Positions 1 to 64,000 of a DNA stretch of 64,000 nucleotides are shown here, piece after piece. How positions within the stretch are numbered: the first letter of the stretch is position 1; each line of letters begins with the position of its first letter. The stretch covers positions 62,001 through 126,000 of the forward strand of contig JAYWIR010000075.1 in assembly GCA_036172245.1 (NCBI GenBank), read 5' to 3'. Made by a program: the position numbers and the translations under genes. Under the pieces are notes generated by a model. It worked only from the letters and a program-made list of their open reading frames with translations. It did not search any database and was not told the origin of the DNA. This DNA comes from Raillietiella orientalis. Its lineage: Eukaryota.

Positions 1-355
1 TACGCAAAAACGCCTTCTGAGCGGGATTTCTCACGAATCTTGCTTCCGAAAGGCGCTCCTGAGATCGGGGAAGAGGAGAAAAAGTCCCTTGACGAGTCTT
101 TCACGATGGGCGAGATCTTCTCGGCCATCGGAAAGCTCAAGAGGCGAAAGGCTCCAGGGGAGGACGGCCTGTCCGCGGAGTTTTATCATACTTTCGCGGC
201 TGAGCTAACCCCCCTGGTACATCAACTCACCTTGCTGCTACGCGAGGCAGGTGACGTTCCCGCCTCGTTTCGTTCGGCAAAGGTGCGGCTTCTCCCTAAG
301 GGAGGAGATCTGAGGAGCATGAACAACTGGCGTCCCATCACAATAGTGAATGCGG

Positions 356-370
356 ACGCCAAGTTGATAG
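356..370 (+). repeat. Target-site duplication of copy Z (partner at 4756-4770)
   Basis: Exact 15/15 direct repeat ACGCCAAGTTGATAG; the host reading frame DAKLIA is restored on removing the insert. Confidence 0.95.
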
Positions 371-1058
371 TTGCCACCCGGTCACGCCGGGGCGTTTATT
401 AAAAATTCTCTTTGATTCGTGGTACGAGGCCCCACTACGGCCAACTCAACTGGACCTGCCGGGTCGCCGGTACGCAGACCGGCGCGACTCTCCTCGGCAG
501 CGGAAGGGGGTGGGGGAAAAAACAAAAAGAAAAATAAAACATAAAAACAAAAAGATTTAGGAGGATTGGGGAGGGATCACTGACCACTGGGAGGAGGGTC
601 CATCCTTCGCAGGATGCCCTCGAGGTCCGTCCGTATAATTCCCAAGTGGGGCCATCTGGTCACAATCCGCAGGTAGCGGACTGCAAGTACGACTGCATCC
701 CTGTCGTGGCTCGGTCTTCCGACGTTGCTCCAGCACGTCACAATCCCGCGTACGCAGCAAAGTGCAGCCAGGGTAGCGGCTGGACGCAGGGCATCATGCA
801 CGAACAGAAGCCGAAAAACGTCTCTGGGCTGGCTGCCCTCCTGGATTCGTAGGGAGGCACGAAGACGTTCCCACAGGGGTCGGAGGGCAGCACAATCAAC
901 AAGGAGGTGGGGGAGAGTTTCCCGTTCCCCACACCTGATGCAGGTAGGATCTACTCGACCCCTGGTCCAGTGGTGGCGGCGTGCGTTGCAGGGTAGACCC
1001 CAATGCAACAACAGAAGCGCCGACTCCTGCCACTTCAGGGGGAGGATCCTAGAACCAA

Positions 1059-4000
1059 TTAATACCGGAACCACTTCAGGTCATCCGGCTGGATGCCGAG
1101 TAGCTCGCCCCATCTCTGAAGTCCTCTTGGCTGGACACTGGGGGTACTGGCGTCCGCCAGTTCACCCGTGGCCCAGCCGCTGATCAACTTCTCCTTGCCT
1201 GCGATGCGGCAGGAGACTTGCCACCTAGGCTTGCGGCTGCTGGAGAGCGCCCTCCTCAGGAAGGGCATCGCCGTAGCTAGGGGGGTTGTCTCTGCCCACG
1301 TGCTTCTCGCGGGACACTGGAGTATCTTCCGCAGAGTGCAGCGGGAATAGGCGCCGCGTCGCAGGCAGTTCCACATCTCTCCGTTCTTCTGGTTTATCTT
1401 CGCCCACGTGCCAGCTGTCTCCTGCAGGCATGCGGAGGAGTTGGCGGGGCTGCATACCATCCAGCCGTTTTCCTTAGCCAGAGTTGCCATGCGTCCCAGG
1501 AGAAGTCCGCATCTCTTGATCTTCCTGCCACGGCACAGAAGATAGGACGCGAGACCCTCCGTCCCGGATACACGGCTGGCAAGGAGTCGGGCCGGAACGC
1601 ACCAAGGGGTGCTCCATAACTTCGCTGCGATGGCGAGGGTTCGCCACCGCAGCTGAATCTCTACTCGCTCCATCGTCAAGAGGCCGAGACCGCCATCCCG
1701 ACGTGGAGCACACAAGTCCTTCACCGGGACTCGGGGCCTCCCTCTTCCCCAAAGGGCAATTCTCAGGAGGTCCTTTGTCCGTTTTTTCAACTCTCTGGGG
1801 ACGGGGCAAACAAAAAGCAGGGGGCGGAGGATAGGAGCCGCGAACGCGTTCCATACCGCGGCCCGTTCCGGAAGAAGAAACTTGTCTTCCAGAAACGGGC
1901 CGATCGCCGTTTCCACTTTTTGGAGGCAGCCGGACCACGCTTTTGCAGGGGAGTAGTCCCGCAACGGCACACCAAGGTACTTCAAGCACCTCGCCGAGGG
2001 GATCCCCAAGCGGACCCAGTCCGGCTGCCCAGCCCACGCCGCACCGACTGGAACCACCGTCGACTTCGCCCTGTTCACCGTAAGTCCGGTCCCGCGGCTA
2101 AGCAGATCGAAGAAATCCCCGACCACCTTCGCCGGGGTGGACATCGGCAACAGAAGCAAAAGATCGTCGGCGTACGCTGCTACGGCGGGCGTGCCGGGGC
2201 ACGAGCTCTGCAAGGGGGCGAAAGTCACCCTGTACGCTCTCAGCACCAACTCAAAGTAGGTGCTAAAGAGCAGGGGACTAAGGCTGTCGCCCTGCCGTAT
2301 GCCCCGCCGTACCGGCACGCCGTACGCCATTTGACCTCTGAAAGAGATATTGATCAGAGCGCTGCGCCAGCAAGAGCGCAGGTAGGTCAGTAGGGAGGGA
2401 GGGAAGCCCATGCGTCCCAGGAGCTCCAGCAGGAGATCCTGGTCCACGCAGTCAAACGCTTTATGCAGATCGACTGCGATCGCTAGGGCTCCCTTCCCCA
2501 CCTGGGAGTCCTGTCCCTGCCCGGCTGACGCCCCCAAAGCGGGGCTGCCAATCCTTCCCTCTTCCTTTTCTTCACTACTCTGCACATGAAACCATGTGCT
2601 CGCGAAGAAGTGGTTGGCCTCCATACTTCGCCCGGGAACAGCGTAAGTCTGCTGCGGGCTAATTATGGAATTGGCCACCTTCCCCAGACGCGAAGCCCAC
2701 AGTCCGGCGATCAACTTGGCGTCCGTGTTCACAATTGTGATCGGACGCCAGTTGCTGAGTTTCCTGAGGTCTCCTCCTTTCGGAAGGAGCCTCACTCTGG
2801 CTGACCGAAACGAGGCGGGTACATCGCCTTCATCTCGGATCAGCCTAGTCAACTCAAGCACCAGGGGTGCCAACTCTGCCGCGAAGCATTGAAAAAACTC
2901 CGCAGGCAGGCCGTCCTCCCCTAGTGCTTTCCGCCTCTTGAGCCTTTTGATACCGGCGAGAATTTCGCCGGTGGTAAAAGGCTCGTCGAGGCTTTCCTTC
3001 TCCTCCTCCTTTATTGTCGGGGCACCGTTCGGAAGCAAGCGCCGAGAGGCATCTTGGTCCGGGGGCTCCCTGGCGTAAAGGGAGGAATAATAACGCCGCA
3101 CGAGGTGCCGTATTCTAGCCGGAGCCGAGTGCTCCCGGCCCTGGTCGTCCAGCAAGCTGGGCGATCCGGATTGCCAGGCTTGACGTTCGGCCCCGGCTCG
3201 GTACTCTGCCAGGCGACGGTCGGCGAGTTCGGCCGCGAGCTCTTCCGCCGCCTGCTGGAAGGCGGCCTCGTCGATCGCGGCGAGCGCATCGCGCGGTTCC
3301 CCCTCTGTTTGCACAGAGGGTTCGCCTTCCGTGATCGCGTTATCGTCGGCGTCGACGCGGGGGATATCTCCCCCGGTGGCGGTCTCGGGTACATCCACAC
3401 GCTCCAAAGCGACCGAACATTCGCGGATCAACGCGCGGCGTTGTCTCCTATTTAAAGGAGACGTCGCGGGTTCCGCTGTCGAGTCTTCGGTTTTCTTTGT
3501 TTTCTTGGCTTTAGGCTTCGCCTTCTGCCAGCCTTCGCTCTTTTCAGCGTCGTCGGTAGATTCCACGACCGTCGTTTGCTGCACGGGCTCGGGGTCCGGC
3601 TGTGGGTTCCGCCTCACGGGTGCCTTCGCAGGCTTTTCCGTAGCCCCCGCGCGTTTCCCTTTGGCCTTTTTCAAGGCAGCTGGAGCCGGGGGTTCGCGCT
3701 TCGGGCACACTTTGCGGAGGTGGCCCTTCTCTCCACAGTGGAAACACTGGATGTGGGGGCACCGCTTTTTCAGGTGCCCTGTGGCATCACAGTGTCCACA
3801 GTACTTGGGCTTGCCCACGTACCAGACGTCGACGGTCTCGTTGCCGACGTCTAGTTTGTGGGGTAGCCCACCGTTTTCGTGGACGGTTACACGCGCACCA
3901 GCCATGCCACTAAACAGTCTTCCGTAACTCTGGAAGACGTTGGGCTTGGTCCATAGCGCGTGAACCGTTCCGTATTTTCCGAGTTCCTCCTGCACGTCGG

Positions 4001-4667
4001 CTTTCGACATGCGGAGGGTGACTCCCGTGAGGTGCGTCACCACGGAGCGATCCTCCGTTACCGGGAAAACCTTTCGGCCTTCCAGTGTGATTGGCGTATT
4101 CAGAAGATGTTGAGCAAGGCTTGCATTTCTGCAAGTCACCTCCACCCGTTGACCACCACTCAACACGGAAAGACCTTCCAGGTCTTCCTCTTTTACGTTC
4201 AACCGCTGCAACTCCCTTTCGAAGTTGCGAGCGGTGTTCCCGACAAACAGATTGCCTACCTTGTATATCAGGGACGGCTTGTATCCCTGCTCCAGGTAGG
4301 CTTTCTGCTCGGCGAGGGCTGCAGGAGATGGGGCTGCAGCCACTGAACTCCAGGTCTTCGGCGATGCCGAAGACGCATTCGAGGGTGCAGGTGCTCCCTT
4401 TTTCAAGGAGGCGGTTGCGCCCTTTTCCAGGGTTGCGGTTGTCCCCTTTTTCAAGGGGGCGGTTGCACCCTGTTCCAGCGGGGCTTTTGCCCCCTTTTTC
4501 AAGGGGGCCTTTGCCCTCGCTTCCGAGGCGGCGGTTGCCCCCTTTTTCAGGGGTGCGGCTGCCGTCGCCTCCGTGGGGGCGGTTGCCCCCACCTCCGTGG
4601 GTTGGGGAGAGGAGCAAGCCTCTCCCCCTCCTATATCCATCGCGGTGTCCTCAGGCATTTCTGCCAT
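1059..4667 (-). CDS. Fused ORF1 (gag-like, CCHC knuckles)-reverse transcriptase polyprotein of copy Z
   Basis: ORF 1059..4700 (first ATG at 4667): CGHCDATGHLKKRC and CFHCGEKGHLRKVC knuckles, then directly the RT motifs (DLHKAFD, GIRQGDSLSP, YADD, KYLG). A frameshift near 1070 separates the C-terminal CCHC segment (577..1074). Confidence 0.85.
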   Translation of the reverse strand: MAEMPEDTAMDIGGGEACSSPQPTEVGATAPTEATAAAPLKKGATAASEARAKAPLKKGAKAPLEQGATAPLKKGTTATLEKGATASLKKGAPAPSNASSASPKTWSSVAAAPSPAALAEQKAYLEQGYKPSLIYKVGNLFVGNTARNFERELQRLNVKEEDLEGLSVLSGGQRVEVTCRNASLAQHLLNTPITLEGRKVFPVTEDRSVVTHLTGVTLRMSKADVQEELGKYGTVHALWTKPNVFQSYGRLFSGMAGARVTVHENGGLPHKLDVGNETVDVWYVGKPKYCGHCDATGHLKKRCPHIQCFHCGEKGHLRKVCPKREPPAPAALKKAKGKRAGATEKPAKAPVRRNPQPDPEPVQQTTVVESTDDAEKSEGWQKAKPKAKKTKKTEDSTAEPATSPLNRRQRRALIRECSVALERVDVPETATGGDIPRVDADDNAITEGEPSVQTEGEPRDALAAIDEAAFQQAAEELAAELADRRLAEYRAGAERQAWQSGSPSLLDDQGREHSAPARIRHLVRRYYSSLYAREPPDQDASRRLLPNGAPTIKEEEKESLDEPFTTGEILAGIKRLKRRKALGEDGLPAEFFQCFAAELAPLVLELTRLIRDEGDVPASFRSARVRLLPKGGDLRKLSNWRPITIVNTDAKLIAGLWASRLGKVANSIISPQQTYAVPGRSMEANHFFASTWFHVQSSEEKEEGRIGSPALGASAGQGQDSQVGKGALAIAVDLHKAFDCVDQDLLLELLGRMGFPPSLLTYLRSCWRSALINISFRGQMAYGVPVRRGIRQGDSLSPLLFSTYFELVLRAYRVTFAPLQSSCPGTPAVAAYADDLLLLLPMSTPAKVVGDFFDLLSRGTGLTVNRAKSTVVPVGAAWAGQPDWVRLGIPSARCLKYLGVPLRDYSPAKAWSGCLQKVETAIGPFLEDKFLLPERAAVWNAFAAPILRPLLFVCPVPRELKKRTKDLLRIALWGRGRPRVPVKDLCAPRRDGGLGLLTMERVEIQLRWRTLAIAAKLWSTPWCVPARLLASRVSGTEGLASYLLCRGRKIKRCGLLLGRMATLAKENGWMVCSPANSSACLQETAGTWAKINQKNGEMWNCLRRGAYSRCTLRKILQCPARSTWAETTPLATAMPFLRRALSSSRKPRWQVSCRIAGKEKLISGWATGELADASTPSVQPRGLQRWGELLGIQPDDLKWFRY
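4395..4586 (-). repeat. Coding minisatellite, 8 x 24 bp (ATAPLKKG-like), in ORF1 of copy Z
   Basis: ATAPTEAT AAAPLKKG ATAASEAR AKAPLKKG AKAPLEQG ATAPLKKG TTATLEKG ATASLKKG. Confidence 0.9.
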
Positions 4668-7114
4668 TGGACACCGCAGATGCTTCACACACAAACACAA
4701 AAGAAACCAAACGCTTTACACCAGGCGCGGAGGAGCGCTACAAAAACACTTCCGCACGCCAAGTTGATAGCAGGGCTATGGGCTTCGCGTCTGGGGCAGG
4801 TGGCAGAATCCGTAATTAGCCCGGAGCAGACTTATGCTGTTCCCGGGCGATGTATGGATGCCAACCTCTTCTTCGCAAGCACATGGGTGCACCTGCAGAG
4901 AAGAGAGAAGAAAGGGATAGGGAAAGTCGGAAACCCCACATTGGGGCCGCCAGCCGGGCTGACAAGGGACCATGGGCGGGGAAGGGGGCCTTAGCGCTCG
5001 CAGTCGATCTCCACAAGGCGTTCGACTGTGTAGACCAGGAACTACTCTTGGAGCTCCTGGGTCGCATGGGCTTCCCACCCTCCCTGATTTCCTACCTGCG
5101 CTCTTGCTGGCGGAATGCGATGATCACCGTCTCTTTCAGCGGTCACAAGGTGTATAGCGTGCCGGTGCGGCGGGGCATAAGGCAGGGAGATAGCCTCAGT
5201 CCCCTGCTCTTCAGCACCTACTTTGAGCTGGTGCTGAGAGCGTACAGGGTGACTTTGGCCCCATTGCCGAGTTGGTGCCCCGGCACGCCCGCCGTAGCAG
5301 CGTAAGCCGACGATCTTCTGCTCTTGTTGCCAATGTCCACCTCGGCAAAGGCGGTCGGAGACTTCTTCGATCTGCTCAGCCGCGGGACCGGACTGCAGGT
5401 TAACATGGGGAAGTCATCGGTTGTGCCAATAGGTGCGGCGTGGGCAGGGCAGCAGGACTGGGTCCGTCTGGGGATCCCACGGCGAGGTGCTTCAAGTACC
5501 TTGGTGTGCCGTTGGGGGACTACTCCCCTGCGGAAGCGTGGTCCAGCTGCCTCCAAAAAGTCGAGACGGCGATCGGCCCGTTCCTGGAAGGCAAGTTTCA
5601 CTTGCCGGAACGGGCCGCGGTTTGGAACGCCTTCGCGGCCCCCATCGTCCGCCCCTTGCTTTTTGTTTGCCCCCCCACCGTGGAATCCAAGAAGAGGACG
5701 GAGGACCCCTTCCGTATCGCCCTTTGGGGCAAGGGGAGGCCCCGAGTCCCACTGAAGGACTTGTGCGCTCCGCGTCGGAACGGCGGTCTTGGCCTCCTGA
5801 CGCTGGAGCGCGTGGAGAAGCAGCTGCGGTGGCGAACCCTCGCCATCGCAGCGAAGATGTGGAGCACCCCTTGGTGCACTCCGGCCCGCCTCCTGGCCAG
5901 CCGTGTGTCCCGGTGCGATGGACTCGCGTCTTTTCTTCTGAGCCGTGGCCGGAAGATGCGAAGATGCGGCCTACTACTCGGGCGCATGGCAACATTGGCC
6001 AAGGAGAACAGCTGGATGGTTTGCTGCCCCGCCAACTCCCCCGCCTGGCTGGAGGAGAATATTGGATCGTGGGCAGTGGTTAACCAGAGAAGCCACGAGA
6101 CGTGGAATCGTCTCCGATGCAGCCCCTACGCCCGCTGCACGCTGCGGAATCTCCTGGAGAGTCCAGCAAGATGCACGTGGGCAGAGACGACCTGCCGAGC
6201 TACGGCGCTGCCCTTCCTGAGGAGGGCACTTCACAGCAGCCGGACGCCAAGGTGGCAAGTCTCCTGCTGCATCGAAGGACGCGAGAAGTTGATCAGCGGC
6301 TGGACAACAGGAGAACTGGCCGACGCCACGACCCCGAGCGTCCAGCCGCGAGGATTATGAAGATGGGGCGAGCTGCTCGCCATCCCTACGGATGTGCTGA
6401 AGTGGCCCCCGGTATTAAAGGAATCCAGGATCCTGCCCCTTAAGTGGCAAGAGTCGGCGTTGCTTTTGTTGCACTGGGGTCTACCCTGCAACGCGCGCCG
6501 CTTCCACTGGACGAGGGGAGCTGTGGATCCTGCGTGTGCCAAGTGCGGGGAGCGGGAGTCTCTCCCCCACCTTATTGTGGATTGTGCTGCCCTTCGACCC
6601 CTTTGGGAACGGTTCGGGACGACCCTCGGGCTCCCTACGGGCAGCACCCCCAGAGACGTACTTCGGCCCCTCTTCGTGAAGGACGCACTGCAGCCAGCCG
6701 CAGCCATCGCAGCCTTGTGCTGCGTCCGTGGCATCGTGGCGGCATGGAGCGACGCCAATAACGAAGGAGTGGGTCCACACGCGAGGGATGTCATCCCATA
6801 CGCCCAACGCTTCATGCGGAGAGCTGCCGGATGGCCCCAACTGGGGAATATGCAGACTGACCTCGAGGGCTTCGTTCGACGGATGGGCCCTCCCCACAGC
6901 GACCAGTGATCCCTTCCCCGTCCTCCAACTTCTTTTTGTTTGTTTCTTTTTATTTTTCTTTTTGTCTTATCCCCATCCCCCTTCGCTGTCGGGGAGTGCC
7001 ACGCCGAGCTGCGTCCCGGTGTCCCGACAGGTCGCGTGTTTACGGCCGTGGTGGGGCCTCGTACCACGCATGTAGAGTTTTCAAATAAACGCCCCGGGCG
7101 TACCCGGGTGACAA

Positions 7115-9847
7115 CGCCGAATCCCCGAGGCAGACGTTGCACAGGGAACTGTTCGCAGAACTCCCGGACCGAGTCCTTAAATAGGTCCCAATCCGCGAGA
7201 CTCTGGAGGGTGACGCCTCGCAGGAATTTGCAAAGATGTTCTTTCGCTCCTGACAGGCGCGTCCAGTCCCCTGGCATACGCCAATCCCTGGATGGCGGTC
7301 CCTTGTCGCGCGGGCGCATCTCGAATAATAACCGGGAATGTTCCGACAGCGTCGATCCAAGTGTCCCTCGTTTTCCGACCCGTGTGCACAGGTCTTCGTC
7401 GAGGAAGACGTGGTCCACGCTGCTGACCATCCCGCTTATTTCTGTCAACAAGTTGCGCGCGCTCATGGCGGCGCACAACTCGTTGATCGCGTTCCCCTGT
7501 GCTGCGGGCTGATCTGAGAGCAGACGGACGTTGAAATTCCCTGCTATCAGATGCGCCTTTCGCACGTCCGCGTCCACCAGCCATTCGCGCTTCAAGGTTT
7601 CCAGTAACCCGTTGCGCTGCTGGTATCCCTGTTTACCGCTAGGAGCGTACACATTGGTGACGATGAGGTCGATCGAATCGGACCATCTGAGAATCAGTTG
7701 GCCGATCCGTCCGTCGTCCCCAAAGCGCACGCCCTTCACGGCCGCGTTAATGGCTGGCTTTGGGAAGAACGCGACCCCACAAGTGTTGCGGGCGCCGCAT
7801 CGTCAGTACAACCGCCCTCCCTCGATTGTTTCGATCTGCTGGGCGTCTTTTGCGGTGATCACGTGGATCTCTTGCAAAAGCACCAGGTCGAAATCTCGCA
7901 AGGTGGCGGCTGTATCTCGTCTGTTTCCGTCGTCGCGCAGCCCGTTAACATTCCAACTGGCCGCGCGGATCCGACGGCGACAGGCGAGTCCAGATGTTAT
8001 TCCTGGGAACCTGGCGGGGGTGCTCCCGCCACCTTTTGGGGCGGGTCGCTGGACGGGGTTGGCGTCTTGCCCACCAACTCCCCATCCTTCTGTCGTGCCG
8101 ACGTCTCCGGCTGCCCGTGCGAAGGGGGTGTTGTTCGTACCTGTTGGCCCACATCCATTGGTGCGGGTGGTTCAGGTTCGGCGGTTTCAGAGAGCATTGC
8201 TGACCCCTGGTTACCCTCCTCCATTGGAGTCGCCTCCTCGTCGGCTTCCGCACGTGGGTGATGCCCGACTTGGGCTCCCACGCTGCCATCCACTGGTTCT
8301 TCCACCATTGCATCCCCCTCGCGCGGAGGCGGAATGCACCTTCGGGGTTTCTGGGATTTTCGCCCCGCTTTCCTTGGTGGTGCTTCCGCAGAGGAGGATG
8401 CACTTCCGGCCTCCCGGTCCGACTCACCTGCGGGGGCCACTTTAGCCGCTGCCGGCCTACGCAACCCCTTTCGCGAAGGGTTCTCGCGTTCGGCAAGCGT
8501 TGCCGCAAGCTCCTCGGCGGCCTTCTCGAAGGCTGCGTCCTTGGTTTCGGCGATTTGGTCGTCCGGCTGACCCTCTTCGCAAGCAGGGGGTGGGTTTTCG
8601 CGCGCATTCGTCGCGGCGGGAAAATCGATCGAAGCCGTATCGCCTCCGGTGGTGTCGGCGGGAACGTCAATGCGCTCCAGCGTAACCGTGCATTCTCGGA
8701 GAGTTTTTACGCGCGACACGGATTTAACTTTTGTTCCGTCCGCCGCCTTCTCTCCTTTCTTCGGGACATGCTTGTCCTTTTTCTCTTTTTTGGCTTTGAC
8801 TAGCTGCCAGCCCTGTTCTCCCTCTGCGGTTTTGGTAAGATTTTTCTCAGATGCCGCGCTTGGAGCTTGGGTTATTGGAAGCTTTTCTCGGCCAGTTTCA
8901 CGGTTTTCCAATTTTTCTTTCCCCGCGCGTTTCCCTTGCGCCTTTTTGGCGGCCGAGGAAATTGGGGTGGGGCGTTTAGGGCACACGCGACGGACGTGTC
9001 CCTTCTCCCCGCACAAGTAGCATACGATGTTTGGACACCTCTTTCGGATGTGTCCGACCGCATCGCAGTAGCCGCAATACCGTGGCTTGCCCGCATACCA
9101 GAGGTCTACCGGTTCTCCCGCGACCTCAAGTTTGTGGGGTAGCTTCGCTTCATCTTTTGGGGTTACGCGTGCCGCGGCGAGGCCCCCGAAGTGGCGTCCG
9201 TAGCCCTCAAAGATTGTGGGCTTCGGCTACAGCGCGTGTACGTCCCCGTACTTACTTAATTCTGCTTTTACGGCAGTGCGCGTCATGCGCTTGGATATTC
9301 CTGTCAAGTAGACCACTACCGAGTGGTCCATTGACACCGGGAAGATCTTACGGCCGTCCATGATCAGCGGGGTATTTATAAGGCGATCGGCTAGGCTGAT
9401 GCTCTTGCACACCAGCTCAACCCGCTGCGCCCCGCTGAGCACGCACAGACCTTCCAGATATTCCTCACGGACATTAGCATTTTGAAGCGCTCTGCTGAAA
9501 GAGCGCGCCGTGTTCCCTTCAAACAAAGGGCCTACCTTGTATACAAGCGATGGCTTGTATTCAGAGGCCCGATAGGCGGCTTCCTCGGCCATGGCCTCCG
9601 CACTGGGGGCGGCGACCATTTCACTCCAAGTCTTCGCCGGCTGCGAAGACGTTCCAGGGACTATTGCCCCCATAGCTGTAGGTCTTGTGGTAGGACTTGC
9701 CTTCTCTACAACTACATCCATCGCAGTGTCCTCTGGCACGGCTGCCATCGGACACCGTCGACCCACACTTTACACCTGACTACACTGAAAACTCCGGCTG
9801 CTTCCCAGACAAGCGCTGGCGGAGCGACCAAAAAACACGTACACCCA
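7115..9847 (-). mobile_element. Tx1/L1 copy B: 5' end, ORF1 (with stops) and APE endonuclease, broken at the GFG site by copy A
   Basis: ORF1 from ATG ~9748 to TAA 7997 with CCHC knuckles. EN motifs SWNVNGL, LQEIH, NVYAP, AGNFN, VDHVF and SEH. Confidence 0.92.
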
Positions 9848-12838
9848 CACCGGCTTTAGGCGAAGGCGTGAGGAACGACAGAAACTATCTCCAGGCCCGT
9901 CGTTTCTCCAACAAGCCCGACGTCCGTCGCCTGGCGGAAATCAAGGCTGGAGCGGAGAGGCAGGCCTGGCAATCCGGGTCTGCCTGCTTGCTGGACGAAG
10001 AAGGCCAGGAGCACTCATCTCCAGCGCAGGTTTGCCGCATTCTGCGGGATTTCTATTCCTCCCTTTACGCGCTGAGACCACCAGAGCGCTCCTCTGCCCA
10101 GCGCCTGCTGCCAGAGGGTGCTCCCGCGTTGAGGGAGGAAGAAATAAACATCTTCCTCCAAGAGTTCACGATGGCGGAGATAATCTCCGCCATTACTGAA
10201 TTGAGAAAAAACAAAGCACCAGGGGAAGACGGCCTGCCAGCTGAATTCTACCAACACTTCGCGGCAGAGCTGGCCCCCCTGGTGCTAAACCTATGTATGC
10301 TGATCCGTGAACGTGGGGATGTCCCCAACTCGTTCCGGTCAGCTAGAGTACGTCTCCTTCCGAAGGGAGGAGACTTGCGCAACGTTGGCAACTGGCGTCC
10401 CATCACTGTAGTGAATGCGGACGCAAAGTTGCTCGCCAAACTGTGGGCTGAGCGCCTGGGACGGGTTGCGGACTCCGTGGTCAGTCCGGAACAGACATAC
10501 GCTGTTCCCGGACGAACCATGGAGGCCAACCTGTTCCTCGCCAGCACATTCTGGCAGTTGCAACAACGCGAGGCGCAGCTACGTCGGGAAAGTCCTGGAC
10601 TCTCCATTGACAAGGGGGAGGAAAGCCGGGAAGAAGATGAGGCGCCTGGAGCCCTTGCGGTCGCAGTCGATTTGCGTAAAGCTTTCGACTGCGTCGACCA
10701 GGAGCTCCTTCTAAAGCTCCTAGAACGCTTAGGATTTCCGGCCGTCTTTCTGGCCTACCTGCGCTCCTGCTGGCGCTTCGCGCTCATCAATATCAATTTC
10801 AGCGGCCGGCACGTGTTCGGCGTGCCGGTTCGTCGTGGCATCCGGCAGGGTGACAGCCTCAGCCCCCTGCTCTTCAGCATCTACTTTGAGTTGGTGCTGA
10901 GAGCATACAGTGAGACTTTGGCAACCCTGCCGAGCTCGTGTCCCGGCACGCCTGCCGTGTCGGCCTATGCCGACGATCTTCTGCTCCTGCTTCCCGGGTC
11001 CACCCTGGCATCGGCGCTCGAGGATTTCTTCGAGTTGCTATACCGTGGGACAGGCCTCCAGGTGAACAGGACGAAGTCGTCGTTGCTTCTCACCGACTCG
11101 ACGAGGGCCGGACGGTCGGACTGGATCCGCTTAAGGATCCCCACGGGCAGATAAATCAAGTACCTTGGCGTTCCGTTGGAAGACTTCTGCTCTGCAGAAG
11201 CCTGGTCCGACCGTCTACAAAAAGTGGAGCTGGCGATCGGCCCGTTCCGGGACGGCAAGTTTCACTTCAAGGAACGGGCCACGGTATGGAACGCTTTCGC
11301 GGCCCCTCTCCTTCGCCCCCTACTTTTTGTGTGCCCTACCCCTTACCAAATTAGGACACGGACCAGGGGCCTCATACGGAAAGCCCTCTGGGGCAACCGG
11401 AGGCCCCGCGTCCGGCTCAAAGACTTGTACGCTCCACGCAGGGACGGTGGACTTGGTCTCCTGACGTTGGAGCGCATGGAGCGACAGCTCCAATTCAGAA
11501 AACTTGCCCTTGTGGCAAAGTTTTGGACAGCACCCTGGTGTGCACCCGCAAGACTCCTTGCTCACAGGGCAACCGGCTGCTTTGGATTGACTTCAATCCT
11601 GGTAGCCAACTAACGCAGCCTGAACCATTGTGGTTATCAGCTGCGGGACTTGGTTGCCCTGATGAGAGACAACCCTTGGATCTCCTGCATCCCAGCGGAC
11701 TGGACTACCTGGCTTCAGGAGTCCGTTTCCGCATGGGCGAAGATCAATGGCACCAGTGATGAGGACTTCTCCTGCCTCCGCAGAGGGAGGCACGCTGGTC
11801 AGCCACTCCAGGAGATCGTTTCCAACCCACGGAAACTTCTGTGGGCTTCCTTCACCCCCCTTGCTCCAGTGCTGCCCTCCCTCAGGGAAGTTCGGGACAG
11901 CCACCAACAGGCATCGTGGGAAGTGTCTTGCCTCATCGGAGGCAGGAAAAAATCACTGAAGGCGTGGACGCCGAGGGAACTAGCAAACGCTAGTACCCCG
12001 AGTGTCCCGCCGAACGGACGTTCACGCTGGGGCGCGCTGCTCGGTATACCTCCGGAGGAGGTGAAGTGGCCCCCAGCGTCATGGGACAACGGCACCCTTC
12101 CCCTGCAGTGGCAGGAGACGGCGTTGCTTCTGCTCCACTGGGTACTTTTAAGCAGAGCACGCATGTCTCGCTGGACATCGGGGAATGTGGATGCTATTGT
12201 GCAGAGTGCGGGGAAAGGGAGACCTTCCCCCACTTGATTCTGGAGTGTGTTGCCCTCCGCGAAATGTGGGACAGACTCTCGTCGATCCTCAACATTCCGG
12301 AGGGTGACCCGAAAAATTTATTCAGACGCCTTCTGACGCGAGACGGCTTGCCAGCCTCCGGGAGCGTAGCAGTGCTCTGCTGCATACGCGGTATCCTGGA
12401 GAAGTGGACCGCGTCTAGGAGAGGAAGGACCAGCCGGAATGCCATCCACTGGGCAGCGATCTCCTTGGAGAAAGCGTGCCGTTGGCGCCGACTTCAAAAA
12501 CATTTGCCGGCACTTGTTCGCATCCGAAACCGGATGCAAAGGCCTGCTCACGGCGCACCGTGATCCCCTCCCTCCCTCTCCCTCCCCAGAAACATTGCCC
12601 TCCAGACGTTTTTCTTTTTTTGTTTTTGTTTTCTTTTATTTTTCCCGTCCCGGCGCCAGTGAAGGACCTTATCGGCCTCCGGGTCGGTAAGGACAAGTGC
12701 CACTGAACGTTTATGAACTTCTAGACATCCTGAACAGCAAATGAGATTTTAGGTGAAAAAATTCAGACTTTGTTATGGAATTTTTTGTAATCTCAAAAAA
12801 TTTTAATAATAAAAGCCCCGGCTTACCAGGGTGAAAAA
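9848..12838 (+). mobile_element. Tx1/L1 copy C: post-EN linker, RT, C-terminus and 3' end
   Basis: ORF 9697..11154 contains KAPGEDGL, DLRKAFD, GIRQGDSLSP and YADD. Later stops and frameshifts. AATAAA at 12808 plus terminal motif. Confidence 0.93.
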
Positions 12839-14451
12839 CCTGAGCTGGGCTGGAGCGTTCTTGGCCCTGATGGTCCAGCAAGCAGGCCGAGCCTGACTGC
12901 CAGGCCTGCCTCTCCGCCTAAGCTTTGAATTCTGCCAAGCGACGGACGTCGGGACGCCTGGAATACCGACGGGCCTGAAGGTAGGCCCGCTCGTTCCTGA
13001 CCCCATCGCCGAAGCCCGGCGGAAGACGCTCCAGGGGAAACTGGTCGCAAAACTCGCGTACTGAGCACTTCATTTCGTCCCAGTCCGCGAGCGTCTCAAG
13101 ATGGAATCCTCCCAGGAAGGCGCGTAGATGTTCCGCCGCTCCTGCGAGGTGCAACCAGTCCCCTGGCAGGCGCCACGTTTTCAAGGGAGGGCCCTTATTC
13201 CGCGGATGCAACTCGAGAACGAGCCGTGAATGGTCGGACAGCTCTGCCGGGAGCGTTCCTCGAGTTCCCATCCGCGTGCACAGGTGGTTGCCGAGGAACA
13301 TGTGATCGATGTTCCGATCTCTCCCGGCATCACCGGCCAACAAGTTGCGCGCATTCATTGCTGCGCACAACTCGTTGACCAGTTCTGCTCGACTGCTGGG
13401 CGCACCTGCCAGCAGACAGTGGTTGAAATCGCCCGCAATAAGGTGCGCCCGCCGTACGCATGCTTCAGCCAGCCAGTCTCGCCGCAGGGATTCGAAGAAC
13501 GCAGTGCGTTCCTCGGCCCTGTGGCTAGACACCAGAGCGTACAGGTTCGTGACTATGAGGTCGATCGAGTCGGACCACTTCAACGCAAGCTGCTCAACTC
13601 GACCTTCCCCGTCGAACCTCACGCTGCGCAATGCGTTGTCGACGGTTGGCTTAAGCATAAAGGCCACTCCGCAGGAGCGGTCGTTTCCGTTCCTCCACAG
13701 TAGCCGCCCTCCCGCGATTCTTTCGATTTCCTGGACTTCTGCTTTGAGAACGTGCGTCTCTTGCAGGAGCACCAGGTCGAAGTCTCGCAGTATGGCGGCT
13801 ACGTCTCGCCTCTTACCGTCGTCGCGGAACCTGTTGACGTTCCAACAGGTGATGAGCAAGCGGCGGCAGGAGGCGAGCCCACGCGTTGGTGTGTTTATTG
13901 TGGGGTGGAGGCGTCCTCCTCCCTTGCGGGAGGCGCCTCGTTGGCGGCCGTAACGACGGTCGGCTGCTCACACGGGAGCACGTCGTCCACAGCGACTTCC
14001 ATGGGGCTGGCTTCCGAGACGCGGATCGGAGAGGGGTCTCGTGGCGCGACGCACATTGCCTCCTCCTCCGTGCCCGAGGACTTGGCCTCCTCCACCTGCG
14101 GAGGGGCGACCCGTCTCGGGCAACCGGTCTTCTTGCCAGCCTTCCTCTTCGGCACGACAGCGGAAGTAGAACAACCGGCTTCGGTTTCGGACTCGGAATT
14201 TTCCGGGCCCTTCACCGTTGCCGGTCGTCTCAAGGCCTTCTTCTCGGCCTTGGCAGGCTGCCGTAACATGGCTGCCAGCTCTTCCGCGGCCTGCGCGAAG
14301 GTCGCGTCCGTTATACGCGCCGCTTCCTCGCTTTCCGCACCGACGAGCGGCGCAGGCGCAGTGGAAGCGGCTTCATCGATCGGCGCGCAGACGTCCTTCG
14401 CTGGCAATGCCGGAACGGCATTGTCGTCAGCTGATGGTGACGTCACTGCGG
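12839..14451 (-). mobile_element. Tx1/L1 copy D: ORF1 C-terminus and APE endonuclease
   Basis: ORF 12918..13859: WNVN, LLQETH, SCGVAF, NLYA, AGDFN, IDHMF and SDH. Upstream segment AAEELAAML matches ORF1 of copies B and Z. Confidence 0.92.
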
Positions 14452-16250
14452 TTTTCACCCGGATATGCCGGGGCGTTTATTTCGAAAAATAAAAATACAT
14501 TAATTTTTCCAGTGGAGAACCCGAAGGCGCACCACGCCAAAACAGCTTGCTGGTTGCCGGCGCTATGCCGGAGAGGTCCTTCCGATGCGCGGGGGTTGGG
14601 ACAGAAAAAACAAAACAAACAAAAAGTTTAAACACGGGAGGGGATAAATGTTTTAGGGATGGGAGGGCAGGGAAGGGATCACTATGCGCCCGGAGAGGTC
14701 CTCTAGATCCTATTCAGGATCTGGACAAGCTGTGTCCTCTGTGCGCCTAAGTGGCGCCACTTGCATACAGCTCGCACGAATAGGCGAGTCCACCGTAAGG
14801 CGTTGCCAGTTGGCTGACGTCTTCTTCTGGTGGCGTTCCAAGCCGCCACGATCCCTCGAATGCAGCAGAGGATTGCTACAGAAGCGGGTGGGGACAAGGC
14901 GTCACTACAGAAGAGGCGCCTGAAAACGTCCTTGGGGCCGCATCCGCGCAAGTCCAGGATCGCCGTAAGGCGATCCCATAAAGGGCGGATGGCACTGCAC
15001 TCAATTAGAAGGTGGGGGAAGGTCTCTTTTTCCCCGCACCGGTCGCACTGGGGATCCACAGCCCCCCGGGTGGTGTGGTACAGGCGTGCTTTACAGGGTA
15101 AACCCCAATGCATTACAAGCAACGCCACCTCCTGCCATTTGAGGGGGAGGGATCCACTGTTCCAGGACGCTGGGGGCCACTTCATCTCCTCCGGAGATAT
15201 TCCGAGTAGCTCGCCCCAGCGTCGAATTCCGTTGGGCGGGACACTCGGCGTCGCAGCGTCAGCTAGCTGCCGAGATGTCCACGCCTTTATCGATTGTGTC
15301 CTGCCGCCTATGGTGCAGGACACGGTCCATTTCCCCTGCTCGCTACTGTCCCTGGCATTCACAAGGAAGGGCAGCACTGGGGCGAGGGGGGTTATCAAGG
15401 CCCACAGAAGCTTGTCGTGGGACTGCACGATCTCCTGCAGCGCCCAGCGGGCATGCCTTTTCAGGCAAGTGTTCTTTGTGCCCGCCGGTACGTAGATCTT
15501 TTCCCAGGTGGAGACTGACTCGTGCAACCATGCCGAGTAGTTCCCTGGGAGGCAGGAGATCCAGGCGTTCTCCCGTACCACAACGTCCATGCGACGCAGG
15601 AGAAAGCCGCCGTGTGCTTCTCTGCGGTCGCGCGCCAGCAGAAACGACAAAAGTCCGCCGAATCCGCAGGCTCGTTGGGCCAGGAGGCGTGCTGGAACGC
15701 ACCAAGGCGTGTCCCACAATTCGGCCGCGAGGGCGAGAGTCCTGAATCCTAGTTGGAGTTCCATGCGCTCCAGCGTAAGTACGCCAAGTCCACCGTCCTT
15801 ACGTGGAGCGCACAAGTCTTTGAGCCTCACACGGGACCTCCCTTTGCCCCAAAGGACTGTCCTCAGGAAGCCCGCTGCTCGTTTCCGGATAAAATAAGGG
15901 GCGCGGCAAACAAAAAGTACACATCCCGGTACGCAGCACTGACCCCTTAGGCCAGAGGGGGATTGTAGCCGCTAGCGGCGTACGCCCGCAGCTCTGCCTC
16001 GTCGGGTGGGGCTCCGTGGGCCGCCGCTGCCTTAGCAACGGCGGCAAAACTTCTCGCTGGAGGCGAGAGACGACCGGTGGAGGCTTCCACTCCTCCCGAA
16101 GAAGGTCCTACGACGCAGCGGCATTCCTCCACCTCCATTTCTGCGGGCACTGGCTTCATTTTCAAATGAAAAATCACACAACACCCAAAAGGAACAGCCG
16201 CAAAAAACACCAAAGACGGAGCGCAATCATGCACGTCCGAATAATAGGGA
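14452..16250 (-). mobile_element. Tx1/L1 copy E: ~1.8-kb internally deleted copy (5'UTR + ORF1 start joined to ORF2 C-terminus + 3' end)
   Basis: ORF1-like SFAAVA..AYAASGYNPPL (15947-16160) abuts LFVC / DLCAPRKDGGLG...CDRCGEKETFPHLLIEC (14703-15830). Terminal motif at 14452-14481. Confidence 0.85.
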
Positions 16251-16269
16251 GGGCGACTATGGTATAGGT

Positions 16270-18710
16270 GTGGGAGACCAAAGAGTTGCGGTGTCGCCTA
16301 CCTGCTTCGGCCAGCCGTCGAGGCCGCGGCTCGGGGCGTGCGGTTCGACGATCACGGTCGTGTCGGCCAGCTGACTCTCAGGTGGTCCGATTCGATCGAT
16401 CATCTCGTCACGAACGTGTACGCACCGAGCGGCGCGCACCTGATGAACAGGAGGGCGAGGAAAGAGTTTTTCCTTGATATCCAACGCGACTAGCTGACCG
16501 AAGCAGGCGTGCGAAATGCCCATCTGGTTGCAGGCGATTTCCACGTTCGCCTGAAGCCAGATGGGCAGAATCACGAGCGTGACCTGATCAACCAGGTGTG
16601 CATGGCGGTGCACACCTGTAATTTCTTGGCCAGTGCACCGGGGATGGAAGAAAGCATCGACCACGAGTTTCTTGGCGAGCACCTATGCCCTCGCGTGAGC
16701 AGGCGCTGCAAGTTACCGTGCGAGATGTCCGACCATCGCCCGAAAGTTCTCTAGATCCATCCGCGCGACAGGGGCCCCCCCTCGTCAGCGTGGCGTCTCC
16801 CAGGGACTGGCTGAACGTCCAGGACGCGGTGGAATATCTCCGCACGTTCATACGGAGCTTAAGGAGGCGGACACTCCAGGATTGGGACCGCTTCAAGCGG
16901 TCGGTTTAGGAGTTCTGCGACCGGTTCCCTCTGCACCGCCTAGCTACGGGTTTTGGGACCGGGGTCCGTAACAAAGGAGCCTATTTACAGGCCCGTCGTT
17001 ACGCCAGGACCCCCGATATCCGCAGGCTGGCGGAATACAACGCGGAAGCCGAGAGGCAAGCCTGGAAGTCCGGATCGGCAAGCTTACTGGACGATCAGGG
17101 CCAGGAGCACTCGGCACCTGCCCAAATCCGCGGCCTGCTGCGGAGTTACTACTCCTCCCTGTATGCCAGGGCACCTCCGGAGAGGAACGTCTCACGACTC
17201 CTGCTTCCGGAAGGCGCTCCAGCGATCGGGGAGGAGCAGAGAAAGACCCTCGACGAGCCTTTCACGATGGACGAGATCCTCTCGGCCATCGGAAAGCTGA
17301 AGAGGCCAAAGGCTCCAGGGAAGGACGGCCTGCCCGCGGAGTTTTATCAAACTTTCGCGGCTGAGCTTCCCCCCCTGGTACAGCAACTCACCTTGCTGAT
17401 ACGCGAAACAGGTGACGTTCCCGCCTCGTTTCGTTCGGCAACGGTGCGGCTCCTCCCTAAGGGAGGAGATCTGAGGAGCATGAACAACTGGCGTCCCATC
17501 ACAATAGTGAATGCGGACGCCAAGTTGCTAGCAAAGGTTTGGGCAGAGCATCTTGCACGGGTTGCCAACATCTTCATCAGCCCGGAACAGACATATGCTT
17601 TTCCCGGGCGAAGCATGGAGGCGAACCTGTTCCACGCTTCCACCTGGCTAGAGCTCCAACATGAAAGGAGCTTGGTGCGCAGCCGGAATTCCGGTGCGTG
17701 CGCTGGCAAGGGTTCGGATGGTCGGGTGGGGGAGGGAGCCCTTGCGGTCGCTGTCGACTTGCGGAAAGCATTCGATTGCGTCGACCAGAATCTCCTTCTG
17801 GAGCTTCTGTTACGCTTGGGCTTCCCGGCCTCATTAGTGGCCTATCTGCGCTCCTGCTGGCGCGACGCGCTCATCAACGTTTCCTTCAGCGGGCAGACCG
17901 TGCACGGCGTGCCGGTGCGGCGTGGGATCCGGCAGGGAGACAGCCTGAGCCCCTTGCTCTTCAGTACCTACTTTCAGTTGGTACTGAGAGCGTACAGGGG
18001 AACTCTGGCGCACCTGCTGCACGACTGTGCCGGTACGCCGGCCGTTTCAGCGTACGCGGACGACCTTCTGCTGCTGCTCTCTATGTCCACCCCGGCTGCG
18101 GCGCTCAAGGAGTTCTTCGACCTGCTGCATCGGGGAACCGCACTTACGGTGAACAGGGCGAAGTCGTCCGTGATGCCAGTCGGTGCGGCGTGGGCAAGGC
18201 AGCAGGACTGGGTCCGTTTGGGGATCCCCACGGTGAGGTACTTTAAGTACCTTGGTGTGCCGTTGGGGTTTTTCTCCCCTGCGGAAGCGTGGTCCGGCTG
18301 CCTCTAGAAAGTAGAGACGGCGATCGTCCCGTTCCGAGGAGGCAGGTTTTTCCTGCCTGTACGGGCCGAGGTTTGGAACACGTTCGCGGCTCCTCTCCTC
18401 CGTCCCCTGCTTTTTGTTTGCCCCCCACAGAGAGGATAAAAAAGCGTACAAAGCACCTCCTTAGTATCGCCCTTTGGGGCAACGGGAGAGTCGGAGTCTT
18501 CTTAAAGGACTTGCGCGCTCCTTGTCGGGACGGTGATCTCAGCCTCCTGACGCTGGAGTTCGTGAAAATCCGGCTGCGATGGCGAACCCTCATTATCGCA
18601 GCGAAGATGTGGAGCACCGCTTGGTGCATTCCGGCCCGCCTCCTGGCCAGGCGTGTGTCCCGATGCGAAGGACTTGCGACGTTTCTTCTGTGCCCTGGCC
18701 GGAAGAGTCA
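16270..18710 (+). mobile_element. Tx1/L1 copy F: partial EN + RT
   Basis: SCGVAY, NVYAP, AGDFH and SDH; ORF 17267..18307 has the RT motifs including YADD. Confidence 0.9.
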
Positions 18711-21250
18711 CCGCCGCTTCCGTCCGCTCTTGCTCCGGAGAGAAATAGCGGTGGCACGCCCGGGAAGTTCACCGGAGCGTCCAAAAAGGGGTCGGGCGCC
18801 TTTTTGCACGAAAAACGCAAGCCGGCCACGGCGAGCTGATCAGCGGCAAAGGCTAAAAAATTTTTCGCGACCTCAAAGAACCACGCCACTCTGCCCGCAA
18901 CTTCCGGTAAGGAGGTGCAGAAGGCAGCAGTTACGACGGACAAACTGGCCGCCATCGCCGCATCGGAGGCCTTGGAGAGGATGCGGAGGACCCTGGAAGC
19001 CCTCGCGCCGAACCAAGGCAAACCCAAAGGCGACGAGGTTGACTGGACCTTCGTTGGGGAAGAAAGAAGGAGCGGAAACCGCGCGATCCTTCCCACTTAC
19101 CCATACTAAAGGTAGGCGGGTTCAAGAGGCAGCCCCGCGCGAAAGAAGGCGCAAGAAAAAGGCTCCGCTGCCGCCGCGCGCGCCGTCGCAAACACCCACG
19201 GCGAGAGGGTAGCTGCCGATGCCGTAATCCCGAAAGGGGGATCGGCGCCGAAAGCACCCTTCAAGAATGCTGGACATGCTGCGAGCTGCCAGCAGAAGAA
19301 GCGGCAGGCGTAGCGCCCTCCGCGCGCACGGAATTCGTACTCCGAGCTACAGTCCGAAGGCAGCGCAAAGGCTCGCCAAGCCCCGGTCAAGGCCAGGGCT
19401 CCGCGCAAGCCAAAACTTGCCAGGAAAGAGGCTGATGCCGGGAACGGTTCTCGATGCTCCTCGGAGCCCGAGGCAATGGTCCTCGACACCACCCAGCCAG
19501 CCGCGAGAGGCGCGGCGGTGACAGGGAGCTCTTGCGCTCCCCCATCAGCCGTGCTCCCGGCTGATGCCTCGCCGGACGGGGCGAGGAACGCACCTCCATG
19601 TCCATAGCAGCAATGAGCGGACTCGCATATTCTTGTCGCGTCTGAGTGGTTCGTTGGTACGTCAACGGGCTGAAGGACAACGAGAAGAGGCGATTGGTTG
19701 CCAACGTCTTGCGCGACTCCGATCTGGTCCAGCTACAGGAGATCCACGCACTCTCCGAACAGCAAGCGGCCGATCTGGCAGTTCGCGCAGGCGGAACGCT
19801 CCGTTGGAGGGCAGGCTCCCAGAATATCTGAGGAGTGGCATTCCTTGTCCGGGGCAGGGTGGCGAGGGCGGTGCGGAGCGTTTGTTTCGACAAGGAAGGT
19901 CGTGTGGGCCAGCTTGTTCTCAAGTGGTCCGAATCGATCTACTTTGTCTTCACGAACCCTCGCCATCGCAGCGAAGATGTGGAACACCCCTTGGTGCGTT
20001 CCGGCCTGCCTTCTCACCAGCCGTGTGTCCCGGTGCGAAGGACTCGCGTCTTTTCTTCCGTGCTCCGGCAGGAAGATCCGAAGATGCGGCCTACTGCTAG
20101 GGCGCATGGCAACCCTGACAAAGGACAACAGCTGGATGGTTTGTAGCCCCACCAACTCCTCCGCCTGGCTGAATTAGACAGCTGGCACTTGGGCCAAGTT
20201 AAGCTAGAGGAGTGAAGATTCCAGGAATTGCCTGCAATTCGGTCCTTGCGCCCGCCGCACCCTGCGGGAAATACTAGAATTTCCCGCGAGTAGCTCCTGG
20301 GAGGAGACGACCCCCCTTGCTACGGCGATGCCCTACCTCCGGAGGGCGCTTAACGGCAGCCAGAAGCCGAGGTGGCAAGTCTCCTGCAGAATCGCAGGCA
20401 GGGAGAAGATGTTAAGCGGCTGGACAATAGGTGAACTGGCGGATGCCACGACCCCGAGCGTCCAGCCGAGAGGACTTTTGCGATGGGACGAGCTGCTCGC
20501 CATCCCCATGGATGTGCTCAAGTGGCTCCCGGTGTTGCTGGAATCGAGCATCCTGTCCCTTAAGTGGCAAGAATAGGCGCTGCTACTGTTGCATTGGGGT
20601 TTACCCTGCAACGCACGCCACTTCCACTGGACAAGGGGAGCGGTGGATCCTCAGTGTTCCAGGTGCGGAGAGCAAGAATCGCTCTCCCACCTACTTGTTG
20701 ACTGTGCTGCCATCCGACCCCTCTGGGAACGGTTTGGGACGACCCTCGGTCTCCCGGTGGGCAGCCAACCAAGAGAAGTTCTCCGTCTACTCTTCGTGCG
20801 GGACGCCCTTCAGCCAGCTGTAGCCGTGGCAACACTCTGCTGCATCCGAGGCATCGTGGCGGCCTGGAGCGATACCTGCGACGAAGAAGTGCATTTATAC
20901 GCGATGGCTGTCATCTTGTATGCTGTTCGCTTCCTGCGGTGAGCTAGTGGATGGCCCTGTTTGAGAAGTTTGAAAAAGGACCTCGAGGGTATCCCGCTAA
21001 GGATGGACTCTCCTCCCAGTGGACTGCGATCCCTTTCCTTTCCTCCAAAAACTCTTTTTTGTTTACTTGTTTATTTTTCTTTTTGTTTTTGACCCCAACC
21101 CATTCCACTGCTGAGGAGAGTCACGCTGGTCTGCGTACCAGCGTCCCGGCAGGTCTTGCGACATATTGGCCATTAGTGGGGCCTTGTACCACGTACTGCA
21201 TTGACAAATGAAACGTTTTTAATAAACGTCCCGGAGTACCCGGGTGGCAT
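18711..21250 (+). mobile_element. Tx1/L1 copy G: probable ORF1 C-terminus, EN N-terminus, large internal deletion, ORF2 C-terminus and 3' end
   Basis: WYVNGL..LQEIH..GVAFLV..KWSESIYFVFTN joins directly to TLAIAAKMW at ~19955. AATAAA at 21221 plus terminal motif. Left boundary approximate. Confidence 0.8.
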
Positions 21251-22244
21251 CGCCCGCTGCACGAGGCGGAATCTCCTGAAGAGTCCCGCCAGAAGCAAGT
21301 GGGCAGAGACGACCTGGCTTGCTACGGCGCTGCCCTTCCTAAGAAGGGCACTTCACAGCTGCCGGACGCCAAGGTGGCAAGTCTCCTGCTGCATCGTGGG
21401 ACGGGAGAAGATGATGAGCGGCTGGACCATCGGTCAACTGGCGGATGCCACGGCCCCGAGCGTCCAGCCGCGGGGAATACTGAGATGGGGCAAGCTGCTC
21501 GCCATCCCCAGGGATGAGCTGAAGTGGTCCTCAGTGATGAAGAAAGAATCGAGGATCCTACCCCTCAAGTGGCAAGAGTCGGCGTTGCTCCTGTTGCACT
21601 GAAGTCTACACTGCAACGCACGCCGCTTCCACTGGACAAGGGGAGCTGTGGATCTTGCGTGTGCCAGGTGCGGGGAGCTGGAGTCGCTTTCCCACCTTAT
21701 TGTGGATTGTGCTGCCCTCCGACCCCTCTGGGAACGGTTCGGGACGACGCTCGGGCTCCCTACGGGCAGCGCCTCAGAGACGTTCTCCGGCTCCTCTTCG
21801 TGCGGGACGCTCTGCAGCCAGCAGCAGCCCTCGCAGCCCTGTGCTGCGTCCGAGGCATCGTGGCGGCTCCAAGTGAGGCCCACGACGAAAGACATGGCTA
21901 CTACGAGAGGGACGTCATCCCACATGCTCTTCGTTTTCTGGGTAGAGCTACCGTATACCCCCAACTGGGAGAAATGCTGACGAACCTCAAGGACATCCTG
22001 CGAAGAATGGGGCCTCCTCCAAGTGGACCGTGATCCCTTTCCCTCCCTCCAAACCTTTTTTTTTTTTATTTTTTATTTCGCTTTTTGTTTTCTCCCCCAT
22101 CGCCTTCCACTGCCGAGAAGATTCACGCCGGACTGCATCCCGGCGTCCCTGCAGGTCCGGTGTTGTGTGGTCGTGAGTGGTGCCTTTTACCACGTTTTTT
22201 GTAGAGTTTTTCAATAAACGCACCGGGCACATCCGGGTTGGAAA
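21251..22244 (+). mobile_element. Tx1/L1 3' fragment H (possibly the continuation of copy F)
   Basis: Homologous to 6130-7114. AATAAA at 22213 plus terminal motif. Confidence 0.88.
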
Positions 22245-22664
22245 CTCCAAAACCCGCAGGTAGGCAGTGCAGAGGGAACTGTTCGCAGAACTCCTGTACC
22301 GACCGCTCAAACCGATCCCAGTTCTGGAGTGTCCGCAGCCTGAAATTCCGTATGAACGTGCGGAGATGTTCCGCTGCATCCGGAAGCTTCAGCCAGTCCC
22401 CTGGGAGACGCCAAGCTGACGAGGGGGGACCTGTCGCGCGGATGAATCTGGAGTACGATCGGACAATGGTGGGACAGCTCGGAGGGTAACTTGCCGAGCC
22501 TGCCCACGCGATGGCTCAGGTGCTGGTCAAGGAACACGTGTTCGATGCTATCCTCCATCCCCGGTTCACTGGCCAACAAGTTACATGTGTGCACCTCCGT
22601 GCACGCCTCGTCGACCAGGTCGCGTTCGTGATTCTGTCCATCTGGTTTCAGGCGAATGTTAAAG
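22245..22664 (-). mobile_element. Tx1/L1 EN fragment I, broken at the GFG site
   Basis: FNIRL, IEHVFL and EFCEQFPLHCLPAGFG. Confidence 0.85.
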
Positions 22665-25490
22665 TTTCTTAACGGGTCTTGCCGTGATGTTTATTGACAT
22701 AAACTCTTTGGAAACAGCTAGTTTATGTCAATAAACTGTTTCCAGCCAATGACTACGAAAACCAACAACGGAGATACACATGGAGCTCAAGCCAGGTAAA
22801 TGGAAGGACCTGTACGAATGGGCGGGAAGGGACTACAAACAAATAATCAAAGTCTTATTGGTAGGAATGGGCCAGGGAACTTTGGTAACTCTCTACAGTT
22901 ACCAGAAGAGACAAAGAGAAAAAGCACCAAAAGCACTACGGAGCGAATGGGGCAGGGGCGCGACAACAAAAATAGAAATAAAAGAGAATGGAGGTGGATC
23001 ACCGGGTTCGTCGTTCCAAACCATAGTTAATCAGGCGATGGACGCCGGTGAGCTCCTCCGTGGGATCTTCGCTCAAGTGTCGCCACTTAGCTACCGTACT
23101 GATGAAGTCGGCTGCTTTCATGGTGACACAGCATCGCTGACCAGTATTCTCCAGCACGTCTCGGACCGTGCTGAATAGTCAGATACAACCAACTTTGGAA
23201 ATCATCGCAGCCATCGAAAGTCCTTGTGGTTGGAAGAAACGTCGCAGCACTTCTCGGGTGGTGTCCTCCGATGGCAGGAGAGGTGCTGCTAGCCTCCGCC
23301 AGAGTTGCTCGAGGGCACCGCAGTTCATAACAAGGTGCGGGAACCACTGCGTCGTCCCGTACCGGGCAAAATAGGGAGAAGCCACCCCACCGGAAATTCG
23401 GTGCCGCCACTCGTTATGGCGCAAGCCCCAGTGCAAGAAGAGGAAGACGTCTTGCTTCCATGCAAGGGGAAACACCGAACCGTCAAAACAGCAGGGAGGG
23501 ATTATAAGTTCCTCGAGGCAACACAAAGAGCTTCTCCCCACCGAAGTAATTCCTTTGCTGTAGCACGAGGAGTGGCGGCATCCGCCTGCTTGCTCGTGTC
23601 CCATTTGCCGAGTTTTGTTCTTCCTGAGATGGTGCAGAACTCCCACCTTGCCGGCTGGCTACTGTCTCCTCGAACCTCGAGGGCAGACAGTGCGTCGACG
23701 AGGGGCGTGGCGGCTAGGGAGGAAAATTTCAACTCGTACTGCATGACATCTTGGAGTGGCCAAGGTTGGAATCGACGCAGGGGGCGAAGATCTTCACAGC
23801 TCATTCCTAAGAATGCAGCCCAAGAATCAGTGGATTCCTGCCGCCAGGGATTGTAGTTCATCGGGCAGCAGGAAATCCACGCTTTGGCTTTCAATAGGGC
23901 GACAATTTGCCTCAAAGGATAGCCAAATCCCTGTTTCCTGTGGCGCATACCAGGCACCAAGGAAAGAAGGCCTTCATTGCCTGCACATCTCCGTAGGAGC
24001 ATGCGGAAATTCCATAGCTCGGCACAGTGCGAGCATCTTGAACTGCACTTCCAGTCCGATTCGCTCCATCGTAAGGATGCCAAGACCAGCATCCCGACGT
24101 GCAGCCGTCAGGTCTTTCAGGCGGATCCTGGATCGCGCCGGACCCCAGAGAGCTCTTCTTAGCAGGCGTTTTGCCCGCTCTTTGGCCGTGTAGTGGGGAT
24201 TCAAGGCTAAAAATCGGGGTCGAAGGAGGGGAGCCACGAAGGTGTTCCAAATAGTTGCCCGTTCTGGCAAGGTGAACTTGCCGTTAGTGAACGGGCTGGC
24301 TGCCAACTCTGCCTTATGAATGCAGTCCGACCACGCCTCGGCAGAACCGAGGTCGCCCAGCGGAACTCCAAGGTACTTGAAATACCCTGCCGTGGGGATC
24401 CCCAGGCAGATCCAGTCGGACTGCCTCTAACACGACGCTCCCACAGGAAGGATCACACTCTTCTTCCTGTTCACGCTCACGCCCGCTCCCCGCCGAATCA
24501 GTTCGAAGAAATCTTCGACACTGGACGCCGGGGTGGACATAGGGAGCCGAAGAAGCAGATCTGCATAGGCAGCCACGGCAGGCGTACCCGGGCAAGAGCT
24601 AGGCAGGTAATCCAGCGTCAGCCTGTACGCCCTCAGCACCAACTCGAAGAAGATGCTGAAGAGCAACGGGCTTAAGCTGTCACCCTGTCTGATACCCTTG
24701 CTCACAGGAATACCGTACACGTGGCAGCCGCTAAAAGAAATGCAGGTTAGCGCGTGGCGCCAGCAAGCGCGCAAGTACTTCAGGAGATGCGCCGGGAGAC
24801 CCAGGCGTTCCAAGAGCTCCAATAGGAGTCTTTGGTTGACGCAATCGAACGCCGTGTGCAGGTCGACTGCGACCGCCAAGGCACCCGGCGTGCCCTCCTG
24901 CCGCTTCTGTCGATACCGTGTGCCTTTGGCAGCGGCCTTGGACATGGATCGGCTTCGCTACGCTACGCGCTCCTGCGGCTGCATCCAGGTGCGGGCAAAC
25001 AGGAAGTTCGCGTCCATGGACCGCCCGGGAACAGCGCAACTCTGCTCCGGGCTTACCAAGGACTGCGCGATTCTCCCTAGCCGCGAAACCCACAGCTTGG
25101 AGAACAACTTGATGTCCGAGTTCACCAGGGTGATCGGACGCCAGTTGTTGAGATGGCGTGCGTCTCCACCTTTCGGCAGGAGACGCACCCTCGCTGAGCG
25201 GAAGGAATTGGGGACATTCCCCGAAACCCTCATCAGCGACAAGAGGCTAAGCACTAGGGGGACGAGTTCCATCAGAAAGCAATGATATAACTCCGCGGGC
25301 AGACCATCCTATCCTGGTGCTTTTCGTTTCTTAAGCCCCGCGACGGCGGAGGAACTTCCCTCCTCCGTGAAGGACTCGAGACATGCGCGTTCCTCTTCGC
25401 AAACAACGGGTGCATCCTGCGATAGAAGTATCTCCGAAAAGATATTTTCCGTAGGCGTTTCCGCGTATAGCGAGGAGTAACACCGCCTTA
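22665..25490 (-). mobile_element. Tx1/L1 copy J (divergent subfamily): RT to 3' end
   Basis: NWRPITLVNSDIKLF, DLHTAFD, GIRQGDSLSP, YAD-, KYLG and PLAWKQD..LHWGL. Minus-strand AATAAA at 22690-22695. Confidence 0.9.
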
Positions 25491-25506
25491 CGATGCGGCG
25501 ACCGCT

Positions 25507-26270
25507 GCCTTACTTCGAGTTGGTGCTGAGGGCATATAGGGAGACTCTGGCAACCCTGCCGAGCGCCTGTTCCGGCACGCCTGCCGTGTCGCCCTTTGCC
25601 GACGACCTTCTGCTCCTGCTCCCCTGGTCCACCCCGGCGTCGGCGAACGAAGATTTCTTTGAACTGCTACGCCCCAGGACGCGCCTCGAGGTGCACAGAG
25701 AGAAATCGACTATCGTCCCGACATCTGCCAATACGGTGCGAGCCGGACGGCCTGACTGCATCCGTTTGGGGATCCCCACGGCCAGGTACCTGAAGTACCT
25801 GGGTGTCCCCCGTTGGGGGACTTTTGCCTCGCAGAAGCCTGGTCAGGTCGTCTCCAAAAGGTGGAGTCGGCGATCGGCCCGCTCCTGGAAAGCAAGTTTC
25901 TTCTGCCGGAACGGGCCGCGATGTGAAACGCCTTCGCGGCCCCCATACTCCGCCACCTGCTTTTTGTTTGCCCCGTTCCCCAGTTGAAGAGGACAAAGGA
26001 CTTACCTCGCATCGCCCTGTGGGGTAGCAGGGGACCCAGAGCGCCTCCGAAAGACTTATGCGCTTCGCGTCGGGATGGCGGTCTTGGCCTCCTGACGCTG
26101 GAGCGCTTGGAGATCCAGTTGCGATGGCGCACCTTGGCCATCGCAGCGAAGTATTGGAGCACCCCCTGGTGCGTCCTGGCCGCCTCCTCGCCAGCTGTTT
26201 CCCGGACGCAAGGACTCGCGTCTTATTTTCTGTGCGTATTCGCAAGAAACTCCGCCTGTCACAAGTTATA
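25507..26270 (+). mobile_element. Tx1/L1 RT/thumb fragment K
   Basis: YFELVLRAY, FADDLLL, KYLG and DGGLGLL. Confidence 0.85.
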
Positions 26271-27023
26271 AATCAGGTCCATATAAGTCTAGACACTACA
26301 GTCATCGTTGAAATGTGCAGCATGTCCATGTTGACCGGAATTGATCTTGCATTCGTGCTTGTCATCGTGCCGCTCAATAGCCAGCCCGTCGATAGAGACG
26401 AGAAACTTGCTCCATCAGTGGTGACGGAAGGTAAAAATGAACAATTTTGGCAAAGCAAGGCAGACTTGGCGTTGTGGACTCCAAAATGCGCGATCTCACT
26501 GCGATTCGAGCTGATGCGGACATCACGCGCAACTATACATATTCAATCCATTTCTTTGCAGCTGCTTGGTACTGGCCACGAGCGGATGCTTGGTTTCGTG
26601 TGGATACACATTTCGTCTCGATTTCGAGGTTTCTATAAGTGAGAAAAACCTTTTGGGTGACAAGTGGTTCCTGAGTCCGAGTTAAAGACTGTGTCGTGCA
26701 AATAGCACTGTACCAGGGGAAATGTCACTAAGAACTATTCTAGACGCGGTGTAGTCCTCCCGCACCTGTTAGCGGAGTGTCTTGGAGGGTGCTCCGGTAG
26801 TATGCGTCTTTCTATGTCTCCCTTTGAATTAAATCAACGTCTCAGCGCAACCTGGTGAAAACGGTATACTCTGCTGCGATTCTGTGGATCTTTTGGATGT
26901 CAGATTGAAGGGTCGCAGAAAGAGGCTGCTTCTCCCTTCTTCTCAAAGTCGTGTGATCCGTGGAAGTTCCAAGATGCTATGCGTATACTACTGCAATACT
27001 GCTGTGAAACTGGCAGTGATGCA

Positions 27024-27758
27024 CTTGGTTCTCAAGAGGGATGAAAAGATATCCTGTATCAATGAAGTGCGCACGTTCCCTTTGTTGTCTTTCTGAGCTT
27101 TTCTGTAACGCTTCACAGTCTCCACGGAGTGGGACGCTCCCACCTGAAATAGCTCAATTTCCGGAGTTCGACTCTAAGGAACATGTCGCCTCGCGGCTTC
27201 GGAATCACGCCCGGAAGTTTGCCTGCCCCTTGCTTCACTTCCTGTCTCCTAGTTTCCTCTCGCATGTGAGATTCCTGGCTTTTGGGGGTTGGTGCAGATC
27301 CCCCTTGTTATTTTGTTTGTCGGATTTCGTCGATTTCCTGTTTTCCGCACATTTTCTATAATTCCCACGGCAGAAGGAGCAAGGTCACTCATTTTGGGGC
27401 AAGGTATTTGCCTGTACTCCAATTGCTGGCATTTGTAACATTGAATTTCGTGTTGAGATGTCCCATTTTATCACAATTTCTGCATATTTCGGAATTCCTT
27501 ACAAACCACAGATCAACGCATTCTGTACCGATCTGCAGTTTGTAGGTAAGCTCTTTCATGTACCGTTATCCGAGCTACCTCCAGACCGCTAAATACTCTT
27601 TCGTATTCAGGGAATGCGCTTGGCGCTTTTCACATCGTCTGTACGGTCCGTACGCGGATAACTTATTGGCAAATAACTTCTTCATATGCAGTGTGATTCC
27701 AGGGAACGTGCGCACTTCATTGATCCATGAAATCTTTTCATCCCTCTTGAGAACCAAG
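27024..27758. repeat. 58-bp inverted repeat pair (27024-27081 / 27701-27758)
   Basis: CTTGGTTCTCAAGAGGGATGAAAAGAT...GTGCGCACGTTCCCT and its reverse complement, with 3 mismatches. Confidence 0.9.
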
Positions 27759-30700
27759 GTAGACCACGAGCGCGCGGCCCGCAGCTACGAAGACCTTGCG
27801 GCTATCCATTCTTATAGGGTTTTCGGCAGTTGTTGGGCGAGACCCTAGTTCTTGCAGTTCAGTTCAGTAATTTGCATCCCGTTGAGAATCCAAGGTCCCT
27901 CAAGTTCTTCCTTATGTACTTGTAACCTTCTAAGTTCCTGTGTGAATACGTGTACAGTAGAGAGAAGTCAGCCTACCTTGTAGAACAGGACCGACTTGTA
28001 GCCTTGGTGCACGTGTAGGTCCTTGATTCTGTTGTGATGCCGGAGTTTCTGCAGGAAATACCTGAGCCCATGACCTCTTTTCCGGATGTCGATGCTGGAG
28101 AGGTTGGTTCCCCCACCTCCACAGCTTTTGGAGGAGAGCCTAATCCTCAACTATCCATGGCCAGCTCACTGCCATTAATGCACCACTGTTCCCTACATCA
28201 TGCAACCACTGAAGAAAAGGCATGCAACCACTGCCTTCCCTGTAGCGGATAAGAGCAAAAATCACATCTGTGCAGTTGAACTCCTTTATCACAAGTAACC
28301 ATAAAACTATGGTACGAGATCGTGTCAATTACGACAAAATGGAAACCGTGCTTCAAAACACAAAGATACAGAATATTAAGGGAAGCCGAGTTGAAAATTA
28401 CATTTGCGAAAGGTCAAAATACTGTGACACGAACACATTTGACACTCCAAAAAGTTAGATAGCTGAAAAGGGAGGAAAAATCAAGTACTTCATAAAATTG
28501 AAATTCTGCTATAGATCTCACTTGTACCTAAGCGATTGACGCCATGTAAATCTTGAAAGCCGACTTACAACTTCAGTGCGACAGTGTTTTAAACAGAATT
28601 CATTGCAACATTTTCGTAAAGTCGATTATTGTAATCTCTATCACTCTGTGATGGGGATTACAATTTCAAGGAAAAAACAAAACACTATTGACATACAAAA
28701 TTAAGAAACGTGCTCGTCGTTTGTCATAAAACGGAAAAAACACAAAAACGCGTCAAAACTGGAATCAGCTTTTGCAAAGAAAAAAAAAAATTCTGCATGC
28801 CTTCATATGGAAATTGTTGAGTATAAGTTGAAAAGATTCGTTTCACTTTTCTGATTCTATAAGATCAGTTTCCTGCAATAAGTTTACCTAAGTTTACCTA
28901 CAATAATTTTACGTTTCACTAGCTATGCCATTAGGATCTCGGAGAAATGCTACTATAGTTCTTTATTGTTTGAAGTTAATAATAGTAACAATAATCATTT
29001 CACAGGGAGCTTGATTGGGGATGAGAAATTTTCAACAAATTGGGGCTTCAACTTTCAATTGGGAAAAAACAAAAAAAAAACGAAACTGCTGAACAAGAAA
29101 CAGGCAACGGTTGCCAGTGACTCCATTAGTGACATTATCACAATTCAGAGTGAATCAGATACTTTGCTTTCTCCACTTAATGATAAATAAGCTCCAGAAG
29201 GTGTGCCGATATAATACAAATCTCTTAAAAATAAAATAAACATGTGAGTTCAGTTATGGATAAAGACAGAGACAACAATAAGCGCAGAAGCAACCAATTC
29301 CATGTGAGCCACACTAGAAATAATGCTGCATAAGTTGCATAGAGCAAGAAACACAGAGAAAAAGAGAACCACAGGACAGGGAAACAAAACCAGATTCATG
29401 AAGAGTTATAGGATGGAAATTTCGGACAGAAGAGAACACTGGCTTCATAAATGATGGCTGAATGCTGAATTGAAATTCAACAATGAGACTGAACTCAACA
29501 CAGTGAGACATTACTGAGAATGCTTTGGTTAGAAATTTGTAGCTTTACTTCAAGAGAGTGAGTACTCAACATAATCCAAATCTAAATTTTGCTACTCACA
29601 GCATTCCATGTAGTAATGCAGAACCAAAGCGGAAGCAGAATTAACTTGATAGTTTCTCTGAAAATTACGAATCAATGATTAGAGATTCATTTTGCAATCA
29701 TGTGATGGAACCTTTGCATTGTTAAGAAAACTCAAAATCTCCATTTGGGGAAATAGTCTTGGAAGATTATGTAATGAACAAGATATTCCTTACAATATTT
29801 CCTTACATTCCATTGATCTCTTACATTCCAGATTCAAAACCTTGCTCTCTTACATTCCTAATTTTCAATTCGCTACAAACGCTTTAAAATCTAACAGCTT
29901 GAAAGCTCCTACTCCACCACCTTGCATCACATTTGAACTAAGAATTTTGAATCATTTTGCGGAATCCATGCAATTGTGATCCTGAGCCTATCTATATTTT
30001 CCAAGTGCTGTATTTAATAAACAGAAACAACGAAAAATAAAACGTCTTGGAGTGAAAACAGATTTGGGGGATTCTGAATTACATGATGATTTGATGTGCA
30101 CTTTAGACACCCATAAACATATCTTCATACTGTGCCCTTTATTTCAAACTAATACTGGAATCTTGAGTGCTGAATTCAGCTTCATTGTCATATCATGATG
30201 CCAGCTTTCCATTTCTATGCAACTCTGAATATCAGCAACAAAAGTTTTCTTTTCTTTACTTTTTTTTATTGCCAAGCAGAACCTTAGGGAAGAAACTGCA
30301 CAAACATCAAATACTTGCAAAATACATTATTACCACCGCAAATGCAGAGAACACATAGAAAAACAGCTTAGCATATCACAGTTTGTTGATGAATAAAAAA
30401 ATTGAAACAGCGTTGACTACCTATTTACAACATCCAATATACTTTTTCTTTAAATTACTCTTTTGGTTCTTGAACATTTTGTGAATAATTGACAGGATAA
30501 CCTTAGCAATTTAAATGCCAATACATGTATTTATGCTAATGAAGGCAAGAACTCATAACTAAAACAATATCTGATGGGTACATGGCTCAATAGCTCTGAT
30601 CCTCTAAGACTCTTCTTTCTATAATCCAACTCTTATAATCACTCACTATTCTTTAATTGATCACTTTGTGGATACATCTTATCAAACAAAATATCATCCT

Positions 30701-33700
30701 GATGCATACATGAATTTTTCCGCAACATGCACTCAAGTAAATGCAAAGTTTTGTTTTCTGAAAGTGATGAAGCAACTATCAGATGCTAGTGATTATTCCC
30801 ATTCAAGATTACTAGTACCCCTACAAAGTTTTTGAATACATTCAGAGGTAATTCCAATTTGCATATTACTGTACCTTATCATACAGTCTAAGTATCATGG
30901 AAGTCTATTTTTTTCAATCTAGTCAAGCACTTATCGGTTCTCTCTTAATAATCTACACTTTCTGTTTAGTCTATCCCTTATTAAAAACAGAGTTTATGAC
31001 TTACGTAGTGATAATGAAGTTGGCTGATCTTTGATGCAATTTCTCCAATTTAAATATTCTGGAACCATGTTTTGTATCAGGAACTGATGCGCAAAATCGA
31101 GAAAGAAACACCAGAGTTTGATGAGCATCCAAAATCCTTTACTAAATCTATTTTCCATTCAAATCAATGAATGGACCATCAATGACCACTAACTTCACAC
31201 ATTAGAAAAAACAAATTTTAGAAACTTGCAAAACCAAAAAAGAACACTAAACTAGCAGAAATCCTGTTAATGCATTCAAAAATCACCACACCTGTGCTGA
31301 TGCTGAAAATTCCATAATTTGCTGCACATATCAAATCCTTTTCAACAGTTTGGCGATTCCATGTGTTCATATGAAGGTGTCTTGAAATGAGGACATTAGA
31401 CAGATACGAAATAACCACAGCTTAGATAACTCCAACATGAATTATGCAAGTCCATACACATATACTAGTCTGCACAATATACACATACGTATACATAGAT
31501 GTATAATGAAGGATCACTTAACATATGTCCATTTCAAAATAATCCACAGTGTATATTGCAAAGTAACACAATTCCCGGGGATGAATACCAATTTATTAAA
31601 TTTCAAATTTATAACAGGTAATTTTTGCTATCAATTTTTTGTTCTTTTGCTTCATTTGAATACCTTACTCTAGCTGCCAATGGCAGAAATTGCCTCAATG
31701 GAACGAATAAGATACAAAACGGCAATTTTTTTTTTTTTAAAAAAAAAAAAAAAACTCACTCATAAAATAGAAAGCAAGATAACCGTAGAGGGGAAGCAGA
31801 CGCATTACAAACTTAAATGAAAAACTTTGTGACTGGTTATTCTTCAACTGGATTACACTTGAAACCAAAAAAACAAATCCAAAAAGCAAGGCTTCAGCAC
31901 TCCCATTACAGGACTTTCACGAACGCCGCACTGGCAGCCAGCAACCTGGGCTGCCGCCTGCAAGTTTGCTGCGACTACACCGAAATTTTGTTACAGCGTG
32001 CTTTTCAGGGCCTGGATTTCACTCTTGCAAGTGAAGTGGGTTTGCATCCAGATCGTTCCAACACACAAATGCATTAGCAAACTGTTGCAAACTTACTTTC
32101 TTTAATAGATTGATTTCAAAAATAATTTGTGGTTTTCGTACGGAGAGGCGTGACTTTGGGAGAGCTTGTGAGCTGCCTTACCAAAAGTATTTCAATTCCT
32201 TGTTCGAACGTATTTGCAGCGCTTACGAAAGAAAATGATAAATGACGTAACTTTTTCATTTCACTCTAATGGGTCTATAAAGATTCGTATTATATTTTCA
32301 TAGATTGCAGCAAATTCATCAACAGTTAAATAATCTGCTCAAGGCTGCTATCTCAGATTTTTCATTCAAGGTTGCATATTCCCTTTTGAAAATAGGAATC
32401 TTCTAAAGAATCATTTTGTAGTCACATGAAAGAAAAATACTTTCATATTTTCAACTATCGAGGTCTTTTATTTATTATTTCTGATGAAGAGTCACGTCAC
32501 AGTCAGGAAAATAATCTTGGGAGCGAGTTCCAAGACTCCAATTTCTTTTCTTATGTTTGATTGACCGTCCCGCCCTTACGATTATAAAAACTTAAATACC
32601 TGCACTTTCTTTGTATTGTGCTTCCTGAAACTTTTCTGCTGACACATACAGGCAGTAAGTGTTTGTCAGCGTTCTCGTGCATTCTGTAAAAATACTGCAA
32701 AACTGATGCAAGTGTACTAGTACTGAGGTACTTGTTGAATTCTTAATTTGAGTGCATAAACATCAATACTCTTATTTTCTTAGTGTAACAGAAAGAAAGC
32801 ATTCTCTTGTATTAGTCTGCTTAGAATTCCATGGGTAAATGTATATATGTTTGTAGGAAAACTTCTCTCCTAATCAGCAGTAAGTTATTGAAGCTACTGT
32901 TTTCTTCTTAGCATGATTTAGAAACGCTCCATCTAGAGAACAGGATAAAATGATGAAAGAACTTCTGGTTACCACGTTATTGAGGACCAATGAATATTGA
33001 AATTTGCAATACTTGAAACTTTCTGACATTGTTTCCAGCAGTGACCACATGATTACCTAACGAAAGCACTAACAGTTTCCCTCCATCAAAACGCCATTCA
33101 ATTGTGAAAACAATACGGGTAAGTTCGCTTTCTCAAGTATTAAACGCAAATGCAATCGTACAGTTCGACACACCAATAGGAAATCCTATTTTGTGTACAT
33201 ACTTCCACTGATTCGATCTTTCAATGAAAACCACCCCATCGTCGATATGCATGCATTTCCACAGCTCAAGCATACTTTTAACACCAGTCTTTCGATCTGA
33301 TATTCGCTTTGCCACTCATAGCAACATTTCTGCAGGGCGGTTTCGGAAATGAAAATTTCCTGTTTCGAAACAGCGTGCAATTCCAAAAACCCTGCCTTCG
33401 GCAATGAAGAAAAAGCATTGCGACACGTTTCGTTTACCTTCGTCAAAGCGCGAAAAGCAATTCTCAATAGATGCTAATCTATAAGCTTCAGTGGGTTTGC
33501 AACTTGTACTGACAAGAAATAAATGTCCGAAAACACTTTCGTGTTTTACTAGAGATGGCTAATACGGTTTGGTAATTCAATTCCTTAACCACCAGCCGTA
33601 GGGGGGTGGCCGTGAGAACTTCGGAAACGTTAAACTCAAACTTGCACTTGTGCACGCTCAAGAACCACTTTCACCCGATTCAGGTAAAAAGAAAAGCACT

Positions 33701-34673
33701 GGTACTGCATCTAAAAACGAAAGCTTCTTTGCACTGATTGCATCTGCCCAGATGCATAACGGTGCTAGGAAGATACGTGCACCCTGCCAGTGCACTTTGT
33801 TCTGGAGGCAAAAGTTTGTTCCCAGAGAAACGAAATGCACTCCAGTTAGTTTCTGTAAAGTCACCTCCTGCATAAACACAAAAACAGTAGTACTCATCAT
33901 AAGCAACTCTTCTCTGCACCATTCGCCTATTGGACATCAGCTAGGAAGATTCGTTTAGAAAGCGAGAGCATTTTTCCCCTTGCGTGAAACATAAGAGAAG
34001 CCTACTAGATTACAAGTGCACAACTCCTCACATGTGAACGATACAGGACCTGTACAGCCAGTGGTCATTACTCACCCGTTAGCGAGGTCGATCAATAATC
34101 CAAAACAAACATGGCGCTGCGTGCCAGAAATGTTGACACGGAATCAGAAGTCAACGTGGATTCCAATGAACCTCCAGAGTGCGAGGCAATCCCAAAGTTC
34201 AGTTGCATAATTCCTTGCTCGACGCAATGCCTAAGGCTTTAGCCGGAAATGGAGTCGCCGCAGCTACGCAGGCACTAACGCAATTAATGCATGCTCGGAA
34301 TACTCCCTTGATACCGAGCATGTAGTGACAGGTTTTCCTTGTACCGCACACTTCAACAGAACGTGATGCACAAACGGATGCTTTAAAACAATGGATATGT
34401 ACAATGCATAATTGGAACCCATAGCAACAGCCGACTGCCCTCCGAAACACTGGGGGATCAACGCTAAATGTAAAACTCCAAAGTGGAAACAGATGAAAAA
34501 CGACCTTAAACAAATACTTATATTTGCTGAGATCTACAACGTTGGCTACAAATAAAATCATAATACACAAAAGTAATCGTATCTCAATTTAGTTCATTGG
34601 TCTCGAAACAATTTCATAACACGAATGGAAAACGTCCAAAAGAACCAGAACAGTTGCAATCAGTTGTACAGTC

Positions 34674-35051
<378 letters not shown>

Positions 35052-35159
35052 TTAACAACGTTCACAAATCAAAACAAATGTAAAAGATTTTAAACACTAT
35101 TACCAGCTGTCCCGCTAGCTCAACAATCTTGATCACCAACAGGTTGCGCTCGTGTCACC

Positions 35160-35250
35160 GCGTCCTTAAATACAAAGAATAAGAGAGTAAAAAGCTACCG
35201 AGTGCAAGATATTGATTCGTTGAAAAACAGCCAATCAAATTTCTGATTGT
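35160..35250 (-). promoter_or_regulatory. Putative H2A promoter (TATA-like TATTTAAG and an inverted CCAAT box)
   Basis: TATTTAAG on the minus strand at 35165-35172; AGCCAATCA at 35229-35237; position upstream of the ATG is plausible. Confidence 0.55.
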
Positions 35251-38200
35251 GTATTCGAGCCGACGTAATAGTGAACGGTTCGCGTAGTTCAACACGAGTT
35301 CGCGTTGCTTTCTCAGGTATTCGCGCAGGTTATTTACGTCCAACGTGCAATGTGAACACGGTTCCGTTCGGTGGCGAGCCACCACAAATTTTTAATTTTA
35401 CATGAAGAGGGAAATTGAGCAATAAACTTTTAAAATTCCGATCCAGGAGATGATTTTAAAACTGAAAATATAGAACTGAAAGATGAGTTACGAATAGCAG
35501 CTGCAAATCAAGATTACTAGAAACATAAGCCTACAAATTAAGGATAGGATGAAAATGCTGTCAAAGGAAATGTCCAAGGGAATTCATGTGCTTCTTACTG
35601 GAAGAAAGGTTAGCAGGAAAGATTCGAAAAACCAAACCAGGAAAGATACGTGCACTTTGTCAGTGTTGCAACTGAGTAATTCTTTAAAATCTGTTCTGTT
35701 CTAAAAGCACCCTTGAAATCATCAGCAAACGATTAGCCTCATGCTTTTCATTCATCAAAGCTTGAGCTTTATTGTAAATTTAGTACACAATCAAGCCCCA
35801 TGGGTTGTAGTTTTCTACTATCTCCTGCACACATGGCGCATTGTTCAAAACCTTGTTCTGTGATTATTTTTGTTTTTCAGAAAACATCCCAATGTTTGAG
35901 AGTCTTCATGATTCTGCTATTCATTTATAAGAATCTAAAAATAAGCGTTTTTCCACACAAGTATTCCATTTAAAACGTGAACTCCGTATTAAGGCGATAA
36001 TTTGCCAAAGGATTGAGACATTTTCGTTCTATAGCATTATTCCTAAGGTGCTTCAAATTTTCGTAACGAAAATTTGAAGCACTCATTTCTTTGCCGCTAA
36101 GTTTAGACATCTTGAAAAAGTACCGATGATATTTCAGAAACAAGCAACACTAACCTGCTAGAGTCTAGGAGCACTAAAAAAAAAAGAAGAAAGGCAAATT
36201 TAAAACCTGTTATAGATGCTTTGCAGCTTAACAACGTTTCAGTCAGTAAGGATTTTCAAATATTGTGATTGTGATTTCTCTCGATGTAAAGCAAATAATG
36301 TTTTTGCAAATCCATAATGAAAGCAAACTATCTGTTGTACAAAATAAAATGGATATATAGAATGGGTTCTCCATGGAATTACATTCCATTTGCAGCGTGA
36401 AGAAGAGTAGTAAGGCATTTCCTTGTGCTGAGGCTTTTAGAAATATTCAAGAGAAAAAATCTCTTGGATCAGAATAGTTGAGTGCATGGTTATGTGCAAG
36501 ATGGCTTCAAACGTATAATTACATGATTTACTTCAATTGCCAATGAATCTGTGCACCAATTTCCCTTTGTTGCATGTTGACCAAATTTGATGATAGATGC
36601 ATGCTTTGGAGACTGAAAGAGGTATCAGATGCTTCCATGAATGAAATTGGGATATTTATCCATCATATTTATTTGTGCTCCATCCAAACTGCTGTGCTGC
36701 CTTCCCACTCCAGTCATAAAAAATGGCTTTCTATTAAATCAAAGCACATGTTTTATTTTTGTTCTATAGGCATAAGGATGAATTTTCGACCCAAATATGG
36801 CAGCGCATTTCTTGTGAGTTCGTTATTTGGGAGGAGTGCTTCCTTTTCAACATTAATTTTGTTATCAGGTGTGTGTGGGAAGAGGTTTGGTTTGGCAGCT
36901 TTCTTGCAGCCGCATTTGCTTAGACAAAATGAACGTAATCAGCATTGCAGATTGTTGATCGTTGTGAAATTTAGGATTATTTCATTTATTCTAGTTCTTT
37001 GTATGCATATCTCATGCACATGGAGATTGCATTGCACCATCCTTGTTGCTGGTGGGGATTAGCTTGTTTTCGATTAAATGGTTGTCCATATTTTGCAGTT
37101 TTTGTCACTTTTTCTTATGTGGAACCTGTGATGGAGTTTATCTTCAAATCTCAGTGATTCGTTTTTTATGCAGAAGGGGAATGCTGTTGCAGAAAATGTT
37201 TCTGGTGCTTAGAAGCCTTGTTCCAAAGAAAAACTTGCTGATTTACAATGCTTCTTTTCTCGGTTTTTCTTGTACACTTTGTTAGTCACAGGTAAATGCA
37301 GGATTCTGTCTGCCAATAGCATATCTGTCTGATAACAAATCACAGTTTGTGTGGGTAGAACAAGGTTTTGTTGGTAGGAATTTGCATTGATGAATATCAA
37401 GATACTGGTAATCTATACAAATATTAGTTTGTGTTTTTCTGTGTACGCTAGTGGTCTCACTTCTGTCATTACATTTAATGCAGACTCCATTGCTCCAGGG
37501 CCTAATCAGATAGTCAGATGGTTCAGCATAGTTGTTATGTCAGGTGTTGAAGAGTCACAAGCTGAAGAGACTATGTTAGTGCATGGCATTGCCTTATATT
37601 CAGTTTCCCAGTTGATTCTGTTTTGTGATCAATTTTAATTTTGTGTGCAAGTGTAGAACAAGGAGTATTAGGACTTGCAGTGTTGTTGACAAGTATCTTT
37701 GCATGATCTCCTGTGTATGTATGCAATTTTTTTGAAGGAAGGCTGATCAGTGTAAGGAAAGGTTTAGATATCTTTCAAATAGTTCAGTTCCCATCTTGGC
37801 AGTTTGAAAGTTGGGGTCAAGTCATGGGCATCTTCATTATGCACTCTAAAGCTGGAAGGATATCTAGATGCTTCTAGTGTACAATTGGGTAACAGCAATT
37901 AGGAGAGCTCTTGCATAAGATTATGGAGTATTCAGTGGGCAGCATTACATGAATAGCTTGCATAGCAGAGTACCATATTGGGATTTGTGTATCCCCCCAA
38001 AGGTTCTTTTATTTTCTTAAGACTGATCCTTGTGTACATTTGTTCATGACTGAGTAGGCATTATTCTTCCATCTGTATACAGTTGAGCATTCTGCCATCC
38101 AGAAGGGTGTGTTGTGCTTTTTTGGAATTATAAGTTTTGCATCCATTTATTTTGAAAGTGCAAGCAAGTATTCCACAAAAAATTTGCAGTTTCAGTGCTC

Positions 38201-38352
38201 CATCCATTGAACTTTTGAAGAAAAAGACTGTGCCAGCAGCACCTGACTATTAAAGAGTTTTCAAACATGTATATTGCTCATTTGCTAGGTAATTGTTGAC
38301 GGAAACTGAAAACTAAAAAGTGAGTTAGGGATAAGGTTGCGTTTTTTTTGCC

Positions 38353-38385
<33 letters not shown>

Positions 38386-39199
38386 CGTGAACAGAGGATA
38401 TATAGGTATTAATTTCTTATAAGTTATTGTTTGTAAAATAGAATTAGGTACTCTAGTATAAATAATGGATATCAAAAAATCACTACTCTTGAAACAGCAG
38501 ACTTTTGAATAAAATTATATTCAATGGAATGTGTACCAGTAGTGCACAGATTTTCGGCATTGACATAGCACGAAAACAGAAAGGCATGCACATTAGTACA
38601 GAATAAGTATGTATTCCGGAGATGGTTTCCTATCCATTCTCTTAATTAAGATTAGTTGATTATTATGATTCGCTTGATGTAGATGATGTGGAACTTGTTG
38701 GTACGATAAAATGTATTGGCTTCGAGCAGCCCAGTTCTTTGTCGGGAAAAAACTGGTTTGTTTCCGAACAACGTGATCCAAACAAAATCTAAGGAGTGAG
38801 CGTGATTTCCCACTTATTAGTAGCACTTTGGAATGAACTGTTATCCATACTTCCGAAGGGAAATTTTCAAAACAGTTTCTGAGGTGACTTGTTTTCATGA
38901 CAACTATTAATATTAGATTCTCAGGACTTTCCGATTTGCTTTGCAATCTTCAGAATTTCCATACTCATCGTAGGTAAATCCCTCCATGCCTTTAATTTGT
39001 TGCATCACTCTTCTGATGAGGATCTAATCAGGAGTAAAGTTCCTGAAACCAAGTTACACTTATTAATACCGATTAACCATCAGACGACGGAAAGCAATCT
39101 TCCGATATGGGTAAGGGAGACATCCAAAAATAGTTCCGCTCGGTCAGCTGGGTGCACAAAAGGGAGGGTTCAATGAGCAAACAAAATACACGACTCATA

Positions 39200-41010
39200 G
39201 AGAAGGAAGGAGTCCCTATGGGGTATACAATGCACCCCTACCACATCTGAGGATTCGCGCTGTGTGGACGCATTCTGCCTTGTCTACTGCCTTTCGGCGA
39301 GGCCACCTTCTAACACGTCACGTCGCACCATGCCAGTGGCCCGGAGAATGGGCTCCCTATCTTTGCATCTTTCTCGCTTCAGGTGTTCCATTACGATGCC
39401 TTGAACGCAGCACTGCATCGCTATGTCAAGGCCATACATATCCCCTCTGAAGGAAGCAAATGCTTCACCAGTACTGAAGAGGTGTCGGTCAGGTGCCATA
39501 CTGTACAAACAGCTTGTCCCGTCCCGATGGAAAGGCTACATTCCAACAAGAGGCACGGGATCGTCTCGATTTCACTGAACCTCATGTAGTCCTGGGAAGT
39601 ACTTCCATTTGTTGCTGTGTGGAAGACGCTGCCCCACCGAGTGAGCGGCATCTACCAGCTGGCCTGCCGTCCATCTGGGGAGGGGCTTGGTCGAATCCGC
39701 AGGTTGATGTTTGGATGAGTCTATAGATAGACCCACCCAAACATCATTTTAGACTCTGCGCTCTTCCCATGATAGAAAATGGATGCCATGAGAACCTTTT
39801 ACTTCCTGAGTCTGATGCATTACCAGAGACTGGGAGAGCACAAGATGGCAGACTGAGCCTTCACCAACTCGGTCAGGACACTCATAAACGGGTGTTTGAG
39901 TTTGCTTCACAGGACAGCAAAACTAGTACGCTGTACGCCAACTGGATCAAAGGATGACTTGGGGTCCATGACCTATCAGACGTTGCTAACTACGCAGTCG
40001 ATGGCTTTTTTAAGCTGTTGACATACCAGATCCACAGATCAGGAATCTGGTCCGCATCGTTTTGAAAGCAGTATTCAAGAGGAAAATAAGAAGCTTATCG
40101 ATGGATGATTTGGCAAGATTGCTACCTAAATTAATCACTGGAGAATCACTGGATGTTTAGCACGTTCCAGCAGTGATGTAAGGAGTCAGTGGGCGGTAGA
40201 ATGACAAGCTTCCAGTCGGCTAAAGACAACTTAGTTCTTTGATGATGAAGAACCTTGGATCTCCATATGCCATCTAACAGCTGTTGATTGTCACGGAGTA
40301 AGCTCACAACTAACCTGCACGCTGCCCAATGCAGAAATATGTGACTTTTCCTGGAAGAAAAACATCCTAACAGGGCAATCTATGCATTAAATTTTTGTAA
40401 TCTGGATAAAACAATGCCATCAGAAATGTATTAGTTTATCCAAATTACAAGAATTTTCACAAGCGTGATATATTAAGCAGGTATGTAGACAGAATATCAT
40501 GTCATGCGTTATGCATATAAACAGAATATAATCAGTATTGGCCAGCGCATGCTTCCAGTCATTTCCTTTTTAACGGAGGCCACATGATGCTCGTGGAATA
40601 CTGCTTCATAGATGAGACCCGTTTTAAATCATGGAAGTACGAACCACGACTATCAGACAGTATCGATCGCATGTGCAAGAGACGTGCAGGTTGGTAGGAG
40701 TCTCTTCAGCATGTTGCCAACGGTTGCACATGCAAATCACAAGCCATCACCCATCGCCATGGTGAGTAAGCAAACACATTCAAAAGCGTGACGGCAGAGC
40801 ACTGAGGGCTGATTGCTTCTAATCAACCCATGATTGCAGCAGATTCCAGTTTACGAACTGACCTTGTACTGTTGGGACAGATGATTGTGCTTGAAGTAGT
40901 CTGCTTTCCTGAAAGCATTTCAGAAGCTCCCGAAGAATTCAGGAGGAAAAAGGAAAGATAGTACTGGAGCTTGGCTCAGCACGATCCTGCTAGATGATTA
41001 CCTGCCCCAG
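39200..41010 (+). mobile_element. Decayed RLE-type non-LTR retrotransposon (NeSL/Utopia/R2-like)
   Basis: Fragments LYANWIKG*LG, VDGFFKLLT, HFLFNGGHMMLVEYCFI, ESLQHVANGC, DSSLRTDLVL and IVLEVVCFP occur in the same order as in the 52.5-53.9 kb element. Confidence 0.7.
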
Positions 41011-42329
41011 TACGAGCCAGCGTCACAAGATCCCTCGGTGCAAGGAGCCAGGCAACAGAAAGTATCAAAATTACTGAAAATCAAAGGAGGCTAATCGAGA
41101 ACCTCAAAAAGGGGATAGCGTGCCATAACCATCAAGACATTTTCCGAAGACTCCGGAAAATGTGCCGGAAGCATCGGATGGGTTACTGCATGCAATCAAC
41201 AAATGGACAGAAAATTCTGAGCTGCCACTTTTGGAAGAGCAAGACTGTGGAAACAGTGAAAATTACTAAGAATCTCCCTTCGGTATTCTGTGTACCGTCC
41301 ATCAGAAAAAAAATTGTGAAATTGATTCCATATTGATAAAAAGGGTATTTCTTCCGTACGACAACTATTACTTTCTCTTAGAATACAGCACGATGGTCAA
41401 AGGTGTGGCGTATGCGCGGACCCAGTTCTTTCTGTCCCTCATCACCTCTACATAAGTGGGACCGCTTCAATGTGACGAACGGAACGTGGAGCTTTTGGGG
41501 TGACGTCACATGCGTATACGTGCCCGTGTATGGACAGATTCCTGTATGTGGTGCAGTTGGTGACCTTCCAGGAATTCAGAGATGCTCCCTCGGTAAGGAG
41601 GCCATCAGCTGCATCAGGAAAGCAGGAAACCGAGTTGCTTCGCGCTGTAGAGATTTTGCGGAAGCAGAGATGCCTCTAACTGGCAAGCTAAAGCATGCTT
41701 GAAGATGTGACGCTCGGACAGACGCCAAGGTTTGTTCCACCACTACGCCATCAGGGCAAATCTTTGGAACCGCATTTTTGCAAATCCTTTTGCCCAACGT
41801 CAGAGTTCACACACAGTCTATTATCCCGACGTGACTGGACTTTTGGCCTCAATGCCAGAAAGCCAGAGATGAAACGCCCGAAGCCTGTGGCTCTGTAACC
41901 ACGAGGCTTTCTCAAGGAGACCGTTTGTCTCTTGCATCCCCGCAAAATGTGGGAAGAGAACAAGGAGGTGGGATCGGAGAAGAAGGCAACAAAAAGGTTC
42001 AGCGCTGAGGCTCGTTCTGACTAAAGGAGTTTCCCAAGCGCATCCTCCGACTTCCAAAGTCAGCCGGACAGCAATTATTTCGCGACAAAGTCTCTCAGAG
42101 TACATTGAAGCACTTTAAAGTAACGGCCACGGGCATCTTTAAACGGATCGGTCACGGCAGTGCTTCTCCCGAAAGAAGCTCCTACCGTAACGACCTTTGA
42201 CTTCTTGTGAACCTAGATGACCGCTCATCGTCGAACAGGACAGACGTGTTTTCTCGTCGCTCCGCGACCTCCTGCCAGTGGTCATTGTTTCGCTGGCGTA
42301 AGTTCGGTGTTGAGCGGTGGAACGGAAGA

Positions 42330-43000
42330 AGTGCCAGAAGTTACAGCTAATAAAGGAAGTGATGAAAGATCTTCGCCACCTCTACCCGTGGAGACGGATT
42401 CTTCAACCTCCACCGAATCAAGTCCTGGCACTGGGAAGACGTGGAGCCAAGTAGCTGTTGCTTCAACTCCCGAAGTCCAGGAGGAAACGAGGACCTAGGC
42501 TCAGGGATACTGGCTGGCCTTACTTTATAAAGTGGACTGTCTTGATATTACATCGGTTGCTCACCCATTTTCTGCGTGCAACCTCAACGTGGAAAAGGGA
42601 GAGCTGAAAGCTCTCTCGGTAGTCAGTGGGGATAAGTCGTTGAGCTCACTTGCAAGAAGCCAGGACTCGCTTAACGACCCCTGAATACCCCCATTAACAT
42701 CGCGGGCAGAAAGCTCTTCCCAGTCACGGCGGACCGCATGGTAGTGGTCCACCCAACCGAGATGAGGCTGCGAATGGACGAGGAAGAAGTGCTCCGCCAG
42801 CTCTCGCCTTCCTGAGTCTACAGTTGTTCCTGCAGAAGCTCAGTGTGTTTCCTGGATTTGAGGGACTGTACAGTGGCTTGGATGCGGTACGTGTGACCGG
42901 GCATGAAGGAAAACAGCTTCCCTTTAGAATACAGGTCGGCACGGAAGATTGACCGGTGGTTCCATGGGAGGCCGAAAGTGTATGTCAACTGTAATGCAGA
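42330..43000 (+). pseudogene. Decayed Tx1 ORF1 fragment
   Basis: GKTWSQVAVA..QGY..LLYKV, FEGLYSG and WFHGRPK match ORF1 of copies Z and B. Confidence 0.75.
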
Positions 43001-43416
43001 AAAGGGGAAACCTGAAAAGAAGCTGTCTCGAGATGAGCTCCCATCTTTGCGATCCGTTGTGCTGCACGTAAGATGTGTGCTCCAAAAAGCATGTTAGCGC
43101 TCGCGACTCCGGCCGTGAAGCTGGACAAGAGACCGCACGGAGAGCGAATCGAAAAAGCAAAAACACAAATAACCGTTACATAATAACCGTTTAAACAAAT
43201 AATCATTACAAGACAAAAAACCGTCACCAAGAGGATTAGATATTGGTGACGGAATACAAAATTGGTGATGGCTCCATTACCATAGAGCCGAAATGGTTTT
43301 GTGCGAATAACGTCTTGTAAAATAAATAACTTCCTGTGTTCCAATGAAAAAAATTTTTTTTTTCGGGTTTTCTTTTTTTTGATCTGACTCCAGAACCTTA
43401 CGCCCGGAGTCTTTCA

Positions 43417-44018
43417 CACTGTTCCACGGCACCCGAGGGTGCGTGTGGTAACTCTTCAAGCTAGGGAACGAACCCCGTAGGGACTACCCTCTGAATCCAG
43501 GAAGCGATCCGAAGGAAGGAGTCCGTTCCCCTCACGCCTGGGAGGATCCCCCAAGAGACCCTGCACCCTGGTTGTCTCCGAAGGGAGTCCCGAAAGGAAC
43601 CTCTTCCTTATTCTCTTTGGAGAGATCCCCTGGAGGGGACTGCTCCATTGTTTCTTCTCCGAAGGGAACCCGGAAAGGATCCGTTCCTAGTTTCCTCCTC
43701 TGAAGAGGACCCCTAAGGGACTCTTCCAAATTTTCTCTGAAAGACATCTCCCGAAGGGGGCAGCGGGCTTCCTCACACTCTGAAGAGGTGTCAGTTTACC
43801 AACTCTCATGGTACGAGTTGGAGGGAATCTTCCCGGGAAGGGGGGGGGGGGAGGGGGGAGAAGGAGGATCAATTTTCACAACCGGAGGGGAACCCCGAAG
43901 GGAATCGATTTCTTGATTTCTGGAAGGACCCCGAAGGGTCAACTTCCAATCCCACCCACTCGTCAGGGGAATCCGGTTTCCAGCTTTCACCAGTGCCGCA
44001 CTCAGTAATGACGCCATC
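43417..44018 (+). repeat. Hairpin-rich dispersed repeat, copy 1
   Basis: Shares CTCTTCAAG, TGAATCCAGGAAG, GTCCGTTCC..CACGC, CTCCGAAGGGAACCCGGAAAGGATCCG and ACAACCGGAGG blocks with the other copies. Confidence 0.85.
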
Positions 44019-44039
44019 TATTTTACTGTCCTCTCCATG

Positions 44040-44368
44040 GGGACAGCGTCAAGATGGCCCCATCTGGGAGTCATGAAACAGCAACTTGCCTGCATCCTTA
44101 CAAGGATGCAGAGGACATCCTCCAGCACACAGTGATTCCTTCCCGGACCAACCATTCTTTGAACGTACTTTTTTTTGTTTTGTTTTTGTCTTTTTGTTTG
44201 TCTCCCCCCCCCCCCCCCCGTGCTGCCGAGGCAAACCTCGCTGGCCTGCGTGCCAGTTCCCGGCAGGTTCCTTCTCGTAGATATAAGTAACGTGGCAGGA
44301 TCAAACGTCCTGCCACAGACATATATGTTCATTTTATAAGTAAATGCCCCGGCCTAACCAGGTATCAA
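44040..44368 (+). mobile_element. Tx1 3' terminal fragment
   Basis: RWPHLG..ILTRMQR, T-rich UTR, and the terminal CCCCGGCCTAACCAGGTATCAA. Confidence 0.75.
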
Positions 44369-44461
44369 CCAGCGCTGCACTCCAACATAGGCCAACCAAC
44401 GTCATCTTGCGGGGGGACTCCAAACTCATGTTTCACCCATTTCTAGGGCATCTATCCTGTA

Positions 44462-44830
44462 TTTTCACCTGGTCACGCCGTAGCGTTTATTGTAAAAAAA
44501 ATATTTACAAGAAAAACCAGTCATATACAAGATGAAGAATGCCTTTCTTCGTAGTGACTTCACATCACCACTACGAAGGGAGATGCCTCGGAGGCGCTGC
44601 ATCTCGTGAGCAGCTCTCCGATGAGGTCTGCACAGGAGTGGGGGAAGAGGTAGACAAAAACACACAAAAAAACACAAAAGTTCAGTTAAAAAACGTGTGG
44701 AGAAGGGAAGGGATCAAAGATTTCCTCCTGACGTCCTTAGCATCCTCTGAGGGATGTTGGCAACTTCCTCCTTTTTTTTTTTTTTTTTTTTTTATAAGGC
44801 CAGTAGCGACCCCCATGAGGAGATCGTTAC
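44462..44830 (-). mobile_element. Tx1 3' terminal fragment
   Basis: Minus-strand AATAAACGCTACGGCGTGACCAGGTGAAAA; TGATCCCTT stop context and T-rich UTR. Confidence 0.7.
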
Positions 44831-44996
44831 TATTGGCCTAGGACGATGGAAATCCTTGGATTCTTCTTTTTCTTCTGTCTTCACTGTTTTCCTTCTAGCT
44901 TTTTTTTTTAAGAGTTTTCTTTTTTTTGGTTCGCTAAGTACCTCAGAGCCGGTCGCGTGTCTCGCGGCGCACGTGGCTCTTTTTAAACATTAACAC

Positions 44997-45665
44997 ACTG
45001 TTTTGTTTCCACGCCCCTCCGCCCGCGGCAACCCGCAGGGGGGCGTGAAATTCTTCAGGATAGGGGGCACCCCGGGATGGGGGTCCGCCCTATGAATCCA
45101 GGAAGAGCTCGGAGTCCGTTCCTCTCACGCTTGGGGAGGGATCCCCCGGACGGGGGGGATCGCACCTCCCACCCTGGTTGTCTCCGAAGGGGAGCCCCGA
45201 GAGGAATCTCATTCCTCATTCTCTCCGGAGGGACACCCCCCTAATGGGGGTGGTCCTCTCCATTTCAACTTCTCCGAAGGGAACCCGGAAAGGATCCGCT
45301 TCTAGGAATTTCTTCTCCGGAGGGAACCCGCAAGGGAACCGCTCCTTTATTCACTCCTCTGAAGACAACCCCCACAGGGGTGCTTCCGAAACTCAGAAGG
45401 GGCGCTGCAGCTTCCCGCAGGGAATCGCTCTCGCTTGCTTCCTTGTGCACACTCTGTGAAGAGGCGACGACTCGGAGGGACCCCCCAACAGGGAAGGGGG
45501 TCCGCTCCTTTGAACAACTGGAGAGGTGCCCGTAAGGGCTCCTACTCCATCTTGAAACTGGAGGGGTCCCCCGGTGTGGGGGGGTCCGCTCTCCGTTGCA
45601 CGACAGGAGGGGGAAGTCCCCACTCCTTGATTCCTGGGAGGACCCGAAGGTCGACTCCCATTGTT
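44997..45665 (+). repeat. Hairpin-rich dispersed repeat, copy 2
   Basis: Same conserved blocks as copy 1. Confidence 0.85.
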
Positions 45666-45860
45666 CCGGCCTTCATCGGGGGCCTCCGGCTTAATCCACC
45701 GCCGGTGCCACGCCCGAATGTCTCGGCCAACCAGCGCCATTGCAGGAGAAACTCGGCACCCGGGGACGCAGTGGCGTCAGAGTTTCTGCCGAAGTATTCG
45801 AACCCGCGACCCATGGTGCCACACGCGGAAGCCTAAACCACAAGGCCTCCGACGCGGGCC

Positions 45861-48800
45861 TTAAAGCTTAATGGGTTCATTCGTTGTCCCCAGTCTCATT
45901 TGCTTCGTTCGCAACAAACAACATGGACCTATGATAGCTAAATTAAGATACATAACTGAAACAAGCTGATCTCTCCCTGTTACGAGGGAATGTCCAATAT
46001 TGAGCCAGGTCCAATAAGTTTGACTGCTCGTAGTAGATTTCGCAGCATCTGATGGAAGTTTCAAGTGGAACATTGTCTGCATAAGGTCTAACAACTTTAC
46101 ATTTCCTGGTTGCCTGATGTCTGCGTTGAAAGGTCCAGCCAATATAATGGGCATATCCGGATCACCGACATTCTTCGCTGTAAGAAGCATTTCGGAAAAC
46201 CTGAGCGAATACATGGCCGTATTACAAGCGAAGAAGGATTCAATTTGCTCTGTAGTCGAGTTTGCGGTGACGTAGACAGTAACCAACAACTCCTTCAATC
46301 CTGCGATTCCAACTCCAACGGAGCAAACATCTCCACGTGATCCTTTACCGCCATTTGTCTCGCACGATCATCTTGGTCAACTGAAATTGGCATGTTCTAG
46401 TACACCTCGTGGATGAACCTTCTTTCATCGTAGATCGTGGCTCCTCCAGATCTAAGTGACCGTCTCTTGGACCCAGTAATGCATTCAGAACATCGAAAGC
46501 AAACTCGTTGATACTTCGTTCTTGAGCCAACTGCATTCAGTTACTGCTAGAATACTTTACTGGATGAGTATCGTCTCTGTAGCAATATTTCCGTGATGAC
46601 GCTTCCAACTCTAAGCATTTAACGTCGCCATCTTCGTGCCGTTGGATGGCGGAGCTTTGTTCCAAAACTTGCCGCTTTAGCATGGAGTGTTTTGAGATGA
46701 TGGCTACCCAACCGTTTTAACTCAGTTCGAAGATCTTGCATGGTGGCAGTCACAGCCTCGAGCATGACGGAATGTAGACTCGCTCTTTTTGTCTTTCAGA
46801 TACAAAGCGTTTTCTGCTCGTAACTCTTGACAGAGCAAGGAGGACGAACTGTTTAAGACCTTTGTCGCATTAAAGCACAACTTCTCCGAATGTTCCACCT
46901 ACTTATGGAACGTCATAGAGCACGCTCCAAAGAAAGAAAATCAAATTCGCTGGTACTCTCGCATCTTACTTTTGAAAGACACTGTCGCGGATCGTTTATG
47001 TTTATTGGAGTCCAATCATGCTCCGAGTCACCAGGATGCGACATTGCCTGAAAGGACGAGCATTAAGACGGCTTTTGGCTTCGATGTTCACACTATGGAA
47101 CAGTAACCACAATTTTCTGATGTCCATGTCTACCATTGCTGCAAAGTTCCGATTGATCCCTTAACTAAGTCATCTTTTCTATCGATGTTCATTGTCATCA
47201 TGTATGGTTTTCCATCTGATAAATGTAATATAAACGGAACGTCTACAGTCCCCAAACAGCTCAGCCTACGGATATTGGTTCGATGTCATGGTTATTCTGC
47301 TGTAAGCTGCTGCTCGAGGTTTCTTCAGTTGCTCTGCTCTGAACGTGCTCTTCTTTTTTTGCTTCAGAATCTTCTTGTTCGTGCATCTCAAAGCACAATT
47401 TTCTACAATGTTTCCAATGTCTTCCCAGTATCGATGTCTGACTTGTATGGTTTTCTACGATTCATGATACACTCTTAAGTCTCATATATACTCCTGTTCT
47501 TCATCGTATATGTGCAGAAACTAATTCGAATCTAGAATGTCGACCATCCCATTTTCAAACGACCAGTAAAGTGAAACCATTTCTTTTTCTTGCATTCAGC
47601 CGGTTCAGAAAATTCAGTTCTTGCCGGGATTCGCCGGGGTGTTCATTGTAAAAAAATGTTCAGACATTTGGCTGAATCGAAATGATCATCTGTTTCCGAA
47701 TCCTGTATTGATGATATCATATTTCGCAACAAATTCTGCTAAACAAATATCTTTATATCTTTGTTCACCTTCTTTTGGACGATTCTCTTACTTCCGAATG
47801 ATTTCATTCTATTTGTCAGTTGAATCATCTTCTTTGTTCTCTTGGGCCTTTCTTGTCTTTCATGTGGCCAAGTTGTTAGGATGTAAGCCACTTCAATGCA
47901 CGCTTCAGACCTAGGTGGTCAAAGCAGACAACATGCAGGTTCTTGGATACTCTTCTCCACGCTGTTTAATATTTTAATTCTTACTCGTTTCAAACGATCA
48001 GTATAGTCTTGATCAAGGAGCTTTCTCAATTTGATCAACTCTCTATGAAGATGACTTATTTCTCGGTTGGTTTTGTTGACGTATTCAGCTACGCATAATG
48101 CATATGAGTATTCTTCCAAAATGAACTGTGAATCTATACTGCGGTTCAATCCTGCAGCTATAAATGGATTAGACGTGTTAGTCCAGAGTTATTTCATCAG
48201 AACTGTAGGTCCAGTCAGTCCTGAACCAGTGATCTCTAAATACGCTTTCATAGAGATGTTGTTCTCCAAAGAATCGATCGAGTGACTCGTGATGCTTTTC
48301 TTCCAGATCTTTCTTAATCTGTTTGGATTCCTGCTTAAAATTCGTTCCTACAATCCATAGCATATATTCTATTCGTTCATAGGCTAACATGGAACACAAA
48401 GCATGCTGTGTTCCAGTCTTCTTGCAGCAAGTGAATTTAGCCACTTGGTTTGAATATGAAGTTGAAAGTTGCACAAAACCAACTCTGCAAAGATCGTGTA
48501 TTAAAGTTGCGGTGTTTGGCATTCCAAAAGAAACAGCTCTCGTTTTCCAGCCATAGGAGTATATGAGCAAGCGGATTGCTTCGATGTTGAAATTGTTCAC
48601 TCAAAGTGGTTCACTTGAATCGATTGCACTTTCTTGATTATAAGATTTACATTAAAACATTCCAAAGTTTATCGAAATAAGCGACATAAGTAGCTGAAGC
48701 TTCATTCGCTGAAGAGCAGTCAGCTCAGTCATCGGATCTTCAACTTCTTTGTACTCGAAGGACGTAAATCTTTCAGAACATGAAGATTTCAGAACATGAA

Positions 48801-50200
48801 CATGAACATGTACTAACTTCGACGGTACTCAACGTTAAAAACACAGCTGGCTTTCCAAGCTCTCATCATGACACAGACAGCTCTTTTTCCTTGCCGCCAG
48901 ATTCGAGAAACGGCAAATTTCTGTCCACGCACTGTTCAACGAACTGTTCGTTTGAATTGTTCTTCGATTCGCCTTGTAATGTTTGAAGTCTCTCCAGGGC
49001 ATCTGCATGTTGAGTGGGTGTTCGTCGTAAATGATCGACATATTTATCCTCGTTCCACAGAAAAGTATGCTGTTGAGCCACAAGCAAATCATTCTCTGAC
49101 GGTTCAAGACTCTCAACTTCGTTTGTTGATTGAGTTGCATCCGAGGACTCAGAAGACATAGAAGCTGGGAGATAGCGATTCACTGTCGTCTCATAGCTTT
49201 GTATAATAGCATATCGATCAGATGGCTCAACCAAGCTTTTACTGCTTCCTTCCTAACATATCCCTGTAGATGACTCGATTCATGGACGATATGTTTCTTA
49301 ACGTGAAGTTGAAAGCATAATCATCGTCCAAAGCAATTCAGTAACCCATTATTAACGCCTACTGGAATGTTGATCACTTGTTCCACTATTCCATAGCCGC
49401 CTGTTTCATATCTTAGACGTCTGATCTGCATGAACAGTAACTTTGGAGAAACCGAATGCACACCTGTGAAGTCGAGAGGGGGTAAGTGAGTGGGAAATGG
49501 AGAGGATACGTAACGCATTCGTTGCAGGGAACGATGGTACGTGTCCCTCATCCGAACATCCGAAACAAGTATGGAAAGTAGGAGGAACGTTGATACATTC
49601 TGAGCCTCCTGGAAATTCCACACCTAAAATAGCTAAATGACTAGGCTTTGTATTTTGAGATCATTCTGAAACACAAACAGCACTTCACAAAACGCAGCAC
49701 AAGTGTCCAGACGGATTATCTAGGAACTTCGTTCCAAAGAGTCTATTTACCGATGCATAATTTCTCGCTCGAATTTGTTCCGTTATAGGTTAAACGGTCC
49801 ATATTGACAGTTGCACACATGCATCTTGTACTTCTGGTTGAACCATTTTAATTCTTTGTGGCTCTTTGAGCATTGACGGCTGTGCACCCTCATCTTCTGC
49901 TGCTTTTACCTTCACGTTTTCGATTCGCTCTCATCACTCTCATACATTTCGCTGACGTCTTAGGTACTTTTTTATCTTCTTGTTTACGTTTAGCTCCATG
50001 CCGTAACACGGCATATCGACTGCACCGGTCGAAGGCTGAGAAAGAACGAATATGATCTTCTTGAGACACAATACTATCCGGAAAGCAACCAGTTCGAACT
50101 AGATTTGACCGAATACGGTGTAAATTGTTTCTACTTTTGTCTATTAGGTCCAAGATGTTGGAGTTTTCCGTAACTCTACAATTCCAGCAGGATCCCCCAA
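45861..50200 (-). mobile_element. Decayed Helitron with APE endonuclease (Helentron-like), internally deleted
   Basis: SPKLLFMQIRRLRYETGGYGIVEQVINIPVGVNN (Helitron N-terminal region); SIDSQFILEEYSYALCVAEYVNKTNREISHL (post-Rep motif); terminal ORF with PIILAGPFNAD..STT (GDFN-like EN). Confidence 0.8.
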
Positions 50201-50218
50201 ACATGCACTTTACCCTCG

Positions 50219-53200
50219 ATTGTCTCCAGTCCCACCCGCGGGGAGGTTAATTTATTTAACTGTTCTTAAAACAATCCTCACAATCATATAATTTTGCAGA
50301 CTTTCTCGAGTGTTCCTATACACAAAATTTCAAGTCATGGTATGTTGCTCTCCATGACTACATTCTCGATTGTTCCTCTATTCGGGATGATCACTAGGAT
50401 CTGGTGAGCAGTCCACTCACTTGTGCAGCTTCCACCATCTTCTTCAAGATGTAACGGCAGGTCCAGACGGGTACTCTGCCGCAGTTCCTGATCCCAATCT
50501 CCTCCTGCAGTACTCCTTCTAGGATGTTCTTAGAAGGTACCACAACGTTGCTGTTCCGCATTTTTGACTCTCTTGTCACGATGCTTGTGATGAAGAGGTC
50601 GATGGTGGTGTGGACCATGGAATTGTATCGTAGAATGTTCCTGTTCCCTTCAAACAGATGTCCATCTTCTTTTTCGCCTGCAGGCCAGTCACCGCCTTCA
50701 GCGCTCTCCAACCCTGGCGCAGCATCGGGCAGGTGAAAACGTGGAGTTGGGTTTCCTTATCTCCACGGAGCTCTTCTTGGCTGATGCCTGTCCCATGTTT
50801 CAGTCGGGAGCCACTCAGGATGCCTCCGTGGTAATGCATTGGGGGGACATCCTGAGTCTCCGGTGGTAGGTCGCTCCTCCATATCGTTGTGCCAACCGCT
50901 AGCAGGTTCACATTTCGGATCCCGTAGCGGTTGACGGCCTTATCCAGTACGTCGTCTGAGTTGCCTTCCGTCTTCGTCTCCTCGCGGAGTCCTGGTGATC
51001 AGGCGCGACGCATTGGCGGATTGATGTTTCCAGAGGTCGCGGGTCCTGTGGCTGAATCTTCCAATCGTTTTTGTGATGTAGCAATACAGTCTCATTCTGT
51101 TGCAATTCACATTCGGGGCGAACTGTTCGCAGTCACGAATCCTTATTCCTGGCCTCTTGGTCATCCGTTTCCATGTCTCCCTCGAGACCCTTATGAAATT
51201 AGGAATCAACATGGTCAGTTCCTCGATTCCTTGCTTTGAGGCACTGTCTTGAAGCGGTGAGTCATCACCAGTGCCTGCTTTCTCTTCCACTTGGAGTCGA
51301 TGTTTCCCTGGTCTCCGTGTTTGCCTATTAGGGCTTACATCAGGCCTCTAGAGTTGTCGACCCGTTTCGAGTTGGCTCTGTGCGCCACATGAGGCCACTG
51401 GCCCCAGTCGTTAATGAGATTTAGTAGTTGTCCCACATCCACGCTATCTACGGATTGCTGAGAGACTTCATCCCGGTCCCACCTTCCTCTCACAGGCAGC
51501 ATAAAAGTTTCAGCCTAACCCGCAGCTTTTTCTCACTCCAAGCAGCCTGCTGCAGCAAGTCCACTTCTATCCTTGTCTTCTGCTTCATTTGGCACAAGGG
51601 AGCCCAGAAAAACACCTTAAGAAGGAGCACGCTGGTCTATAAGTTCGCCTTCTGCTTCGTGTTGGAGTCGACACGGACGTACTTTGTGGATTCCTCTCTG
51701 AACATTCCTAGGATTTTGTTCCACTAGATCTGCGGAGCGGACACATCCCCGATGTGGATTCCTAGGTAATTGAGTTTGTCAACCACTCGGAATTCTTTCT
51801 TCGTTAGCACGGAGAGGTACAGGATTCCGATGGACAGTGGTTGGGACTTCTGAGAGTTGATCTTCAAATCTAATCCTTTGTTCATAGACTCGACTACACC
51901 GAGGAATGCATGCTGATCCCTTCGTCTTTCAGGAAGAAAAGATGGTCCGCATACTCCAGGAGACTGAATCTATCCTTGTCGATGATTACTCTTTTCAGGC
52001 GGCCGCCTCTGTTGATCAAGGACGATTACCGCTTCCATGTAGATCACAAAGAGCATCGGATTGAGAGCGTCTCCTTGGCGGATTCCTCTTTCCATCATCA
52101 TTGCGTCTGTGCCCCATCCGTTCATCGTGATCTTGCAGTGCTGGTCTTGCAGAGTCATCTCGATGTACTCGCTGAAGCATCCTGAGTAGCTCAGTTACCT
52201 CAGGATCTTCAGCAGCATTCCATGATTCCCGCTGTCGAAGGTCTTCTTCATGTCCGTGAAACTCAGAGCCTGGTTGTCTCCGACGTAGAGGATGTATGGT
52301 GTCCTGAGCATACTTCACGTTGTTAGACAAGCGGTGTCCAGGCACCCCGCACGCCTGCGTTGGAGAGATGGTCCAGTGCAACGTCTCAATCAAGCGGTTG
52401 GCCCAGATCTTTGCCAACCACTTGACATCGGTGTTCAGGATGGAGATAGGCCACCATTGAGTGACCTTCGAAAGGTGCACTCGTCAAGCCGCGGCAGGAG
52501 AGTGCATGTTTTTTTGTAACTCACTCACCATTATTCTTCTCTAGCCTCATCCACTTCGTGAGGCTAGAGACGCATCCAAAATCCGACTGGAAATATCTAG
52601 ATATTAAAATAAGGCAGCTAGTTAAGAAATAATTCACCTTCCTCCAACTTCCGCGAATGGATGCATCTACGATGACAAGAAAAAAGCTTGCCTTGGACTC
52701 ATGAGGCCATCCGATATAGCTGACATCTTCATCATGAATAGCTGTTTCAAGCTATTAACATCGCCAGACCAAATTGTAAGAAATCTTGCCGGAGAATCTT
52801 TGCGTGAGGTGGTAGCAAAGAAAATACCTTAACCACCCACGGAAGAAGGAGCCGGTCCATTCCTTTCATGGGAAAGCAAAGGAAAGTTTGAAAGAAGAAG
52901 TGTAGACATCAAGAGCCAATGGACAACGTCCAGCCAAGCGTCAAAACAACAACTGAGACACTGAGACAACATGGGAATTCGAAAACGCTGAACCAAAAGT
53001 AAGAATCCATGGAGTAGTGCTGGATAGTACAGTGGGAAAGAAATTCGCAGCTAACATCCGATCCATCTAACACGAAACGATGTGGTTTTCCTTAATAGAA
53101 AATCACCAAGATCAAGGGAAAGCCATGCGCAGCGTTTGATTACATAAGGATTCTAGCCACTTCCTTACTTCGGATGATCACATTCGGTTCGCCCATTATA

Positions 53201-55000
53201 GCTTCATCCACGCCGCAAGGCTAAACGTCCTACACATAAGAGGAGCAGCAAGATTACCAGACGATCGCATATGCTGAAGGTGCAACTTATCATTGAGTAA
53301 TGCACTTCCCGATGTACACCTCTCGACACAATGCAATCATGCTGAAACTGCAAGCTGTCGCCACAAAAGTATGAGGATGCAAGCTATTATCAGTGGACCA
53401 AAGGATACCCGGAGTCGACTCCCTGTTGAAGCCGAATCTCATCTTTGAAAAACATGGAAAATGGATCATAGTGGACGTTAATTGCCCATTCGAAGACAAG
53501 GAAAACGCGTTCACGGAAGCGAGAAGGAAAAAGGAAGAAAAATATCACACTCTAATCCGCAGCATTAACCAGTCCGGTAAAACTGCCATCATGCAAGTTT
53601 TCATCGTGGGAGTCTTAGGAGCGTGGGATTCCAAGAACGATAGCCTGCTGAGAATACTAGGAATAAAAGAAAACCATGAGAGAAAATTAAGAAAACTGTC
53701 CGTATCCTGCTGCATCAGGGCAAGCAGGAGCGTCTACTGGATGCACAGACTGGGGCATCCACCCGACGATGCAAGCGACCCCATCCGCTACATAATGAAG
53801 GAGGGACAACATAGAGACCAGTCCACTGTCGATTAAACAGCAGCTCGCCGATCATCAGGGAAAAGCTGGAAGTGCAGACAGAGCCAGCGAGAATGATTAT
53901 GCATATGTAAAAAAAATTAATTCAATAAAAAAGATAGGCCACTATTGAATGACCTTCGAAAGGTCATTCAATGGTGCCTTCCTTGGACAGCACTCGCATC
54001 TTGCTTTCGTGAAATGATTCCAGTAGTTCCCTTTCTTTCTGAATGCGAAGATTGGGCTTGTGAAACAAGCGCAGGTGGACATGCAGGTACTGCTGATAGT
54101 GGGAGATGGTCAGGGCCTACCATCACATCCTTGAGCAGTCTGGCGAATGCTCTCTTCACTCCGTCCAGGGAAATCTCCTCTTAAAGCCTTCCTTGTTGGA
54201 AAATGTAGAAAGACTGCCTGTTCATCACTCGAGAAATTCCAACGTCGGAGGTGGGAGACGTAGTGATGGTGGAATGCCTCCACGATCCCCTCCGGCGTGT
54301 GGAGCATCAGGTCTGCGTGCTGGATACGGATGTCCATTACCAGATTCCTCCTCTGTCGCATTCCAACTTCTCCTTTCACCGATTGGAAGAAAATCGTCTC
54401 TAGTACTGGTCTCAGTATCTGGAGAGGGAGTGATCTTGGGTGTTCAACTCCCGGTACGTTTCCTTCCTCTGCGTATTTGCTAACAGGTGGATGCTGTGTT
54501 TCAGCTGGTCCCAGTCGCCAACTCTGCAGATTCTGGCGCCCTGCTGAATCGCCTCGATGAGTTGCTGGTGGTTGGGAAACGTTGCGAACCATTCGAACAT
54601 GTGGATGAGCGCAGCCCTAGAACTATTTTTTCGATGAGGATTCTCACTAGAGCGTCCACTTCTTTGGTGCCCCTAGTGCCTTTACTGAGAAGCCTCCAAG
54701 CACGCCCCGTGAACCACATTGCAAATGAGAAAGAAAGTCATCCGGCAGCAGCTATCCGAGTTCGGAACCGTCGGCGCCAATTTGGGCAAAACCAAACGGA
54801 TGACCTGAACACGAAGAAGTTTATGGAGGTCTAGCTGTAGCTCGCTTGAAAAGAACACGTGCAGGGACGTACTAGCAACCCGTAAGTATTCTCTCACCTA
54901 CCAGCGGGTGACAGAATACTTGGTCATCAACTTTAGTCTCTTGAACTGGGACTTCTGCTCCATCTGCTTCAGCATTTGGAGGGCAAATGATACGTCCCGA
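50219..55000 (-). mobile_element. Second, AT-richer L1/Tx1-like family, decayed ORF2 (interrupted at 52477-53931)
   Basis: WPISILNTDVKWLAKIWANRL, RGIRQGDALNPMLF, EYADH, NYLG. Minus-strand AATAAA at 50251-50256. Confidence 0.82.
52477..53931 (+). mobile_element. 5'-truncated RLE non-LTR retrotransposon (NeSL/Utopia-like)
   Basis: CFKLLTSPD, SHFLT..FAHYSFIHAARLN and RHNAI. ORF 53393..53836 is a restriction-like endonuclease (LKPNL..IVDVNCPFE..ARRKKEEKY..VGVLGAW). A-rich tail with AATAAA; 33-bp flanking duplication. Confidence 0.88.
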
Positions 55001-55439
55001 TGCGGATGCGCCAAATCCTGAAGCTGGACCCAGGATCTCCCCGCGCTCCCTGTGCCTTTTCTCAGGAGGCTCTCAGTACGATTTTTTATTGCAGCGAGAC
55101 TCGTTCACGAGGGTTGCTTAATGCAAAAGCATGTTTATTACTTGACAGTCAAGATGAAAACATGAAAAATATACATTCCTCCGTAATGGGATTACAATCC
55201 CACTATGTCGTTACCAATCCTGCAGGAGTTTCAGATCCCAGGCAGATTGACCAGAGAAGTACGTTCTGGGAAAGTGAGAGGAAATAAAGGAAAAGGCACA
55301 AGCAAATCAACAACAACAAAAAACTGCTTTCAAAAGTATTGTGGAAGAGATCGCAGAGAGATTCCTGACCCTCTCAGCATCCTGTCCGGAATGCAGACCA
55401 ATTCCACCTTGTAACGTGTGAAGTGTGTCCATGTCGCCA

Positions 55440-57120
55440 TTCCGAAAAGGGATGGTCCGCATAGACCAATGCAGCAGGCGTGCCGGGACACGTGCTTGGC
55501 AACGTTTCCAAAGTCGTCCCCTCATGCCCTCTGCACCAACTCGAAGTAGGTGCTGAAGAGCAGGGGGCTCAGGTCTTACCGTGGAGTATCGTCGCCTGCA
55601 GCATCTATCGCAGTTTTGTGCTACTTACGCGGTTTCTTGGCAACGAAAAGCAACAAAGATGATGATAGAGGCCAGACGTACAGCGGCTCCTCTCCATTGA
55701 GGATCTCCTTTTTGAGGATCTCCATAAGATGGCCGCATCTTATAAGGTCCGTTGTCCGCCTGGAGGACTTGTGCGCTCCGCATCGGGACGGTGGTCTTAG
55801 TCCCCTGAGGCTGCAGCGGATAGAACGCTAGCTGCAATTTAGAAGACTGGAAAATGAAAGGAAAATATGATTATATATTGGTGCGTGCCAGCCCGATTCC
55901 TCTCCAAACGGGCAACCGGCTCAGAAGGGCTTACACGCTTCCGAAACTACAGACACTGAAGACTATTCCGATGCAGCTATCAGCTTCCGCAGATGGTTGC
56001 CTTGATGCAGGAAAGCACGTTCGCCCGCAAACTATAGTGTCTGGAAATAGGAAACAGTAGCAGGATGTGGACGAAGGTGAACGCCACGAGCTCCGAGGAA
56101 ACGAAACGTCTGCGGTACTCCATCTACGCTCGCTGTTCTCTGGAGGAGATCACGGAATGCCCCGAGAAAACCACGTGGACGCGAACACCACTTGCTAACG
56201 CAGTGGTGTCCCTACGGGAGAACCAGATGGCAAATTGGGAGGTGTCCTGCGCAAATCTCAGGAAGGAAGTTTCGGGCTGTTGGACGGCGCGTCCTCAGCT
56301 GGTTGATGCTTCCGCCACCCCCACCCACCCCTTCGCTGCTCATTCCAAAGGACTTCTCTGCTGGAAGATCTCCTCCAAATCCCCTTGACGAAAGTAAAGA
56401 TTTGTGTTTCTGGACAGCTCCCTCCTCCTCCCGAAGTGGCAGGACTCGGCATTGCGACTGCTGTATTGGATCGTCCCATGCAACGCTCACCTCCACTTCT
56501 GGACCAGGAGATGCGGGGCCCTGGACCCGTACCAGGTGCATTGGACGGCGAATCTTCTATCTTCCGCTTTTCGAGTGCATTGTTCTTGGGAGTGTTCGGA
56601 GTCCCTGGGTTCACCGAGAGACAATCCAACAAGAGTGCAGAGACGCCTCTTCACTCCCAGAGGAATTCCCTCCTGCGGCATCGATCGCAGCTCCGCGCTA
56701 TTTGCACGGGGTCGTAGCGATGACGATGAAGACCAGACATACAGAGACGTCTTACCAATGGCTATCTGCTTTTGGATGAGGATGACCAGGAGATGTACAC
56801 ATCTCTCGCAGCACAAAGAGAAACTTGCCGGCATCTTGCAAAGGATGCAGAGAACTCCAGGGAGATTTCTGTGATCCTTTCCGCAAAATGCTGGGTGCAT
56901 GGAACCCCCTTTCTTGCCCACCAGCATTATGGACCTTTTTTTGTCGCATGTTTACTTATTTTGTTTAGTTTGTTTCCCTTTCTCCTTCTCTTCCTTGTGC
57001 CAACTTCTTCCGACAAAGTGCTCCCTAGCAGTGACTTCCTCCTGTAACTGCCGAAGCAGTGGGATTGCCTGTTTCCTGTGAACCAATGGCTTCTTGCTTG
57101 AATTCCGTTGTAAATATCAA
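55440..57120 (+). mobile_element. Rearranged, decayed Tx1 ORF2 3' fragments (plus a short minus-strand RT piece at ~55440-55570)
   Basis: DLCAPHRDGGL, PKWQDSALRLLYW and GILQRMQR. Confidence 0.75.
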
Positions 57121-57813
57121 CAATGTCTTACGACATACTCCCCTGCGGTGGTGACCGGATTGAACAACACGGCTACAAGAAAGAGAGTTGCGTCGACTCG
57201 AGGGCAGGTAGGCTAATCGAGTGTGCGGAATTCGCCGAGGACTCTCAAAAGAGTTCTTGTTTCCTGGCCTTTCGGGGATCCGATTTTACCTCCGAGGTTT
57301 CCAGTGTTTTCTCTTGGTCGCGGACCTCGGTATGCTTCTGTAGCATTGCAGCCGTCTTGCTGGATTCCCGGTAGCAGACGAAGTCGAGTCACCGCCGCTC
57401 GAGGAGGAGCAGGCAGGCCCGCCTCCACGACCCTCTGGCCCAAATAACATCAGTCCCCCCCCCCCTCTCTGATCTCTAGCTCCGGTCCAGTTGTCACCGA
57501 CTCGACCTGATCCGAAGCATGGCTCCAGCTCCGGGCAGAGGCAGAGTCCCGCAGCCCGGTAGGCAGCTTTCGTGTGGTTCTGCTCCTTCCTGGAGCTCTC
57601 TGACGAAGACGGTTGCTCCCGCGGCAAAGCGCTCCTGGAAGCTCCCAAGGCGAAGTCCTCCACCAATGAGTGACCGCTCTTCGACCGTTTTGTTCTAGAT
57701 GCCCGCGTTGGCGTCCGTGTGTCTACGTTGTCCTCCCGTGACACCAAGCGTTGAGGGTTCGAATCCCCCTGTGGAGGATTGACTCAGAGAAATGGGTTCG
57801 AATCTCCCCCGCA

Positions 57814-58362
57814 AGATGACGCTACTGGCGGTAGCCAGAAACCGGATGCTCTTGATGAGTGACCGGGATTGGAAGCTAACCCTCCCGCGTCCTTCCATGA
57901 ATCAGAACCGAGGAGTCGGTTGCCTTCGTGGTTCTCCTCCGGTTGTCAAATGGAGCCGTTCCCCTCCCTTGGGGAGGACGCCCACCGTCGCATACAATGG
58001 AGCTGATTGATAACTACCTGGAAGGGGAGGGAATACTTCTTCAGGGTTCATGAAACGCTCTGCTCTCTTCGGAGAGTAGCCCTTCATAGACGTTTAGAAG
58101 TGTTTCTTCAGGGTTTTCTTCACAGGAGTAACAAAGAGCGGATCCCTTCCGGGTTCCCTTCGGAGAAGAAACGACGAGTACCCTTCCCCCTCCAGGAGTC
58201 CCTTCGGGAAGGATAGGCAAGAGGTTCCCTAGTTCCCGCCTAAGCGTGAGAGGAACACACTTCTTTCTCTGGACTGCTTCCTGGATTCATACGGTGGTCC
58301 CTATGGGATTGCCCCTTAACTTGAAGAGCTACCACACTCACCCTCCGGTGGCGTGAACAGTG
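57814..58362 (-). repeat. Hairpin-rich dispersed repeat, copy 3
   Basis: Reverse complement carries CTCTTCAAG, GTATGAATCCAGGAAG, TTCCTCTCACGCTT and CTCCGAAGGGAACCCGGAAGGGATCCG. Confidence 0.85.
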
Positions 58363-61300
58363 CTTGAACAGCTAAGTAAACTGTCAGGCGAACGTTCCTT
58401 TAGAACTCAGATCGTGTTTTAGAGACGAACGCTTCGGCGTGGTGGGGAGAAAAAACGCGTCTTGGCGATGGAAGAAAAAAGCGCGGATGGGTGCATAGCG
58501 CCAGCTGGAGAGCGGACAATCCAGGAAGACATCCGGGAAGCCCATGCACCCCGGGAGTTCTTGGAAAAGCTTTGGTCGACGCAGCCGAATGTCTGTGTAA
58601 AATCGACCGTAAGAACGAGAGCTCTCGGCTAGTTAACTTCCTGTTGATCGTGGGAGACTACCGGATTCTCTGGCTCCTGGACGAAACCCGCTGTTGCAAC
58701 TAATAAAGCCATGAACTGGCCAGCAGCCAGTTCCCTTCTATGCTCCGTCCGGGAACATCCTACGCCTGTTCTGGACTGATGAAGGCTTCCACTAAACAAA
58801 TCAGGCATTAATCCCATGGTTTCGTACAGCTGAGCATAACTATAGCCAACTGTTAACGCGCTTTCGTGTGCTCCGCCACGCCTCATGCCTGAGCGATGTG
58901 CTGGCAGCGAAGAACTTCCCTTGCAGCTACCGCGCTGCCAACAAAGGATCAGGAACCCTCCTTCTTGCGGAATCGGAGTGTACGGAAGTCAAACGAGAGA
59001 AAGCAAGTCAGCAAGCATTTATTTCGCCGTGGCTACTCCTCAAAATCCAGCAGAATCGGTGGAGCTTTTCCCCGGTCGCAGGCCTCGCCACCGCCGTCGA
59101 ACCACTAAACGCAAAACATGGACGTCGAGAAACTCCCAGCAACTCCCCGATTGTCGTTCCTATAGTAATACACGACAATGGCTTTCCCTCGCTGCGATTG
59201 GAGGCGGAAACTCGAGACAGGGGACGGGCCGGGAAAGGTCGTGTGCATCTGCGGAGGGAGATTTTGCCCGTTCGTTCCGAAAGTGAGCAGCTCTCCAGAC
59301 AACAGGTTCTGGCTGCTCAATTGAGCATAGACGAAACTGCACCATGGAGCTGGCTGCAAAGGAAGAGGAAGTCAGCATTGGCGGTAGCGGGAAGTCCCCA
59401 CAAGCTCGAAGCATCTCAGATGCTGGATTCCCGCACGTGGCAAGAGCGGTTCGGGTATCAGTGAGAAGAACCGCTTCCCGGCCTGATCCCGGCTGAGATC
59501 AGAGGGAAGGAAGCGCTGGTGCAAAAAAGACCGGGGAAAACGGCAGCCGGGAGACCACGCACTCTACGGGGCACCCGTCCGGAAAAGGAGCTTCCGTTTC
59601 GTTTCGGGAAAAGAGTGTTCCGCCCGCAAGCCCTGCAAGTCTCGCTGAACCTTCGAAAGGCTCAGGCGCCACCCGGGACTCGCAGCGGTCACGTGGAAAC
59701 GGGGCACGGATGCGAACCTCGAGCAACTGCTGTTCGTTTCCGAAGGATCCTTGACCCCTGCGAACGACGCCTCCTGGCATTCCTGGTTGCCTTTGCCTTC
59801 CGCACTCCCTTGAATCGAAGTGCCGAGCACGGTCGAGGAAGAGTCGGAGGGGAGATGATGGAACGGACCGTTCGTGCGCGCACGCTTCGCGCCCTCCGTC
59901 AACCAAGTCGAGCTTGCGCCGCGGCGGGACCCGCGAAACACAGAAAACGCCGGAGACGTGGAGACGCATCTTTTGGCAGTCTCTCTTTTCCGAGAAGCGG
60001 TCAGGGAGGCGGTTCCGCTCAACCGGAGTAAAGGCAAGCGCGCAGCTCGCACAAGGGCGCAGGTCCCTTCCCAAGAAGAGCGAATCGAGAAATCAGTCAG
60101 GGGAGCCCCTGACGAAAGCGGAGTCCGGCGATTCGGTCGCTCATCACCGGACGGAAGAGGCCATCCACGATCCCCGGTGGGGATGAAAAGAGTCACACTG
60201 CGAGCAGACGCGTTCGAGAACCACTCTTCGACACGATTCCAGGATTGCGTACCTTGATGACCAAAGAGAGGAAAGGTTGAACAGCGGGAGAGGTTGCCAT
60301 CATCATGGTTGTACTGGTTGTCCACAGCTGTGTAGGTACTTGGAATGCGTTGTTCGCGTTGGTCAAAGTGAGACGAAATCCTCTCGATGCCACCACTCCT
60401 GTGAACGTTATCTTAGCCGGCAGGAACAGCAGGAGGTTGGGAAACGAAGCGAGATCCGCCTGCCTGGTGATCCTGGAAAGCGGAAGGGGGGGGGGAGTGC
60501 ATCGATGAACAGAGCTGTCTGGGGTCAGGGGTCGCAGAGCGTCCTCCCATGCCTGTTGGTTCCGCGAGGAAAAGCGGGAAGGCGGCAGGTGGCTTTTTCG
60601 AGCTATCCCGCGCCGCCGCAGAGAAGAAAGTGCCTCCCGAAGGCATCGAGGATAGCGTCCCGAGGAGCGCGCGCGCTTTCCGGGACAGGCCGGCGAGATG
60701 AGCGAGAGGAACCGGATACTTTTCTGGTGGGGAAGGTGAGGCGGGTGCGACGGCTATGCTGCAGGTCGGTTTGACGGCTCCTCGGCGGGGGGGTTTCTCG
60801 CGAGATGCGCGCAACGCCGCCCCCCGTCCGCATCGAGCGCAGCGCGACGAAGCGAACGCTGACGCATAGTGGACGCGGATGGGTGAGGAGGAGAGTGGTC
60901 GCGAGTCGGGTGCGGATGCAGTTGGTCCGAACGTCTCCCGGAATTGCGACCGAAGAGAGGCGCAACCAGGTCTTTGAAGAGCGGCGTCCGAGAATGCGGG
61001 AGTGGGAGCAGGGTGGCGGGCGGGCGGCCGTTCACTCCAACTGTCAGGATGAACGGCGATGCTGACTAGCAGCAGAAAATCATCTCACGTTATGCTGCGT
61101 AGCGTATCCTCGACGACGAGAGAGCCTCCGTTTCCGAGAACGAACTGGGCATCAAACACTCCTATGACGTTTTCCGGGGACTGCACGATGTTGTTTGGCT
61201 GAGGAACAGACGTAGGGTCGGCCTCTCTTGGACTCGAGCTACCTGGAGTCCCAGAACGCATCTCGAGTTCGCCGGGAAATTGCCCGGATTTCCAGGACTG

Positions 61301-62418
61301 GAAAAAGTGACGGTGCTGACTATGCTTCCTTGGGGTTGGGTCAGATCGCACGACCCTTGGGAGAATTGAATCAGGAAGCGCTGCTCGACAGAAAACCTCT
61401 GCGTGGGCTTCACGATGGGGATGCTGGAGATATTCTCGAAGTGTCCGCTTTCTTCTCGGGAAAAGGGTACGAACCCACGAGCCGGGATCTGAAAGAAAGT
61501 TCCTGTTTATTTCACCGCGACCCATCGGAGTCTCATCGAGCGCTGCAGGAGTTCCCCAGGGACGTGCGTACAGAAGGAAAGCCGGAAAGACCGACCGTCG
61601 ATCGAGGATGCGAAAGCGTATCATCTGCCCGGAGTTGCATGATCCACATCACGCGCGAGAAAACAGGACCGAAAGAGGATTGATTTTCCTTTCGTGAAGG
61701 AGAGTATCCTTCCAGGCCGAACCCACGCGGTGCCCCCAGAGCAGTCGTCCGTCACGCCCGCAGACGCCGCTCGCGGGAGTCCACCTGGGAGTGAGAATCT
61801 AGCAGCCGAAGAAGTCAACTGCCGCGGGCCCCAGGGAAACGGGACAGGTGAGCAAACGGTTGCACTCACCGTGAGCACGACGACAAGTGCCGCCACGGAG
61901 AAGAGTTTGCCCTGCGGAAGCAGAAGGGCAACTCTTTCGTCGGAAGGATGCATCGCTCGTGCTCTTCGGAACGGCAGGACTTGGGTGGTGAACCTCTGCT
62001 GGCAACACCTCCGGCTGCTCTGGGAGGCAAGCTGCAACCCGACGTATTAATAGGGAAGCGAACCGAAGATCTGCACTTGTTCGGAGTGGCCTCCGAGCAG
62101 GACGAGCACATGTGATGGGGCGTTTCCCCCTTTCCAGGTGGCGTGAAACCGAAGATGGAAACTAGGTGATGGATTTCGTACTGGAAAATAGAGGAACGCG
62201 GTGATGGTGCCGGAGACGGCGACGAGAGGAAGGTCGGGTGTCCTACTGCAGCCCGCTGGGAGACATCGCAAATACACCGAGGCTACGGGGTTTCTCCTGG
62301 AATGCCCTTGGGTGCTCAGGTCCCGGTGCGGGGCTCGAAGCCTACCATCGCTCGCGGCCGCGCTGCAGGAAGGCTGGAATGGGCATTTTGCAAGCGCGTC
62401 TTTCAGGTCGCGCCGGTA

Positions 62419-63090
62419 TCTTCACCCGGATTTGGAAGAGCCTTTATTATTCAAATAATAATAAAATACATGTCATTATCAATGGAGTGGTAGAAAACTT
62501 AGGTCTACCGCTTGCCGAGAACTTGTGCCGACCAGTAGGTGGACTGGCGGTGTTTGTTTCCGTGACGACGTGAAAAGAAAAACCGAAAAAAGAAAAAAAG
62601 CGAAGAAAAAACGAAAAAAAGAAGAGGAAGTGTTTCCTAAAGCTGGGAAGGGTTCACTTTGTTTCGGGAGACGTTTTCCGCTTCCTGACCAGAATGCTGA
62701 CAAGTTTTGTTCTTTCTTTTTGTAGGTATGACCATCTGAAGGCGGTCTTGAAAAAGATTGCTCCCCAGTGAGATGATGGGTCGGAATGACAGGAGTCTCT
62801 GCCATCCCATCCTCTTATTCCCTCGTTTCAGGCTGTCCCGGTTCCGCGAACGCAGCAGAGGACTGTTGGGGAGGCGCGGCCGGAGGCAGAGCGGCACGCA
62901 CAAGGAGACGTTGAAAGAGGTCACTGGGGTCGCCACCCACCGGGATTTCTAGGATCGTCGGGACTTGATTCCAAAGGATTTGGAGGGCGGCACAGTCCAT
63001 CAGAATGCGGGAAAGTTTTCTCAACGCAGCTTTCACAACTGGCATCCGCACACCCCCGTGCCCAATGATGGAGGCCTGATTCGGGTGTAT
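62419..63090 (-). mobile_element. Tx1 3' fragment (CCHC region and 3'UTR)
   Basis: LHHWARG..CESC, ILMDCAAL and DLFQRLLVR; minus-strand AATAAA..CCGGGTGAAGA end. Confidence 0.8.
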
Positions 63091-63820
63091 GGGGATGGCC
63101 TCGATTCCGTCTCGAAATCATGGAGGATGCAGCCCGGATTGCAAGGCTGCAGGATGCAGCATACAAATCCAGTTACTCTCCCATCTCACTTCCGGGTCGA
63201 CAAACGTTGGAGCCCGATGTTTTCCTATCTTCATTTATCTGTTCGTTTTCGTCCCCCCCTTTTCCCCTTGACGTCCTCAGACTGGGCACATCTTCCGCTT
63301 GGCCACGGCTCTGCATGTTGGCTTTCCTTGGCCCGCGTCTGTAGGGTACGAGAATACGCGTTTAACTCCAATGGATATTGGGGGTTAATATCTCGGTGAG
63401 ACTGAGTCTGAAACTTTCTGCTTACGGAAGAAGGGACGGGAGCTCACCAGCTAAGTGGTTCCATTACTAATAGTTACTGAAAACCTAACGTCCCAAAGCT
63501 CCCTGCTTACTGAAACGCAAACAGACGCTTGCAGAAGAGCGGAACGCACGGGTTCGGAAATGAGACAGGATAAAATAGCCGGAGGTGTAAAGCATTCTTT
63601 TCCCGGTGTACGTTCCCGGATATCCGGGGAATTGATTTTTTGTCCCTTCTTCTTCTTCCGAAATCCATCGTCATCGAGATTGCTCTGTTAGAATCTTGAG
63701 CTCATTCGCTGTGCATTCAGTCTTTTTTTTGGATTAATGGGAGGCTGCAAAGTGCCATCTCGTTCCAGAGGTCCTTCACGACCGTTTGCTTCCTTAGTGG
63801 GACTCACAAAACTCTTTTAA

Positions 63821-64000
63821 CATGTCCACGCCATCCGAGAGTGAACTCTTCAAGGGTAGTTATAGGGGATAACACGGGAGGGACCACCGTATGAATCCAG
63901 GAAGGCTCCGAGGAAGAAGTCCGTTCCTTTTACACTTGGGAGGGAACCCTTATCTCTCCGGAAGGATCTTTTGAGGGGCTACTTCTTGTTTCCTCCTTTG
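63821..64000 (+). repeat. Hairpin-rich dispersed repeat, copy 4 (cut by the window end)
   Basis: CTCTTCAAG, GGGACCACCGTATGAATCCAGGAAG and GTCCGTTCC. Confidence 0.85.

Follow-up and report, generated by a model that had tools for sequence, protein, structure and literature searches.

Does the LINE copy at 371–4755 on the minus strand, in which ORF1 runs in frame into the reverse transcriptase (RT) part of ORF2, represent a lineage that spreads with the help of a borrowed endonuclease, or did it lose its own endonuclease in a single accident? The question was addressed in the window, the 64-kb stretch of DNA that was analysed as a whole. The copy is an internally deleted L1-clade LINE, and its deletion was probably a one-off event, which occurred either after insertion or during reverse transcription.

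Boundaries of the element and its insertion site

As proposed in the first-pass annotation, 371–4755 (minus strand) contains an L1-clade LINE of 4385 bp, which is complete at both ends and flanked by a perfect target site duplication (TSD) of 15 bp. The left copy of this duplication (ACGCCAAGTTGATAG, 356–370), which was read directly, lies within the RT codons N-A-D-A-K-L-I of a host copy, and the right copy (ACGCCAAGTTGATAG, 4756–4770) is identical to it at 15 of 15 positions. The host is an older related LINE copy on the plus strand, with the element nested antisense in its RT gene, and upon removal of one copy of the duplication its flanks read through in frame as N-A-D-A-K-L-I-A-G-L-W of the host RT. 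The homologous target site is uninterrupted in the four other copies of the window that span it. A contig from X1, the single public run examined, which may not be from the same species and whose copies may not be intact, joins position 355 to 4756, skipping 4400 bases, with 13 letters fitting on either side, and it represents a paralogous empty site with exactly the limits of the element. Together with the duplication, this contig indicates that no target sequence was lost at insertion, and both features, along with a 3' terminus shared with other copies, are hallmarks of TPRT.

The 5' UTR and 5' terminus (GCGGAAGTGTTTTTG..., 4668–4755, minus strand) are homologous in an alignment to the corresponding end of copy X, which is located near 9853. 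The 3' UTR (371–579, minus strand) contains a T-rich tract (A-rich on the plus strand, about 510–556), followed by AATAAA, a terminal hairpin and a GGCAA end. This arrangement of AATAAA, CCCGG/CCGGG hairpin and GGCAA is common to copies ending at 7114 and 21249, and the same 3' end adjoins another flank in one X1 contig. The first 26 kb of the window constitute a dense nest of related LINE copies; in the entire 64 kb, the closest other copy is 79.9% identical and none is of the same subfamily.

The fused reading frame and the deleted interval

The fused ORF (1059–4715, minus strand) extends over 1218 codons, or 1202 if counted from its first ATG (4667), and our analysis bears out the initial description of ORF1 passing in frame into the RT part at nt 3220|3219, with the entire frame open and the YADD motif intact. 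The retained part of ORF1 (3220–4667, minus strand; P0001 aa 17–498 plus two bases of codon 499) comprises A/K/G-rich repeats at its N-terminus, a pair of predicted RRM-like modules and two CCHC motifs apparent in the sequence, as well as a basic region and, at its C-terminal end, a conserved helix that ends in AAEELAAELA. Its N-terminal repeats (APLKKGATA-like) are encoded by tandem repeats of 24/48/96 nt (4378–4601, minus strand). The CCHC zinc knuckles (3705–3800, minus strand; aa 306–319 and 324–337) are reflected in a Pfam zf-CCHC match at aa 323–339 (E 0.0021, below Pfam's own cut-off) and in a match of aa 305–339 to AIR2 in a search of the PDB. The two RRM-like modules were predicted in a model of ORF1 (pLDDT 66), with middling scores (best Z 8.6, rmsd 3.4, 78 aligned) and a match to the tandem RRM12 of IMP3 (Z 7.8, 133 aligned).

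The retained part of ORF2 (1062–3219, minus strand) is in frame with ORF1 and contains the last stretch of the post-APE linker, beginning at RRLAEY, together with the fingers, palm and thumb of the RT and the start of the C-terminal region. The RT domain (Pfam RVT_1, 1965–2783, minus strand; aa 645–917, E 2.9e-22) includes the YADD motif at 2163–2174 (aa 848–851). This part matches residues 391–739 of human L1 ORF2p (E 5e-40) and its model superposes on 8c8j with a Z of 36.4 and an rmsd of 2.9 (503 aligned). Distant homologues that carry a name come from plants and Chara, are L1-like proteins and have at most 28% identity. The frameshift claimed at about 1070 corresponds to a one-base gap at 1071|1070 (1070–1071, minus strand) relative to all three aligned relatives (the host copy as well as c20 and c15). 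The stop of the fused ORF is at 1059–1061, and the gap shifts the zinc domain at the C-terminus out of the RT frame. In the shifted frame, the C-terminal 167 codons (580–1080, minus strand) are open and contain a putative zinc-binding zf-RVT motif (CIRCGERETLPHLLVDC), located by Pfam at 871–1044 (E 3.7e-4, below its cut-off). Among 4107 coding bases there is no stop, which places a 95% bound of about 78 substitutions, equivalent to 1.9%, and shows that the copy is young; at such an age, an open frame needs no selection.

Compared to four APE-bearing relatives in the window, the copy is missing about 1.3–1.4 kb. The loss encompasses the tail of ORF1 and the complete APE domain, as originally described, along with the overlap of ORF1 and ORF2 and the greater part of the post-APE linker. 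The domain Exo_endo_phos was not found in P0001 by Pfam, although it is present in relatives (12921–13967, E 2.5e-14), whose APE also matches L1 EN structures at E about 1e-4. APE sequences of relatives have five matches elsewhere in the window but none inside 371–4755. According to the translation of copy b, the lost interval holds the APE/linker motifs AQEI, GDFN and GFG. The junction (3219–3220, minus strand) falls into codon 499, GA|C, which combines two bases of an ORF1 codon with the third base of a linker codon, and the match to three other copies starts exactly at aa 500 of the fused ORF. One breakpoint is located in the conserved helix that closes the ORF1 core, the other in the final helix of the post-APE linker, and in the predicted structure the former helix runs smoothly into the latter (model residues 44–77, pLDDT about 73–81). 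Two X1 contigs with at least 90% identity on the RT side leave the element at 3219 and continue into ARRYERTPNV (translated by hand), which corresponds to the APE-linker side of full-length relatives, suggesting that the parents sampled in X1 are full-length and APE-bearing. The CCGA microhomology initially proposed at the breakpoint is not supported by this sequence, the closest of parent type available, whose loose ends at 3219 have ATGT in the preceding four bases. A 24-mer spanning the junction has one match in the 64-kb window, even if three mismatches are allowed (zero expected by chance), and no fusion junction was found in the X1 run, where the parent-type sequence was seen instead.

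A spliced and retrotransposed copy (SpIRE-like) was also considered and rejected, since GT...AG bounds are absent from the parent-type sequence: at the 5' boundary, copy X has GA|ACGC, and the 3' boundary ends in ...CTAATGT in the X1 loose end and in ...GACGT in relatives a and b, with no AG in either case.

Origin of the deletion

Our tentative preference among the individual scenarios is for a single-locus accident in which the deletion followed insertion and no new kind of element arose. A full-length member of the L1-clade family, about 5.7–5.8 kb long, whose ORF1 would comprise RRM-like modules together with CCHC knuckles and whose ORF2 would comprise APE, linker, RT and zinc domain, would have inserted by ordinary TPRT, in antisense orientation, within the RT gene of an older related copy, thereby generating the 15-bp duplication. 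Later, a break-and-rejoin of the end-joining type would have removed about 1.3–1.4 kb with little or no microhomology, and the deletion would by chance have restored the frame, for which the probability is one in three because the two ORFs usually occupy different frames. The insertion itself is classical, with intact family termini, a perfect duplication and an exact paralogous empty site, and thus implies a nick by an endonuclease, which a full-length parent would supply in cis with no extra assumption. APE-bearing, apparently full-length relatives exist with the mentioned identity of at least 90% on the RT side in X1, and the single junction, the absence of a second subfamily copy in the window and the youth of the copy, whose frame could be open without selection, all agree with such an accident. 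However, a large deletion is rare in a copy so young that it carries only one other indel, the in-frame result has a prior of only one in three, and the single continuous helix predicted across the join looks tidy for an accident. Equally, no full-length allele or orthologue was seen at the same TSD, and the junction count of one covers the 64-kb window only.

The protein left by the deletion adds to the evidence for an accident, since it lacks the endonuclease and most of the region known as Cryptic and has its zinc domain out of frame. In a structural mapping, model residues 78–82 correspond to residues 389–393 of human L1 (hL1) and the junction, at model residue 59/60, to about hL1 371, so that the equivalent of Cryptic (aa 240–380 of human ORF2p) is largely gone. 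A human L1 Z-RT-CTD fragment is reported to need Cryptic for cDNA synthesis in cells (PMC13103738), and the near-complete loss of this region consequently argues against a self-sufficient RT. This fragment has the same domain content as found here past the junction, with the breakpoint at about 371 being close to the Cryptic/Z boundary at 380, but it is an engineered construct, which is cDNA-defective in cells unless Cryptic is supplied (PMC13103738), whereas the present protein has an ORF1 core fused upstream and is known from its sequence. If the deletion was a one-off, the fused ORF would have stayed open for no other reason than the youth of the copy, and its product would not be a working semi-autonomous protein.

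The same data also fit a deletion during the insertion event, which we regard as possible. Here, the RNP of a full-length parent would have nicked the target in cis and its RT would have jumped from the linker to the end of the ORF1 core, either on the same RNA or on a sister RNA, skipping about 1.3 kb, so that the copy would have lacked this segment from the outset and never spread. Such a jump would account for a large loss at so young an age with no need to invoke another rare event and would leave TSD and both termini as in normal TPRT. It requires little or no microhomology, as is consistent with the ATGT before the breakpoint in the parent-type sequence, and template jumps of a LINE RT in vivo have been documented in R2, with a mention of L1 as well (PMC3414825). 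On the other hand, a jump has left no direct trace in the form of filler or a second template, and the in-frame outcome is again expected in one of three cases.

We consider it rather unlikely that the deletion is older than the insertion and that the copy belongs to an APE-less ORF1-RT lineage, inserted at nicks that the endonuclease of full-length relatives provides in trans. Its RT activity would come either from its own fused RT, making it semi-autonomous, or throughout from a helper protein, making it non-autonomous like R2 SIDEs, RIME or HAL1. As such a lineage would demand, the element has kept its two termini along with the conserved 3' hairpin, which is likely to act as a recognition signal, and the TSD implies an endonuclease nick, yet the element encodes no endonuclease. 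The in-frame join with its one continuous predicted helix and the 1218 open codons with intact YADD also point in this direction. The element moreover draws attention to an overlap in its family, as in both relatives with a visible boundary ORF2 lacks an ATG and overlaps with ORF1 in the -1 frame; a fusion of ORF1 and ORF2 may thus be the normal product of the family, in which case a fusion of ORF1 with the RT would seem less unnatural. These arguments are countered by the failure to find a second copy of the junction in the window, by the loss of almost the entire Cryptic equivalent and by the frameshift ahead of the zinc domain in the present copy, and its in-frame status provides a threefold gain in likelihood at most. 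In addition, L1-type elements usually show a cis preference. A chance in-frame deletion is at least as likely as a semi-autonomous lineage, and since neither the 64-kb window nor the X1 run contains evidence of the deleted form ever copying itself, the event was most likely a one-off. Quite improbable is the more specific proposal of a living single-ORF LINE lineage with RNA-binding protein and RT as one polypeptide, as its family may ordinarily produce by -1 frameshifting, which has dispensed with its own endonuclease and parasitises only the nicking, because full-length relatives keep nicking LINE sequences in self-targeting nests. If spread were shown, the element would offer a natural experiment on which ORF2p functions an element must provide in cis (RT) and which it can take from others (endonuclease and Cryptic-like linker), and it would also reveal how LINE nests might support such parasites. 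As found, it is one internally deleted copy, which is mainly useful as a dated and cleanly bounded example.

An assembly artefact falsely joining ORF1 of one copy to the linker of another is very improbable: the dense nest of related copies and the fact that no independent read crosses the junction would allow for it, but the two sides have no homology at the join by which an assembler could be misled, a matching TSD and both family termini enclose the composite, and the window contains no other copy closer than 80%. Although DNA lesions can serve as insertion sites for human L1 deficient in EN, it is exceedingly improbable that the APE-less element inserted alone at a pre-existing lesion by its own RT, despite an alternative nuclease activity tied to the RT fold that has been reported in a preprint (PMC12871754), as the clean 15-bp TSD, the intact 3' end and the preserved target differ from the missing TSD, atypical or truncated ends and target deletion that mark endonuclease-independent events (PMC1920257).

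Relation to known elements

The match of its RT, the L1-like fold and a putative zf-RVT motif relate the element to L1-clade LINEs such as that encoding human ORF2p (8C8J, 8SXT, 8UW3) and the L1-like elements of plants and charophytes. These LINEs have an APE domain N-terminal to the RT, whereas the present copy is devoid of it and of most of the Cryptic-equivalent linker, and because its relatives in the window retain the APE, it qualifies as a deleted derivative of an APE-type member of the clade. Its ORF1 appears to be of an RRM-like plus CCHC type, unlike the coiled-coil/RRM/CTD type of mammalian L1, and its 3' end consists of a hairpin plus CAA instead of a poly(A) tail.

RIME/ingi, NARTc/L1Tc and HAL1 are comparable internally deleted LINE derivatives. 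Like them, the element has kept both parental termini while its interior is deleted. The SIDEs of R2 and R1 likewise combine an internal deletion with the retention of both ends, which act as signals for mobilisation in trans, and they provide a precedent for internally deleted LINEs that spread in this way (PMC3414825). In contrast to such families, which are multi-copy with independent insertions and have little or no coding capacity, the present element is known from one copy in the 64-kb window and has 1218 open codons including the RT.

With the Tx1 group and other target-specific LINEs, the element shares an antisense location in a conserved coding motif of another LINE, and of the 15 target bases, 14 are also present in the RT gene of the element itself. 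A Tx1-like site specificity would be hypothetical, as a single insertion of its subfamily is seen in the window.

Insertion site and termini of the element

The LINE insert investigated here (the element, 371-4755, minus strand), in which ORF1 is fused in frame to the reverse transcriptase (RT), is flanked by the direct repeat ACGCCAAGTTGATAG at 356-370 and 4756-4770, whose two copies are identical at 15 of 15 positions, in line with the perfect 15-bp target-site duplication (TSD) described in the first-pass annotation. Upon removal of the insert and one repeat, the flanking regions (1-370 and 4771-7114) form one continuous plus-strand LINE copy, older than the element and termed the host copy, whose RT then reads uninterrupted as N-A-D-A-K-L-I-A-G-L-W and which shares 79.9% identity with the element over 2372 bases. 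The limits of the insertion are fixed independently by a contig of X1, a public sequencing run sharing sequence with the element, which links 355 directly to 4756, with 13 letters fitting both sides, and which is a related copy with an empty site. The arrangement is that of a nest, where a LINE termed copy a holds copy X, X holds the host copy and the host copy holds the element as its innermost member.

Both termini, whose presence had been claimed, were recovered, since the 3' end of the element (AATAAA, a CCCGG/CCGGG hairpin and GGCAA) recurs in copies ending at 7114 and 21249 and its 5' end aligns to that of copy X near 9853, which is 5'-complete. The same 3' terminus is found in shifted form near 22226. 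In the four copies on which the hairpin rests (371-400, 7085-7114, 21220-21249 and 22200-22239), the terminus consists of AATAAA, a CCCGG...CCGGG hairpin with variable loops and (G/A)CAA, without poly(A). The stem is invariant and there is thus no covariation; the conserved terminus may be a recognition signal of the RT.

Several further features concern the sites at which these copies are interrupted. The RT gene of the element itself contains 14 of the 15 target-site bases (2709-2729, minus strand, codons N-T-D-A-K-L-I), and the subfamily could therefore land in its own copies. Copy X (minus strand) stops at residue 320 of its APE-containing ORF against the 3' end of the host copy (7115/7116) and copy a (plus strand) starts at residue 317 against the 5' end of X (9850-9853), two different copies thus being broken at the same G-F-G codons. 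One X1 contig carries the 3' end of the element family (loose end at 375) beside another flank, which in the host-sense frame could encode Q-A-E-I-E-I-Y, a weak resemblance to the APE motif AQEI in this one contig; the last bases of this flank have the motif TTGA(A/T)A in common with the target of the element, a similarly weak likeness. The nest (1-26000) has a G+C content of about 59-61%, compared to 34-45% in the DNA at 28000-50000, and its elements are foreign in composition to the DNA around them.

The deletion and its breakpoint

The extent of the deletion is defined by comparison of P0001, the translated fused frame, with copies b and X as references. ORF1 of copy X matches P0001 through AAEELAA and continues for about 170 further residues with an acidic proline-rich tail; P0001 proceeds after AAEELAA to DRRLAEY, which belongs to the linker following the APE domain. 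With P0001 as query, three copies begin to match exactly at aa 500, two of which (b and c) contain APE directly upstream of this point, and the third (a) starts some 25 codons further upstream, at a nest break. The missing stretch, which amounts to about 1.31 kb in the coordinates of copy b (14260 to 12948) and about 1.43 kb in those of copy X, comprises the ORF1 tail with its stop, the ORF1/ORF2 overlap, the entire APE and about 90 linker residues, and it includes the motifs AQEI, GDFN and GFG. The proposal that ORF1 runs in frame into the ORF2 linker with loss of its tail and the whole APE domain is thus borne out by the comparison. When the APE ORF from copy b served as tblastn query, matches were obtained at 8036-7116, 9850-9948, 16248-17044, 19619-19978 and 22621-22246, and none within 371-4755. 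In a Pfam scan of 121 ORFs of at least 110 aa from the first 27 kb, Exo_endo_phos was detected in two, at 12921-13967 (E 2.5e-14) and at 7806-8171 (below cut-off).

On the RT side, two X1 contigs agree with the element as far as 3219, where they depart into a sequence with the hand translation ARRYERTPNV, homologous to the ARRYSRRPDV that precedes RRLAEF in copy b. It follows that the RT part has APE-bearing full-length relatives with an identity of at least 90%, and that the breakpoint separates 3220 from 3219 and interrupts a codon on either side. Before this breakpoint the four parental bases are ATGT, and the CCGA microhomology suspected at the junction is not supported. As the boundary lacks an AG, a spliced origin of the deletion was rejected.

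In both relatives with a visible boundary (X, 7997-8171; b, 13895-13967; minus strand), ORF2 is in the -1 frame with respect to ORF1 and overlaps its end by about 24 to 58 codons. The overlaps of X and b contain no ATG, an arrangement suggesting that ORF2 may be expressed by frameshifting or reinitiation; no slippery heptamer was obvious by eye. Given these frames, a deletion placed at random between ORF1 and ORF2 would be in frame by a one-in-three chance.

Elsewhere in the window, at 19619-20528, APE residues 30-153 (19619-19978) directly adjoin RT residues 1025-1216 (19953-20528) on one strand, which reflects either another deletion internal to an element or a nest junction on the sense strand.

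Coding content and predicted structure of the fused protein

A single frame stays open from 4715 to 1062 on the minus strand (first ATG at 4667), and its 1218 codons with YADD at aa 848-851 agree with the roughly 1200 open codons and intact YADD noted initially. In P0001, Pfam assigns RVT_1 to aa 645-917 (E 2.9e-22), detects a CCHC knuckle weakly and finds no endonuclease domain. The only frameshift, which had been placed near 1070, was located as a one-base gap at 1071|1070 relative to all three aligned relatives, and the fused frame consequently ends at 1059-1061; the last 167 codons, including the zinc motif, stay open in a different frame. Altogether, 4107 coding bases are devoid of stops. 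As a stop would arise from about 3.7% of single substitutions, the 95% upper bound is about 78 substitutions (1.9%) since the frames were last maintained, and by this estimate the copy is young.

A model of aa 115-345 (pLDDT 66) contains a pair of RRM-like modules whose scores are middling (best Z 8.6, rmsd 3.4, 78 aligned), and two CCHC knuckles are located C-terminal to them in the ORF1 part. The N-terminus of ORF1 is formed by tandem repeats of 24, 48 and 96 nt (4378-4601) encoding A/K/G-rich units, and no similar array was found in the aligned stretch of copy X.

In a model of aa 440-1218 built from 80 sequences (pLDDT 78), a single continuous helix (model residues 44-77) spans the junction at 59/60. 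This model superimposes on human L1 ORF2p (8c8j) with a Z of 36.4 and an rmsd of 2.9 over 503 aligned residues, with model residues 78-635 corresponding to 389-952 of the human protein, and in full-length human chains the alignment extends from model residue 30, equivalent to 340-347. The superposition places the junction at about human residue 371, which leaves the fused protein without EN (1-239) and almost the entire Cryptic region (240-380). According to PMC13103738, when Cryptic is absent Z-RT-CTD of human L1 shows a cDNA synthesis defect in cells, which Cryptic in trans rescues. By analogy, the fused RT would probably not be self-sufficient, and the frameshift additionally deprives it of the zinc domain in this copy.

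Occurrence and origin of the junction

Within the 64-kb window, the junction occurs once with up to three mismatches permitted, and no other members of the element's subfamily were found. A 24-mer covering the junction gave 0 and 0 matches in collections of metagenome and genome contigs, where this eukaryote is not expected. None of 597 pattern matches obtained in metagenome contigs with aa 300-700 was confirmed, and a homologue search with aa 380-640 scored 8000 candidates, all of which fell short of E 0.001. A search of a representative library returned 35134 matches at E <= 0.001; in the 21 proteins analyzed by Pfam among the 150 listed, ORF1 modules leading directly into an RT without APE were not detected, and the listed matches include a protein (P0027) that combines ORF1 modules, APE and RT. 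Another protein, P0004, aligns over the junction in one stretch and was discarded as an ordinary ORF1 with a long tail. X1 is listed as the one run sharing sequence (share 0.13), with no RNA run listed; its cover is near nil over 3241-4680, and the absence of a contig over 3219/3220 thus reflects lack of cover.

Any account of the deletion has to explain four facts: an insertion of the endonuclease type, an element without endonuclease, the in-frame join and youth. We tentatively favor a deletion that followed insertion, which would require a single rare large deletion and the one-in-three chance of preserving the frame. A deletion by a template jump during insertion we regard as possible, if rather unlikely; LINE RTs are known to make jumps of this kind (PMC3414825), and this route would equally demand one rare event and the same chance of frame. 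It is doubtful, at perhaps a quarter of our expectation, that the element represents a propagating deleted lineage using an endonuclease, and probably more, in trans, a behavior known in kind for other LINEs, to which the in-frame join lends at most a threefold gain. An assembly artefact is very improbable, as the TSD brackets the entire composite, and so is endonuclease-independent insertion, which the clean TSD contradicts (PMC1920257).

The element is an L1-clade LINE, whose named distant relatives are L1-like proteins of plants and Chara with at most 28% identity. It resembles precursors of non-autonomous elements of the SIDE, RIME or HAL1 type; however, these are defined by multiple independent copies, whereas its junction was seen once in the window searched, and the copy, with its ordinary structural defect, is best assigned to a LINE family.

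Follow-up and report, generated by a model that had tools for sequence, protein, structure and literature searches.

Does a non-LTR retrotransposon family insert repeatedly at one nucleotide of its own coding sequence? The question is raised by a 64,000-nucleotide stretch of a Raillietiella orientalis contig (referred to here as the window), in which positions 1 to 26,243 form a nest of about 15 fragments of one GC-rich non-LTR family tiled end to end, with a GC content of 60% versus 34 to 45% at 28 to 42 kb. Past the last copy (after 26,243), the DNA is AT-rich and non-family. On its domain content, the family is an L1/Tx1-like non-LTR retrotransposon: ORF2 carries an APE-type endonuclease N-terminal to the reverse transcriptase (RT), the arrangement that serves as one criterion for this group. 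Pfam searches returned PF03372 in copy E (12918 to 13967, E = 2.5e-14) and PF00078 in copies Z, C, and D (E about 1e-22), and the order endonuclease-linker-RT is seen in copies D and E. As for a zinc-binding domain C-terminal to the RT, PF13966 scored 27.0 bits in copy F (E = 7.2e-6) against a curated cutoff of 27.5, and this domain is present in most of the database relatives. In ORF1, the zf-CCHC model scored 27.6 bits in copy B, above its cutoff of 20.8, and 18.5 bits in copy Z, below it; no Pfam match was found to the RRM that the L1 type II / Tx1 layout adds in ORF1. The nearest database proteins, at 29 to 30% identity, are unnamed RT proteins from fishes and a frog, followed in the hit list by fungal and plant L1-like proteins. 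No close relative was present in the protein databases searched, and a metagenome scan for further copies found none (0/16 family loci). The copies, in order along the window, are as follows.

Fragment a: 1 to 370, plus strand; part of the RT of a D-lineage copy (tblastn, RT aa 42 to 171; 93% identity to D over 310 nt), ending in the left copy of Z's 15-bp duplication (356 to 370).
Copy Z: 371 to 4755, minus strand; 5' UTR, an in-frame ORF1-RT fusion, and 3' end, with the endonuclease deleted (open frame 1059 to 4715, 1,218 aa); antisense to both a and A, with a perfect 15-bp duplication on its flanks. Its C-terminal zinc-finger part lies in a different frame (HSP 601 to 1068; frame worked out by hand).
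Copy A: 4756 to 7114, plus strand; RT from aa ~152 on, ending in a complete 3' terminus that abuts B; the copy begins with the right half of Z's duplication pair (4756 to 4770).
Copy B, host of A: 7115 to 9847, minus strand; comprises the full 5' end, an ORF1 containing a CCHC knuckle, and the endonuclease; on its sense strand, the sequence stops ...GGATTCGGCG at 7115.
Copy C, host of B: 9848 to 12838, plus strand; starts 15 to 18 nt ahead of the GFG nick position (9862/9863) and has a complete 3' terminus at 12838.
Copy E: 12839 to 14451, minus strand; C-terminal part of ORF1 and endonuclease, with the GFG site uninterrupted (13006/13007) and a break 169 nt beyond it by the 3' end of C.
Copies F and M: 14452 to 16245, minus strand, with approximate boundaries near 15971 and 16245; F (14452 to 15971) covers RT aa 461 through the 3' terminus, tail-to-head on E, and M (about 15972 to 16245) comprises the 5' UTR and ORF1 start. 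The two are probably a single element with an internal deletion.
Copy D: 16248 to 18705, plus strand; endonuclease aa 51 to RT aa ~560-570 (right boundary uncertain by ~40 nt), GFG site uninterrupted (16958/16959); the closest relative of I and a.
Fragment L: 18706 to 19952, plus strand; an unmatched stretch, then endonuclease aa 1 to 118, joined sense-to-sense to D and G.
Copy G: 19953 to 21250, plus strand; RT aa 520 to the 3' terminus, followed tail-to-head by H.
Copy H: 21251 to 22244, plus strand; RT from aa 616 on, ending in a complete 3' terminus that abuts I.
Copy I, host of H: 22245 to 22664, minus strand; endonuclease from aa ~150 on, ending ...GGTTTTGGAG at the very base where B is also cut; on the 5' side it adjoins the 3' terminus of J.
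Copy J: 22665 to 25507, minus strand; a diverged lineage covering RT aa ~31 through the 3' terminus, with a 5' end that lies within 0 to 5 nt of the position at which E is broken.
Copy K: 25508 to 26243, plus strand; RT aa 315 to 556, head-to-head with J.

An earlier note on this DNA had claimed that the 3' ends of A and H abut antisense hosts cut at the same nucleotide, and direct reading together with alignment bears this out. With slashes marking junctions and breaks, 7114/7115 reads ...AATAAACGCCCCGGGCGTACCCGGGTGACAA/CGCCGAATCCCCGAGG (3' end of A, then B) and 22244/22245 reads ...AATAAACGCACCGGGCACATCCGGGTTGGAAA/CTCCAAAACCCGCAGG (3' end of H, then I). To the left of both stand complete family 3' termini, as established by aligning six termini, and to the right stands the reverse complement of ORF2. 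The break column was taken from a host-sense alignment of B and I with the uninterrupted copies E and D: B stops at GGATTCGGCG/ and I at GGTTTTGGAG/ in the identical column, beyond which E reads GGCTTCGGCG/ATGGGG and D reads GGTTTTGGGA/CCGGGG. Both hosts are broken one base into the codon that follows G-F-G. This position (the GFG site) is 72 aa past the Pfam endonuclease match and 169 aa ahead of the Pfam RT match and therefore lies in the endonuclease-RT linker. The motif LP.GFG is retained in B, I, E, and D, and such protein constraint makes the site recognizable across lineages only 60 to 65% identical.

With ~13 junctions in a 26-kb nest, a shared break might arise by chance, or from misassembly of repetitive DNA. 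However, by hand arithmetic, the 7 family 3' junctions in the nest give 21 pairs over ~11,400 position-and-strand states, such that only about 0.002 to 0.006 coincidences are expected at ±0 to 1 nt. Moreover, the copies flanking each junction differ by 20 to 40% from their relatives, whereas assembler fold-backs join near-identical repeats. We consider chance or artifact highly improbable.

A second concern is that one ancestral junction between a 3' end and the GFG site was segmentally duplicated, or retrotransposed as a composite, with the host differences arising by later gene conversion. Positions 6129 to 7350 and 21251 to 22478 are indeed colinear through the junction at 78.8% identity, and A and H are sister lineages in the 3' tree (bootstrap 95). 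However, hosts B and I are identical at only 253 of 416 positions (60.8%), compared to 792 of 982 (80.7%) for inserts A and H, and the two sides differ significantly (Fisher p = 2.7e-14). I instead resembles D (345/413 identical, 83.5%), with which it groups at bootstrap 100, apart from B and E, in the host tree. This resemblance extends over the whole length of I, including the last 50 nt up to the junction (43/48), and conversion between sequences ~61% identical is implausible. The B/C junction would also be left uncovered by such a model. Trees and identities thus give discordant histories, upholding the earlier note's statement that inserts and hosts differ between junctions. Because of that discordance, the single duplicated junction named there as one possible refutation of its reading fails, and we find it barely credible. 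The GFG junctions are not copies of one another, and the events are independent.

A third event is seen where C starts at 9848 with CACCGGCTTTAGGCG/AAGG, 15 nt before the shared break base and beside the full 5' end of B; an offset of 15 to 18 nt is allowed when the 5' ends of B and Z are aligned. This junction is therefore consistent with the proposed shared nick and a 15-bp duplication like that of Z, which supplies the reference geometry. Its duplication is exact (15/15, ACGCCAAGTTGATAG at 356 to 370 and 4756 to 4770), and Z is the only insertion seen whole in the window. As the offset and strand of C match this verified duplication, one rule accounts for three junctions. Three of the five site-bearing copies in the window (B, I, and C) are occupied, with D and E intact. 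Exactly four 3' termini (those of Z, A, C, and H) stand next to antisense family DNA, and every one is complete, which fits priming at the RNA 3' end. Independent insertions at one nucleotide of one target, by which sequence-specific LINEs are recognized, are thus found within this one 26-kb nest, from which all three events were drawn: two hosts of different lineages with an exact 3' junction each, and one 5' junction offset by -15 to -18 nt.

On this evidence, we lean, with modest confidence, toward a model in which resident ORF2 copies are nicked on their sense strand by the family endonuclease at the GFG site, producing antisense insertions with duplications of about 15 bp. The target-primed reverse transcription machinery would prefer a cleavage site within the family's own ORF2, nicking the resident sense strand in the endonuclease-RT linker after ...GG(A/C/T)TT(C/T)GG(C/A)G. 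The freed 3'-OH, which we take to come from this nick rather than from another kind of break, would prime cDNA at the exact 3' terminus of the incoming RNA; priming there from a sense-strand nick would place the new copy antisense to its host. A second nick on the other strand, about 15 nt upstream, would yield the 15-bp duplication. Every hit would split a resident's endonuclease from its RT, and in a region made up almost entirely of this family the outcome would be a pile of antisense insertions nested one within another. For the present nest, the order I > [D.L.G.H] > [MF.E] > C > B > A > Z would be self-consistent. The model predicts that antisense B resumes, from GFG-15 on, directly left of the 5' end of A, after a second CGCCGAATCCCCGAG copy.

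None of the three GFG events (0/3) has both junctions inside the window. The 5' end of A falls beyond position 1, and the 3' half of B is displaced. The remainder of I, expected to the left of H, is absent, and the 3' end of G is found there instead. This absence would suit a scheme in which the endonuclease cuts residents at a few shared sites, yet what results is a rearrangement between one resident copy and another, with reverse transcription begun in one copy and resolved into another cut at the same site. The flanks of Z point the same way, since, at its perfect duplication, the left flank is of the D lineage and the right flank of the Z lineage, and the change between them is abrupt. Across the Z site, flank identity to D drops from 93% to 71% while identity to Z rises from 73% to 83%, and fragment a matches D at 60/60 positions in the final complete 60-nt window ahead of the insertion and at 38/60 in the window spanning it. 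Flanks of different lineages imply that plain insertion alone does not account for this nest; however, gene conversion stopping at heterology would equally account for the switch. The break in E and the start of J also coincide within 0 to 5 nt, but this is weak alone: for roughly 14 internal ends, hand arithmetic gives an expectation of ~0.18 coincidences of this kind. The GFG junctions need no such model within the window, and we judge rearrangement between residents to be quite unlikely as their source.

Alternatively, the hot spot could lie at the RNA or cDNA level, with GFG being a recurrent RNA end or internal priming site. Twin-priming and template-jumping models exist for LINEs, and either process could join a resident 3' terminus to cDNA starting at GFG. 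In L1, twin priming produces 5' inversions, consisting of an inverted 5' segment and a direct 3' segment with a short overlap. B and C share this layout and could be a single element with its 5' half inverted: B runs inverted from position 1 of the element to GFG, C follows from GFG-15 to the 3' end, and their short duplication sits at the inversion point. The three tail-to-head and the sense-to-sense joins in the nest would likewise fit frequent template switching. However, a single target site duplication around B and C, as twin priming would leave, is absent from the 15 nt left of 7115 and right of 12838 (GTACCCGGGTGACAA versus CCTGAGCTGGGCTGG). Unlike in L1 inversions, the 3' termini that would have primed show, by eye, no complementarity to the RNA immediately following GFG, and of the 15 bases over which B and C overlap, only 10 agree (counted by hand). 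Furthermore, the same breakpoint recurs in the unrelated lineage of I, which adjoins the antisense 3' end of J rather than a direct 3' half. An RNA end at GFG would also leave the start of C 15 nt upstream, equal to the duplication length of the family, unexplained. Taken together, these observations make an RNA- or cDNA-level origin unlikely.

Returning to nicking at GFG, the preference is not strict, as had been anticipated from the junctions that fall elsewhere. The other 3' junctions in the nest lie at RT aa 171, at GFG+169, and at three tail-to-head joins at exact 3' termini (F/E, G/H, and J/I); sense-to-sense internal joins occur at D/L and L/G. Outside the nest, 3 related termini abut non-family DNA. 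No convincing nick motif shared across the junctions was found; TTNNNNGNNGG[G/C], a loose pattern, has 14 sense-strand and 29 antisense-strand occurrences in 25,962 nt. The GFG preference may hold genome-wide.

Self-nesting LINEs and transposon-targeting Tx1 families are already known, and a site within a family's own ORF2 would be a new variation on both, as far as the accounts drawn on here extend. Zepp and Zepp-like elements of green algae (Chlorella, Coccomyxa, and Chlamydomonas) are L1-group LINEs that target their own copies, forming GC-rich nested clusters with many 5'-truncated copies (PMC8226300, PMC3446292). Clusters of nested same-family copies, one criterion for a Zepp-like element, occupy window positions 1 to 26,243, and the three tail-to-head joins resemble the tandem 3'-end arrays of Zepp. 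In contrast, the portions of the Zepp literature used here describe nested tandem arrays of mostly 3' ends, with no mention of a defined ORF2 nucleotide or an antisense rule. Cnl1 of Cryptococcus, related to R2/MoTeR, is likewise reported to insert preferentially into its own copies to form nested arrays (PMC9942834, PMC12810828); exactly which sequence it prefers is described as undefined (PMC12810828). Its arrays are described as being in tandem orientation near telomere repeats (PMC9942834, PMC12810828), whereas the present family has an APE-type endonuclease, antisense insertion, and an internal ORF2 site. Target-specific LINEs of the Tx1 clade have an APE-type endonuclease that selects a defined sequence, several of them at a fixed position in another transposon: Tx1L in Tx1D, Tx1-Mar in Mariner-N4_AMi, and Tx1-9_AMi about 300 bp into Harbinger; others target U2 snRNA genes (Keno) or microsatellites (Kibi and Koshi) (PMC4494074). 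Unlike the target-specific families covered in that account, the family described here would target its own coding sequence, and its specificity is loose.

For known site-specific LINEs, the safe targets are conserved multicopy host genes or other transposons, while Zepp and Cnl1, as described in these sources, pile into their own copies without a defined site. Present support for the GFG site comes from three junctions in one nest. If it is true, a strand-specific site in a family's own coding sequence would link site-specific targeting with self-piling, provide a mechanism for the formation of LINE-only islands, and offer a short natural DNA target for studying how an APE-type endonuclease reads sequence. 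It would also put lineages in direct competition, because each insertion kills a resident. Own-ORF2 targeting may be a strategy, or it may follow from a sequence preference acting where nearly all of the DNA is family. As a tentative and rather doubtful extension, homing to the protein-constrained ORF2 linker may have evolved, always in antisense, such that each new copy disables a resident, spares host genes, and builds self-renewing LINE islands. The multicopy "safe harbor" of such a site-specific LINE would then be the family itself, common to lineages diverged to about 60% identity.

From its left end to 26.2 kb, the window has a GC content of 57 to 62%, versus 34 to 45% at 28 to 42 kb. 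A single non-LTR retrotransposon family tiles this stretch with ~15 fragments, which alternate in strand. This tiling is based on self-BLAST, mapping to a coordinate reference composed of copies B and C, and tblastn with the window's own ORF1, endonuclease, reverse transcriptase (RT), and C-terminal frames. The element begins with a short 5' UTR, followed by ORF1, which carries a CCHC knuckle, then ORF2 and a 3' UTR; in Pfam, ORF2 matches an APE-type endonuclease (PF03372), an RT (PF00078), and, at borderline level, zf-RVT. The 3' UTR lacks poly(A), ends in AATAAACGCCCCGG..CCGGGTG(R)A(n) (terminus pattern: AATAAACG..CCGG..CCGGGTG.A(n)), and contains a small hairpin of 5 pairs that is invariant and, in 6 copies, shows no covariation. 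A protein database search with the RT part gave 114 matches, the best of which (29 to 30% identical) are unnamed RT proteins from fishes and from a frog; L1-like proteins of fungi and plants come next. The family is a member of the L1/Tx1 group.

The nest copies are 20 to 45% apart but retain long open frames, and observed/expected values of 0.78 to 1.10 for CpG in all fragments make CpG decay uninformative as an age clock. This combination points mostly to several coexisting lineages rather than to decay after insertion. Stops and frameshifts, counted by hand (Z, 1; A, ~3; B, 2; C, 3), gave no usable age order. In the endonuclease of B (7115 to 7973, -), IAGNFN and LSEHS stand in place of the IAGDFN and LSDHS found in E. 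The altered residues are catalytic positions of APE-type nucleases, so B was probably inactive; the GDFN and SDH motifs are kept in E-type copies.

A complete sense 3' terminus directly abuts reverse-complemented ORF2 at two places, 7114/7115 (copy A in host B) and 22244/22245 (copy H in host I). When the hosts are aligned in their own sense, B stops directly after GGATTCGGCG and I directly after GGTTTTGGAG, in both cases after the first base of the codon that comes after G-F-G. Across this GFG site, the unbroken copies E and D read GGCTTCGGCG followed by ATGGGG and GGTTTTGGGA followed by CCGGGG, respectively. Between the two Pfam matches of ORF2, the site follows the endonuclease by 72 aa and precedes the RT by 169 aa, and its LP.GFG motif, kept in four lineages, is protein constrained. 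The breaks at the same nucleotide that the earlier note had claimed in two antisense hosts are thus confirmed, B and I ending identically next to complete 3' termini. The third junction, where C starts at 9848 (CACCGGCTTTAGGCG followed by AAGG) and adjoins the full 5' end of antisense B, had been placed ~15 nt upstream of the GFG base, as expected from a 15-bp duplication like that of Z; an alignment of B and Z at their 5' ends allows an offset of 15 to 18 nt, and the Z duplication is exactly 15 bp. In all, three of the five site-bearing copies in the window are hit (B, I, and C) and two are intact (D and E). Where a 3' terminus meets family DNA in antisense, it is complete in all four cases: Z in A, A in B, C in E, and H in I. 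A loose nick motif derived from five sites was dropped, as its antisense matches (29) outnumbered its sense matches (14).

The regions around 7114 and 22244 are colinear and 78.8% identical, so the possibility that a single junction had been copied by duplication needed testing. On the host side, B and I share 60.8% identity (253/416) over the 416 nt beside the junction, I being 83.5% identical to D (345/413) and B closest to E (67.5%). On the insert side, A and H are 80.7% identical (792/982) over 1 kb, a contrast with the host side that is significant by Fisher's test (p=2.7e-14). Maximum-likelihood trees of inserts versus hosts, a check that the earlier note had asked for, join I with D (bootstrap 100) and A with H (bootstrap 95); the histories of inserts and hosts are discordant. 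In addition, I stays D-like up to the junction, with 43 of 48 positions shared in the final 50 nt. B and I agree at 40 of the last 50 nt; this is ordinary conservation at that place (B and E agree at 38 of 50), and a shared transduced flank at both junctions was accordingly rejected. These identities, the trees, and the D-like I indicate that the same base was struck in hosts of two lineages, and a copied ancestral junction, the refuting case named in the earlier note, is very improbable. Chance or misassembly is just as hard to credit, given the arithmetic and the divergence of the joined copies. The copy that struck the third host, C, is B, and B and I differ in endonuclease lineage. The GFG junctions arose independently.

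The self-targeting proposed in the earlier note therefore stands as far as the junctions and their independence are concerned. A preferred endonuclease nick site inside the family's own ORF2 is the reading that we favor as the best available, and with three junctions in one nest we regard it as modestly probable. The nick would fall in the sense strand of the host ORF2, after ...GGCG-3', and target-primed reverse transcription from it would yield an antisense insert beginning at its own exact 3' terminus. The bottom strand, which runs from host sense ...GGCG-3' into the antisense insert from its exact 3' end, matches such a product. A staggered second nick 15 nt upstream would produce the start of C, whose 15-nt offset equals the measured duplication length of the family and thus fits this step. 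Protein constraint on LP.GFG is proposed to keep the site recognizable across lineages. A recurrent RNA end at which twin priming or template jumping occurs would also account for the layout of B and C, but we consider it unlikely: B+C has no flanking duplication, complementarity between primer and RNA is absent, the antisense 3' end of J comes after I and does not fit, and the 15-nt offset would become a coincidence.

The duplication length was measured at Z (371 to 4755, -), which is surrounded by exact 15-bp copies of ACGCCAAGTTGATAG at 356 to 370 and 4756 to 4770. Here the host sense strand provides the primer, with the nick downstream of the duplicated bases, a geometry shared by the B/C junction. 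Z has no endonuclease: its ORF1 is joined in frame to the RT linker ~60 nt past the GFG site, at a short microhomology between ..GCCGAC and CGTCGCC.., giving an open frame of 1,218 aa (1059 to 4715), with the C-terminal zinc-finger part in another frame. Since the duplication is nevertheless perfect, Z was probably mobilized in trans. The flanks of Z come from different lineages: identity to D is 93% in the left flank (310 nt) and 71% in the right flank (720 to 730 nt), and identity to Z is 73% and 83%, respectively. This lineage switch is sharp at the insertion site, across which the D-Z, D-C, and Z-C identities are constant; gene conversion stopping at heterology, a recombinant host, or the joining of two residents cut at the same site are possible explanations.

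Under the favored reading of a preferred nick site, a self-consistent nesting order would be I > [D.L.G.H] > [MF.E] > C > B > A > Z, with host and insert in antisense at every level. Such an order puts every missing host half to the left of the window and thereby makes a sharp prediction for that DNA. Going leftward, one would meet the 5' part of A (+), then a second CGCCGAATCCCCGAG copy and antisense B, running from GFG-15 across the RT to its 3' terminus, which would abut the C sense strand ending in ...GGCTTTAGGCG. Further left would lie the 5' half of C (+), the 3' part of E (-), the 5' part of D (+), and the remainder of I (-).

Both junctions are visible within the window for none of the three GFG events, and left of H lies the 3' end of G, not the remainder of I. 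A GFG-like sequence apparent at this G-H join belongs to H itself. At three tail-to-head joins, F-E (14451/14452), G-H (21250/21251), and J-I (22664/22665), a 5'-truncated copy comes directly after a complete 3' terminus of the same strand; these joins resemble tandem insertion or template jumps from end to end. Together with the sense-to-sense internal joins D-L and L-G, they suggest template switching or rearrangement. A rearrangement between residents, driven by the endonuclease site, would keep the site preference and drop the clean nesting; we rate it as improbable, somewhat below twin priming or template jumping. E is broken by the 3' end of C at 12839, 169 nt past the GFG site, and the diverged J, head-to-head with K, has its 5' end (25502 to 25507) 0 to 5 nt from the homologous position. 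The two may represent a second shared breakpoint, which is weak alone; an initial placement of the J start at the E break minus 15 was discarded upon this realignment. At 14452 to 16245 (-), F, which spans RT aa 461 to the 3' end, and M, with a 5' UTR and an ORF1 start (MKPVPAEME...), appear to form a single element that lost a large internal part; its 5' end adjoins D at endonuclease aa 51. The right ends of D (18705 to 18745) and K (~26243) lose alignability at most a few tens of nt from a common ORF2 position (RT aa ~556 to 570), followed by fragment L and AT-rich DNA, respectively.

Outside the nest, the window holds diverged relatives of the family with lower GC content.

42331 to 44368 (+), diverged relative
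44462 to ~46400 (-), diverged relative
47620 onwards (-), diverged relative
51469 to 52474, diverged relative
55455 to 56529, diverged relative
58441 to 58795, diverged relative
62684 to 63082, diverged relative

Some of these have the same kind of 3' terminus, and one pair is arranged tail-to-tail, with the ends at 44368 and 44462 separated by 93 nt. Three such termini (44368, 44462, and 47620) abut non-family DNA; similarity of their flanks to the family did not exceed that of shuffled controls, and duplications were not found there. The H start after the G terminus (21251 to 21262, CGCCCGCTGCAC) and positions 44369 to 44385 (CCAGCGCTGCAC) have the 8-mer CGCTGCAC in common at a nearly equal offset, which may be chance. 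Pfam searches of 14 frames from 36 to 62 kb gave no match.

Beyond the window, sequencing run X1 (0.16 of sampled words present) gave 704 contigs fitting at 80% likeness: 26 at 99% or more, 112 at 95 to 99%, 164 at 90 to 95%, and 402 below 90%. Among the X1 matches listed (6 of 449 loose ends and 15 of 50 joints), no end or joint falls at the GFG position, a result that speaks neither for nor against the GFG finding. A metagenome scan with the 3'-terminus pattern returned 16 loci, none with family similarity by tblastn or blastn, and a 160-aa query across the GFG site had no match in protein databases.

Self-nesting and target-specific LINEs are known. Zepp and Zepp-like L1 elements are described as targeting existing copies and forming nested GC-rich clusters (PMC8226300, PMC3446292), and Cnl1 as inserting into its own copies in tandem orientation, with a specificity stated as undefined (PMC9942834, PMC12810828). 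Tx1-clade families have defined target sequences, some of them at fixed positions in other transposons (PMC4494074). The tail-to-head joins F-E, G-H, and J-I resemble the arrays described for Zepp and Cnl1. The literature searched, which did not extend to the junction detail of the original Zepp papers, describes no LINE that prefers an antisense site within its own ORF2. Should the preference be real, the family would represent a variant of known self-nesting and targeting LINE behavior, the new feature being a defined antisense site inside the family's ORF2.
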